A stretch of DNA of 62,575 nucleotides, the filler included. It is 23 parts of 23 records of this genome, joined end to end, with 100 filler letters (N's around TTAATTAATTAA, not from the genome) between each part and the next. Parts side by side here need not be neighbours in the genome. Positions count along the whole stretch, not along the records: positions 15,226 to 17,360 come from SRR36015645_248010; 22 more parts are not named here. One strand, given 5' to 3'. This document shows positions 1 through 62,575 of the stretch, one piece after another. The notes beneath the pieces are model-generated. The model saw only the letters and a program-made list of their open reading frames with translations, had not been told where the DNA came from and did not search any database. The translations under genes were made by a program, and so were the position numbers. Positions within the stretch are counted from its first letter, which is position 1. The number at the start of each line of letters is the position of its first letter.

Positions 1-2
1 GT

Positions 3-3000
3 TACTCTTCGCACGTTGCCCCTTGCATCAGGATGGGCTGAAGTTACTATTGCTAAACGATAGTCACCCTTAGAAATCGTGCCTTTGTTTTGCACTAGAA
101 CAACATCACCCACCTGGAGATTTCTGTTTAGTACATGCCACTTCTGTCTAGTTACAAGGTTCGGATAGGATACTCGTTCCCATTCCTTCCAAAACTTGGC
201 CACAACGTTCTGTACGTGTTCGTATCGTCGTTTAGCACCCTTCGTGCATGTTGTTGGTCCAGGATCAATTTTCGATGTTGCACGTCCAAGCAGTAGTTTG
301 TTTGCGCAGATGTAGTCGATGTTTTGGTCATCAGTGACACGTGCCACAAGTGGGCGCTCATTAACAAGATTCGCTGCTTCATAGAGAACTGTTATCCATT
401 CCTGAAATGTGAATACTTCATCACGGACGGTAGCCTTCAATGCTTTCTTTACAAGTTTCACAGCAGCTTCTGCCGGTCCATTAGCATGGGGTGCGGCTGG
501 TGGATGGAATTTCCACTGAACGCCCAATGGTGCACATTTTCGCTCCAGTTCACTTAGATCCAATGACTTAACATACGCGATGAGCTCAGTTGCAGCACCT
601 TCCAACTGTGTTCCTCTGTCCGAATACATAGTTGATGGACTGCCACGAATAGCTTGGAATCTACGAAAGACCATCAAGAAGGCTTCGGTTCCATAATCAC
701 TAGCCAAATCCGCATGCACGGCCCGAGATGTGAGGCATGTAAATATAACTCCCCATGCCTTCATCATAATACGTTTGTTGACTTCACCTTTGACCTTGAC
801 AGGCCCGAAAAGGTCTACAGCTGCAAACTGGAATGGAGCAGATGGAGTTGCTCGCCAAGCTGGCAAATCTCCCATGACTTGTGACAGTGGTTTTGGTTTT
901 AACTTACGACAAGTGATGCAATGATATACTACACTCTTGGCAAGTTTGCGCCCGTTTATTATCCAGGTTATTCTTCTGGCCTTGGCCAATGTGCCATCTA
1001 CACCAAGGTGGCCTCTCCTATGGGCAAGGTCAATCACAAGCCTGGCCACATGACCAGGTTGCATTATGGGGACGCAGAATTTCATTAAGGCTGCATCGGA
1101 CGTTCCAAACCTTCCACTTGTCATCAATAGGCCAGTATCTGTATCTCGGTATGCAACGAGTGAGTCAGTCGATGACTGCGAAATATCCTCTTGCTGAGAC
1201 AGGAAAATGAGATTTCTAGCCTCTTCCAGATCCTTGACAGAGGGTACGAACCTCCGATTCCCATCGTCTCCAATTTTCAAGAAGTCGCAAGGTGCTTCCG
1301 TGTAATTCTTCACTGGCACTTTTCTTTGCAGTGATTTCACTCTCCACAAGCGTCCAATGAGGAGCACAGATGCAAGTGTACGTTGTAGTCTTTCAAAAGT
1401 GCTATACCTTGAAGGATCCAACGATTCAACCAGAGCTGTTGCACACGTCTGAGTTTTCTTCTTCATGTCTGTACTCCTTAATCCAATTTCATCGCCTCCC
1501 ACCATACCTTGACTTCGGGTTACAGCATTTGTCATTGCTTTCCGTTGCATGGATAGAATGGCTAACTGTCCCTCATTGGTTATGCTTCGAGTGATTGGCC
1601 AAGCGTCCTCGGTATCCGTTAACCAGGCTGGACCTGTGTTGAAAAATGAACCTACAGTAATATCATCTGGTTCAGCTCCGCGTGTGATTAGATCAGCTGG
1701 GTTCTCCTTTGATGGGACCCACGCCCACTGTTCTGGGCTTGACAAACTTTGGATTTCACCAACCCTGTTCGCAAAGAATGTCTGGTAGCCATAGCTGTCC
1801 TTTTTCACTGCTCCTAGGACTGTCATTGAATCAACAAAGTGATAAAACCGTTCATAAGGAATCTTTGTGTGATTCATGATAGTTTTCCTCATGCGAACCG
1901 CGAAAACAGCTCCACAAATTTCGGACTTCACCACGTCTCCTTTTACTACGAGTGGTGTTAGCTTGCCTTTGGCTTCAACAAACCTCACAATATAGTTGTC
2001 CTCTGTACCAACTCTCCAACGCACATATACCACGGCACCAAATGCCTTGTCGGATCCATCAGAGAACGTGATCATCACCGGATCAGTTAGACTAGCTAAC
2101 GGCTTTAAACTTCGAGGAAACTTGATATCGTTTAGCTCGACCAGAGCTTGGAGTACGTACAGCCACTTACTTCGCAGTTTGTCTGATATGCCACTATCCC
2201 AGTCCGTTGGCTTCCCATCGGCTTGTCTACTTAGCTGCCAGGTTTCTCTAAACAATATGGCGGCTGACATCTTTACCGGACATGAAAATCCAATCGGATC
2301 AAAGGCACTCGCAATCTGACTTAAAATCATGCGTTTTGTCAGTGGATTTGGAGTTTGTTCCATGACATCATCAACGCTTAAGTTGCAACCTAGCTTCACC
2401 TTGTTAGCTTTGTCACTGAAGTTGACCATCGAACGTATGTACAGTTTGTCAGCTTCTGTATCATAACCAAGTCCCAATGCTCTGGATTCATCATCTCCAA
2501 TGGCATTGCGTAGCTTTATAGATGCAGATTTTAAGCTTGCTGGCTCCCCTGATGATAGCCAACTCTTCATGGTGAACCCGCCACTTTCCAAGATTTCGAC
2601 AACTTCCTTTTGCAACTTGGCTATTTCCTCCTTGCTATCTCTACTATCCAAGAGATCATCTACGTACATACTACGTTGAATAGATTCGATACTTTCCCCA
2701 TAAGATGCAAACTGTGGCAACTCAGAGGTCTTCTTAACACATGTCATGGCTATGGATGGCGCTGGTTTATCCCCAATGTTTACTCGTAGAATACAGTATG
2801 TTTCTAAATCGTCCGTAGGATTGTCCCGCCAGAGAAATCGTCGCATATGGATTTCCTCGTCGACAAGATGGACTGAATTGAACATCTTTTTGATGTCTCC
2901 AACTGTTGCATCGACGCCTTCACGAAATCGCAACAGAACTGTAGGCAAGGGGTTTAGCACATCGGGCCCCTTCATCAGGACTGCATTTAAAGAAACACCT

Positions 3001-3263
3001 TTACAAACTTGGCTGCTATTCCACACGAGACGAGCAGGAGTGGTCTTGCTGTTTGGATTTGGAGCAATTTGGTGAGACACATACCAACTTGGGCCATTCC
3101 AACTTTCCAGCTCCTTTTTAGTTAGCTTTCGTGCTGCACCACGTTGAACCATTTCATGTACTTGATCCCTGTAGATTTGCTTCCACTCAGGGTTTTTCTC
3201 CAATCGACGCTCTGTTGAAAGGAATACAGCCTTCACAGCACCATAATTGTTGGGAAGCAGCTG
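3..3263 (-). mobile_element. pol: Bel/Pao LTR retrotransposon pol (RT, RNase H/Peptidase_A17, integrase), partial, open at both ends
   Basis: Minus frame spot-translated by hand: QLLPNNYGAVKAVFLSTERRL at the start, SMYVDDL (~2657-2672), ITFSDGSDKAFGAVVYVRW (~2020-2075), WKFHPPAAPHANGPAEAAVK (~455-515), GNVRRV at the end. Both ends are in the same frame. Missing from the ORF track, probably because the frame has no stop inside the fragment. Confidence 0.92.
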
Positions 3264-3264
3264 A

Positions 3265-3364
3265 NNNNNNNNNNNNNNNNNNNNNNNNNNNNNNNNNNNN
3301 NNNNNNNNTTAATTAATTAANNNNNNNNNNNNNNNNNNNNNNNNNNNNNNNNNNNNNNNNNNNN
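3265..3364. other. Artificial contig spacer (44 N + TTAATTAATTAA + 44 N), first of 22
   Basis: The same 100-bp block starts at 3265, 6371, 9193, 11572, 15126, 17361, 19755, 21882, 24007, 27170, 29312, 32230, 35034, 37484, 40043, 43913, 47194, 49546, 52216, 54438, 56974 and 59472. TTAATTAATTAA puts stops in all six frames. Confidence 0.98.
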
Positions 3365-5813
3365 CCTTCGGTATACCTTCCTTGTTGTCCTTCATCTTCT
3401 CTTCCAGTGACGGTATATCACTTCCTTTTTGCCCATTCACAAACTCTTTGCCATCTTTCAACAACCTACTTGTTGCTACTCTCACATAGACACCCCCGTG
3501 TCTTACAAAAACCACTTGTCCATCTTGAAAGATGACCTTGCCTGGCCCTAGCCATTTTTTGCTACCATCCCTTTTGTAATAAACCACATCGCCATGGTCA
3601 AATCGCTCTTCCACAGACCGAATTTTATGGCGCAGAGCTCGCCTGATACGTTCGTCGGCTTCACACTGAATGAATGCACGTCTTGCTGAATGCAAGGCAT
3701 TCAAGTGTTCGTACAATACATCACTTGTAGTTGTTCCTTGAAGCCCTGGCACTTTTTCTGACATGATGTTAGGTAGGTTGGGGTTTTGGCCTAAGACCAA
3801 CTGGTAGCTGCTGAAGCCATTCCACATTTGTAACGAGTTTTTAGCAACATTAGCCCAAATTAGTAAAATGGTACTGTCGGCATCGGGATTTTCATCCTCA
3901 AGAATCTCCAGCATCCTATCTGTGATTTGGTGATTTCGTTCACAGAGGCCGTTGCTCCATGGACTTTCGGCAGGTGTTGTCCACACTTCGATGTTTAGAA
4001 TGCTAGCCACTTCCCGGATTTCGTCATTGCTAAACTCGCCTCCATTGTCTACAAAGAGAACCTTCATAATACCCCATCCTGCACCAATCCAGTGCGTCAT
4101 AATCTTCTCCAGTACTTCACGGGGATACTTGCGCTGAATAAAAGCTGATATGCTCATGCGTGAAAACATATCTATCATGTGCAATATAAACTCACCTTTG
4201 CGTACCTTTAGGTCCATAGCAACTTTTTCATTGAAACTGTGTGCCAGTGGCATACTCACAACTGACCGTGGTGGAGTGGGTGAATACAGCTTGCATAGTT
4301 CACATGTTTTGTACAGCTCATCTAGTTCTTCTTTATAGCTTTCATCCCAAGTACCAGCGTCTTTCAGCAAATTTTCGAGTCTACGCATGCTAGGATGTGC
4401 GAATTGACGATGTAGTTTCTTGAATACTTTGCACCTTTCGGACTTGGTAATCTCATCTAATTTTACTTGGCATACTTCTTCTACCGATACCTCATTTTCT
4501 CCCTCAAGTGGTATGCAATAATGACCACTGGACGTGAAATTCAAGGGGACAGTGACTCCAAAAATTTCGGCCGTATCGGTTTCCAAGTCCAATTTCACTT
4601 TCGCTTCCTTCAGCGACTTCAGACTTAGTAACATGGGTATGTTGGAGTCAACTACGTCAACGGAAATAACGACATTCTTGTTGGCCAATATACACGGTAA
4701 TTCATACTGGCTTATGGACTTCAATGTTTCTCCCCCGCCAAACTTGAACACTTTTGTTCCCACCGACTTTTTAATTTGCTTTGCCTTTTCTTCTGGCATA
4801 GACTCAAGAAATAGCTGCAACCACTGCTTGCCACAAACAGTGGATGTGCAAGCAGTGTCCAGCACAGCGCAATTCTTTGCTTGTCCTCCCAATTTTTCAA
4901 TCTCTTTTTTGTTATAACCGGTGTACAGAATCACTTTTTCTTCTGTTATGTTCGCTTTTTGTTTTTTCATGTTTTCATACGAATGTGGGCAGTTTGCCAC
5001 CAAATGCCGAAATGAGCCACATCCATGACAATTTAATGGTTTTCCATTAGATCCCTTAGGGTTGATCGGTCTTATAGAATCCTCATTTTTTGAGGGTTCT
5101 CTTGGTGTAAACGCCCTTCCTTTACCCCCATATCTGTTAGGGCCCGTATAACCGGATTTCTGCTTATAATAGCCTGCGGCTGCTAATGCTTCTTCATTTT
5201 CTGCCAGAAATGCCGGCTCCAGCTTTATGGCTGTGCCCCCACTAGTAGAGGTTCCTTCCCCCACTTGCACAATGTCACCCTTAAATTTCTTAAGTGACTT
5301 TTTTGCCTGATCAAAAAGAGTGGTTTTTTGTGCAAAGTCTACACCCGAAAGTACTAGCATTTTTTCTTGCTTCGAAATATTGGCACTGCTTAGTAATTCA
5401 AAACACAAAATTTCTTGTGGCAACTTGATATTCTTTTTTAGAATTCTGTTATACTTTTGCTCGAATTCATGAATGAAAGTATTTATGTTCTGATCACTAG
5501 TACGTTTACAGTTTTTAAATTCCTCAAATTTTTCTAGACTGTCTTCTAAGTCATCTTTGCCCAGTTTTTGTTCCATAAAGTCAAGGAGAGTTTTTAGTCC
5601 CTCAGCTGTTTTCAAATTCACAATATCGATTTCTTCCATAACTTGTTCACGTATACCGCTCGCGTCGTTTTCTGGCAGGGATAACGCTAGTGCCATGCCT
5701 CTTTTTTCTGCCTTCACGTCTGTGACTTCAGTCCACATGTTGACCTCCACTTTCCACCGTTCAAAACTCTTGTCTTTGCTGTTGAATACAGGGGGGTTAA
5801 GTTTCATCGACAT
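3365..5813 (-). CDS. gag-pol: Ty1/Copia (GalEa-like) gag-pol, 3' truncated: Gag, CCHC knuckle, protease, integrase
   Basis: Knuckle CHGCGSFRHLVANC; protease VLDTAC; HRQFAH...CELC; integrase MDL...VDNGGEF...SNGLCERNH. Integrase follows protease directly, which is the Copia order. First ATG at 5813. Confidence 0.9.
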
Positions 5814-5841
5814 TGTTGACGCTGTTGTTTTTGACAACTTC

Positions 5842-6052
5842 GAACGCTCAATGAATATACACTAAATTTACGCAAATCACAAATGCTATATGATAAGCAC
5901 CATCACTAAGAATGCATGACAACACCTGTCATGACTAAACTGAAGCCGCAACTCTGAACGCTTGATGAACACTAAATATATGCTAATCACAAAAGCTATG
6001 ATAAGCACCAACGCTATACATGACGACTATTGTCATAACACTAAATTCACAA
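5842..6052. repeat. Imperfect ~114-bp tandem duplication in the Copia 5' leader
   Basis: GAACGCT..ATGAA..ACACTAAAT..AATCACAAA.GCTAT..GATAAGCACCA..CATGAC.AC...TGTCAT..ACTAAA occurs at 5842 and again at 5956. Confidence 0.75.
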
Positions 6053-6129
6053 ATACGGCTCAGAATGTACGCTATTCCTTCACACTCAACGCTATAATGT
6101 TTCGCCCGTAGGTGGTGGATCGACGTTCC

Positions 6130-6140
6130 TGATGCTACCA
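6130..6140 (-). promoter_or_regulatory. Primer-binding site (initiator tRNA-Met type)
   Basis: Minus strand reads ...CAACA g TGGTAGCATCA. TGGTAGCA is complementary to the 3' end of tRNAiMet and starts 1 nt after the LTR end. Confidence 0.8.
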
Positions 6141-6141
6141 C

Positions 6142-6335
6142 TGTTGAAGTCGAACATAATCCATATTGAACATAATCCTTTATTAGATATAATCCAACCC
6201 CCCTGCATGTGTTTCCCGATGTTATTGTTCGGTGATGCGCAGATCACTCATCTATAACAAAAGATAATAAGTTGTAAAACAATAATAAAGTTGAACAGGG
6301 GGAGTACACAATATGAAATAGAAGTAAAATCAACA
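6142..6335 (-). repeat. 5' LTR (194 bp) of the Copia element
   Basis: Minus strand begins TGTTG (6335) and ends CAACA (6142), i.e. inverted termini. AATAAA at 6184-6179. PBS follows immediately. Confidence 0.8.
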
Positions 6336-6470
6336 TTAACTAAAATCTCTTCTGTTTTGGTTTTCCTACTNNNNNNNNNNNNNNNNNNNNNNNNNNNNNN
6401 NNNNNNNNNNNNNNTTAATTAATTAANNNNNNNNNNNNNNNNNNNNNNNNNNNNNNNNNNNNNNNNNNNN

Positions 6471-9192
6471 CGGATTCCACCTCATCTACTGAATGAAGTG
6501 CGGGACCATATAAAGGTAATGTTGGACCAAGGAATTATTAGAAAAAGCGTAAGTCCTTTTGCCAGTCCTGTTATTTTGTTGCGGAAAAAAGATGGGCGAT
6601 TGAGATTGGTTATTGATTTTCGTGCTGTAAATAGTCGGACTGTGAAATGTGCTTACCCTTTGGCACGTATAACCGAGTGTCTAGATAGCTTATTGGGCGC
6701 GTGTTACTTTGCTGTGATGGACCTCTCCCATGGCTATTATCAGGTAATAATGGATCCGGAGTCCATTCCAAAAACTGCCTTCAGATTGCCGATGGGTTTG
6801 TACGAACATGTCAGAATGGGGTTCGGATTAACTGGGGCTCCACAGACTTTTTCAAGGGTAATGGAAAATTGCTTAGGTGATTTACATATGCAGGGAATCA
6901 TCATATATTTAGACGATATTTTGACCTACAGTAAATCCCTGGAATCACATATTGGCATGCTAGATACAGTTTTTACACGCCTAGGTAACTACGGCCTAAA
7001 AGTCAAGGGCTCCAAATGTAAGTTTTTCCAACAATCTGTCACTTTTCTTGGTCACGAGGTAAGTGGCGAAGGTATAAGGTTGAGTGATGACAAAATTAAG
7101 CAGGTTGTGGACTGGCCTGTGCCTAAAACTGCCCGTGAGCTGCAATCTTTTCTGGGTCTGGCTTCTTACTGTAGACGTCATGTGAAACAGTTTGCACACA
7201 TGGTCAAACCTCTGACTGAATTATTGCCACCGTGTCGGAGGAAAGGTAAGAAAAGTGTGAAAGTGACCAGAAAATTTGCATGGAATGAGGAGGCACAGAC
7301 TGCCTTTGATGCTGTGAAGAAAGCTCTTAGTAGTGCACCGGTGTTGAAATATCCTGATTTAGCTAAGCCATTTATATTGGAAATAGATGGTTCTTTGCAA
7401 GGGTTAGGGGCATGCCTGTTGCAGGAGGATGCTGATAAAGTGGTTCATCCTGTAGCCTACGGGAGTCGCACTTTAAGAGGAGCGGAACGTAAGTATCCAG
7501 ACTACAGTTCCTTTAAAATCGAGTTGCTTGCATTGAAATGGGCGGTGACTGACAAATTCAGAGATTATCTCCTTGGGACAACTTTTACTGTATACACCGA
7601 TAATAACCCCCTGGTGTACATTAAGACAGCAAAGTTAGGTGCCTGTGAAATGCGTTGGGTTGCTCAATTGGCTAATTTTGACTTTGACCTTAAATATTTG
7701 CCTGGAATCAGGAACAGGGGGGCAGATGCACTTTCGAGACGTCCCTCAAGCAGTAATGATGAACCTGATGTTGCGGGTAAGGATGACGTGCAGACTCTTG
7801 GAACGTTGGAGGAAGTTCGACACTGTTTTCAAGTAAGTACGGAATCTACGTTGATTCCAAAAGTACCATTGGAGCCCGAGACAGTAGAAGACACTGAGTC
7901 TCAGGTAAGTATGTTGCCATCCTGGTCATCGGATGAATTGACAGAAATGCAGAAAAGAGATGCCACTGTAGGTAAGGTTTATAGGGCTATAGAACGTAAG
8001 GAAAAACTAAGCTTTGTTGAGCCGCGTACAGAGTTAGCTAAATTAATGAAGCATTGGGATAGACTAATTATAGTGGACGGATTATTGTGTAAACAAGTAA
8101 CAGGTAAATTTGGCGATAATTTACATCAAGTCATTATACCACAAGCTTTTAGACGCACAATCTTGCAAGAAATGCATGACAATTGGGGGCATCAGGGGCA
8201 AAAACGCACATACGAGTTATTAGTTCAGCGGTGTTACTGGCCCAGGATGCAACAGGATGTGAGTAGCTATATCGATAGTTGTTATTTATGTAAGTTAAGT
8301 AAGGCTCCTAATTTGACTGTACGAACGCCAATGAGACACTTAACAGCGACTAGGCCTTTAGAGTTAGTGTGTACAGATTTTCTGAAACTCGACAAAGGTA
8401 GGGGAGGTTATGAAGATGTTCTGATCGTTACTGATGTATATTCCAAGTTTTCACAGGCTTACTCATGCAGAGATCAAACGGCAATAACGGTTGCTAAATG
8501 TCTGAGGGATAATTTCATTGCCAAGTTTGGAATACCACTCAGATTACACTCCGATCAGGGAAGATGTTTTGAAAGTAAAGTGGTGAAAGAACTGTGTGCA
8601 TTATATGGAATTCAGAAAAGCCACACTACACCCTACCATCCACAAGGTAATTCGCAAAGTGAACGATTTAATAGAACACTAATTGGTCTGATTAAATCAA
8701 TGTACGAAGCAGAACGTAAGTACTGGCCGGAATTATTAGCACATTTAGTCTTCGTGTATAATACGACACCGCAAAGGTCAACTGGGGTCAGTCCGTATCT
8801 GTTGATGTTTGGTCGTCAGCCAGTGTTACCGGTAGATTTTCTCTTAGGTAAGACCAATTCTTTTGGGAGTGAGTTCGTGCAACAGAATGCATCCTTACTG
8901 GGCAAAGCTACTAGGTACGTAAAGCGCAATCAAGAAAAGTCAAATGATCGAAATAAGCAGAAACATGATAGGAAAGTCACAAGGTTTGACATAGAGGTAG
9001 GTATGCCAGTTCTGGTGAAAAGGGTTGCCTTTACAGGGAGGCATAAATTGATGGATTCGTATGTAGATCAGGGATTTACAGTTACCTGGGTGAATGATGC
9101 TAATGACGTGGTAAGTGTAAGACCTATATCTGGTGGGAAGGAACGAGTTGTTCACAAGAGTTTATTACGTAAGTTGCCTCCAGCATGGGAAG
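6471..9192 (+). mobile_element. pol: Ty3/Gypsy pol (RT, RNase H, integrase), partial
   Basis: SPFASP, IDFRAVN, YLDD; RNase H EIDGS...YTDNNPL...ADALSR; HDNWGHQG...CYLC; integrase CTDF...HSDQGRCFES...SERFNRTL. Frame is open from 6471. Confidence 0.95.
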
Positions 9193-9292
9193 NNNNNNNN
9201 NNNNNNNNNNNNNNNNNNNNNNNNNNNNNNNNNNNNTTAATTAATTAANNNNNNNNNNNNNNNNNNNNNNNNNNNNNNNNNNNNNNNNNNNN

Positions 9293-10814
9293 TGTCAAAA
9301 TTTGTTGTGCTATTTGAGTTACTTTGTGGATTTGCTAGTTGGTGATAATGCTGTGTTAACACGTTTGGTTCTAAATTTAAAACTGACTTTGAAGATACAT
9401 GTACATGGTTACTGTCGGCTTTTTTAAGTAAAGCCCATACTTTTACAGAATTGTTGGCAACCTCTTTTCTCAAAATTCCTCTTTGTTTGGCTTTAAAGGT
9501 GCGTTTTTTCTTTTTAATAAATCTGTTATACTCTTTCTTGCGCTCGAAATACTCGTTTCTTAACTGAGAGTTGTTAATGCACGTTTTAAAATTTCTTAGC
9601 GATTTATTTAGTTTACGTTTCATGTCTCTACATTCAGAGTCAAACCACTCAGAGGTGTTTTTAACATGTGTAGTAGATTTGCATATATGAACTGGTTTCA
9701 TGCCTGCGGCATTTGCAGCTATAGTAATTGCATTGGTATATTCGGACACGTTTAAGTTTACATCGGTGCTAGAGTTTAGTGAGTTATTTAGCATATTTTG
9801 AACAAGATCTGACCTTAACATTTCGCAGTACGGTATTTTACAATCATTACTCCATAATAATTTTTTAGCTGTCTTATGAAAGTTATACGTTTTTGAATCA
9901 CTTTGGACATTGTACGGTGCGTTATGTTTATTACAAGTTAGAGTGCATATTAAAGCAGCATGATCTGAAAATAATGTAAGTGGACAAACTTCAAAATTAG
10001 AACAATATTTAAATAATTCCTGTGACAATATCATGTAGTCAACAACGCTATTGCCATTTGGTTGGAAACATGTGTACATACCCATATTGGTTACACTACC
10101 AATTCTACCATTGATTATACGACAATTTGTTTCCTGGCATAATTCTAGTAACAGTTTACCAAAACAATTAGTAGCTTTACTGTCACAGTTCACACGCTTT
10201 GGTAAATTTAAATCAAATTCGTACATATCCGGTACAGGTACAAAATTGTCTAAATCATATTTTATGTAGTCAAGTTGCACATTTGTTCTAGCATTAAAAT
10301 CTGATGCAATTAATACCGGGCCTTCTGTTATAAACTTCTGAATATCAGTTTTTAATAAACTCAACGTTTCTTTGCCCTTTTCGCTAGGTGATACATAGGC
10401 AAAACAACAATAAAGAGCTGAACTAAGCAGTGGCGGTGAAATTTTTAGCCAGACAATATCCGGAGTAGATTCTTGAATAACAGTAACAAACTTTGAAACA
10501 GACTTATGAATGCACACAGTGATGCCACCTGAATTTCGCTTTGCCTTTTTAGATTTTACCCTGTGTGTGTTATACAAGATAAAATTCTCAACACATAGAT
10601 TCACGTTTTTCGGTAGCCACGTTTCACACAGTCCAAAAATTTTGCACTTGCTAATAATATCAAGGAAGTTTTTCTCTCGGAACTTTTCGCCATTTTCTCC
10701 GTAACCGTGAATATTCCAAAATCCAATGTTTATGAATGCACAGTCGTCGTCGTTCGTGGGTCGCGGGTCACCGTCATCAAAGTCGTCTAGGTGCTGATGG
10801 CCACGGCCGTCATC
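9293..10814 (-). CDS. ORF2: LINE ORF2 (APE endonuclease and linker), RTE-X-like, 3' truncated; in frame with ORF1
   Basis: IGFWNIHG, GLCETW, RNSGGI, SDFNART, SVVDY, SDH. The frame is open right up to the ORF1 stop at 10815-10817. Clade call is tentative. Confidence 0.88.
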
Positions 10815-11570
10815 CTATCGCCGACGTGGTGGATCCGTCGGGGTTGGACTGGTAGGTGGGTGTACCTCGTTACCATCAACAAACAAACGACAGCCTCTGA
10901 GAGTCACTTTCTTTCTCTGGTCATGTGGTTTGTCTCTATTTTCCTCCCGAAAGCGTTTGAACAAAGGCAGCACCAAACTACGAGTGTTTTGTTGTTGTCT
11001 GGTTAGGTCCTCCTGAACATATACGTTAGTGCCCTTGAGTTTGCTACCACTTTTCAACACATTCTGCGCTGATTTCCAGTTCTGAAATTTCGCAATGACA
11101 GGCCTAGGCTTGCCACGTTTGGGCCCTAGCCGGTGTGCGCGCTCGATGGTGGTTTCGTCACACGTCTGGCCTAGTTTGTCACGCATTAGGCCTAGTACAG
11201 CCTTCTCTGGACCTTCGTACGTAGACTCATCTGACGGTTCCGGTAAGTTGTAAAACACGACATTGCTTCGCCTGCCACGCCTCTCCTGATCCTCCAGCCT
11301 GTCCTCAAGCGCCCGAAAACGTCCGTTAGCCTTCTCCAGCGATGTAGTGGCTTCTGCAAGGCTAGCTTGCAGGGTACGGTTATCCTTTTTCAGCTCGTCG
11401 ATGTCAGTTTGAGAAAACTGCAAGGAATCAGTCACATTGTTGATTTTCACATCAATACAGTGCACAGTATTTTCAATTTTATCAAAACGTTCGACTAAAT
11501 CAGAATGTTCCACAGAGAAAGTATCCAGTTTGTTTTTCATATCAGTTAGTGTTTCTCTCACAAAGCGTTC
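10815..11570 (-). CDS. ORF1: LINE ORF1, L1/Transposase_22-like (coiled coil, RRM, CTD), 5' truncated
   Basis: Heptad region, then RRSNVVFYNLPE, IERAHRLG, PRPVIAKF, VYVQEDLT. Confidence 0.88.
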   Translation of the reverse strand, partial: ERFVRETLTDMKNKLDTFSVEHSDLVERFDKIENTVHCIDVKINNVTDSLQFSQTDIDELKKDNRTLQASLAEATTSLEKANGRFRALEDRLEDQERRGRRSNVVFYNLPEPSDESTYEGPEKAVLGLMRDKLGQTCDETTIERAHRLGPKRGKPRPVIAKFQNWKSAQNVLKSGSKLKGTNVYVQEDLTRQQQNTRSLVLPLFKRFREENRDKPHDQRKKVTLRGCRLFVDGNEVHPPTSPTPTDPPRRR

Positions 11571-11800
11571 ANNNNNNNNNNNNNNNNNNNNNNNNNNNNN
11601 NNNNNNNNNNNNNNNTTAATTAATTAANNNNNNNNNNNNNNNNNNNNNNNNNNNNNNNNNNNNNNNNNNNNCAAAAATTAACGGTTCACGGGGAAATCTA
11701 TACTGTCGTCATATTAATACAACTTTGTTGGCTCAATATTAAGTACAGATTCAGCAAGATACATTTATATCATATGCCTGCATTACCCTGCATTTTGTTA

Positions 11801-14659
11801 TTACACTAGAGCTTCCTTCAGCAGAGCATCAATGTCCGTATTGACATTGTCAACTGGTCTTAGTGTACTTTGTATCGATTCACGTAACTGAGACACAGTA
11901 AAGTTTTCAAATTTGTATTTGCCATCAGGATTTTTTACACGACGTTTCTGTCTTATGTTTGGGGCAACAGTTGACCGAAGATACGATATTTCTGACAGTA
12001 GTTGCTTCTCAGTTAATTGTTTAACCATGTCCATCGTATTTGGAGTGACCGGGCCACCATGCTTTTTGCATGTATCCAAGACATCCAAGGTTTTATGCAT
12101 TTTTCGCTGTTTCAACTGCTCCTTCTTTTTGAGCGATAACTGTTTTGCTATCTTCACAGTGGCTAAAAAGCTCTGTTCCAACCGTTTCACAGCTTTTACC
12201 ACTCCAGAGGTGCGTGCCCATTTCCAACTTGAGCGTTTCTCTGACTCGGACATTTCTAAGAATTCTTCATCCACAAGCAGGCTGTTTGTTGCTACAATGT
12301 TCTTTCTCGAGTGTGTTTTGATAGTGGTCATCCCTCCCGAGTACTTGACCCTGTTGTCAAGTTTGGCAAACTCACTTTCGCATCCTAGATTTGTCAGTGG
12401 TGCATATTGTAACTTTGTCTCATCCACTGTGGGTTCACCATCAACATCGCTATTATCAATTTCGAAGTATGACATCTGTGACAGCTGTCTTTTCAGAGTG
12501 TCAATTATCTCTTCCAATACTGCACTGTTCAGCTTTCCTTTTCCAGTTACAGTTTTACCAAAACTTTCTCGTAAGGTTTCCAGCTGTCTCAGTTTGTCAA
12601 CAAAAAAGTTTTTCACGCCAGCCCAGTTTCGATTAGGATTGGTTTCCTGGCTTTTATCGTCGATACCCAGTAGATCAATGATTGGGTAAATGATTAACTC
12701 CGACATTAGAGCGTAAACCTCTGAGCAGCACAGGAACCAGTCATTTTCCACAAACGTTGAAACTGCTAATACAAGTTTGTTTGAATGTACGTCCACCACT
12801 GCCTCGAAGAACTGCAAAATAGTTTCGCGCCGTTTCAGGTACTCTTTAGAGAGTTCAGCTATTCTTCCAAAGCGGTTTGACACAAAACCACGGAATCCTG
12901 AGTGCTCAAGATTGTTGGAGTCTAGCCAACATATGTATTCATTGTACAGAGAAACGGAGTTTGAGGCATGACTAGGAGATAACAGCTTTGCAATAGCTAT
13001 CAGTCCCAGGGTATGAATACTTGAAGACCATGATCCAAACACTTTGTCCCCTGCTGACACTTTGATAAGTTTTTGAACACCAATCTTCTGCTCAGTATCG
13101 CGGAACACTTTGTCTATGCTATGATCAATACCAAGTATAACATGGGCACTGCACTTCAATATTTTCTCATCATCAATGTTTAAAGTTTGTAGGAGCACCG
13201 AACAATCTGCTGCCCTATCAGTCATCCAGAAGTCAATCTGATTTTTAATTTCATCAAGTGTCATATCAGCTAGAACTGCAAGACATTTTAATTTGAATTC
13301 GTATGCCATTGCACCATCATGGCCTGAGTGGGAAATGTTTTCAGTGTATCCCGTGGTGAATGACTTACGCTCAGAACTTGGACCAGCGATTGTAATATGA
13401 TCAGTTTTAACATCATACAGTTTGTGACCAGCTGCTTTTGTAGTATCATCGAGACCAACTGTAATAATAGAGTCACCCTTATCTCGCAAATGTCTGGCCA
13501 CAAGTTCAAGGTTTAGATATGAAGCGTCCTCTAGCCATGTCGCAATACACTGTCGTGTTGGCATGACATATGTGAGATCTTTCGAAATACGCCGGCGCTT
13601 TCTTGTGCACTGCTTTGAAGTTAAGTCATTGTTTTCACCATTATCTTCATCATCACTCTGCTCGCTCAACTCCTCTTCAACATCATCATCTAGTATCCAC
13701 TGCTGTCCAAAAACAGTATTCGCAACTTGAACTACAATACCTCGTAGGTCATCGGGTGTCACCTTATATTCAGACTGACATTGAACGAGACATCGCATCA
13801 AAGATTCGTTTAGTGTTCGGAATCCGCTTCGAATCTTGACACTGGGAAATGTTTTTCCTTCTTGATTCGTAGACGTGTCTGTGACAGTGGAAGAAGATCT
13901 AGTGATGCGTTTGCTGGAAGTTGGAGTCGTAAACGGTGTGCTTGTGGCTGAAAACGAAGGATCAGACATTTCTACATCAGGCAAGTCTTCTTCTGCTAAA
14001 GCATCTCGCATTTGAGATTCGCTCAATTCTTTTTCCTGCATATGTACTTGCTCCATTTCGATTTTCTTTCCATCTAAAGATATATGTCTCGTCTCTTTCC
14101 TTTTCTGCTGTTTTGTCCAAGCACGTGGTACTGTTCTGGTACATGTTGCGACATAATTCCCATGACAATTGTCCTCGTAGAATGCAATGTCCTCTGAAGT
14201 CATTACGACTTTGAATTCAGACTCCAACTGCTTCTGATAGAGTGCATTCTTAGCTCGTATGTCATAGGCTCTGCGTGTCATTTTCTCATTGAATGCACTG
14301 GCTTTGTGATACCAGTTCTCACTTTTCTTCTTTGTTTTATTCCTCTCTGTCTTTCTCATTTCTCTGAACAATTCATAGTCTGCTTTAAGTTTTTTAGCCA
14401 CTGTTCGGGTCTCCATGGGGTAGACATTTTTATTAATCCAGTCTATTCTTAGTTCCTCTGCCACTATCAAACTTGCATCATCTCGACTCATGCTTTCCCT
14501 TCCTTTCTCAGGTTGACGACAGAGAGCTAACATTCGACCAATCACGAATTGTCCACACGGCAATTTTGATCGAGATACATATTCCTTCTCCTCGTGGTAT
14601 GTTTCGCCAAAAAGTTCCTTTTGCGATGTACTCCGAGCAGTCCTGGTATGGCAATCCAT
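11801..14659 (-). CDS. hAT-superfamily-like DDE transposase (hATm/hATw/hATx-type), intact 952 aa
   Basis: GLDDTT, WMTDRAAD, CSAH (CxxH), NRFG, TNLGCESEFAKLD; N-terminal LPCGQFVIG...WINKNVYP. Single ORF. Subgroup uncertain. Confidence 0.65.
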   Translation of the reverse strand: MDCHTRTARSTSQKELFGETYHEEKEYVSRSKLPCGQFVIGRMLALCRQPEKGRESMSRDDASLIVAEELRIDWINKNVYPMETRTVAKKLKADYELFREMRKTERNKTKKKSENWYHKASAFNEKMTRRAYDIRAKNALYQKQLESEFKVVMTSEDIAFYEDNCHGNYVATCTRTVPRAWTKQQKRKETRHISLDGKKIEMEQVHMQEKELSESQMRDALAEEDLPDVEMSDPSFSATSTPFTTPTSSKRITRSSSTVTDTSTNQEGKTFPSVKIRSGFRTLNESLMRCLVQCQSEYKVTPDDLRGIVVQVANTVFGQQWILDDDVEEELSEQSDDEDNGENNDLTSKQCTRKRRRISKDLTYVMPTRQCIATWLEDASYLNLELVARHLRDKGDSIITVGLDDTTKAAGHKLYDVKTDHITIAGPSSERKSFTTGYTENISHSGHDGAMAYEFKLKCLAVLADMTLDEIKNQIDFWMTDRAADCSVLLQTLNIDDEKILKCSAHVILGIDHSIDKVFRDTEQKIGVQKLIKVSAGDKVFGSWSSSIHTLGLIAIAKLLSPSHASNSVSLYNEYICWLDSNNLEHSGFRGFVSNRFGRIAELSKEYLKRRETILQFFEAVVDVHSNKLVLAVSTFVENDWFLCCSEVYALMSELIIYPIIDLLGIDDKSQETNPNRNWAGVKNFFVDKLRQLETLRESFGKTVTGKGKLNSAVLEEIIDTLKRQLSQMSYFEIDNSDVDGEPTVDETKLQYAPLTNLGCESEFAKLDNRVKYSGGMTTIKTHSRKNIVATNSLLVDEEFLEMSESEKRSSWKWARTSGVVKAVKRLEQSFLATVKIAKQLSLKKKEQLKQRKMHKTLDVLDTCKKHGGPVTPNTMDMVKQLTEKQLLSEISYLRSTVAPNIRQKRRVKNPDGKYKFENFTVSQLRESIQSTLRPVDNVNTDIDALLKEALV

Positions 14660-15075
14660 TGTTATTTCTTGTTGCTGAAGACGTTAAAATTCAATAATTC
14701 GGCAACCTAAAATAGTAAAGATAAATATTAAAATTTCATTCACGATGAGCTATAATAAAATACCTACATGTAATGTGATTACTTTAGAGATGACATAATA
14801 CGAAATAACTGAGGGGTATTGAGTCAACTCGTGGTAAATTGGGCATAGTTATTTCTAAGATTGTTTTTAATGAGACGATGCCTTTGCTTTGTGACACTTA
14901 TTGATAAGTCGCTGACATACGCGATTCCAGTATCAAAAATGGTGTTTTGTGACTCTACATCATCTGGACGTTAAAATACACCATTTTAAATGTCAGAATC
15001 GAGCTCAGCGACCCAGAAAACATACATGGGGACATATTACTTGCCATAGTTGGAACAAAATTAATATAGATGTCG

Positions 15076-15125
15076 AAAATGACGTCATTTTGGCGGCCAT
15101 TTTGAAAAAATGGCAGGCCCCAACC
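15076..15125. repeat. Palindromic sub-terminal region upstream of the transposase
   Basis: Perfect 16-bp palindrome AAAATGACGTCATTTT (15076-15091), then GGCGGCCATTTT and GCCATTTT-gaa-AAAATGGC. Confidence 0.55.
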
Positions 15126-15226
15126 NNNNNNNNNNNNNNNNNNNNNNNNNNNNNNNNNNNNNNNNNNNNTTAATTAATTAANNNNNNNNNNNNNNNNNNN
15201 NNNNNNNNNNNNNNNNNNNNNNNNNG

Positions 15227-17360
15227 GAAAAGACAGCCTTCATATGCAGTCAAGGTTTATTTCACTGGAATGTACTACCGCTGGGACCTATAAACGGGCC
15301 CGCAAGTTTCATGCGTCTTATGAACAAAGTACTCCAGCCAGAAATCGGCAGGTCCTGCTACGCATATCTCGATGATATTGTCATCTTTTCCAAATCAATC
15401 GAAGAGCATTTTGATGACATTGAGAGGGTTCTACTCTTACTCCGAAAGGCAGGGCTAACGGTGTCTCCAGTGAAGAGTCACTTTTGCTACCGGCGAGTGA
15501 AATACCTAGGACACATAATTTCGGATTGCGGAATTGAAGCTGATCCAAAAAAGGTGGATACAGTTCGAAACTATCCTACTCCAAGAAATATCAAAGAGTT
15601 GGAAAGATTTCTAGGCATGGTAAACTGGTTTAGGAGGTATATTCCAAATTGCTCCATTGTGATGGCGCCTCTAAATGACCTGAAGAAAAAGGATGCACGG
15701 ATAAAAAAGAACTGGAAGTGGGACGAGAAATGTGAAGAATCATTCCAGCTGCTGAAGGATGCTCTAGTTGGAACATGTGTTCTCGGGTATCCAGACTCTT
15801 CAAAACCATTCGAAATTTACACAGATGCCAGCGAAGTAGGTTTAGGAGCGCTGCTAACCCAACAACAGGAAGAACGACTGAGGGTTATCGAATATGGAAG
15901 TCGATCATTGTCTTCCGCAGAGAAAAACTACAGTGCCACAGAGAGAGAGTGTTTGGCGGTCATCTGGAGTTTAGAGAAATGGCGACATTATTTGGAAGGA
16001 CACTACAATGTAGTGTTTACGGATCACCAAGCTCTGTGTCACCTCTTTAAGCGAGTTAACATTTCTGCAAGACAAGCCCGATGGGTCTTGAGGATCCAAG
16101 ATTTCCGCTTTGTAGTTAAATACTACCCAGGGCAGAAGAATCTGGTCGCAGATGCATTATCTCGGATCCCAGTTGGACAAACTGATGTTGTTGGTATTGT
16201 AGAAATAGAAGAGAGATGTGCTTCCTCCAATTGTAGCATTGCAACTGCCACGGATCCAATACTTGACTGGGTTCAATGTGACGCATGTCAGGGATGGTTC
16301 CACATATTTTGTGAGGGAGTTACGGCAGATGAAGTAAAAGAAATGGATACATACAGTTGCACTAATTGTGGACCACAGCTGTGGGAACCAGAAAGGAAGG
16401 AAGCACCGAAACTTTCAAAGAAGATTATAATCGAAGAACAAGAGGAGGACCAAGAACTGCTAAGGATTCGGGAACGACTTCTGTTGGACCCGTTGGATAA
16501 TTCGTACTCAACGGATAATCTCCTGAAAGATGGGATGCTGTATAAGAAACTAAAGGGTGAATGGAGGATTGCTATACCAGACAACTTACGTCATTCAGTT
16601 GTCTTTCACCTCCATGACCTTCCTTCTGCAGGGCATTTTGGATGGAAGAAAACTTTAGACCGAGTGCAACGCACATTTGTTTTTCCTAAGATGACGGCCT
16701 ACATCCGGACATATGTAAAGAAATGCCAGCGTTGCCAGCAAATCAAACCCAAATACACCAAGCCAGAAGGTTACATGAAGGCATACACAGCAGACAACCC
16801 ATGGGAATTGGTAGGATATGACTTGATGGGCCCACTACCGAAGAGTCATTCAGGGCACCAATTTGTATTAGTCCTCATTGACTACTTTACAAAATTTGCG
16901 CTGATGTATCCTCTACGTCGTGCCAGAGGAAAAGATATTGCCATAGTGCTAGCCACTGAAGTGTTTAGTACTATAGGACCACCTGAAAAACTTCTGAGTG
17001 ATAATGGGCCAAACCTCACATCCAAGGTGGTGAAAGAAGTATGCACCAAATGGAACGTAGAACAGCTGTTCATTACTCCCTACCATCCTCAAGCAAACTG
17101 GACGGAAAGACTAAATAGGGATCTCAAAGCCATGCTCGCCACATATGTGGAAGGTGACCATCAAACATGGGATGTGAATCTCAGGGAATTTCAATTTGCC
17201 CACAACTCGGCTAAGCACCGTACCACCAACATGCCACCAGCTGAGCTGATGTTTGGTCGGCACTTTCATGGACCCGGCACCCTACCTGATGATGTTAACC
17301 TCAGGGATATAGACCATAAGGAGGATATAGTACAAGCACGCAGAGCACATCAAAAAGCAG
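15227..17360 (+). mobile_element. pol: Ty3/Gypsy pol (RT, RNase H, PHD finger, integrase), partial
   Basis: YLDD; YTDASEVGLGA...ERECLA...FTDH...ADALSR; PHD at 16217-16369; HDLPSAGHFG...CQRC; YDLMGP...SDNG...TERLNR. Confidence 0.95.
16217..16369 (+). other. PHD finger (C4HC3) inside Pol
   Basis: C-ASSN-C...DWVQ-C-DA-C-QGWF-H-IF-C...YS-C-TN-C. Confidence 0.9.
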
Positions 17361-17460
17361 NNNNNNNNNNNNNNNNNNNNNNNNNNNNNNNNNNNNNNNN
17401 NNNNTTAATTAATTAANNNNNNNNNNNNNNNNNNNNNNNNNNNNNNNNNNNNNNNNNNNN

Positions 17461-19754
17461 ATAATCACTCGACTTCACTCAGGAGTGATCTTCAAAAAAG
17501 TTGCAGACACAAGGCACGTTTCGGAAAGTATTCATTATCTGTTGAAACTGAAATTACCTTTTGGCCAGAGTGAATATGGTTCTCCACAGTTTGAATGTAA
17601 AAAGCAGGGTTTCCCCGCTTCGAACTATCTTTATAAATTCACATGCGCTATGCATACACAATCTAAATTAACATTTGAAACATTACAAAATTTGATGACG
17701 GATGCTATAGTCACTTTTAAAACTGAGTTGAAATCGAAATTTTTAATATTTAACAGAAAAAAACGCAATGATCTTCAACATTTTTTTAGATGGCTAATCG
17801 ATGCACCGAGTACAAATGACATTAACCAACTCCGAAAGAATATTAAGAATATCGCATTAGATCAGAAACAATTGTATAATACCTTTTTAAATACAACTAA
17901 ACAGTTGGTAGGAGTTGTGTCTTTTCAAAATAGTCAAATAGATAAAAATGTGCAAGCTATTTATAATAGCACAGTAGATATTCAGGAAATTGAGTTAAAC
18001 GTGGAAAAAATGTTCTTGAGTATTGAAACATGGGCAAAATTTACAGCCCAGATTCAAAGTAATTACACAACCCTCATATACCATCTGCAAACCTTAAACT
18101 TAGGTATAGATGACATATTTGAGGGTAGGCTCTCAACACATATATTACCGAAAAAAGTTTTGCAAATAGTTTTGAATGAAATATCCTCTCAGCTTAGAAA
18201 CTATGATCCAAAATTATTTATTATAGCCCAATTGAAGGATTTTTATCAAGGCCTAATTAACTTTCAACCATTTTATGAACACGATGATCAAAACCCAGTT
18301 ATAGAAATTCTGCTGAATATCCCCATTGCGAGACAAACTCCTCAGTATGAAATATTCCATATAAATACATTTCCGGTCCCAATTTACAGCAACGAAACAC
18401 ATTGTTCAATTATTAAAGGACTTCCAGAATATATAGCTTTTTCTAAAGATCGTGACTATTACTTCACATTAAATAGTCATCAATTTCGAAACTGTGAAAA
18501 TCGATTCTGTGCCAATCATATGATGCCACAGAAGATTGAACTTTCGAAATTATGTGTGATAGCGTTATTTTATAATGAAATTGAAAAAATCGAAAGCACA
18601 TGCGAATTTGAATTCAGTACATATAGCTTGCCAAAATACGTCTGGGAAATATCACCAAATATATATTTGTTATCTAACATTTCCAACATCATGGAGGTTT
18701 GTAATGGTACCAATTCAAAAACTTTTAAAAATGAACACCTTACAGTATTAAAGACACAATGTTTCTGCTTTTACGAATTAGATGACGTATTTTTCATTCA
18801 AGAAAAATATACGAATTGCCATCACATCAGTGAGGCAAAGCTACATCATTCATTTAACCTACCTGTGATGTCGTATTATTTTAATATCTCACAGGTAAAT
18901 GAAATACTCAAGTCACACGATTTTGAAAGACCTGTTACGATGAACATACCGCAAATCCGTATCAAATCCGAATATAGGCAAGGCCTCATTAAAGACCAGA
19001 AATTCGATTTGAACACTATTTTAGGCGCGGCCAAAAAAGGCCGACCTTTGTTTAATGAAAATATGGATTCTCAATTAACTATTTCAGCAGATACAACAAG
19101 CATTTCTGTTGATAATGTGGTTAGAATTTTGCCTTATCTCAACACAGTACTATTAGGCATCTTTATAATTTTGGTAATGATGCTATCTTGGAAATATAAA
19201 CACTTGATTCAAATTCTCGGTGCTATGCAAATTTCACAAAACTTACCACAGACTAGGGCTCAACTTTTTAATTATATGACCACAATGATAGCCCCGACAG
19301 GCCCCACACATTATTTATGCAATCTAGATACCCACTATTTAAATTTAGTACTATTTGCAATCCCAAGTATAATGGCTCTAGTAATTATTGCATATGCAAT
19401 TTGGAAAAAATATATGAATTTGAAACATACTGATACGATAGTTCAAATAAACTTTGTGGCCTGTGTAGGAAACATAACCCTAAATTTAGACCGAGTACCC
19501 CAGTGTCCCCAGAATATTAAATTAAATATTCTGAAATTTTACGATACACCGAGCATAATTAGGAAATACGGAATATATTATTTGATATTTGAAACAGCCG
19601 AAATCTATCTAAAGATCTCAGACAATTCCATAATTAAGTTGACAAAATCGATTCGACTTCCATTATTTTATAACCTACAACTTCATAACATTCTAAAACG
19701 CAATTACGTGATTGTTTTGCAATTGGAACATCGTAACCAAGTCTTTCAGCCAAT
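17461..19754 (+). CDS. env: Env-like class I fusion protein (errantivirus env / baculovirus F-like), open at both ends
   Basis: Furin site RKKR at 17755-17766, then a hydrophobic segment and heptads; F-like motifs GRLSTHILP, PVP, LPEYIA; Cys-rich ectodomain with N-glycosylation sequons; TM segments at ~19126-19191 and ~19339-19404. Confidence 0.8.
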
Positions 19755-20339
19755 NNNNNNNNNNNNNNNNNNNNNNNNNNNNNNNNNNNNNNNNNNNNTT
19801 AATTAATTAANNNNNNNNNNNNNNNNNNNNNNNNNNNNNNNNNNNNNNNNNNNNAGCGCATAAATGTGGTTTAAGGTACGGTTGTTGTTTTCATTCATGC
19901 ACCAAATTCACACGTGGTCCACTGTGTTTCACCAGGACTGTATCGACGTGGATCATGTGCTTTGGAGGCTATATCATATTCGAAGATGAGAATCCTGAGA
20001 AATAATGAGAGTGAATCGCAATATTGGGCAATAAATGAGAAATAAAAAAAAATACATAAATAAAAGTATGAGAGATGGCAAGCTCGGAGCCACACATCTG
20101 TCTGCGATATCATGTTTGAAGAACTTGCAGACAACTGCAAAAAGCCGAAATAACTCTGCTGACGTATAGTAAGTAATACATGCGCTACATAAATCACTGG
20201 ACAAAATAAATGACAGTATCATGGATGACTTTCCTGTGGACAGCAGAACCTTTATCACCTAGTATATAATAACTGATTGAATGATGATGAGTTGGTGTTT
20301 TTATGGCATATCGGCAACTAAGGTCATTAGCACGACGAC

Positions 20340-21881
20340 CAAGGCATTGAAAATGCTGCTGTTATTTTATATACCTGTACAAGAATAAAGTAATGTTCAA
20401 ATTACAGTGTAGATGGTGCGATGCTTTATAAATACAAACTGGGTCACCTATAAAAAATGAATTTGTTGTCCATCGGAGAATGACACCAGGACTAGACCAA
20501 ACGCCTTTACTCAAGGCCTCAGCAGCGTAACGAAACACGAAGCAACCAGTTAGTAGAAAGAGGCCATCATCATTGCAAAGGCCAAATTGATGCCACTGAA
20601 GGATGCCCAGGCAGTGAAGTCTATTATGAAAATGGATGAAGCACGCTTGCAGCAAATGATCGTCCTGTATAGGGTAACGTTATACATTGTATATTGGCAT
20701 AAAGTGAAACCCTTTGCAGACTTTCTGGATCTCGTAAAACTTATCAATAACATCGGATATGCGAATTAATGAGAAATACTGCAATGAAAAGCAGGCTAAA
20801 GAATTTTGCCACTGTTCGGTTGAACAGTACTGTGAAGACGTTCTGAAAGGAAAACTTGAAAAGTGCAATTTTCTATTCGTAATCTCGGATGGATCATCTG
20901 ATTCTGCAAAGCTAGAACAGGAGATTCTGTACACTAGGTACTTTAACCGTGAAACAGTCTGTGAAAACGGAGTTCATCGACATAAGAAATGTTGGCTGGC
21001 CGAAAGCAGAAAACACAGAAGAAAGCATTTTAAATTCTTTGACAGCAAAGTTGTGTGTTGAACAGGAATGGTTAATAGTGAGAATTATCGGTGCCTCGCT
21101 AGATTCCTGCTCAACGAGCTTTGGACATTTGGGTGAGGTGGAGAAAATATTTATGGACAAATATACCCTGGTTCATTAGTATTCAGTGTGTGGCCCATAG
21201 GCTGGAACTCGGCTTAAAAGATGTAGCCGATTCGTTTCGCCTGTTCACTGGCTTACAAACACTACTGACTAGTCTATGCACTTTACAGTGAACCCGTCAT
21301 GCGTGACGGACTGAAAAGAAGAAAGCAGCTTTGGGGAAACCAGTGCGGATGACCATGCATGTAGACGGCACATGTTGGCAGTGACACTTCTGCCAAAGGA
21401 GTTTGTGTTCACTGCGAAGATAGTATTCGCTTATCTTCAAAATATGGCGAAATTCTCCAAATTATTCCAAGTACAGAGAATGGGAGCGGCAGAACTAAAT
21501 GATGAGCTGCCCTCCTATGCACACCTCCAACTACTTTATCCGAATCGAATAGACTGCACTCACTTGCAATGGAAGGTATGCGCATAGAAGGGGAGAACTG
21601 TTCTTCGACGAGAAGATAGTTGTTCCAAATCAACGCTTTCAGTTTCGGGGAGCAGCACCAAGCGAAGTAGTAGATGCCAACATATCTCCAATAACCGTTA
21701 GGCATAACATTGTTATAACAGCAATGCGAATGATAGAAACAATGATCTCATTGATCGAAGACAGATTAAAACCAGTGAAGGAAACGACTGTGCTCAAATC
21801 GTTCAAAATCTTGGACTTCAGGTATTGGTATGCTGTCATCATTGACGCTGTGCGGCAGCCTGATGGTGATGCGGTGATTCT
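20340..21881 (+). pseudogene. Decayed hAT transposase (ZNF862/KIAA1586-like)
   Basis: Frameshifted pieces: ISDGSSDSAKLEQEILYTRYF, KTEFIDI...ESI, IQCVAHRLELGLKD (~21181), FKILD. Multiple stops and frameshifts. Confidence 0.75.
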
Positions 21882-21981
21882 NNNNNNNNNNNNNNNNNNN
21901 NNNNNNNNNNNNNNNNNNNNNNNNNTTAATTAATTAANNNNNNNNNNNNNNNNNNNNNNNNNNNNNNNNNNNNNNNNNNNN

Positions 21982-24006
21982 GAACAAACACGAGGGTGGA
22001 CGCGACAATACTCACCCTTCAGTGTGTTGTGATCAGCCACAATCACAACATCACCCGGACACAGATTTCTTCTTTCTGTGTGCCATCTCTGTCTTACTAC
22101 CAAGGAAGGGGCATACAATGCTGTCCAATTCTTCCAGAAATCTTCAGTAATTACCTGCACTAACTGGTAACGTGTCTGAACGAATCACTGCAAGGCTGCC
22201 AATCTTCAGGGTTTTTGGCTTGCGATCGACCAAGAAGCAGACTGTTTGGGGTGAAAACATTGATATTGGAATCCTGTTTTGGCAATGCACCCAATGGGCG
22301 TTCGTTTAGCAAGTTTGCAGCCTCTGTGCAAACTGACAAAAATTCTGATGCTGTTAATCGCTGGTTGTGAACAGCAAGGTGGATCGCGCGTTTAGTACTC
22401 TTGACCAGTGACTCAACAGCACCCTGATGCAATGGACTATCAGCAGGTCCAAAAATCCATGTTGTGCCACTTGCAGCACCATTACTGATCAATTGTGTGC
22501 GATCTATTTGAGCCCATGCATCTTTTAGTTCTCTATCGGCGCCAACGAGTTGAGAACCGGGGTCACTATAGATAGTGTCTGGCCAGCCGCATATGTTAGT
22601 GAAGCGTGATAGTGCCAAGAGGAATGAGCTGGTATCATACCCAAAGGCAGCTTTGATGTGAACGGCTCTCGATACCAAGTCTGTGAAAATTACACCATAT
22701 CCTTTCAAAGTAACACACTTTTGTACCTCACCTTTTATGCCATAGGGTCCAAACAAATCCACCATTGTTTTGTTGAAAGGAGGTGCAGGACACAACCGAT
22801 CCATTGGCAATGGAGCCATGATTTGTTCCAACAGGGTGACGTCCACCAATTTACACATCTGACACCTGTGCTTGACTGACTTTGCTATCTTGTCCCCGTG
22901 CGGCGTCCAGAAATGGCGCCTAAACATGGCCAGCGTGGCATCCCTACCTCGATGTCCGTTATCGTGTGATCGTTTCATGAAAAGACGAGTACCTGGGTGT
23001 CCAGTGGGAAGGATTTTCTGAAGTTTGGAGTCTGGCGTCATTGGGTTGTATTTAATCAACCGTGAGCCGGTTACCCAAAAGCCATCACCATCCCTAACTG
23101 GGGTGAGTCTAGAATATTGTCCTCCCAATCTTCCTTTAGTATCCTTCTTCATGAGTTCGTTTTCAATAAATTTCTGGATCTCCTTCACCAGGAAATCTTC
23201 TGCATGTCGAAGATCTGCTGGGGTGACTAAATCCCTTCTTGCTCCCTTTAATGATTTGTACTTGAAAGCGTTGCAAATTCGTGCCACTATCCATATTGGT
23301 CTAGAGATATCGCTGTACTTACGATAATCTATGACTGGGGAGGCAGGAGAGCTAGCACAAGCCGTCGCCACAGTGAAGAATTTCTTCTCCCCTGGGAGAG
23401 GCTCCTCTCGTTGCAGACCAAATTTCAGTCCCCACTCTTCGATGGGTCTGTACAGCATTGCTGGACCATTCCACCATTCGGAATCGGAATTCAAGTGCTG
23501 AGGTGTGCGCCCTCTGGTCAGCCAATCAGCTGTGTTGTGTTGACCAGCTATCCAACACCAGCAGGACATGTCACCATTTGTGGCTGCTTGGATCTCTCCA
23601 ATCCGTACTCCTTCGTAGACTTTAAATCGGGTGCTTGTCCTGTTGATCATGTTCAAAACCGTTTCAGAGTCGACAATTTGGATAATTTTCTCATATTCAA
23701 ACCGGGTTTCCTTTTCGATCACCTTTCGGCCCCGCTTGGACAGGACTGCCGCATTTAGTTCCATTTGAGGCGTGTACAACTTATTTATTGGTGCTATCCT
23801 GCACTTGGCCATCACGAACCTGCACCAATATATGCCACTGCTCAATTTCCAGCGTATGTAGGCGACAAAGCCATATGCGAGGTCACTGCCATCACTGAAA
23901 ATGATAAGCCAAGGTAATCCGACTGCATCACTTGGATGCAAACAACGTGGCAAACGTAACTTTTCAGCTCAAAGTTGGTTCTGAAGAAATGTATCCACTT
24001 GTCCTT
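21982..24006 (-). pseudogene. pol: Bel/Pao pol fragment (RNase H/Peptidase_A17, integrase, C-terminal domain) with two frameshifts
   Basis: IFSDGS, PQMELNAA, NTADWLTRG, DLFGP, YSDPGSQL, AVESLVK, NERPL, TPNSLLLG. Frameshifts near 23965 and 22180. Confidence 0.9.
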
Positions 24007-24245
24007 NNNNNNNNNNNNNNNNNNNNNNNNNNNNNNNNNNNNNNNNNNNNTTAATTAATTAANNNNNNNNNNNNNNNNNNNNNNNNNNNNNNNNNNNNNN
24101 NNNNNNGCTCACAGTTTAAAGGACAAAGTAAACTAATTTCCAATTTGACTTATCGATTCCTCAAGTGGAACCTAAGACAGTTGAATCAGATTGATTATAA
24201 CTTAAGATCCTCCGAAGACTATGGTCATAGCCAATCGACAAACAG

Positions 24246-24513
24246 GTAACATTTGTTATTATGGTTCAAGGAATGGATGGGCCTATTCAATAAAAATACA
24301 GTTTTTAACATGTATACCGTTAGTTTAGCAGCATAGCTTGGTAACTTTTTGTTGTTCTTGCGGCAAGTATCACTGTTTGAAATAATGTATTATGTCACAC
24401 ATGTATTTTTCGTTCCTTATAATTTCTTCTCTGTAACTCAGCTTCGTTCTGTAATCAATTTCCGTGCTTTACATAAGGGACAAATAACAACCAGTGCCTA
24501 ACTTTCTCTATAG
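24246..24513 (+). other. Probable 5' UTR intron of MEPCE
   Basis: Donor CAG|GTAAC at 24246; branch-like CCTAAC at 24497; pyrimidine tract and TAG acceptor ending 24513, 92 nt before the ATG. Confidence 0.6.
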
Positions 24514-24605
24514 GTTTTCGATCATTTGGCCCAGCTGCTGATATAACGAGAAAAGGATCTACAACAAAAGCTCACAATCTCGTGTACCAGAAGGATACGG
24601 GTACG

Positions 24606-26225
24606 ATGTCTACAGTGGAAATGAAGCATCCCCTGGAACCGAGCAGGCAGAAGAATGTGGAGGCTAAGAAAGCGTTCAAGCATAAGAGACTCCATCGGCC
24701 AGACATGGAGGCGTTAAGAATCGAAAGAACACCTCCGCAGCATTCGTTGAAACCGAGCAACAAGAGGCAGAGCTCAGACCAGGTTCCTGCTGCAGCCAAG
24801 GAACATCCGTTGAAAAGACGCAAGTCGGAACCCGAGCAAACTGTTCGTCGCATCGTTCTTCCAAAGAAGTTTTTACTTGGCGGTAACATTTCCGATCCGC
24901 TGAATCTGGGTAGTATGGAAGACGCCGACGTGAATAGACAGCTGAACGTACCGACGCCAGAAAAGTCTCCTGCTCCGATGACTCACCACATGGTTGAGAT
25001 ATTGATACCGCCGAACGTTATGGATCCGCTGCATCTAAACGACGACACTGCTGTTTTGTCGCCAAAATCAGTGGGTAAGAAGAGGAAGCTTAAGAAAAGA
25101 AAACTTACGGGCGTGCAAGAGTCTGTCGATGTTCCAGAGGAATCTGTGGCAAGTAAACCCGAGATGGTGGATACTACTTGCGTAATACCGGTAGCAGAAC
25201 ATACTGCAAACGAGGAAGCAGAAGTTGTGAGTCCTGTCAAAGAATCACCGCTGCCAATCTCACCAAGAAAACCACCATTAAAACGCTGGCGAAGCAATTC
25301 AGGTCGACATCAATCCGGTGGCAATGAGGACCAAAAGTCGCCAAAAATTGATCGAAAGCGGCAACCGTCTTTTACGGTTCCACAACAATTTCGTGCAAAA
25401 GATGCCAAATTCCAGTACGGCAATTACAATCGATACTACGGGTACAGGACGCCAGATAGTAACGACCCCAGACTTAAGTTGTTCAACGCTAGTTGGTTCA
25501 AAGGCAAAGACGTTTTGGATTTGGGCTGCAACGTTGGTTACCTGACACTCTCGATTGCAAAAGATTTCTCTCCTTGCAAAATCATCGGCATAGACATCGA
25601 TCCCAGTCTCATCAAATCCGCACGTAAAAACATTCGCCATTACTTATCGCCACAATCTATCACCGGTACAAAGTTTCCCATATCTCACATCATTAATTTC
25701 GGTCCAATTGCTGCACCACCTGTCAGTAAACAAGCCAGTGGTGGAACATTCCCATCAAATATTCAGTTTGTGCCAGGAAACTACGTGCTCGAGTGTGACG
25801 AAATGTTGGAAACGCAACGAGAAGAGTACGACACAATATTATGCCTTAGCCTGACAAAGTGGATACACTTAAACTGGGGCGACGCTGGTCTAAAGCGCAT
25901 GTTCAAACGGATTTACCGTCAGCTGCGTCCAGGTGGTCGCTTGGTGCTAGAAGCTCAGAGCTGGGCTTCATACAAGAAAAAGCGACGTCTCACGGAAACA
26001 ACCGCTAGCAACTATAACACAATCCAGCTGAAACCGGAACATTTTGTCGATTATCTACTGTCGTCCGACGTTGGTTTCTTGACAAGTGAAGTTATTGACG
26101 TGCCTCGCGCCAGAAGTGAAGGGTTTCATCGACCGATCCATTTGTTCACTAAGGGCAGCAGACACGTCCGTAGTCCGCCATCTGTTGAGCCTGCCACATC
26201 ACAGTCTTTTGCGAGCAGTAGTTGA
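24606..26225 (+). CDS. MEPCE: 7SK snRNA methylphosphate capping enzyme (Bin3 family), complete, intronless CDS
   Basis: FLLGGNISDPLNL, FQYGNYNRYYGYR, SAM motif VLDLGCNVG, GIDID, LCLSLTKWIHLNWGDAGLKRMF, LRPGGRLVLE, GFHRPI. ATG at 24606 (ACGATGT), stop TGA at 26223. Confidence 0.96.
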   Translation: MSTVEMKHPLEPSRQKNVEAKKAFKHKRLHRPDMEALRIERTPPQHSLKPSNKRQSSDQVPAAAKEHPLKRRKSEPEQTVRRIVLPKKFLLGGNISDPLNLGSMEDADVNRQLNVPTPEKSPAPMTHHMVEILIPPNVMDPLHLNDDTAVLSPKSVGKKRKLKKRKLTGVQESVDVPEESVASKPEMVDTTCVIPVAEHTANEEAEVVSPVKESPLPISPRKPPLKRWRSNSGRHQSGGNEDQKSPKIDRKRQPSFTVPQQFRAKDAKFQYGNYNRYYGYRTPDSNDPRLKLFNASWFKGKDVLDLGCNVGYLTLSIAKDFSPCKIIGIDIDPSLIKSARKNIRHYLSPQSITGTKFPISHIINFGPIAAPPVSKQASGGTFPSNIQFVPGNYVLECDEMLETQREEYDTILCLSLTKWIHLNWGDAGLKRMFKRIYRQLRPGGRLVLEAQSWASYKKKRRLTETTASNYNTIQLKPEHFVDYLLSSDVGFLTSEVIDVPRARSEGFHRPIHLFTKGSRHVRSPPSVEPATSQSFASSS

Positions 26226-27270
26226 ACATCAGAATTCTTGTGTAACAATTTGCACTAAGCCTATGTTTCAAAGCACTTGCCGTTCTATGAATAACTGGTA
26301 AACAGTAGTCTGTCACTAGTTTGACTGAATGACACAAAAATATATATCACAATCAGCCTAGGATAACGTTCAGCATGGTTACTAGTCACTTTAGTAGCAT
26401 ATTTTATTGGTTAACAAAAAAATCAGCATTATTACTACACTTAGTTTTAGGCCTAAATATAGTAGCATCGCATTCTACTTCAGTACAGTTGCTTTGAGCA
26501 TTTATTGTCTTGGTAAAGTAATATTTGGTAGTGTTTAACGTATTTTCTATTTTTATATTAGAGTATGATTACAGTTATTGTTTAAGTAAAAAAAGTCAAG
26601 GGATTATTGTAGTACCAGTCTTGTACTCAAACAGTCGGTTAGTTAGGTTCATCTGCCATATTTTTGTAGTAAAACATTCTAGTAAATGCTAACTGTTTGG
26701 AAAATTTATCACATGCAGCGTTCGTACATGCATGTGATGCTTTGAAGAATGTTTCACAGCCACTCATAGAAATTAACAAAAATTACAAAAGTTATAGTTA
26801 TGTATATGAAGCGTATGTTTAATTGAACCCAGTATATATCGGCTGAGCCCTATTCGTTTCACCGTGTGTGTCCGTTCAACATTGTGTCAGTATCACTATA
26901 ACTTGAAAAATACTTGGCAAATTGTGCTCGTATATGATGTGTTCCTTTGACCTTTGGTATGAAAATATGATCTTTGACTGACTGTTTGACAAGTTCGATG
27001 TTGGACATTGTTGTCAATCTCTGTTCCGTAATAGTAGCCATTTCATAAAATTTGCCAATATCAGCATAGCTTGATAAATACTAGCAGATCAGGCTCTAGG
27101 TTAATACTTGGTAGTTGGTACGGAAATTCCTTGGACAAGTTTGGTTTTTCTTGTTGTCCAATGACTATCNNNNNNNNNNNNNNNNNNNNNNNNNNNNNNN
27201 NNNNNNNNNNNNNTTAATTAATTAANNNNNNNNNNNNNNNNNNNNNNNNNNNNNNNNNNNNNNNNNNNNA

Positions 27271-29311
27271 ATCAACACACATGGCCTAGCACAGTTATCA
27301 CGGGCGAAACAATATACAGAATATTTCAACTTTTTTCAACCAGACGTTATCTGCTTGCAAGAGACCAACACAACAAAACAGAAGGTAGAAGACAACATAC
27401 TATGGAAAGACTTGCCATATAATTTCTATTTTTTCTCAGCTCCAACAAAGTTTTCAGGCGTTGGGCTAGCCATCAAAAAGAACAGTGCAATTAATGTTAA
27501 AGAGATAACAGAGCTAAAAGAAGGTCACCTATTATTCGCTGAGTACGAGTTAAATGACGTCATATACAAGGTTTATAACATCTACATGCCTCAGCAAGAT
27601 GACAAAGCTATTGATACATTGGAAAGGATGATGAAACATAGACAAGATCACGGCATAGATGACTTCATCCTGCTTGGAGATTTCAACGTTACATTGGATA
27701 CTAAATTAGACAGACAAGACGATGCTGTAGAAAAGCGGAAAAAATTAAGAGCAACATTACAGAAAGTAATAGACATTTGCAAACTTAATGATGTGTGGAG
27801 AATTCTCCATCAAGACAAAAGATCTTACACTTTTCACTCAAGAAGAGGAGAAACAATGGTGAACGCTCGACTTGACAGAGTATACATGACCAAAGAGATC
27901 CAGAATATGGTCACAGCATGTGGAATTGAGGCATGCAGTCTGTCCGACCACCAGGCAGTCCTGTTAAAGCTACAAGGCGGAAACCGACATACAAAAAGCC
28001 GAAATGCGCAGCCATGGAAACTTAATAACACCTTATTACATGACGCCGAATACACCGAACTTATCAAAGCTTACTTGGAACAATGGATGCGACAGAAACA
28101 AGAGTATACAGGAAGAATAGACGATTGGTGGGAAATATGCAAAGTGAACATAAAGCACATATCAGCCAAATACACAGCTCTAAAAAGACGGGAGGAGAAG
28201 GAGCTAACGAAACGCATGCAAGATGAACTGAATCATCTAATAAAGCAAGGCATAAGAACTACTCAAGACAACGAAGAAATCAAACAAAAGAAACACGAAT
28301 TTAATCATATATTAAAAAAGCGAGCACACACAGCCTTGATAAGGTCGCAATTTAGGCATATTGAGGAAACAGATAGGCCAACTAGTTACTTCTACTCGTT
28401 GGAAAAAGAATCACCCGCAAACAAAATGATAAACAACTTAATACTAGAGGATGGCACAATAACTAATGACCAGGAAGTTATTAGAGAGCACGTGATCAAC
28501 TTCTATAAGGAGTTGTATGAAGATGAAGATGTGTCAACGGCCTCAATAGATGAATTATTAAAGGATATACCGAAGATAACAGAAGAACAAAGAGAAAATA
28601 CGGAAAGACCATTCACACTAGAGGAAATAACGAAAGCAGTAAAACAAACAAGTAGGAATACTTCTCCAGGATGCGATGGTATCACCAACGAATTTTATTT
28701 AAGATTTTGGGATATATTAGGAGAAACATTTCTGCAGCTGTTCACCGACATCGTCAGACTAAAAGACGAGCTACCATTATCGTTTAAAATTGCAATCATT
28801 ATCCTATTACTGAAGAAGAAGTCAGATCACAGGATGATTGGCAACTATAGACCGCTCTCGTTGCTTAACACAGATTTTAAACTTTTCTCTAAGGTTATAG
28901 CAAATAGAATCAAGCCCTTATTACCGAAGCTTGTACACATAGACCAGACATGTGGAATAGAGGGGCGTAGGATGGAAGACAACACCCGTCTGTTAAGAGA
29001 TGCTCTCTTCTACGCTGATGAGCAGAGATTGAAGCTCATATTAATTGCAATCGACCAAGAAAAGGCATTTGATCGGGTCTCCCATACGTACATGTTGTCC
29101 GTAATTAAGAAGATGGGATTTGGTACCTTCATTACCAAATGTATTAAACTGATGTATACGAACGCTATTAGCTACGTAAAACTGCAAAACGGCCTAGCAG
29201 GACCTATCATGTTCGCCAAAGGTTTAAGACAAGGTGACAGCCTCAGCATGCTGCTATACACGATGGTAATAGAGCCACTACTAATCAGACTACGTACAAA
29301 CCTACAGCGTT
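27271..29311 (+). mobile_element. ORF2: L1/Tx1-clade LINE ORF2 (APE endonuclease and RT), partial
   Basis: INTHG, CLQET, GDFN, ARLDRVY, SDH, WKLNNTLL, SPGCDG, NYRPLSLLNTDFK, DQEKAFDRV, GLRQGDSLS. Confidence 0.93.
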
Positions 29312-29413
29312 NNNNNNNNNNNNNNNNNNNNNNNNNNNNNNNNNNNNNNNNNNNNTTAATTAATTAANNNNNNNNNNNNNNNNNNNNNNNNNNNNNNNNN
29401 NNNNNNNNNNNCC

Positions 29414-31033
29414 AAACAGTCCACACCTGTGGATGAGTCTGTTTCGGCACCGCCTGGGGGTGTGGAGGACAACGCCCCTCTGCCCTCGGAGGATATTAAT
29501 AGCGAGGAGAAAAACAAGTCCGCGAAAAAACACCAGGGACCAGCGAAAAAATCTAACGTTGGAAAAACAAAGGGTTCACCAAAAAAGCGGCACCCTTCGA
29601 AACCGGCAAATAAGGATACCCAGGGCCTACATGAAGGTATGGAGAATGTGTGCGATGCGGTAAACATGTTAGATAGTAATATGGGACAGTGTATTGAGGC
29701 GTTTAGTGACTTTCGTGCACACAATCAGCAGCAGTTGGATGACATTAAAGGGCAGATAAGCCAGTGTGTTGATAAAAACGCGAGCGAGATAAGCGAACTG
29801 AAAACTGAACTGCGGAAAGTACACGAAACTGCTAAAAACGGTATAAACTGTGTGAAAAACACTCTGGAAAGAGAGGGTGCGAGAGATACATGTGCGGTGG
29901 GTGAGCTGGAAAAGTTGAGGAGCGAGATGAAGGAGGTGAAAGCAGGACTGGCCGATAAATGTAAGGAAAACGAAAATCTACAAAGGGAACTCGATATGTG
30001 TAAGTCTGAACTGGTAGCCATTCGTTTGGCTAATGAAGAGCTGAAATGTGAACTGGTTCGGAAGCCTATGCGTGCAGTGGCTGTGCAGTGTGATGTAGGC
30101 CTACAACCCCCGGCCAACGCGTGGTCGAAACCGTCTGGATCGCGTGACTACGGTGATCGTAGAGATGCCTGGCCTGCACCGGGTCGCAAGGACAGTAGGC
30201 CTAGGCCTAGTGCTGCAAGCAGTGGAAGTCAAAATATCGAGCAAAGCGAGAAATCAAACGACTCTGTCGATATTGTACCAGACATTGCGCCGGCCTTGAA
30301 TCGTGACATCCTAATACTAGGCACATCACTGGTTAACGGTATCGATAGCAAACGGTTTTTGCCATCGGGGGACACCAGGCGTGCATTTGTTAAATCTTTG
30401 CCCGGCAAACAGCTTCCGGATCTTGCAGCTTATGTAGCTCACTCCAACTTTACTGGTTTGAAAAGTGTTATTTTACAGGCTGCTGGAAACGACATTGACA
30501 CTACAAGGGGTGAGTCGGTAAGCATCGAGCAGGCAGCCGAACGGTATGTGAAACTATTGGATGCGGTGAAAGGGAAATATCCTGAAGCGAAAGTAACAGT
30601 ATCCAGTGTGCTACCGAGGGAGAGCGATGAGTTTAACAAACGGAAAAGTGGGTTAAATGATGTGCTTCGCGTGATGTGCCAAAGGAGGGAGATACAGTTT
30701 GTTGAGGGCTCGTTTCAAACTGCGGAAGGTCATCAGTGTGCCGATCTGTTTCAGTTTCGAAACCGAACACATTTGAACAAACACGGAGTGTCGGTGCTTG
30801 TGAAGGTGTTTCGGCAGGCGCTCGGTTGTTACGTACCGGTACGCAAAGAAAACGTGCCCGGTGCACGTGCACCATATGATCCCGCGTACCCTAGAAATGT
30901 GGAAAGGTGGAGACAATATGGTAATCCAGTAGAAAACGAGGGACGACGCCAAATGATGCGCCCATTTGCCCCAAATAGGAACTCGGAGAAAATGGACAGG
31001 CTTTTAAATTTTCTTGTGAACGAACTCTGTTAG
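29414..31033 (+). CDS. ORF1: LINE ORF1 with coiled coil and SGNH/GDSL esterase domain, 5' truncated
   Basis: Long coiled coil; ILILGTSLV (block I), LPG, ILQAAGND (block III), SVLPR, RTHLNKHG (block V). An APE ORF2 follows downstream. Confidence 0.85.
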   Translation, partial: KQSTPVDESVSAPPGGVEDNAPLPSEDINSEEKNKSAKKHQGPAKKSNVGKTKGSPKKRHPSKPANKDTQGLHEGMENVCDAVNMLDSNMGQCIEAFSDFRAHNQQQLDDIKGQISQCVDKNASEISELKTELRKVHETAKNGINCVKNTLEREGARDTCAVGELEKLRSEMKEVKAGLADKCKENENLQRELDMCKSELVAIRLANEELKCELVRKPMRAVAVQCDVGLQPPANAWSKPSGSRDYGDRRDAWPAPGRKDSRPRPSAASSGSQNIEQSEKSNDSVDIVPDIAPALNRDILILGTSLVNGIDSKRFLPSGDTRRAFVKSLPGKQLPDLAAYVAHSNFTGLKSVILQAAGNDIDTTRGESVSIEQAAERYVKLLDAVKGKYPEAKVTVSSVLPRESDEFNKRKSGLNDVLRVMCQRREIQFVEGSFQTAEGHQCADLFQFRNRTHLNKHGVSVLVKVFRQALGCYVPVRKENVPGARAPYDPAYPRNVERWRQYGNPVENEGRRQMMRPFAPNRNSEKMDRLLNFLVNELC

Positions 31034-31519
31034 ATGCAAGCCATGGTTGAGCTCATTATGAAAAGAACCGCTACATAACGTTTAGTAGAAATATGGATAA
31101 ACAAAATGATATATTATTAAGGTGCAATTGCATTTTGTCTAGTGTCAAAAATGGTATTTTACTTATATGATTAATATGCAAGTTCATTAATTTTGTGTAG
31201 TCTCCAATAATGGTATTTAGCTTATATCACTCTAACTTATGGTGCTTTAAGAAATTTTAATACACAGCTTACTTAGCTTTAAATTATATTGATTTATTAA
31301 TCAATCAGGTGCAAAAGGTCTCATATAACGTTGCGCTCCAAAATTTATTATTATTATGCTTTTTAGTTAGGCCTACATGTAATTGGTGCTATCACGTTTT
31401 CTTCACATAAATAATATTACTTGTTGAGTGCATTAGCTAGCCTATAATACTTACAAGTAGGCCTATAATTATAGAGTTACATTGTATGTCAATAGTATAA
31501 CAAAGTAAAGGATAAAAAG

Positions 31520-31990
31520 CGCATAGTCACTTGATAGTAGCAAAATATTGTATATCTTAGTATAGATATATAGTACGTACAATACAACTCAGTATCGCAT
31601 AGCATAGCGTAGTAAAGTAAGCTACACAGTATAGTAGTTTGTGTATTTGCATTATCTTCAGGTAGCTTTGTATTTTTACTTGATATATAGTAGCATAGTA
31701 TTGTATAGTACTTTCCTTTTTTCACGTGATAGTGTTGGACAGTACTGTACAGTGCACTACCGGTTAGTACAACATAGCACTGTACAGTGCACAATATAGT
31801 AAAGTTTAAGTGTATTTACATTATTCCCAGATAGCTTTGTATTTTTACCCTTTTTACTGTTTTGCTTGATATATAGTAGCATAGTATTGCAGAGTACTGT
31901 CTAGTATAGTACCGTTTAGCATAGCATAGTATTCAGTACAGTACAGTAGAGTTTAAGTCTGCGTGCATTACCTTCAAATAGCGTTTTAGT
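31520..31990. repeat. Degenerate tandem repeat (~150-185 bp, about 3 copies) between ORF1 and ORF2
   Basis: GTGTATTT.CATTAT...CAG.TAGCTTTGTATTTTTAC at 31641 and 31810, weaker at ~31957. CTTGATATATAGTAGCATAGTATTG at ~31679 and ~31865, weaker at ~31530. Confidence 0.75.
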
Positions 31991-32064
31991 GTAGTTATAA
32001 CTAGGAAATTGTTGTTCATCATTGTATATATTCTTCTCCTTATTTGACAACAGTGGTGCATGTA

Positions 32065-32229
32065 ATGAGGTCAGAACCGCTGACTGTTGCTTCCTGGAAT
32101 GTGTATGGGTTGGGGGAACAATTAGAGGGTAGACCCAGTAAATTAAGGGATGAGCATTTTCTAAACGAATTTAACAAGTACAGTATCATAGCATTGTCTG
32201 AAACATGGACAAGTAGTAAGAGTAATATA
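32065..32229 (+). CDS. ORF2: Start of LINE ORF2 (APE endonuclease N-terminus)
   Basis: MRSEPLTVASWNVYGL...IIALSETW matches APE motifs I and II. Confidence 0.85.
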
Positions 32230-32329
32230 NNNNNNNNNNNNNNNNNNNNNNNNNNNNNNNNNNNNNNNNNNNNTTAATTAATTAANNNNNNNNNNNNNNN
32301 NNNNNNNNNNNNNNNNNNNNNNNNNNNNN

Positions 32330-35032
32330 AACTCCTCTCTCTTCGCATGGTTCGTCTTCATCCGAGGCTTCTGAGCTGTCCAAAGGGCGTTTTCTCTTCT
32401 CAGGTGGACCTTCCTCACCTGACCAATCAGGCATGTCTTTATTGGCAACAGCTGTAGACCTCAAATTTGCACCACCCTCTGGAGGAAACTGAGTGCAAGT
32501 ATACCAAATTGGTACGATGGTTTTTTGTTCAGTTACTCTCCATCCGAATTCCTCACCAACGGATGGATATACAATCTCCCTCTGTAGACATTGCCACCAA
32601 ATATAACACTGCAAGGCAGATCTTCTTATGTGTTGTTCTACGCTGTTCTCGTCAGGTATAATTGCTTCACTAGACTTTGTTTTTTGCTTGGCATACATAC
32701 GCACGCGAGTTTGAACTAGGGTTTCGTTTTGCTGTCCAGAGTACATTATGCACTTGACAAACTCTTTTGCAGAGATCATTTCCTCCTCACGAAGTCTTCC
32801 ACGTCCAAAATTTGATAGCAGGTTGAATGCTTCTGTTTTAATCATTTTCTTGAATGGTTTGTTCTTGCCAACCCCATAGGGGAACGATGTCGTGTCACAT
32901 CCAGTTATGCTGTGAAAAGCTGGCAGGACGCTGCATACATCGGAGCCAAACTTTCCACAAACCTTTGAAATGTCAACAAATTTTTTGTGTCCAATCATCA
33001 TTTGCCATTGATGCTCACATCCCTTTGAGTAAGTATACGTCATTAGTAGCAAAACATCGGTATCTGTTGCTCTGATTATCACTGGCAAGTTAACATTACT
33101 GGCAGTATAGATGAGCCTTGTATCCGCTTCTAAGTGATTACAGTCTTCTAATTCAAGAATGTCTGTGTTTGTTAACAGCCAGGACTTCTCATTCTGCGTT
33201 ATCATTAGAGGCATTGTGATCAAGTCCTTGTTCCCTTTGACGAAAGCAACAATGAAGCTAATTAGTTCTGACTTGTTGTCCGAATTATTTAAAAATTCGT
33301 CCCAGTCTTTACCTTTGGGCATACTTTGTTGACTGCTGGAAATGTACACCCTTTTGCCTGGGCTGCCTCTCCGTAGGTGCGTAAGCTCTTTGACATAAGG
33401 CTTTGTGTAAGTGTCGAAAATGATACCCATTTTTAGTGGATGTAAATCATTGCTTGGCGTACAAAATCGGAGTAAGGCCTCTGCATATTCTCCCCACGTC
33501 TCCTTCCGCGGTACAGATCGTACGGCAGCCATTCCATCAACCAACCACATGGCTCTAAAAGCGGGCTCATCTGACAAGGCACTTGACTCTTCAATTAGGA
33601 AATTTCTTAACGTAGCCTTTGCTCCTTGTCTCAAATCGCCGTCTGGTGATGACAATGCCAGAGGCACACTCGTCAGCGGATGCGCCAGAGCTACTTCTGG
33701 TGATGTCACCCTGCTCATCATGGATCCAAAAGCTTGTCTGTCCTCTTTTAGACCAGAAATTAACTTAGACACTTTCTTTGGTTTTTCCAATCCTGTTTTA
33801 AGTTTTGGATTCCGTATGCTTGCGAAAATACTCATCTTTTTCTCACCCGATGCCTTCAACCTTTGATTGACAAATTCTTCGTACATCTCATTCCCAATTG
33901 TGTTTGATGAAAGCAGTCCCTCAACAGTGGATGCATCAATTTCTACTCCTGTTTTGAAATTTCTTGCCGGACCATCCAGGAAAGGGTCAAAATAATTGGT
34001 CAGTTGATTTGTAAGCGTTACTACCATTTCTTCATGAATTTTTTTTGCTCCACTTGTCGTTTCCCTGTGACTGGATTCCGAAAGTACGTTTAGTCTTTCT
34101 CTCAGCTTGCATCTTACCTTTGCAACAAGGTGACTTGTCTTTACAAATGTGTCACTGGCTCTTTCATCTGTGCTAAAACCGCCATGCATTGGACCACCAC
34201 GCACCTTAACTTCTCTGTTGATTGTAGTCTCTGTAATAAGGTCGCCGTGTATTGTGGAGAAGGGTTTACCCGACAGAGATCCACCAAATCCTTTCTTGAC
34301 TAGGTCATCCCAAATTTTCTGCTCTGAAGCCTTTATATGTAATAACCTCACATGTTGATATGTCAAGTAGCGTGCGTAATTAGGATGTCCAAATCCAAAG
34401 CATTTGGGAATTAATACTCTTTCTGCCGCAAGATGTCTTTCAATACTGTGTTCCCTCACAGCACTTATTAGACACAGCATAGAAGAAACATCTCGGATAT
34501 ATTCAGCAATCATTTGAGTTTGTGTTCCAGTTGTGACGAGCAACGTTTGAACCACTTCCTTAAAGCCTGCGTTCTGCAACACGGCGTTGAGTGATTCTTC
34601 TGATGGCCTCAGTCTGAGATTACCTATCTTTTCCTTTAAAGTTGGATCCATCTTCTCCTGAACAGACAGTTCCAATATTCTGTGTCGTAGCAGTGCTTCA
34701 AAGGATTGCTTATGGAGTCGAATACAACGATGATAATGTCGGCCTTCCATGGCTTGATCTGCTGAACCCTGTGCAACAGCCCCTGACTCAATCCACCAAG
34801 TCTTCAATCCTAGGCATCCGTATTTTTTCCCTAGAATTTTAAGATTTACAAGGATGGTATGAAAACCACCCATGAGGGGGATTAGCTTATCATACTTCCC
34901 GTTGTGCAACCACGAAATGACCAACATTTTAGAGTTTATCGCCTCGTCTGCATGAACGAATGCAAAATCAACCTCAAGATCATCAAGCATTTGTAATATG
35001 CCATCCATATACCATTTTATTACATTGTCATT
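32330..35032 (-). mobile_element. AcademX-type transposase with XPG/PIN-like nuclease domain, partial
   Basis: Transposase: ADEAI, MGGFH, GRHY, YARY, DLITETTIN. XPG-like: VDGMA, FDTY, HLEADTRL, DTDV, HSITGCDTTS..GVGK. Confidence 0.8.
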
Positions 35033-35133
35033 TNNNNNNNNNNNNNNNNNNNNNNNNNNNNNNNNNNNNNNNNNNNNTTAATTAATTAANNNNNNNNNNN
35101 NNNNNNNNNNNNNNNNNNNNNNNNNNNNNNNNN

Positions 35134-37481
35134 TTCCATACCTCAACTATCCTAACACAAAAAGAGTTTTTCCTAAGATTAGTGTTACAACCTGCCTTAT
35201 ATAGTTTAAGTTTGTTTCCTCTTGTCATAGTGATAGATGATATAATTAGGTTAGGACTTGTATCTTGGTCATATAGTTTATGAATAATTTTATAGGTCTC
35301 GATCATGTCACCTCTTAGGCGCCTATATACAAGTGTAGGTAACTTCAAGTATCTGAGTCTTTCTTCATATGACATATTTTTGAGCGCCGGAACTAAACGT
35401 GTTGATCTTCTCTGAACAGATTCTAATGACTTTACATACTTCTTCAAATATGGCTGCCACACAGAATTGGCATATTCTAGATGAGGTCTTACCAACGATT
35501 TAAATAATGTTAAAAATGTAACTGTATCTAAATTACAGAAAGTCCGTCTAATTACTCCCATAACACTATTTGCTTTTTTGATTTTGCTATTAATATGATC
35601 AACAAACTTAAGATTTGGATCTATCATGACGCCTATATCTTTCTCATATCTTTCACCAATATCTAACATATTTATGTTATCCAACTTGTTACCAGACAAA
35701 AAGTACTCATTGTAAGTGCCTTCACTAGAGCCTACACCAACAGACATGACACGACATTTATCCGGATGAAATTTGAGCAACCAAGTGTCCGACCAGTCAG
35801 ACAATTTATTTAGGTCTGCCTGAAGAATTACTGTATCTTGTACACTATGCATGGGCCTAAAAATCTTTGTATCATCTGCATATAAATAAACTTCTGAATC
35901 AATTACCTCCGGTAAGTCATTAATGAAAAGTATAAACAAAATTGGTCCCAATACCGATCCTTGTGGGATACCACTTGTCACCTGGGTCCAATCTGAAAAT
36001 TCACCCCCAACGCATACTCTCTGTCGCCTGTCTGATAAAAAGTCTTTGATCCAGTTTTTAACATAGCCAGTGATATGGTAAGATTCTAACTTACTGAGAA
36101 GCCTTTTATGTGGAACGGTATCGAACGCCTTCATAAAATCCATATATATCACATCAAGTGTACCACCATTATCTAAAATGGTTGTCCACTCATCCATAAG
36201 CTTAAGAAGTTGTAATGTGGTTGATCTGCCTTTAATGAACCCATATTGCTTACAGTTAAACAGTTTATTACTTTTCATAAAATTGATAATACTATCCCTA
36301 ACTATGGATTCCATCAGTTTACAAATAATACTAGTTAAGCTTACTGGCCTATAGTTGCCTGCCTCCTTTTTACGACCTTTCTTATATATGGCTGTGATAT
36401 GCGCTTCTTTCCATGATGAAGGTACCTTTCCTGTTCTAAGCGATGTCTGAAAAATAATTCTCAATGGCGAGACAATCACATCACTAAGTTCTTTCACTTC
36501 TCTAGCATGTATATCATCAGGCCCTGGCGACTTATTCGTTTTAAGTGAGTCTATTTTTTCTTTTATGCATTTGTCTGTGATTTCAATGTTGAAGAGCTCT
36601 TCATAAAAATCTGCCTTCCTAGGTAATTCTGTAAATTCCTCTGAGTTTTCAACTGTAAATACTGAGGAGAAAAACTTGTTCAAGACTTCTGATTTACCTT
36701 TATTGTCACTAGTTAATACTTTATTTCCACTGTCATCTATGTACTCTAAGTCTGCAACGGAATCCTTTGTTTTAGTTTTAGAGTTTACATGTTGCCAAAA
36801 CTTTTTGGGATTTTTCTTGATATTCTCCACGACACTCTTCTCTATACGCTTCTGAACATTCCTCGTCAAATTCCTAACTTTATTACGAATTCTGGTATAC
36901 TCCTGATATTTTTGCCCATCTTTTGTTTCCATGAAGCGATTCCATGCCCTATGTTTTTTCCTTATTAGAGCGAGTGATTTTTTGTCAAGTGCATATTTGA
37001 AAACTTTGCCATTGGCCATAGGTCTAACAGTATGATACGGTACACAAACTCGTTCTGCAGCTTTAAAATGTGACAAAAAGATCTCCCACTGTTTCTCTGG
37101 ATCATCTTTACAACCAGAAAATTCACCCTCCCAGTCAATATTTAACAACTCTCTGAATTTCACATAATCTGCCTTTTCTAATAGTTTCCTGGGCTTATTC
37201 GAATGGTATGCATCAATGTAACAATTAAAATCAAAACTTAGTACACAGTGGTCACTTTTTCCTAGGGGGCTCAGATACTCTACATTTGTGACCATGCCTT
37301 CTTCATTACTAAAAATTAGATCCAGTAATGATGGTTTGTTAGATCCCCTAGCCCTAGTACATTCATCAACATGCTGGTGCCAGAAAATATCTGCAATAGT
37401 TGACTGAAAAATATTATGACACTGATCATTCTGAGTAGATGTCCAATCATTCCAATCAAGCTGCGGGTAGTTGAAATCACC
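35134..37481 (-). mobile_element. ORF2: CR1-clade LINE ORF2 (APE C-terminal part, RT, C-terminus), partial
   Basis: GDFNYP, SDH, NPKKFW, KSPGPD, NYRPVSLTS, DFMKAFDTVPH, GIPQGSVLGP, YADDTK, RPHLEY, RRLRGDMIETYKI. Confidence 0.94.
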
Positions 37482-37583
37482 TANNNNNNNNNNNNNNNNN
37501 NNNNNNNNNNNNNNNNNNNNNNNNNNNTTAATTAATTAANNNNNNNNNNNNNNNNNNNNNNNNNNNNNNNNNNNNNNNNNNNN

Positions 37584-40042
37584 GAGGTTACGAAAGTAGA
37601 AGAGTATAACACCAAATGTATTTACATGCTTGAAAGAGCAAATCAAGCCATTAAGAAACTCTCCTCCGTAGAAGTTGCCTCGAATGTTTCTAATATCACA
37701 AATACTCAGACCGTTAGGCTCCCAAAAATTAATTTGCCTTACTTTGATGGGAAGCCCATCAAATGGACTAGTTTTTGGGAAATTTTTACCTCAACGATTG
37801 ATAGTAATGATGATTTGCCACTAGTGCAAAAATTCAGTTATTTGAGAGGGCAGTTAAAGGGGGAGGCATTAGCCTCCATTGATGGCTTTGCATTAACTGA
37901 AGCCAACTATGTGGAGGCAAAAGAGATTCTGATGAAGCGATTTGGAAATGAAGAAATCCAAATTGAGTGCTTGATCAAAAATTTGCTTGGCCTTGAAGTT
38001 CCAAAAACCATGGAACATAAAGGGTTGCGCCAGTTTCTAGACAACCTCGAGCTTAACGTTCGTGGTTTGAAATCGTTGAAAGTCACAGATGATAAATATG
38101 CTTGCTTTTTGATTCCTTTAATAGAATCAAAATTACCCACTCCTTTGCGTCTTGAGTGGAATCGTCGAGAAACTTTATTGCGTAAAACGGTTACACAATT
38201 AATGGAGTTTCTAACTAATGAGGTCATGATTCGCGAGCGGTCCTTTCGTAATGAAAAACCGCTCACAGTTACTAATGTAAGTAGTTTTACCAGAAACGCT
38301 AAACCTGGTAATGTAACTGCTGCTGCTTTGCAAGTGGGTTCAGATGTGAAAGGTCACCATGAATCATTTTCTTCTCCTAGGAAGAAAGCTTTTTGTGTAT
38401 GCTGCGAACAGCAACATGAAATATACAAGTGCGATAAATTCAAAGGCTTGAATTCTGGTAGTCGCAGAGACTTTGCTTGGACCCATCGCCTTTGTTTTCG
38501 GTGTCTTGCAAGAAATCATACTGCTAAGCAATGTAAATCAAAGTGGAGATGCAAAATTTGTAATGCATCCCATCACTATTTGTTACATGAGGAGACGGAG
38601 AAAAGAAGTGATTCCAGTTCACAGGCATCAAAATTCAAGGGCAATGCTGAGCCTAAAACGTTTAGTGGTCAGCAAAAGCAGGAAAGTACCAGCTATGATG
38701 GTAAGGTAGAGCAGAAAAGTTCCTTCACTGGAATCATCAATCAACATGAAGTGTCAAATATGACCACAATGCTAAAAACTACAACTGCTATAGCTATGGG
38801 ACCTAATGGCAACAATCATGCTCATATTGGAGTATTGATAGATGGTGGCAGCAACTTCTCCTACATCGCTGAAGACACTGTTAACCAGTTAAATCTCAAA
38901 GTCGTAGATACCATAATGGAAGGTATAAATTCCTTTGAGTCCGGTAGTTCATCTCCCAAAGTGACTAATATAGTTGAGGTCACTGTGTTGAATCAGTTCA
39001 ACACGAGTAAATCACTGACTATGAGAGCGCGCGTTGCTAGTAAGATTTGCGATCCTATTCCAATGCTTAATCCCTATGAAGAAAGCAAGAAATGGCCGCA
39101 TTTATATAGTATTCCCTTCGTGTTCGACAGTCAGCCTGAAATCGAGATCAATCTGCTAATCGGTGCAGATTACTACTGGCACACTGTCGAAGATATTGTA
39201 AGAGGACCCATTGAAGCACCCGTAGCCATCAAAACTTTGTTTGGCTGGTTGTTACATGGCAGGTCATATGGAGATAAGGGTGAGAAGTCTAATTGTTTTC
39301 TTACCATCTCAAAGACCAGCTCCAGTCTTGACAAACAACTACGAAAATTTTGGGAACTGGAATCCTTGGGGATAAAATCATCAGAAACTGAGGATCAGTC
39401 AAAAGAATCAGTTGATGTGGAATTTGAAAAGCTCATACACAAAAATGGAGAGCGCTATTCTGTCTCTTTACCGTGGAAATGTGAAAGGCGGCCAGAAAAC
39501 AATCTGAAACAGGCAGAAGCCAGGTATAGGCAACTATCTCAGAAATTGGGGAAGAATAATGACTTAAATGGTAAGTACACTTCCCAAATAAACGAGATGC
39601 TCGAGAAAGGGATTCTGGAAGAGGTAAATACACCTTCTCCAAAATCCGAAGTTGATGCCTTTTACTTGCCACATTTTGAAGTCATCAAAGAAGATAGTGA
39701 AACGACAACCTTGCGCGTAGTTTATGATGGCGCAGCAGGTAAACATAGACAAAACTCTATAAATGATTTTCTTCGCTCAGGCACATACAGTGGGGAAAAT
39801 TTATGGGAGCTTCTAATCCGTTTCAGATTATATCTCGTAGGACTTTGTGCAGACATTGGCAAAGCATTCTTAATGATAGAAATCAGTAAGACAGATAGGG
39901 ATTATTTGAGGATTCTTTGGCATGACAAGGTATTAAGACTGACCAGGTTACCTTTCGGTCTCACTTGTTCATCTTATGTTCTAGATTCCACAATTAAGCA
40001 TCACCTCTTATCTGAAATGCAGTCAGATCAGAGAGTACGAGA
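37584..40042 (+). mobile_element. gag-pol: Bel/Pao gag-pol (DUF1759-type gag, three Zn knuckles, protease, RT start), partial
   Basis: LPKINLPYFDG, KFSYL; CVCCEQQH...C, CFRCLARNH...C, CKICNASHHYLLH; IDGGS; LLIGADY; FWELESLGI; LRVVYD; ADIGKAFL; RLPFGL. Confidence 0.94.
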
Positions 40043-40290
40043 NNNNNNNNNNNNNNNNNNNNNNNNNNNNNNNNNNNNNNNNNNNNTTAATTAATTAANN
40101 NNNNNNNNNNNNNNNNNNNNNNNNNNNNNNNNNNNNNNNNNNCCACTCTTATGGTTTTTGAGCTATACGCCTATGTCCTATTGCTTAATCGTGTATAAAC
40201 TTTGACCCCCCACCACCACCACGTAGTGTAGTATATACCATTCACTGTTTTGTTTTCAGCCTTTGAGTTGAATCAACGCAGACAACAAAC

Positions 40291-42996
40291 ATGGAGAGGA
40301 CAAGGGCATCAAAAGCTAAAGTAAATCAGCTTACTGGCGGCAGTGTTTGTCAATGCGTTATCCATGATATATTAGTGGCAGATAGTACGCCCGGTTCTAA
40401 AAACTTCTTGCGAAAAATCGGCAACAAGTTTAAAGATACGAGTAAAATGGTTATACAGACAGCAATTACAAATCACATTCTGTTTGACACATCCAAGTAC
40501 ATTTGTGATTCGTGTTACCAACATATTAAGAAAAAGTATGGGCAACACACAAATACAGTTGAGTCGAAAAATGCTCCCAAAGTAGAACCAATAGATATCG
40601 ATACCCATGATGACGAAACAACACATCCAGCTGACTTTGATGATCATGGTCAGTCCACAGATATACCTAACATGCCTACAACGCCCATAGCTGAGCCTGA
40701 CATTTCCGAAACATGTACTGATCTGAATAAGTTGGAAACAGTTTTAGATGAAATGATTCGTGACATTAAAGAAAATAAAAACTGTGATACGAGCAGCATT
40801 AGTAACAAGATAATTGAGGTCGCTGGTTATTTGCTAAAGCAGAAGCTTTCTAGTGAAGTGAATCGACTCGAAACAAAGTTCAAGAGCAAGGATTTTTTAA
40901 GTAATTTAGATGCTGCACAGTACATCAATTGTTTTGATAACCAGATTGTGAACTTCTGCAAGTGTTTAATGTCTACACCAAATATTTGCACAAATGACTT
41001 GAAAACATATGGAGTAGCAAAACTTCTCGAGCAAATGATGTATTTGGTTGACTCACGTTTTGTCGGGCCAGTCACATTTCGAGAAACGTTAATATGCTAT
41101 CTTCTTAGCGGTAGCAAAACTGCTTTAACCATTTCTTGTGCAGGCACTTCTGCTGGTAGCTGGTGGTCCGTTAGAAAATGGATAGAGGACAATGCTGTTA
41201 CAACAAGTTTTCCTTGTAAAGATCTTGTTATTGTCATAGATAACAATCAGGTTGTTGGTAAAACATACCACTTACAACACCAACGAACTGGCTTACCTGT
41301 GTCTGTGGTGTGCAGCGTTATATCATTTCCGGTGTCACCCACCATACGGTACCAAACCGCAAACTTGGTAGAAATCGATTTAACGGCAGATGTTGCTCAC
41401 ACACTAGTGCAGGCATACATGCAGAAAACATCGACATACTTCAGAAATGTTCGTAAGCTGTATGTCGCACAAACAATTAACATTGTAAAACAAGAATTAG
41501 GTGCTACAATGTTGGACTATCTTGACATGCCAATGCGTAATGTAGATGAGCCGACATTTAAAAAGTCCAAAATAGAGGAGACATACAATTTAGCACAAGG
41601 CGATGCAATCAAATTACGACCACTAATCCATGATCCGTATAACATTGATCCATCCTCTCATGATGCGTGCTCAAAAATTATAAATAGTTTGCACGATAAA
41701 TTAATTGCAACAGGTGAGGATAGAAAGTGGTTTGAGCTTGTAGCAGATGGTAGGCCTTATGTTCTGATCATGGATCTGATGCAAGAATCACCTGAAATAA
41801 AAGAATGGTTGCTACTGAAGCCTGGGTGGGGTCACTACCACCATACAATGATACGCTCCATATTTAAATATGTGTGGCCAATATTTGGACAAAAGTTTGC
41901 TGCTGATATGAGCTTTAAGACAGAAAAGGCTCAGCAGTACTTTAAGAAAGCAAGTGACCACCACAAGGCTGACGAGAGCATAGACACTTTGCTGGATGGT
42001 AATGCTCGAGAGATTGTCCGCCTTTTTGTACTCTATTGCAATGACAGCAGTATGGATCCCACGGTGGTAAACTTTGAACTATGGTGTGGCAGTGTGGAAA
42101 ATGTCACATTACAGTTATATATAGACATAACATTTACGGCGCTGCTAGCCATTCGGCTCCTAAAACATGGAGTGCGACATAATGATACCACTGCTATTGC
42201 CGCTGCTCGGGTGAAGTTTGCACCAATGTTTTTTGTAATGAACAATGTACATTACCAAAAAATTGAATGTCATTACACTGCTCAATACCTGAAATCCTCA
42301 GAAGAGGTTAAATCATTCCTTGGTGATTTTGAATCTTTCACAACCAATCTCTCAAACAGAGGTGAAGGTGCTGACTACCAAATTGAAGTGGTGCACAAAC
42401 AGCTCAAGAGCCTCATATCGAGTGGTGTACCAATGTTTGACAAATGGGTTCGACTATATCGAGCCCTTTCTAATATTGACCAAGTCAAATCTGCTCTCCT
42501 AAATGAGATACCACTTGAAATATCGGCTACACTTGATAACATAATGCATAACTCACTAGACGAAGAAATTTGTTTGTGGCGTAAAACACTGCGCGAATCA
42601 AAGTGCTTGGAGAGTAACACGCAAAATGTGTTCGGTCACAACGGGGCTGTTTTAAGCGAGGACTGTTTGAATGCGTTTATGATAGGCCATGATCGCTTTG
42701 TGAAGTCGCTCAATGCGGCAGTAGTAGACGGCAAAATCAAAACGTTCAATTCCATATCACTAACAGCTGATGAAGTTCAAAACAGTGCCAACTTAGAAAC
42801 ATGGTTGAAGGCTGACCTCACAACAGAAGCGAACAAACTTATATCTAAGCTGCGTGGACGTGATAAGCCAAAATATTCCGGATATCTTAGAAAGGCAACT
42901 ACTAAGAATAAGCTCATTGAGCTTGTCGACAGCTTATCACACCTGGTCAATGACAATGGAGAGGAAAGTGAAGAAAGTGAAGATGAAGAACTATAG
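40291..42996 (+). CDS. Academ-like DDE transposase, complete 901 aa, no XPG domain
   Basis: VIDNNQ...ADGRPY...PGWGH...SDHHK...VRHND...GEGADYQIE..HK parallels the DN / D / GxxH / DxxxE layout of the AcademX proteins in this window. A TTTTCAG acceptor ends at 40259, just upstream of the ATG. Confidence 0.6.
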   Translation: MERTRASKAKVNQLTGGSVCQCVIHDILVADSTPGSKNFLRKIGNKFKDTSKMVIQTAITNHILFDTSKYICDSCYQHIKKKYGQHTNTVESKNAPKVEPIDIDTHDDETTHPADFDDHGQSTDIPNMPTTPIAEPDISETCTDLNKLETVLDEMIRDIKENKNCDTSSISNKIIEVAGYLLKQKLSSEVNRLETKFKSKDFLSNLDAAQYINCFDNQIVNFCKCLMSTPNICTNDLKTYGVAKLLEQMMYLVDSRFVGPVTFRETLICYLLSGSKTALTISCAGTSAGSWWSVRKWIEDNAVTTSFPCKDLVIVIDNNQVVGKTYHLQHQRTGLPVSVVCSVISFPVSPTIRYQTANLVEIDLTADVAHTLVQAYMQKTSTYFRNVRKLYVAQTINIVKQELGATMLDYLDMPMRNVDEPTFKKSKIEETYNLAQGDAIKLRPLIHDPYNIDPSSHDACSKIINSLHDKLIATGEDRKWFELVADGRPYVLIMDLMQESPEIKEWLLLKPGWGHYHHTMIRSIFKYVWPIFGQKFAADMSFKTEKAQQYFKKASDHHKADESIDTLLDGNAREIVRLFVLYCNDSSMDPTVVNFELWCGSVENVTLQLYIDITFTALLAIRLLKHGVRHNDTTAIAAARVKFAPMFFVMNNVHYQKIECHYTAQYLKSSEEVKSFLGDFESFTTNLSNRGEGADYQIEVVHKQLKSLISSGVPMFDKWVRLYRALSNIDQVKSALLNEIPLEISATLDNIMHNSLDEEICLWRKTLRESKCLESNTQNVFGHNGAVLSEDCLNAFMIGHDRFVKSLNAAVVDGKIKTFNSISLTADEVQNSANLETWLKADLTTEANKLISKLRGRDKPKYSGYLRKATTKNKLIELVDSLSHLVNDNGEESEESEDEEL

Positions 42997-43000
42997 GTAT

Positions 43001-43041
43001 TTATATATATATACATATATGTGATTATGTGTGTGTGTGTG
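43001..43041. repeat. (TA)n/(TG)n microsatellite just after the stop codon
   Basis: TATATATATATACATATAT...GTGTGTGTGTGT. Confidence 0.8.
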
Positions 43042-43144
43042 TTTTAAGGATAATTTATCAATTTCATTATTGTTACTGTATAGGGAACCATATTCGTGTA
43101 CTGGTACTAGTTTAGCCTAAATGTGAAATATCGAAACTATATAT

Positions 43145-43901
43145 ATACCTGTTTAGTCATAACTTTTGTGCCCATTTCGGCATAAAACTTATGCCAAATG
43201 AGGCATACAATACCGATGTGATGTCAGAATACAGAAGCATGCCCGCTTAGGCATAACGTGTATGCCTATTTTGGCATGAAAGAATATTATTGTTTAAAAA
43301 AACCAAACACAGGGACACAAGATAAAAGTGGGTGCTAAAACGGGCATAAAAGTTATGCCTAAACGGGCATGCTTCTGTAATCTGAGATCTCATTGGCATC
43401 GTATGCCGTATTTGGCATAAGTTTTATGCCCAATCGGGCATTATGCTTGATCGTGTCATAACATAATTGAGAGTTCACAATATTAAACTTTAAAGCATTA
43501 CATGATTACTGTTTTACAGGTTATTATTTTGTATAGAAAGTCAGTGGCTTTATATATAATTATGTAGTGTGAGATATGTTAAATTATTAAACTAATACAA
43601 ATGGAAAATAGTCGGAGACAGTTTTTCGTGGACATAATGCGGATCGTGAAAAATTGGGATTTTTACCTTCTCGGGGCTTTGTACACTTGATACAGTAGGT
43701 GGCCTATGCATGCTTTGGCATAGTTAAGCAACCATGGATTTCCAAATGGGCATACTCATATACTGATATAGGCCTACCATGCATATAGCCTAATTACCAT
43801 GAATTAGACATACCTACAGACCTAATACATGTAATACAATTATTATATTTGGGTACATTACATGCCTGATTAGGCATACGTGTGTATGCCCGATTTGGCA
43901 T
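43145..43901. repeat. ATGCC-N6-GGCAT dyad array with an 89-bp inverted repeat
   Basis: Perfect dyads at 43191, 43239, 43262, 43355, 43403, 43426, 43862 and 43886; degenerate copies at 43145, 43168, 43332 and 43706. Inverted arms 43169-43257 and 43352-43440. Confidence 0.9.
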
Positions 43902-44012
43902 AACATGTTTATNNNNNNNNNNNNNNNNNNNNNNNNNNNNNNNNNNNNNNNNNNNNTTAATTAATTAANNNNNNNNNNNNNNNNNNNNNNNNNNNNNNNN
44001 NNNNNNNNNNNN

Positions 44013-46929
44013 CAGTGGCAGGCATGGCTGACTGTAATGTGCGGAGGGTGGGTAAGGCTGGGTCAAATGGGTAGGAGTCAAACTCATTCATGCATGCAAT
44101 CATGTTTTGCACACACCGTTCATCTTCTCGAATCCGTTTTGGACCACATTCCGTGTGCTTCCTCTTTGTTTCTTTTCGGTTGGCGTGGGCGTTGTGAGCC
44201 GCCCGAATCCGGGCCACGTTGTTCACATTTCTGGAGTGCACCAACAGCTGCTTCTCATTTTGGAGGATAGAGAGCCAGCCGGACTTCATTTTGCTGCCCT
44301 TGTTCATGGTACACTCGATCCACATGTCCCAGGCCATATTGGAGTAAGGTTTCCCTGTAATGGACTGAGAGAAGTCAGTTCGGAGAAAGGCAACCTGATC
44401 AGCAGGGAGAGTTGTCAGCATCGCCCAGAAATCTGGCAGCCACCTCCCGTATCTATTGTTGTCATATGCTATCATCCATGGCAACATGGCACGCAGAGAG
44501 CTGACATACTCATCCCAGTTGCAGATATGGACTGCATGAACATTCTGCATCAGAGCATCGGTCATGGCCAAGAAGTCCCTCCAGTAGTCCGCCATATCAC
44601 TAGCCTCCACCTGGTTGAATAGATTTGTGATGAGGCTCTCAAGTTCAGCATCATCCTGCAGTGCTGCATGAGCATCAGCGCGGGATTCTTGGGATTGACT
44701 AATATCTCTCAGGATCTCGAGATTCTTCTTGGTCTCATCAACTAGGTCAAACGCAAGCCTCCCCTGCACCAGTTGACTGACGAGTGCCTCATATATGAGC
44801 CTCAAGCAACGTAGCCCCCTCTTGTAGTGCTTGCCTTTTAGTGCTTGGTCAACAGAGCCTTCGGTAATTACTCCACCTGCTACAAGGACTTCTCCTAGCT
44901 CACTCCCCTTGTAACGCTTGTAGATAGCGCTCATCATCACACACTGTGTATGAAAGGGGCCAAGAAAGGGCACTATGTCACGGAAATCGTTTGGGTTTTC
45001 AGCCTTGAGCTGGGTGATGAGGACGTATACAGGATGATCTCCCACTAAGAAGGCAAAGGGCATGTGCTTAACGGCAATAATGGTAGACAGTTTGTCCATT
45101 ACATCCTTCACGACTGACTTGTTAGGTGGTTGATTGTAGGATGTATGAAAATAAGCGTTGCTCTTCCCCTGTTCCACATTCAAGCCAGCGTGAAACCCAT
45201 TGAAGGAAGGGGTAGTTTGCTTGTTTGCATCGGGCCGCTCACCATTCACGTCCAAACGAGCAAGAGCATGAATAATGCTCCTCTTGCGCTGTGGCCCGGT
45301 AGTTGATGAAAATGTAGCTGGCTTAGGGCGAATGGCAGGCTCACCAACCTTAATGGTTCTATATGGTATAACTGTCTGCATCTCAGATGCCTTCTCAGTC
45401 AGTGCCTGCGACACATTCTTGGTATCATTAATGCGTTCATGTTCATCCTCGGTGGAAGCATCTTCTTTCTCTACAAGACGTTCTATACGCTGCAAAAACA
45501 TCCAGTTACAGCGGTGCGCAGTACCCCCTCCTGTCAAAGTGTCATTACGAAAATCGTCATTATCGATGATACTGATGCTCGGTTCCCCCTCAGCAATCGC
45601 GTCAGGGCAGACTGAACACCGCTTGAGGTCATGCATGGTCCAAACATCGCGCAGAAGAAGCACATTAGAGTAGCTGATCCCCATGCCCAGCTTGTAGTAA
45701 GAGTCAACAAGTTCCTTGCTGCGAGTAATCCCATGAAGGGTGATGGTGGCATTGATAGCGGTAGTGGTGGGTCGCTTTACAATGTACTGTGTGATGAGAG
45801 AAGCGAGAGAGAGTGTTTTTGGAGAAAGATCTACCTCCTTCTTTCCCTGCAAAGCAGATAGCAGCTGCATCATGAGAGGTGAGAGCTCTTCTTCATCCTC
45901 TAGCTCCTCAATCGTCGGTGGCCATGGGACGAGTTTGATGGACTTGATGTCATCTCTGAGCCGCTCAGCTACGTTATGCACCAGTTGCTCACTGCTGACA
46001 CCGATGGAGAATAGTGCTGCTTCGACATAAGTACCACCCCCAGATGTGTCATATACTAGGTCACTCTGGTTCATCTGAGGGCGGGAATGGAAACCGATCT
46101 TGGCCCCAAACTCACGGGTCAGGATGTCTTTGATGTAGGACGACTTGACTCCAGATGTCGAGAAGCCATACCGAGATATCATAGATCTATAGTCTTGAAG
46201 GAGGCTCTGTAGTGACCTTAGCTCATGTTCCTCAAAGATGACTATTTTGATGTGATCAAAGAACATTGTCTGAGCCTCACGGAAAGTGATATTGTGCATG
46301 CGTGGGAGTTTATCATCTTCACTCATTTTCTGGTAACTACGCACATATTTTAACCAGCATTTGAGGTGATATCTGATTTCAAGTGCATAGGGCTGATCTT
46401 CTGCAGAATCGATCAGACAGTTGATTCTGTCTCGCATTATTTGATCTTCTAGGGCTACTGTGTGGCTCTTGAATGCTGCCCATGCGTGATCATATGAAAT
46501 TAGGATCAGCTTTGATTCTCGGTGCTTGGGCGACTCTGGTGTACAACACCAGACACATTTTGTCTTATCATGGATTGGCCCTAGACTTGACCGCAGTCGC
46601 TTCGAAGCTGGAGCTGCAGGTGGGAAACAATCATCAGACTTAGACGTAGATTGACCTTGGCTCTCATCAACCTCTCGTTCTCTCTGCCTTTTTGTGGCCT
46701 GTTCCAGTTTCTTGACACTCGATAAAGACAACCTACATGCATCATGTACATATTGTCCGATAGGACCCTTATCCCAATCCACAGTTGCATAGACGTCTCC
46801 AAATTTGTCAAGACCCCTCCATAGCAGGGCCTTTGTCTTGAGGTTTTCCCACTTCGTGGTTGAGGCAATGGAATCAGTGACTTCATCACATGGCCTGCCG
46901 CACTGGAGTACACACGGAATGGTGGACAT
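44013..46929 (-). mobile_element. AcademX-type transposase, N-terminal and catalytic part, 3' truncated
   Basis: CVWC...YHLKC Zn motif; LGMGISY; IIDNDD...TAH; VGDHPVY; LGPFH; GKHYKRG; YGRW; DMWIECTMNK. Likely start ATG at 46929 (MSTIPC), after a TTTTTTTCAG acceptor at ~46961. Confidence 0.8.
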
Positions 46930-47170
46930 TGTCAATAGTCTTGCATGATCATACCAATCTCTGAAAAAAAGCAAAAGTAATAATTATGTTATTTGATGCA
47001 ACAAATATACAAAGGAAGAGTGTAGTTGGGTCTAGAACCTCAATCTCGTGACCATTCTCTGGCTAAGATGTTTTGACAGTTGATTTGACTTCCTTGGACC
47101 TTTTGTAAAAAAAATTAGCCCCCCGGCCCCTCCCAAAAATCCCGGCATTTTTTTCTAGCGGGCCAAATCC

Positions 47171-47193
47171 AAGATGGCCGCCGCCGCCATCTT
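47171..47193. repeat. Sub-terminal dyad AAGATGGC-N7-GCCATCTT
   Basis: Seen directly at the fragment end upstream of the transposase. Confidence 0.55.
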
Positions 47194-47293
47194 NNNNNNN
47201 NNNNNNNNNNNNNNNNNNNNNNNNNNNNNNNNNNNNNTTAATTAATTAANNNNNNNNNNNNNNNNNNNNNNNNNNNNNNNNNNNNNNNNNNNN

Positions 47294-49545
47294 GAATCCG
47301 TACACCGCATCACGAACAAGAAGCCAAAAGCGAGATTCCAGAAACCGAAACCTGCTTCCGCATCGAAAAGCAGTCGAGAACATGGTGCATACACGACAGA
47401 CGATTGTCCTTATTGTGGGACAAAACATCGAAAGGATAAGAAACAGTGTCCGGCATATGGACAAACATGCAAAAAGTGTCAAAAGCGACATCATTTCGCT
47501 CGCGTTTGCCGAAGCAAAACTGTGTATGCTATTGAAACGCAGGACGATGACTATGACTCTAGTACCGAAGAGTGGATTGCAGCAATAACTGACCAAAACA
47601 AGCGTCCGACAAAGCAAATCCGCTGTGTTTGTTCGATAAACAACATGAAAGTGAACTTACAAATTGACACTGGTTGTACTATAAATTTGATACCAAAAAA
47701 ATTTGTGGACTGTTCAAAATTAGCTAAGACTAAAACTCAGTTGAAAATGTGGAATCAAACCAGAGTAACCCCAATAGGGGAAATCACAGTACCAATTCTC
47801 AATTTGAGAGAAAAACAAGAACATTTTGTAAAGTTTATTGTTGTAGATAATGAATTTGACAATCCAATAATTGGTCTAAGTGCAGCTGAAAAAATGAATC
47901 TGATTTCAGTGAATGAGGAGTTAGTTGAGCGCGTCTCCTCAATTTCGACAGCTGATGAGTTGTTTGACAGGTTTGCTGATGTGTTTGATGGCAAGTTGGG
48001 TATGTTTGATGGTGATGTCTCACTGAAAGTGGATCCCTCTATAACCCCTGTCATCATGGCGACCCGGCGTATCCCAGTTGCGACTAAGCCAAGGCTCCTT
48101 GCGGAACTGGAAAACATGGTCGAGAAGGAAATAATCGCACCGATCAGTGAACCGACCAATTGGGTAAGTCAGACAGTCACTACGGAAAAGAAATCCGGTG
48201 ACATGAGAGTCTGCATTGATCCCCTAGAGCTCAACAAAGCACTTATCCGTGAACGCTATCAGTTACCGGTGCTTGAAGACAAGCTTCATGAACTGGCTAA
48301 GTCAACAGAATACACCAAAGCAGATGTGCAGCAAGCATACTGGCATGCTAAGCTTGATGATGCAAGCAGCAAGTTGACGACATTCCAAACTCCATTTGGT
48401 AGATTTCGATGGCTTAGACTGCCTTTTGGTCTAACGGTTAGCTCAGAAATTTTCCAACGTAAACTGCTAGAAGCCCTTGAGGGACTGCCTGGAGTCATCA
48501 CAGTTGCAGACGACATAATCATACATGGACAGAAAGGCAAAGAACATGATGAAAACTTGTATCGATTTCTGCAGCGATGCCAGGATAGAGGCATCAAACT
48601 GAACAAGCAAAAGTTTGAGCATGCCAAGCAAGAAGTTACCTTCATGGGCCATCTTGTGACAAGACAAGGTTTGAAGACCGACCCAGAAAAAGTGAAAGCG
48701 ATCACTGAAATGGCAATGCCCGAAAACATCACCGAAATGAGGCGTTTTCTCGGCATGGTTAATTACTTGGGAAAATTTGTAAAGAACGTAACTGACGTTA
48801 CCGAGCCGCTAAGGAATTTGACAAAGAAGGACGTTCCCTTCATTATTGCCGATACACAAACAAATGCTTTCAATGAAGTTAAAAGCATGTTGACGAAGGC
48901 ACCAATCCTCAAGTACTTTGATGAATCGGAAGACATCGTGCTGGAAAACGATGCATCCGAATACGGATTGGGTTCATGTCTATTGCAAGACAACAAACCT
49001 GTTGCATACTCTAGCCGAAGCTTGAGCGATACAGAGCGTCGTTACGCTCAAATCGAAAAAGAACTTCTCGCGGTAGTTTTTGGCTTAGAAAAGTTTCATC
49101 ACTACACGTGGGGCCACAAAATAAAAGTCAAGACTGATCATAAACCATTGGTTAGCATTTCCAAGAAACCACTGGCGAAGATGCCAAGAAGACTACAAGG
49201 TATGTTTATGAGGATACAAGGCTACAATGTGGAATTGGAATATGTTCCAGGATCGGACATTCCAGTGGCCGATACTTTATCTAGAGCGCCGCTTCCCGAG
49301 AAGCCAACAGAAGAAGTGATCTCTGTTAACAATCTAACAGATTGTCCTGTAAAAGATGCTAGACTACTCGAGATCAAGGAGGCAACATCCAACGATGACG
49401 AGCTGATGAGGCTTATGAAGATAATCAGCCATGGATGGCCGGAGCACAAGTCTCAAGTAGCAGACGGGGCACGTATCTACTTCTCATACCGAGACGAACT
49501 TACGATTCAGGACGGAATACTACTTCGCGGAACCAGAATCGTAAT
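47294..49545 (+). mobile_element. gag-pol: Ty3/Gypsy Mag-clade (K02A2.6-like) gag-pol, partial
   Basis: Frame open from 47294: CPYCGTKH...CPAYGQTCKKCQKRHHFARVC, IDTG, CIDPLELNKAL, RLPFGL, VADD, NDASEYGLG, RYAQIEKE, TDHKPL, ADTLSR. Confidence 0.93.
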
Positions 49546-49726
49546 NNNNNNNNNNNNNNNNNNNNNNNNNNNNNNNNNNNNNNNNNNNNTTAATTAATTA
49601 ANNNNNNNNNNNNNNNNNNNNNNNNNNNNNNNNNNNNNNNNNNNNATCCCCTATATAACCACAACAGGGGTTATAAGGGACACTGTGAATGTTTTAAAAA
49701 AGGTTTGAATTGAGAACAACAAAAAT

Positions 49727-51769
49727 TTAAGTCAGATCTAACCATTTTTCATTATCTATACATTTTTTTTTCAGTTCTCTGATTTCCATCACTCCCCTGC
49801 TCAACTCCTTTGGTTTCTCAATTTTTCGTTTAATGTCAGACATTGGATATGAGAGTACATCATCAACGTTTGGCCATTTCCAATTCAACCCACTCTTCTG
49901 CATTGCCTTAATGGAACATCTGTTTTTTTCTCTTTCGGTTACAACTCCTGGGTAAAGCAAATCATCATATTCGAATAAAACGTAATCACCAACTTCCACA
50001 TTGGCATTGGTCTTGCTCTTCCATACCAAAGGCTCATCATCTGAATCACTCCAGTCTTCCTGATCGGGATTTTCACTTCCTCCGCTATCACTACCAGAGG
50101 TATCATTTTCACTGCTACCGGTACTATCATCACTAGTGTCAAATTCCTTGTGTTTTACTGGTTTATTTTTTGCATTCTTCCTTGAATCAGCTTGTGTGTC
50201 CTTAGATGATGAATGACCAGCACTAGCTGATGAACGAAAAGGATCTGTAGTTGATGAATGAGCAGCATCTGTAGCTGATGAAGGCCCAGGATCTGTAGCT
50301 GATGAAGGGCCAGGATTTGTAGCTGATGAAGGACCAGGATTTGTAACTGATGAAGGTTGAAGATCTGTCGCTGATGCTGCCTGAGGATTAGTGCTGATTT
50401 CCTCTTCTTGAAAGTCTGCTCCAACTACACTTCGGCCTGGCTCCACATCTATCCTTCGCTTTCTCCTTCGTTCTGTTGGATTAGCATCATATCTCAACCC
50501 ACTTAAGAATTCTAAAAATGTGTCTTGTAATTGTCTTTCATCATGCTCAGCTGTTCCTTCAGCACGTACCGGTATTTCCTTTGGCAGTCTGGATAAGACT
50601 CTATCTCTGTTCACCGGAATGATGCCGCACTTCTCAAACCCTGCCTTGAGATTATCACCAGCATTCTCCTGCAAGGCATTAGACAGTTCATTCAAAAGGC
50701 TGGGAAAAACTTCTTTGGGAACTGCAGACTGTTTCCGACCAGCACCAGTTTTCTTCCACTTTTCAAGAATTTTTCTCCAGACTTTTTTCATTGGACCGAA
50801 AAATGCGACGTCAAGCGGCTGTGCAATATGGGTGGAGTTAGCTGGCAAAAAACAAAAATGAATGTCATTTTCTTCACACAGTTTTATAACATCAGGTGAT
50901 AGATGGGAACTAAGATTGTCTCCTATCATGACTTTCTTTCCTGGGAGCTTCTTCAGGTGAGGTAGTGCTGTTTTCGCAAACCAGTCATTAAAACAACTGA
51001 AATCAAACCAGCCGGATTTACTCCTATTGTAGCGTGCACCCTTCGGTCCGCCAAGGGTCCACGTGTCATACAAATGCAGAGCCTTATAGACAGTATATGG
51101 CGGAAGCAATGTACCATCCCCACATCCCGCATACATGAGGGAGATTGACGATTTGGAAGTATTCATAATACGCTCGGGATATTTCGTCCCTCTTTTCATA
51201 ACCACTTTTTTCCTTCCAGGATCGTCTGCAAGGTTTGTCTCATCAAAATTTAAAATGTTGGATGGTGGCACTCCACTGACAGTTTCCTCTAAATTGTTGA
51301 AATAATCATTAATAGTGGCAGGTGACACTTGAGCTCGAGACCGTTTAATGTTTTGACACATGCGAAAGGAGAGTCTCTCTCTGTGGCGCGTCAGAAATGA
51401 TCTGGCCCAATCGTCTCCTGGCATGTTGTGTTTGAATTGGTCTATGGTAACACCACGCTTATCAAGATAAGCTTTAACTAGCAAACGTATATCCATACAA
51501 TCCATTGGGTAGCCCCACTCAGCACATGTCATTAACCTTTTTACCAGCATTTCCTCAATGTCTGCGCCGATTGCTACGGGTCTACCCGGTGTTCCAACAT
51601 TTTGGTTTTTTCCATGCCTGTCTATCACCGACTTCGGTATATTAAACAGCTCAGAAGCCTTTCGGAATGTCATACCTTTCTTTACAGCATTAACAGCTCT
51701 CATAATGTCTTTTTTACAATGTACTTTACGAGTTTTAACACCTGGCTGACGTTTATATGTGCGAGGCAT
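49727..51769 (-). CDS. pogo-superfamily transposase (HTH_psq, CENP-B HTH, DDE_1; DD35D), complete 680 aa
   Basis: AVKKGMTFRKASELFNIPKS, PGDDWARSFLTRH, NFDET, IGDNLSSH...QPLD with 35 residues between the second and third Asp. Confidence 0.92.
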   Translation of the reverse strand: MPRTYKRQPGVKTRKVHCKKDIMRAVNAVKKGMTFRKASELFNIPKSVIDRHGKNQNVGTPGRPVAIGADIEEMLVKRLMTCAEWGYPMDCMDIRLLVKAYLDKRGVTIDQFKHNMPGDDWARSFLTRHRERLSFRMCQNIKRSRAQVSPATINDYFNNLEETVSGVPPSNILNFDETNLADDPGRKKVVMKRGTKYPERIMNTSKSSISLMYAGCGDGTLLPPYTVYKALHLYDTWTLGGPKGARYNRSKSGWFDFSCFNDWFAKTALPHLKKLPGKKVMIGDNLSSHLSPDVIKLCEENDIHFCFLPANSTHIAQPLDVAFFGPMKKVWRKILEKWKKTGAGRKQSAVPKEVFPSLLNELSNALQENAGDNLKAGFEKCGIIPVNRDRVLSRLPKEIPVRAEGTAEHDERQLQDTFLEFLSGLRYDANPTERRRKRRIDVEPGRSVVGADFQEEEISTNPQAASATDLQPSSVTNPGPSSATNPGPSSATDPGPSSATDAAHSSTTDPFRSSASAGHSSSKDTQADSRKNAKNKPVKHKEFDTSDDSTGSSENDTSGSDSGGSENPDQEDWSDSDDEPLVWKSKTNANVEVGDYVLFEYDDLLYPGVVTEREKNRCSIKAMQKSGLNWKWPNVDDVLSYPMSDIKRKIEKPKELSRGVMEIRELKKKCIDNEKWLDLT
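50205..50393. repeat. In-frame 24-bp minisatellite (about 7-8 copies) in the transposase tail
   Basis: GCTGATGAAGG.CCAGGAT.TGTA units encode PSSAT(N/D)PG repeats. Confidence 0.9.
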
Positions 51770-52315
51770 TATTGTCCCTTATTACCCCACAATTATTTCA
51801 GTCCCTTGTTACCCCGGAATTCAAACACGATTCACCTAAAAATATAGAAAATTAATTATTATAAACAAGAATAATAATTTTGGAATAATAGTTCTTATAC
51901 ATTCATAGTATAAGTGTCTTCACTTATATAGATGATTATTATCTCTGTACACACCATACGCTGGTCTTAACATACAAAGTTTTGCACGCCTCGTTTTTTT
52001 TTTAAAAAAGGCGATTTTTTCAAACGGGTCACCATCAACATGAAATTAATCAGGAATGACCATACTATGTCCAAAAGTCCAAGTATAGTCCACTGTTAAT
52101 GAATTTAATTCAGTTTAGCAATAATCTTCAGAAATAAAATAGGTAAGAAAATTTTAGGAAATTTCCAATAAATTGTCCCTTATTACCCGGCCGTCCCTTA
52201 ATACCCCAAATGACGNNNNNNNNNNNNNNNNNNNNNNNNNNNNNNNNNNNNNNNNNNNNTTAATTAATTAANNNNNNNNNNNNNNNNNNNNNNNNNNNNN
52301 NNNNNNNNNNNNNNN

Positions 52316-52345
52316 CTTGTACGCTACCCACTGAGCTATACCGAC
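52316..52345 (-). mobile_element. 5' end of a tRNA-derived SINE or tRNA, truncated by the spacer
   Basis: Minus strand GTCGGTATAGCTCAGTGGGTAGCG has an A-box/D-arm-like TAGCTCAGTGGGTAG at the canonical position. Confidence 0.5.
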
Positions 52346-53178
52346 TTTCTTAAACTGGAAGAAGGTGATGGGAACTCATTCAGGTGAAGCTTAGTATACA
52401 TTATGTGTCTGACTTTTCCACGGTTGTATCCAGGGGTGCTGCATTTTATGTAGCTTGTTTAGGCTCTTAAATTATGCTGAATCACAATGTGTGTAGTCCT
52501 GTTACATAATTGTGTAGGTGCACTTTTTGCATATCTTGTTATTATATTTATATGTGCAGTTGTGCACAGTGAATGAATACACAGCTGTTGCTACATGCAC
52601 ATTGTATTAGTAGGCTCTATGTTCCATGTGTACAGTACATAGAGTTAGCTACATTATGCATATATAGCTTTTTCACAGCGCATTTTTTTCATTTTGTCAT
52701 TATCATAACACACTGGTAGCTACAGATCAAATGTCTAAACCATTAAAATATTAACATAAATGCTTACTCGACAGTTTTTTGCAAGCTGTGTAAATATATA
52801 TATTTTTTTGCGTTTCAGATGATGTGAATCGATCGTGGTTTGCTGTTGGAGTTTGTGATTATAATTAAGAACACGGAAAGTCAACGATGTGAAAGACATC
52901 TCGTCTTCTTCAATGTGTGAAGGATGGAGCCGTTTAGTTTATCTGTACTTAATGATAACTTTGCCTAATACGGAAATAAAAAATCTGGATCAACAAGGAA
53001 TTTATATCAGAGATTAAAACTTTTGCAAGCTGTTATCAGAACTGGACTTGGGGTTAATGTAAATTGCTGTAGGCTGAAAGTACATTGAAAGCGAATTTAA
53101 ACTGGCAGACAAAAAGTGGTAAATGGATTAAACGTGGCTTTAAGGTAGTAAAACGCTATCCAGTTCTGGATATTCAAG

Positions 53179-53341
53179 ATGGAGTCTACCAGGAGTCGGC
53201 CGTCCACACTCAGACAGTTGGCTCACGACCTGTTTAATGACGACGAGTGTCTCCTCATACGTAACGCGCTGAGAACGTTCAAAGAGACGAGGTCCGTCAT
53301 GAGACTAGTCACCGCCCTTCGACCACTTATGGACTGCACTA
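53179..53341 (+). CDS. First coding exon of a host gene with an N-terminal harmonin-N-like domain (whirlin/harmonin/PDZD7/delphilin-like)
   Basis: Strong Kozak AAGATGG after an in-frame stop; encodes MESTRSRPSTLRQLAHDLFNDDECLLIRNALRTFKETRSVMRLVTALRPLMDCT; phase-1 donor A|GTAAGT at 53342. An upstream TTTCAG acceptor ends at 52818. Confidence 0.75.
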
Positions 53342-54083
53342 GTAAGTACTAGTTTTGATACTCTCTTTATTTATTTAAATATTTGATTATTTACTTGTTT
53401 ATTCGTTTAGTTCACTATATTTATTTATTTACTTCCACACCCATTTGTTCATTCATTCAATCAATCAACCAATCACAGTCACTTAACCTTTCACTCATTG
53501 TCTCAAGCACTCACGAATTTGTTCGTTATTTTGCTCATCCATTCATTCGATCGTTAGTTTTGCTCAGGCATTAGTTACTATTTATTTATTTATTTATTGA
53601 CTCCCATTTAATTTATTTATTAACTTTTTATTTATTCTTTAGTTAGTTATCTCTTAGTCTTAGGTAGTCGCTTATTTGTTCGTTTATTTTCTCACCCACA
53701 CATTTTTGACTCATTCCTTCGCTCACTCACTCACCCATTGATTGATTGATTGACTAACTGATTCCTTTTTTATTATCCATTTCTAAATAAATCTAAATCT
53801 AAATGTATCTATTTAGTTTTTTTTTCTTCATTCGATCCATATATTATAATTATTCATTCATTTTTATTTATATATTTATTTATTACCTAATTAATAAGTA
53901 TATACATGTACATTAATTAACTCATGTGCTGAAGCTTGCGCGTGCGCGGGTATGCCCAGCTGTGCGTGTGCACGTACGTGCTTCGTACTTGTTTGTGTGC
54001 GTGCGCCGAACAAAGAAGCCTACTTTTTCCAAAATACGTGCAGGTATATATGTGTAAAATTCATTCTTTAAAATTCAATGTAG
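53342..54083 (+). other. GT-AG intron with AT-rich low-complexity (ATTT/ATTC/CACT) repeats
   Basis: GTAAGT...TGTAG; splice phase is compatible on both sides. Confidence 0.75.
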
Positions 54084-54278
54084 GTAAGATGCTCCTTCTG
54101 GCCGAAATTGGGCGGATATTGCCGGACAGTTTACACGAAGATTTCAACGAGTTGTGCAAATTGGAATTTCCGGCCTACAAACGGATTCTGAACGGGCTGG
54201 ATCTGGAGACAGGTGGTCAGGATGTCAGGCAAATCATAGCATCAGACCCGATGGGAACCGTGAAAGTCGTCTCGTCAG
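54084..54278 (+). CDS. Second coding exon of the harmonin-N-like gene
   Basis: Splicing gives ...DCT-S-KMLLLAEIGRILPDSLHEDFNELCKLEF...; the exon ends at donor CAG|GTAATT (54279). Confidence 0.72.
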
Positions 54279-54599
54279 GTAATTTTGCCTCCGGTGAAGG
54301 GTTTACATGATATCAGAGATAAAAATTTACTGCTTTCCGTAAAAATAATAATATCAAGAAAACTTATTACGAAAGTACATTTACATTTCAGTGAAATTTA
54401 GATTGTCTACCGGGTGATCCAAAACCTTAGCCCCCTANNNNNNNNNNNNNNNNNNNNNNNNNNNNNNNNNNNNNNNNNNNNTTAATTAATTAANNNNNNN
54501 NNNNNNNNNNNNNNNNNNNNNNNNNNNNNNNNNNNNNCCAACTAATGCAAAAACATACAATAGCTTTTCGAAAAGTCAAATTTGAAGGTTAGGCTATTT

Positions 54600-55517
54600 A
54601 AGGACATTTGATGATGGCATAGCGTCATTTTCAATTTAATGGCAAAGGCAATCCACTTGTGACTGAAGCAAATGGACTTCCCGTCGCCATATTAAAAGAC
54701 CACAAACCAGACGACGCATTTACCGATGTACTTCGAAGATTCGGCAACACTGAGCAAGGCGATTTGTGCAGGACAGACCATGTCGTAAAAACCGTTGGGA
54801 TGAATCTGCAACTAAAACACAAAAACAAGCTGGACAAGATAACAGAGAGTAGAAGGACGGTCATGGGAAACATGAGAATGCTTGCCTCTCTCATCATAGC
54901 TTTTAAGGAGGAATGTATGTACGAAGTCGGGGTATGCCGTCAAGAGTGAGGACATTCTCAACAGGAGGTACTGGGATGAGCTAGTGGCAGCGGTTGACCA
55001 TCTTTCGACACAGGAGAACGGGGATATGAAGGCAGGGCAGAAGAGAGCCATCGGAATCCTTCTCAAAACAGTCGCAACTGTTATGCTAGGAGAGTATAGG
55101 ATAAGACTAGAAGACAGCAAGGCAAACAAAGTTGTGATGTTCCAAGAGGTACTAAAACCTAGATACATACAAGTGTTTGGCGACGCTGAGTATATCTGCA
55201 TAAGGAATCGCCAAGTAAAACTCCGGAAGCCAGTCGAACTTCCAGTCGAAGACGAGGTCCAAAAGCTGAGGGACTTCACTGTTGAAGCGCTTCGTGCAGT
55301 CACGGAAAACACTTACGATTACTGGACAAAGGAGACTTTCGTTCGGGTCAGAAATCTGGCGATATCGCGACTAACAATATGGAATGCCAGGCATGGCGGA
55401 GAACCCAGCAGGCTCACCCTGAAAGACTGGGAAGATGCCGAAAATGATAAGTGGATCGACAAGCAGAGGATACAATATCTGGATCCGAAGGAGCACAGGC
55501 TCCTAAAGGACTACAAG
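54600..55517 (+). pseudogene. Decayed tyrosine-recombinase-like (Crypton-like) transposon gene
   Basis: CRTDHVVKTVG, MRMLA, RQVKLRKPVELP, SRLTIWNARHGGEPSRL (the family motif as I recall it is N.RRxGE). Premature TAG at ~54620, frameshift at ~54940, possible donor AAG|GTATGA at 55518. Confidence 0.55.
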
Positions 55518-56269
55518 GTATGATATAAGTGTCAGGTTTTGTCTCCTTTAAAAATGTAAATCAATAATTATTTGCGCAGCCTGGGCAGGAATTTTAAAAA
55601 GAAAGCCAGACACAACACGTTGGGGAGACAGGACCAAAACCAAAAAAGACGGCTGAGGAAACATTCTATTGTTTGGAGTGCCTTCGACAGGCAGTGTATT
55701 TGAAAGAAGCCATAAAAAAGGAAAGAGTATTTTCTATCGGAAGGCAACGTGACCATGGGCGCACGACACCATTCAGACTTGAAGTCACCAAAAAGCACGC
55801 TAGTGTCTGCTACGGACAAGGAAGCTAAATCACTTATAGCACGTTTGGAGCGTAATACGGCCGTACAACCATCTGCAAGTGCCAGCAAGTTAGTTGAGTG
55901 ACGCGGACTGAGTACTGCAACCGCCATATCTAAGCCAAAAGCAACTGCGTCAGCTACCACTTCAACATCTCATACACATGATCGTCTGCCATCTACCGTG
56001 TCTCCTGATGCCTCTATCACCATTTCAGCAGATTCCCCGACACCGACAACTGATTTTCCATTGTTTCCATCTAAAGTGCATCGTGATGAGGAACAGCAGG
56101 AAACTGATCAAATAGCTGAGTATAGGCCTGGTGAAGACTCCCACGACCAGCAGGAGCGACCTCAGCCACAATTAGGCTTGGAAGACCTCGAAAACAGGCT
56201 GTTTCTACACCTAGAGGGAGTCGAACAACGATTGGTGAAAAAATGGACAGCCACTATCTTGTTGTCTTA

Positions 56270-56500
56270 TCACATGAAAAAATAAAACTTGGAAATTCAT
56301 GGAAAACTGAAGCCTGGTCATGAGAAAATGAAAAGAAAGTCAGAAAAAAATAAAACTGGAACGTCACGGAAAATCGAAAGCTGAAAAGTCATGGTAAAAT
56401 TAATTCTGGTATAGCCTAGTATCATGGGAAATCATGATACCCAGAAACTCATGGAAGACTGCAAAAATTTGCAAATCGAAATGTCACGGTCATGAAAAGT
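56270..56500. repeat. Dispersed TCA(T/C)G(G)AAA-like motif cluster
   Basis: About 8-9 copies, e.g. CATGAAAA, TCATGGAAAA, TCATGAGAAAA, TCACGGAAAA, TCATGGTAAAA, TCATGGGAAA, TCATGGAAGA, TCATGAAAA. Confidence 0.55.
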
Positions 56501-57533
56501 ATAGTTTTAATCAAAAGTATGCACAACTATTGCTCGTCTGTAGAACGGTTGGTGCATAGCATGTAATGTATGTAATTAAAGATAGGTATACATGTATTGT
56601 TAAAAAACAGCTGCAAAATTGTGATAACGGGGCTTGGCAAAATACCCATCAGGACTGCTCTTCAAACATCTGTTTTGACATTATTTATCTTCCTTATTAT
56701 AACTTAACAGAATTAAATTCAGGCTTAAATTTATATATATTTTCAACACTGTCTTTTATTCATTCTTCAATTACTATTCCAATTATATATAGTTTGCTAT
56801 CATAAATGTTCCTTGACCTTATTAGGATGACATGTACATGTAGAAGTTAAGGGAAACCTATTTTGTAGGAGCTAGTGAAATTCGGCATTTCCTGAAGGAA
56901 ACAAACATTCTACCAGGTGCCGATATAACCTGCTTAAAAAATACATACAGTAGTGGCCCAATTAATTGCATCANNNNNNNNNNNNNNNNNNNNNNNNNNN
57001 NNNNNNNNNNNNNNNNNTTAATTAATTAANNNNNNNNNNNNNNNNNNNNNNNNNNNNNNNNNNNNNNNNNNNNTATGAAATGTCAGCGTTTCATTAAATT
57101 TGTGTCACAATTACCCAATTTTACTTTACCTTTCACTCTGATCCATGATGGAATGTCCACTGTCCAGAGATGCGTGCGTTGTCCTCGGAGGCCGTTGTTT
57201 CGAATGCGTCACAGATCGGTCGCGGTGCAGATATTTATAACGTGGTGATCTTTGTCTCATACCTCGTGATCGCCTTTGTTCACCTACCCCTGCTGCTTTC
57301 GGGGAAATGTCATTTAACGTACTCCCGTGAAGTTTGCGTGTTTTGCTGTAAACCAATTGATACTGAGAAGTCCTGACAGGGGACTATGTCTAATTAATAC
57401 ATTTTGTAGTCTTGTTACGTCATACGCTCTGTTTGTCTTTACAGTTTTGTGTGTACCACTATCCAATGAGTGGACTATGACTATGGATCTACATATAATT
57501 AGCCTGTTGCTTTGCTGAAGTACTGGCAGATGA

Positions 57534-59471
57534 TTATTCATTAACTTCATCTGTGTTTTTTTCTACAGCTATATAGGCATGCGTTTGCTCTAGTTCTTCA
57601 AACAATGCTATATATGAACACTTAGTTTTCTTTTGCACTTTTGACCACTTATCCTTATACAACTTGTGCATGTTAGTAGGTAAGCTCTCTATTAGAGAAG
57701 TTATCTTTCCTGCAATAACGTCTTTGGTCTGATTATTAACGTCGCAATAATAGGCCCGCTCTTTTGCTGTAATAAAAATTGGTACCTGAGAGGAGGCTTC
57801 CTCCTGGCATATAAGTACGGTGTCAATGTTTTTATTTCGTCGATCTATTGCCATTTCTGTAAAATTTATAAGATCGCTATCAAGTTTATCGCCACTCACT
57901 CCTATTATTTCTGTAGTGTCAACACTCAGTACACCGGTAGCTCGTAGCTTCCTTCTCCATGCTTCGATTTCGAGCGAGTATGAATAATTGTGGCCAGCAG
58001 TTTGACTTGAGGGGTCCGCAACCTGAGCTCTGCTATACACAGCCTGGCGCACTCTTTTTATTACATCAGCATTACGGTAACTAGCCAGCCATGTACTTTC
58101 ATTTGGAACTCCGCTCATACTTTGCTTTACTCTCTTGTTTGCAGTTTCTACAATGAAATCTACACCCTCTCCCAATGTTGGGTCTCCACTGGTTGAAAAC
58201 GATTCGTTAGATTTCAGGAAACTTTTGAGTTCATCTGGCCAAATTAGTCGATTTGCTTCATTCGTGAGTGTCAATCTCTGATAAATTCTGTGTCTGCGAC
58301 CGTGGAATAGGGGATCAAATTTGTAAAGGCCTGCTGCAATCATGTCGCTATTATTCCGCCGAACACCAGTACGTAAGTTTAAAAGTGCTAGACCATAACG
58401 AAATACCATTTCGGACATAATTTTGTAAACCGGATTTTGAGTGTTTTTTAAATATGCAACAAAACCCGTAACAGAGATCTCAATTTTTTCAGAGTTACAT
58501 TGCAAAATATACGGGCACACTAGCTCGTCGGTTGTTCCTTTCATCCACGTGATAAAAATTCCCCAACTCTTGTGATGGTCTGATCCCTTTCGAGCATATT
58601 CAAGAGCTGCATCGGTGGCAAATCCTAACACTTTTGCAACACCCGAAATGCTTATATCCCAATTCACATCAAATAGAGCACGAATCATATTCATTTCAAT
58701 GTGACCATAGCCAGGAAGTAATATGATCCAGTCAAACTCAAAGCCCATGTCAACGTTTTCAGCAGGATGTACTTCATAGAGATGGTCGAGTTTACAAGTA
58801 TTCCCATAGCATGATAATTTGCAAGTGTCACACCAATATGTGTTCCTTAATAATTTATGGGCAATGTTGTAGGGAACGCCATCAAACACAATTGGTACAA
58901 AACACCGACTAGCTGTAGAGTTGTACTTTAGTATACCAGCTCGCTTACCGATTTCACGAAGAACTTGAGCAACTGTTTCATAAGAATTTGGATTTACAAA
59001 TATCGGATCAACGATGTGTGCTGTTGTGCTCTTGTGGTAAGAAGGTACATGCTCATACTGTGGTCGTGCCACCCTTTCTGAATCTTTACTGCAGCGCTCA
59101 TATTCTTCAACATTCTTGGCTGGTGGTACAGGCCTACGCGTATCATCACTCGAAGAAGCATTAGCACATTCTTTAATTTTACTACGGATATTTATACCGC
59201 AGGGTACACAATTACGCTTATTCTTCTCATAAACGGATAGACATTGTGGGCATGTGATTTTATTTTCCCGCTCTTGATCTTCTTGGACCTGAGTGTTTAT
59301 GTGGCTATCATAGCCAGTTTCGATTTCCTTGGCCACTTTTTCAAATCGCTGCTCTATCCATCTACAAAATTGCACGTAATGTAGCTTATCAGCCTTAGTG
59401 TAGTTAGGATTTGGTTTAATTTCTTCTGGATCAAGTTTCATCTTCTCTATGGTGTCTGCATATTTAAAATA
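57534..59471 (-). CDS. Academ-like transposase without XPG domain, with two Zn-finger inserts, 5' truncated
   Basis: VDPIFVNPNSY, FDGVPY, PGYGHIEMN, SDHHK, VRRNN, GEGVDFIVETANK are colinear with the 40291-42996 protein. Frame is open to the fragment edge. Confidence 0.6.
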   Translation of the reverse strand, partial: YFKYADTIEKMKLDPEEIKPNPNYTKADKLHYVQFCRWIEQRFEKVAKEIETGYDSHINTQVQEDQERENKITCPQCLSVYEKNKRNCVPCGINIRSKIKECANASSSDDTRRPVPPAKNVEEYERCSKDSERVARPQYEHVPSYHKSTTAHIVDPIFVNPNSYETVAQVLREIGKRAGILKYNSTASRCFVPIVFDGVPYNIAHKLLRNTYWCDTCKLSCYGNTCKLDHLYEVHPAENVDMGFEFDWIILLPGYGHIEMNMIRALFDVNWDISISGVAKVLGFATDAALEYARKGSDHHKSWGIFITWMKGTTDELVCPYILQCNSEKIEISVTGFVAYLKNTQNPVYKIMSEMVFRYGLALLNLRTGVRRNNSDMIAAGLYKFDPLFHGRRHRIYQRLTLTNEANRLIWPDELKSFLKSNESFSTSGDPTLGEGVDFIVETANKRVKQSMSGVPNESTWLASYRNADVIKRVRQAVYSRAQVADPSSQTAGHNYSYSLEIEAWRRKLRATGVLSVDTTEIIGVSGDKLDSDLINFTEMAIDRRNKNIDTVLICQEEASSQVPIFITAKERAYYCDVNNQTKDVIAGKITSLIESLPTNMHKLYKDKWSKVQKKTKCSYIALFEELEQTHAYIAVEKNTDEVNE

Positions 59472-59573
59472 NNNNNNNNNNNNNNNNNNNNNNNNNNNNN
59501 NNNNNNNNNNNNNNNTTAATTAATTAANNNNNNNNNNNNNNNNNNNNNNNNNNNNNNNNNNNNNNNNNNNNAC

Positions 59574-62573
59574 TATGCAGAGTCATTTGATTCGCCACAC
59601 TTGCCAATCGACATACTTGTGGGAATGGATGCACTGCCTCACATTTTGAGCCGCCATGAGCATCCTCGATACATAGATGATCTCATCTTGACACCCACCA
59701 TCTTTGGTTGGTTGGTCTGTGGAGTCTATCCAGACCCTACTGCTTCATCATCAAGCATAGCTCCTCTTATCCGCACGATGAGTACACAAGCAACTGCTCC
59801 AAGTGCATGGTGGGAGCTGGATACAATTGGCATCACACCAGAAGTCGAACCAGAAGATTTTTCCATCAACATAACTCATACAGGAAAGCGCTATGAGGTG
59901 TCTTTGCCTTGGTCAGGACCTGAAAGACCATCACTTTCTATCAACCAAGCAAGTTTGAGGAATCGCTCGTTCCACAGGTTGCCTGTTGACCGACAACAGA
60001 GGTACACAGATTCGTTGAAGGAATGGGTGGATCTAGGCATCCTTGAATCATCTCCAGATCCCGAAGGTGGGAGCTTTTTGCCACATCATTGTGTCCTTCA
60101 AGGTGAGAACGGCGAGAAACTGCGAGTGGTGTTCGATGGTCGTGCTGTGCCATGGCAAGGAAAAGGCATCAACCAATGTTTACTGACTGGGCCGAATCTC
60201 GTTAAAGTCCTTGTTGGCATGTTGCTCCGATTTCGACTTTACATGATTGCCGTCGTTGCAGATGTAGAGAAAGCCTTCTTGATGGTGGGAATAAAGGAGG
60301 AAGATCGTGAATTTCTGAAAGTTCTTTGGCTGTGTGATGGGAAGAAAACAATTTCAAGATTCGCGAGACTTCCATTCGGTCTCAACTCATCGGTCGCTGT
60401 GCTGCATGAAGTTGTGAAGTTTCACTTGTTGGAACATCATCCTAACTTGAAGAAATTTCTAAATGACATCTATGTAGACGATCTAGTCACTGGATTTGAC
60501 TCTTTGGATGAAGCACTTGCGTGTAAAGATGATTTGACTGGTGCATTCCAAGAAGCTGGCATGAACTTGCGAAAATGGTGTTCGTCATCAAGCACAGCAC
60601 GTGGACAATGGGAATCTGTATCGGCTCCGACCAGGGTTCTCGGATTGGGCTGGGATCCAACAGCCGACATCATCTCCGTATCATTGAGTAACAAGTTTGA
60701 TGACCTTGTTTTGACGAAACGCGGATTGCTGAGATGTGTAGCAAAGATCTTCGATCCCTTTGGATTCATCGCTCCATTTGTTGTAAAGTTGAGAATGTCG
60801 TTTCAGCAACTATGGAAGCTCTCAATTGGCTGGGATGACAAAATACCGGATGACATCATTGGTCAATGGAAACAGCTAGCACAGGAAGCAGATGCGAGAC
60901 CCCGCATCTGCTGTCAAAGGATAATTCCCATCAAAGCATCTTCAGAACTGCACATATTTGGTGATGCATCAACACGAGCATATGGTGCAGTGGCTTACCT
61001 GAAGACGGATGGTAAAGCAGTGCTTTTGATGTCCAGAGTCAGACTAACTCCACTGAAGCCTGCCACACTTACTATCCCGAGACTTGAACTGATGGCAGCT
61101 CTGATAGCAGTACGTTTGGCAGAGTTCCTGAAACAAAACTGCATGAAGATGGCTGACCTCCGTCGATTCTTCTATTCCGATTCCATGGTTGTGCTAGGAT
61201 GGATCAGAGGTTCACCAAGGGAGGTGTTTGTACGAAACAGAACTCGTGAAATTCTGATGAAATCCAGCGAGACGGAATGGTCACATGTTTCAACCAAAGA
61301 AAATCCTGCTGATTTGCTGACTCGTGGAGCATCACCGGAAGATCTGCAAAGCATGGCAATGTGGCAGAGTGGGCCAGACTTCTTGCATCAAGAACTAGCA
61401 CATGATACAGACAATCGTATCATACCATGCATGGCAAGTAACTCAAGGAAAGACATTCCAATTCCGGAGCCAATCTTCCCAATCGAGCGTTGGAGTTCTC
61501 TGACGAAAGCATGCAACATTGTAAGATATGCATTGAAGTTCATATCTCTCTGTGGCAAGAAGCATGACTTCTCTCGTCTGGAGTCAGTCAATCCTCTAGA
61601 TTTGCTCATCAAAGAGGCTCAGATCAGAAGTAGCTCTGAGGACTATCGCATGTTGCTGATGGGCAAAGATGTCTCTCCTACTTCAGACATTTGGGATGGT
61701 AGACCATTCCTGGACAAAGAACATGGGTTCATCATGTGCACTCCACGTAATCGGGAAGAGGCACTGCCATGGCTTCCAGACTCTAGTGCATTGTGCCCTC
61801 TTTTGATCAATCGCATGCATTGCATTCTCTTTCATCAAGGTGCCTCTACCACTGCATGTGAGATGGTGAAAGCTTATTGGTTTAAGAAAGCTTTTCGGAC
61901 AGTGAAGAATGTGCTTAGTCGCTGTATGTCTTGTCGCCGTCAACATGGCCGACCAGCAAAGACTTCTGAAGGATTCCTGCCTTCATTCAGAACCACATAC
62001 AGTTCACCATTCCACCATGTTGGAATAGATCACTTCGGTCCGTTGAGCACAAGAGACGTCGACAAAGTTTGGGTGCTGCTGTTCACCTGTGCCGTGGTGA
62101 GAGCTGTGCATCTGGAGCTTGTAACATCATTGAATGAAGAGGACACCACTTTGGCAATTCGACGATTCAATGCAAGGCGTGGTTCGAAAGACCTCACTTT
62201 CCACAGTGACAACTTCTCCACATTTAAAAGGCTCAGTGATTGCTTCAAGGATCAAGTCAACTGGAGATTCATTCCGGAAGCATCACCATGGTGGGGAGGA
62301 TTCTGGGAACGAATGGTGGGGACTGTGAAACGTGCTTGCTTCAAGACTCTTGGCAACACAAGCCTTAAGACAAAGGAACTGGCGACAGTGCTTGCAGAAC
62401 TGGAGGAAAGAGTCAACCGAAGGCCTCTCACTAAATACCATGAAGGAGAAGAACCATTAACTCCTGGACACTTCCTGTATGGAGTTGCCCCACCTCCACT
62501 GTCTTCGACATCAGTTCAGGACCAGCCTATCGCTACTGAAAATCTTTCGAAACGATGGAAGCATCGAATGAGG
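59574..62573 (+). mobile_element. pol: Bel/Pao pol (protease end, RT, RNase H, integrase), about 1000 codons, open at both ends
   Basis: Spot-translated by hand: IDILVGMD, WELDTIGI, RYEVSLPW, ADVEKAFL, RLPFGL, YVDD (~60471), FDPFG, FGDASTRAYG, TIPRLEL, NPADLLTRG, GIDHFGP, HSDN, PWWGGFWERMV. Start and end are in the same frame; not in the ORF track. Confidence 0.93.
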
Positions 62574-62575
62574 CT

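Follow-up and report, generated by a model that had tools for sequence, protein, structure and literature searches.

A Ty3/Gypsy Pol fragment with an in-frame PHD finger

The window, meaning the whole stretch of 62,575 bases analysed here, is split by 22 artificial spacers of the form N44-TTAATTAATTAA-N44 into 23 contigs, each 2.0-3.8 kb long. A single long ORF takes up most of these contigs, and the majority of such ORFs are mobile-element fragments (Bel/Pao, Gypsy, LINE, and pogo-like DDE). We focused on a contig of 2135 bases in which a single frame, starting at 15227, is open from end to end and codes for 711 residues (P0001). Because the 23 contigs are unrelated and joined by artificial spacers, the sequence on either side of this contig says nothing about it. 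The features of the contig and its borders are listed below.

15126-15225 and 17361-17460: artificial spacers on either side of the contig
15226..17360, + strand: Ty3/Gypsy Pol fragment truncated at both ends (spacer-bounded contig, one open frame)
15233..15520, + strand: C-terminal part of the reverse transcriptase (RT; Pfam RVT_1, residues 3-98)
15365-15376, + strand: YLDD, the RT YxDD motif (residues 47-50)
15719..16105, + strand: RNase H (Pfam RT_RNaseH_2/RT_RNaseH, residues 165-293; RT_RNaseH at 190-293)
16148-16165, + strand: ADALSR motif, after RNase H
16166..16216, + strand: 17-residue linker from ADALSR to the PHD finger, low confidence in the AlphaFold2 model
16217..16369, + strand: C4HC3 PHD finger (residues 331-381; Pfam PHD, PF00628, at 336-381)
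16268-16270 and 16295-16297, + strand: candidate cage Trp codons in the PHD finger
16370..16573, + strand: short low-confidence linker, then helices towards the integrase zinc domain (EQxxDxxL motif at 16433-16462)
16574..16750, + strand: Integrase_H2C2 zinc-binding domain, HHCC (Pfam, residues 450-508; H..H and C..C at 461-504)
16844..17089, + strand: integrase catalytic core (Pfam rve, residues 540-621)
16820-16822, 17000-17002, and 17105-17107, + strand: candidate D,D35E residues D532, D592, and E627 (motif, spacing 35)

The contig encodes part of the Pol of an LTR retrotransposon of the Ty3/Gypsy (Metaviridae) group. It has the Metaviridae order of RT, RNase H, and integrase, with the YxDD motif of RT and, for integrase, the HHCC motif and a candidate D,D35E triad. 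The contig begins inside the RT, since the RVT_1 match spans profile positions 92-205 only. Truncation at both ends places the LTRs, gag, protease, and the integrase C-terminus outside the fragment.

A preliminary description of this DNA had placed an intact PHD finger in frame between RNase H and integrase, flanked by ADALSR and the H2C2 domain. We found the C4HC3 pattern at exactly the positions claimed and the Pfam match within it, with ADALSR upstream and H2C2 following. The Pfam score of the finger is 27.4 bits against a gathering cut-off of 24 (E 3.4e-6). The same description noted a plain linker in a second Gypsy Pol (6471-9191), and there we found no Cys-rich module between ADALSR and H2C2. 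Spacers separate the two Pols, which are thus on unrelated contigs. When the stretch was searched by tblastn with three PHD-carrying relatives described below (P0160, P0002, and P0004), only the contig at 15226-17360 matched at 41-44% identity; for the two other Gypsy contigs, identity was about 30%.

Several other ORFs in the window were recorded. A Bin3-type methyltransferase lies at 24477-26222. The 764-residue frame at 17461-19752 (+) is open over its entire contig and gave no Pfam match even at E 0.05, and ORFs of 960 and 507 residues at 11804-14683 (-) and 9294-10814 (-) had no credible Pfam match. Four large ORFs on separate contigs match DUF6589 (44014-46983 (-), 57537-59471 (-), 32330-35032 (-), and 40267-42993 (+)), two at about the gathering score and two weakly; they may form a multi-copy family in this assembly.

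Distribution and phylogeny of PHD-carrying Pols

We searched 1.84 billion representatives exhaustively with HMMER, using residues 300-520 as the query. The search returned 7080 matches at E<=1e-3 and 159 at E<=1e-10, and the top matches align over the whole query in one stretch. A Pfam scan of the best 27 matches identified 14 proteins with a PHD upstream of Integrase_H2C2 and, where RT_RNaseH is present, downstream of it; the PHDs of two of these (P0011 and P0013) fall just under the Pfam cut-off. The other 13 of the 27 comprise one short fragment with an RNase H end and a PHD, one host-like multi-PHD protein, and 11 proteins without a PHD. With the further carriers P0160 and P0300-P0303, at least 19 other cluster representatives have a PHD at the same junction. 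The lineage core W..CD.C..W[FY]H..C occurs in 15 among the 150 matches listed. The host-like P0039 (1601 aa) joins an ORC3 N-terminal domain to five PHD fingers and ranked high through its PHDs alone.

Other searches returned less. A word-indexed homologue search with residues 300-470, confined to near lengths, found nothing; we attribute this to a sensitivity miss, because the exhaustive HMMER search then found the family. A profile search with the PHD-region alignment at longer lengths was dominated by ordinary Gypsy Pols, with PF00628 in 2 of 111 and the known long carriers missed. Searching the ESM Atlas produced only generic Integrase_H2C2 clusters with scores below 0.8.

The contig is short, truncated at both ends, and part of a fragmented assembly. 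These properties would fit an assembly chimera, or the recent accidental capture of a host exon by a single dead copy in which the finger has no function. The frame, however, is continuous across all domains, and the at least 19 other representatives come from independent assemblies, place the PHD at the same position, and in some cases are only 30-40% identical. Recurrence at one junction, together with the single well-supported clade described below (SH-aLRT 98), contradicts this explanation; we rejected it and consider it extremely improbable.

Three of the carriers belong to named species, two to Holothuria leucospilota and one to Patiria miniata, both echinoderms. Nine relatives are full-length (1405-1700 residues) and extend the architecture beyond the truncated contig. 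They contain gag-type zinc knuckles (zf-CCHC) and/or a SCAN-like capsid, together with an aspartic protease, RT, RNase H, PHD, and integrase. Eight of the nine end in SH3_Tf2-1 and/or Integrase_p58_C, and P0160 has neither. Pfam listed no chromodomain (PF00385) for any of them (P0002, P0004, P0007, P0013, P0025, P0160, P0300, P0301, and P0302). The P0160 cluster has 13 members, including five full-length copies of 1466 residues (found among P0273, P0274, P0281, P0282, and others). These five copies lie on different contigs, differ from one another by 0-10 residues, and retain intact PHD ligands. Near-identity among full-length copies with intact ligands points to recent activity of the P0160 family.

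We built trees from the Pol region homologous to the window's Pol after removing the PHD and linker columns. Rows were colinear matches covering most of the query, and partial carriers (P0011, P0012, P0014, P0016, and similar) were left out. A FastTree analysis of 121 rows (120 other proteins) grouped the seven full-coverage carriers with a support of 0.89 and placed P0167 as their sister with a support of 0.99. After P0300-P0303 were added, an IQ-TREE analysis (LG+G4, 55 rows, 560 columns) united all 11 full-coverage carriers in one clade with the SH-aLRT value given above. P0167, which has no PHD, was again the sister of this clade (support 99). The preliminary description had suggested that the carriers might be a lineage of their own, and their monophyly on a Pol tree free of PHD columns bears this out. 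The objection that sister copies might lack the finger is refuted by the lineage of their own that the carriers form on this tree. We conclude that the best explanation of these sequence data is a distinct lineage that gained a PHD resembling the third PHD of KDM5 proteins (see below) once and has probably kept it under constraint.

One further protein has a PHD at this junction. P0239 (JGI protein, 1109 aa) contains a PHD at 600-644, between RNase H (435-540) and H2C2 (738-792). It is placed elsewhere on the tree, and its PHD is of another subtype, with a C-x2-C first pair and no Trp pair. Its position and subtype suggest an independent gain, so that the RNase H/integrase junction would have been used at least twice.

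Some Pols without a PHD matched the query non-colinearly, with the integrase before the RT (P0171, P0177, P0179, P0182, P0188, P0190, P0203, and P0204). All but P0203 have a SCAN-like gag (PF02023), and two are named fish proteins. Their arrangement fits the Gmr1-like domain order that Goodwin and Poulter reportedly set out in 2002.

Subtype and predicted structure of the PHD finger

We compared the finger to PHDs of known structure. A phmmer search of PDB chains with the single PHD sequence ranked PHF2 first (E 1.6e-8), and KDM5A PHD3 scored E 2.1e-7. A profile built from the lineage matched KDM5B PHD3 (2ma5, E 3.6e-14) and KDM5A PHD3 (2kgg, E 4.7e-14) best, and only these two aligned with the full 49-position profile, its unusual C-x4-C first pair included. 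Next in the profile ranking came BPTF, ALFIN-like, CFP1, EBS/SHL, PHF2/PHF8, TAF3, DIDO, and Spp1, and we take these PHDs to be H3K4me readers. Several of the matched PDB entries are H3K4me2/3 complexes by title. By its title, however, the PHF2 entry 7m10, also among the matches, has a VRK1 peptide bound, which is not a histone peptide; specificity is therefore not fixed by resemblance to H3K4me3 readers.

Conservation within the lineage follows both the zinc ligands and the aromatic residues. Across 16 aligned PHDs (31-43% identity to the window's), C1, C6, W18, C21, C24, H29, C32, C48, and C51 are invariant; these positions comprise all eight zinc ligands together with the first Trp. At least 90% of the 16 also retain W27 and D22. 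The second Trp is replaced by Tyr in P0016, and the short fragment P0020 is without the last Cys pair. In both the phmmer and the lineage-profile alignments, the two Trp residues of the window's finger align with, and are identical to, Trp residues of KDM5A PHD3. The K4me3 cleft of that domain is formed by W1625/W1635, according to the portion of the source available to us (PMC9172573). The Trp of the C..WFH motif had been proposed as the cage residue of H3K4me3-reading PHDs; it aligns as expected, and the second cage Trp is present as well. By sequence, the finger thus has the aromatic residues of the H3K4me3-reading subclass that includes KDM5A/B PHD3, BPTF, PHF2/8, and TAF3.

An AlphaFold2 model of residues 300-520 was generated from a 17-row alignment (mean pLDDT 80.8, with both PHD-flanking linkers at low confidence). 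The modelled finger superimposes on 2kgg with a target-normalised TM of 0.75 (rmsd 2.0 over 52 columns, 40% identity) and on 5y20 with a TM of 0.76, and the segment is predicted to adopt a PHD fold. In the same model, the helices after the PHD, taken together with H2C2, align with Ty3 integrase as it is in its intasome (7q5b), with PFV integrase, and with the N-terminal domain of MLV integrase. The match of this part to integrase N-terminal regions indicates that the PHD sits directly before the N-terminal region of the integrase. Foldseek E-values for the two-domain model were all above 1e-3.

KDM5A and KDM5B PHD3 (2kgg, 3gl6, and 2ma5) are the best-fitting small folds for the finger. The likeness extends to the C-x4-C pair, the DWVQCD...C..WFH core, and both cleft Trp residues. 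The KDM5 fingers differ in being domains of host demethylases rather than of a transposon, and they are about 40% identical to the window's PHD. Capture of the finger from a host KDM5-like gene is a lead that this likeness offers.

A zinc-binding fold need not read histones. The PHD might instead serve as a spacer or fold that Pol processing or the assembly of the intasome requires, or its ligand might be nucleic acid or a host protein. The fold matches bring to mind the N-terminal extension domains of retroviral and Ty3 integrases, whose roles are structural or in DNA contact, and 7m10 illustrates that PHD fingers can bind non-histone peptides. Against such a role, conservation reaches beyond the zinc ligands to both aromatic cleft positions, the best matches form a coherent set of presumed H3K4me readers, and neither the PHD-less sister P0167 nor most Gypsy Pols have any module at this place. 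We consider a role unconnected with histones quite unlikely. Judged by its sequence, the finger is genuine, conserved, and of the H3K4me3-reader type.

A possible chromatin tether and its relation to known systems

Our preferred reading, to which we give an even chance, is that the PHD binds H3K4me3/me2, remains part of the integrase or of an uncleaved Pol, and anchors integration at H3K4-methylated chromatin. The finger would bind the K4-methylated H3 tail through its two-Trp cleft, like KDM5A PHD3. Carried by the integrase, or by Pol left uncleaved in the pre-integration complex, it would hold the intasome at H3K4-methylated nucleosomes, so that insertion would be biased. Such a tether would parallel the chromovirus chromodomain for H3K9me. 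After protease processing, the PHD could also end up on RT-RNase H rather than on the integrase.

The same conservation and reader-like features would fit a finger that reads a histone tail and was selected for something other than the choice of target site. It might keep Pol or the pre-integration complex attached to chromatin, or disrupt host silencing or transcription at the element's own copies. The available text of Grau-Bove et al. raises the possibility that captured readers help to evade host suppression (bioRxiv 10.1101/2021.11.30.470311), and that of Craig et al. names chromatin remodelling as a possible role of transposable-element PHDs (PMC9940879). On the other side, a tether would be expected to lie just where this finger does, directly before the N-terminal region of the integrase, and the one characterised analogue that these papers cite, the MAGGY chromodomain, targets H3K9me regions (Gao et al. 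2008, as cited in the part of bioRxiv 10.1101/2021.11.30.470311 available). Gao et al. reportedly fused that chromodomain to the Tf1 integrase in Schizosaccharomyces pombe. We find a purely non-targeting role unlikely. A separate consideration bears on the tethering reading itself. In the accessible text of Grau-Bove et al., the cost of insertion at active promoters is the argument for the rarity of Bromo fusions (bioRxiv 10.1101/2021.11.30.470311). Insertion of a PHD-carrying element at such promoters could be similarly costly, which counts against tethering.

A broader version of the tethering reading is put forward tentatively. An animal Gypsy clade, with echinoderms as its named members, may have captured a KDM5-type PHD3 reader of H3K4me3 as a self-encoded tether to H3K4me3 promoter nucleosomes, and the RNase H/integrase junction may have been taken independently by a different PHD subtype in P0239, and in Chlamydomonas. 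If so, chromatin readers would dock preferentially at this junction. A retrotransposon has few means of selecting where it lands without the help of a host adaptor, and encoding its own chromatin reader is one of them. With its conserved KDM5-PHD3-like finger, this monophyletic clade of animal Gypsy elements would offer a clean natural test of H3K4me-steered integration, with the PHD-less sister family as control. That a PHD was apparently gained there a second time hints that the places where readers can be added to Pol follow a structural rule.

The placement of the finger is not new in general. The preliminary description was right about the Gypsy Pol, the PHD, the predicted cage Trp, and the separate lineage, but its suspicion that the placement was undescribed finds no support. 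According to the parts of the article available, Gypsy-7a_cRei from Chlamydomonas reinhardtii has a Gag-Pol with the domains GAG, PROT, RT, RH, PHD, and INT, and targeted insertion is discussed there (Craig et al. 2022, Plant Cell, PMC9940879; preprint 10.1101/2022.06.16.496473). This element is a Gypsy LTR element with the same RH-PHD-INT order as the window's Pol, a comparison made by published domain order only. Gypsy-7a_cRei is green-algal, whereas the present clade is associated with animals and carries a KDM5-PHD3-like finger.

Fusions of PHDs to retrotransposons have also been surveyed across eukaryotes. As far as the available text goes, Grau-Bove et al. found in 172 genomes that PHD and Chromo are the commonest chromatin readers fused to retrotransposon RT or integrase, and reported that cnidarian retrotransposons carry PYGO-like, H3K4me-reading PHDs, with chromatin tethering as the rationale (bioRxiv 10.1101/2021.11.30.470311). 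These are likewise animal retrotransposons with an H3K4me-reading PHD, a property that is predicted in the window's case. They differ in subtype, which the text gives as PYGO-like, and in their cnidarian hosts. The main text of that survey does not mention KDM5, echinoderms, or Strongylocentrotus; its supplementary tables may list the present family.

In our full-text literature search, which did not extend to the architectures in Repbase, Dfam, and InterPro, neither this animal clade nor any Gypsy Pol with a KDM5-PHD3-like finger was found described. The passages available from PMC6875170, 10.64898/2026.05.21.726589, PMC6338049, and PMC13524379 contain no relevant mention of a PHD. A mosquito LTR paper was considered as a precedent and rejected, as the 'phd finger protein' there is only a gene neighbouring an insertion. 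This animal lineage therefore appears to be undescribed in the literature searched. Since the general idea has been published before, the lineage is of value as a well-defined test case and not for any new principle.

PHDs are also found in CR1, Jockey ORF1, Chlamys Penelope-like elements, Rehavkus, and REM1, which is another transposable element with a PHD finger, but these belong to other element classes and hold the finger at other positions. The Chlamys, CR1, and Rehavkus fingers were noted by Craig et al. (2021), and de Mendoza et al. described many retrotransposons as encoding a PHD. Mobile elements thus acquire the PHD repeatedly as an accessory domain (see also PMC4120745), among them CR1 non-LTR elements, Jockey ORF1, and Rehavkus DNA transposons.

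Chromoviruses such as MAGGY, in which a chromodomain on the integrase directs integration (as cited by de Mendoza et al. and in the available part of bioRxiv 10.1101/2021.11.30.470311), are likewise Gypsy Pols that encode their own reader of histone methyl-lysine and carry it on the integrase. In their case a C-terminal chromodomain recognizes H3K9me, whereas the window's reader is a PHD before the integrase N-terminus with predicted recognition of H3K4me. Pfam listed no PF00385 match for the nine full-length relatives, on which this comparison was judged since the window's contig ends before the integrase C-terminus. If the PHD does act as a tether, it would be a built-in counterpart of retroviral host-factor tethering and a mirror image of the chromovirus H3K9me strategy.
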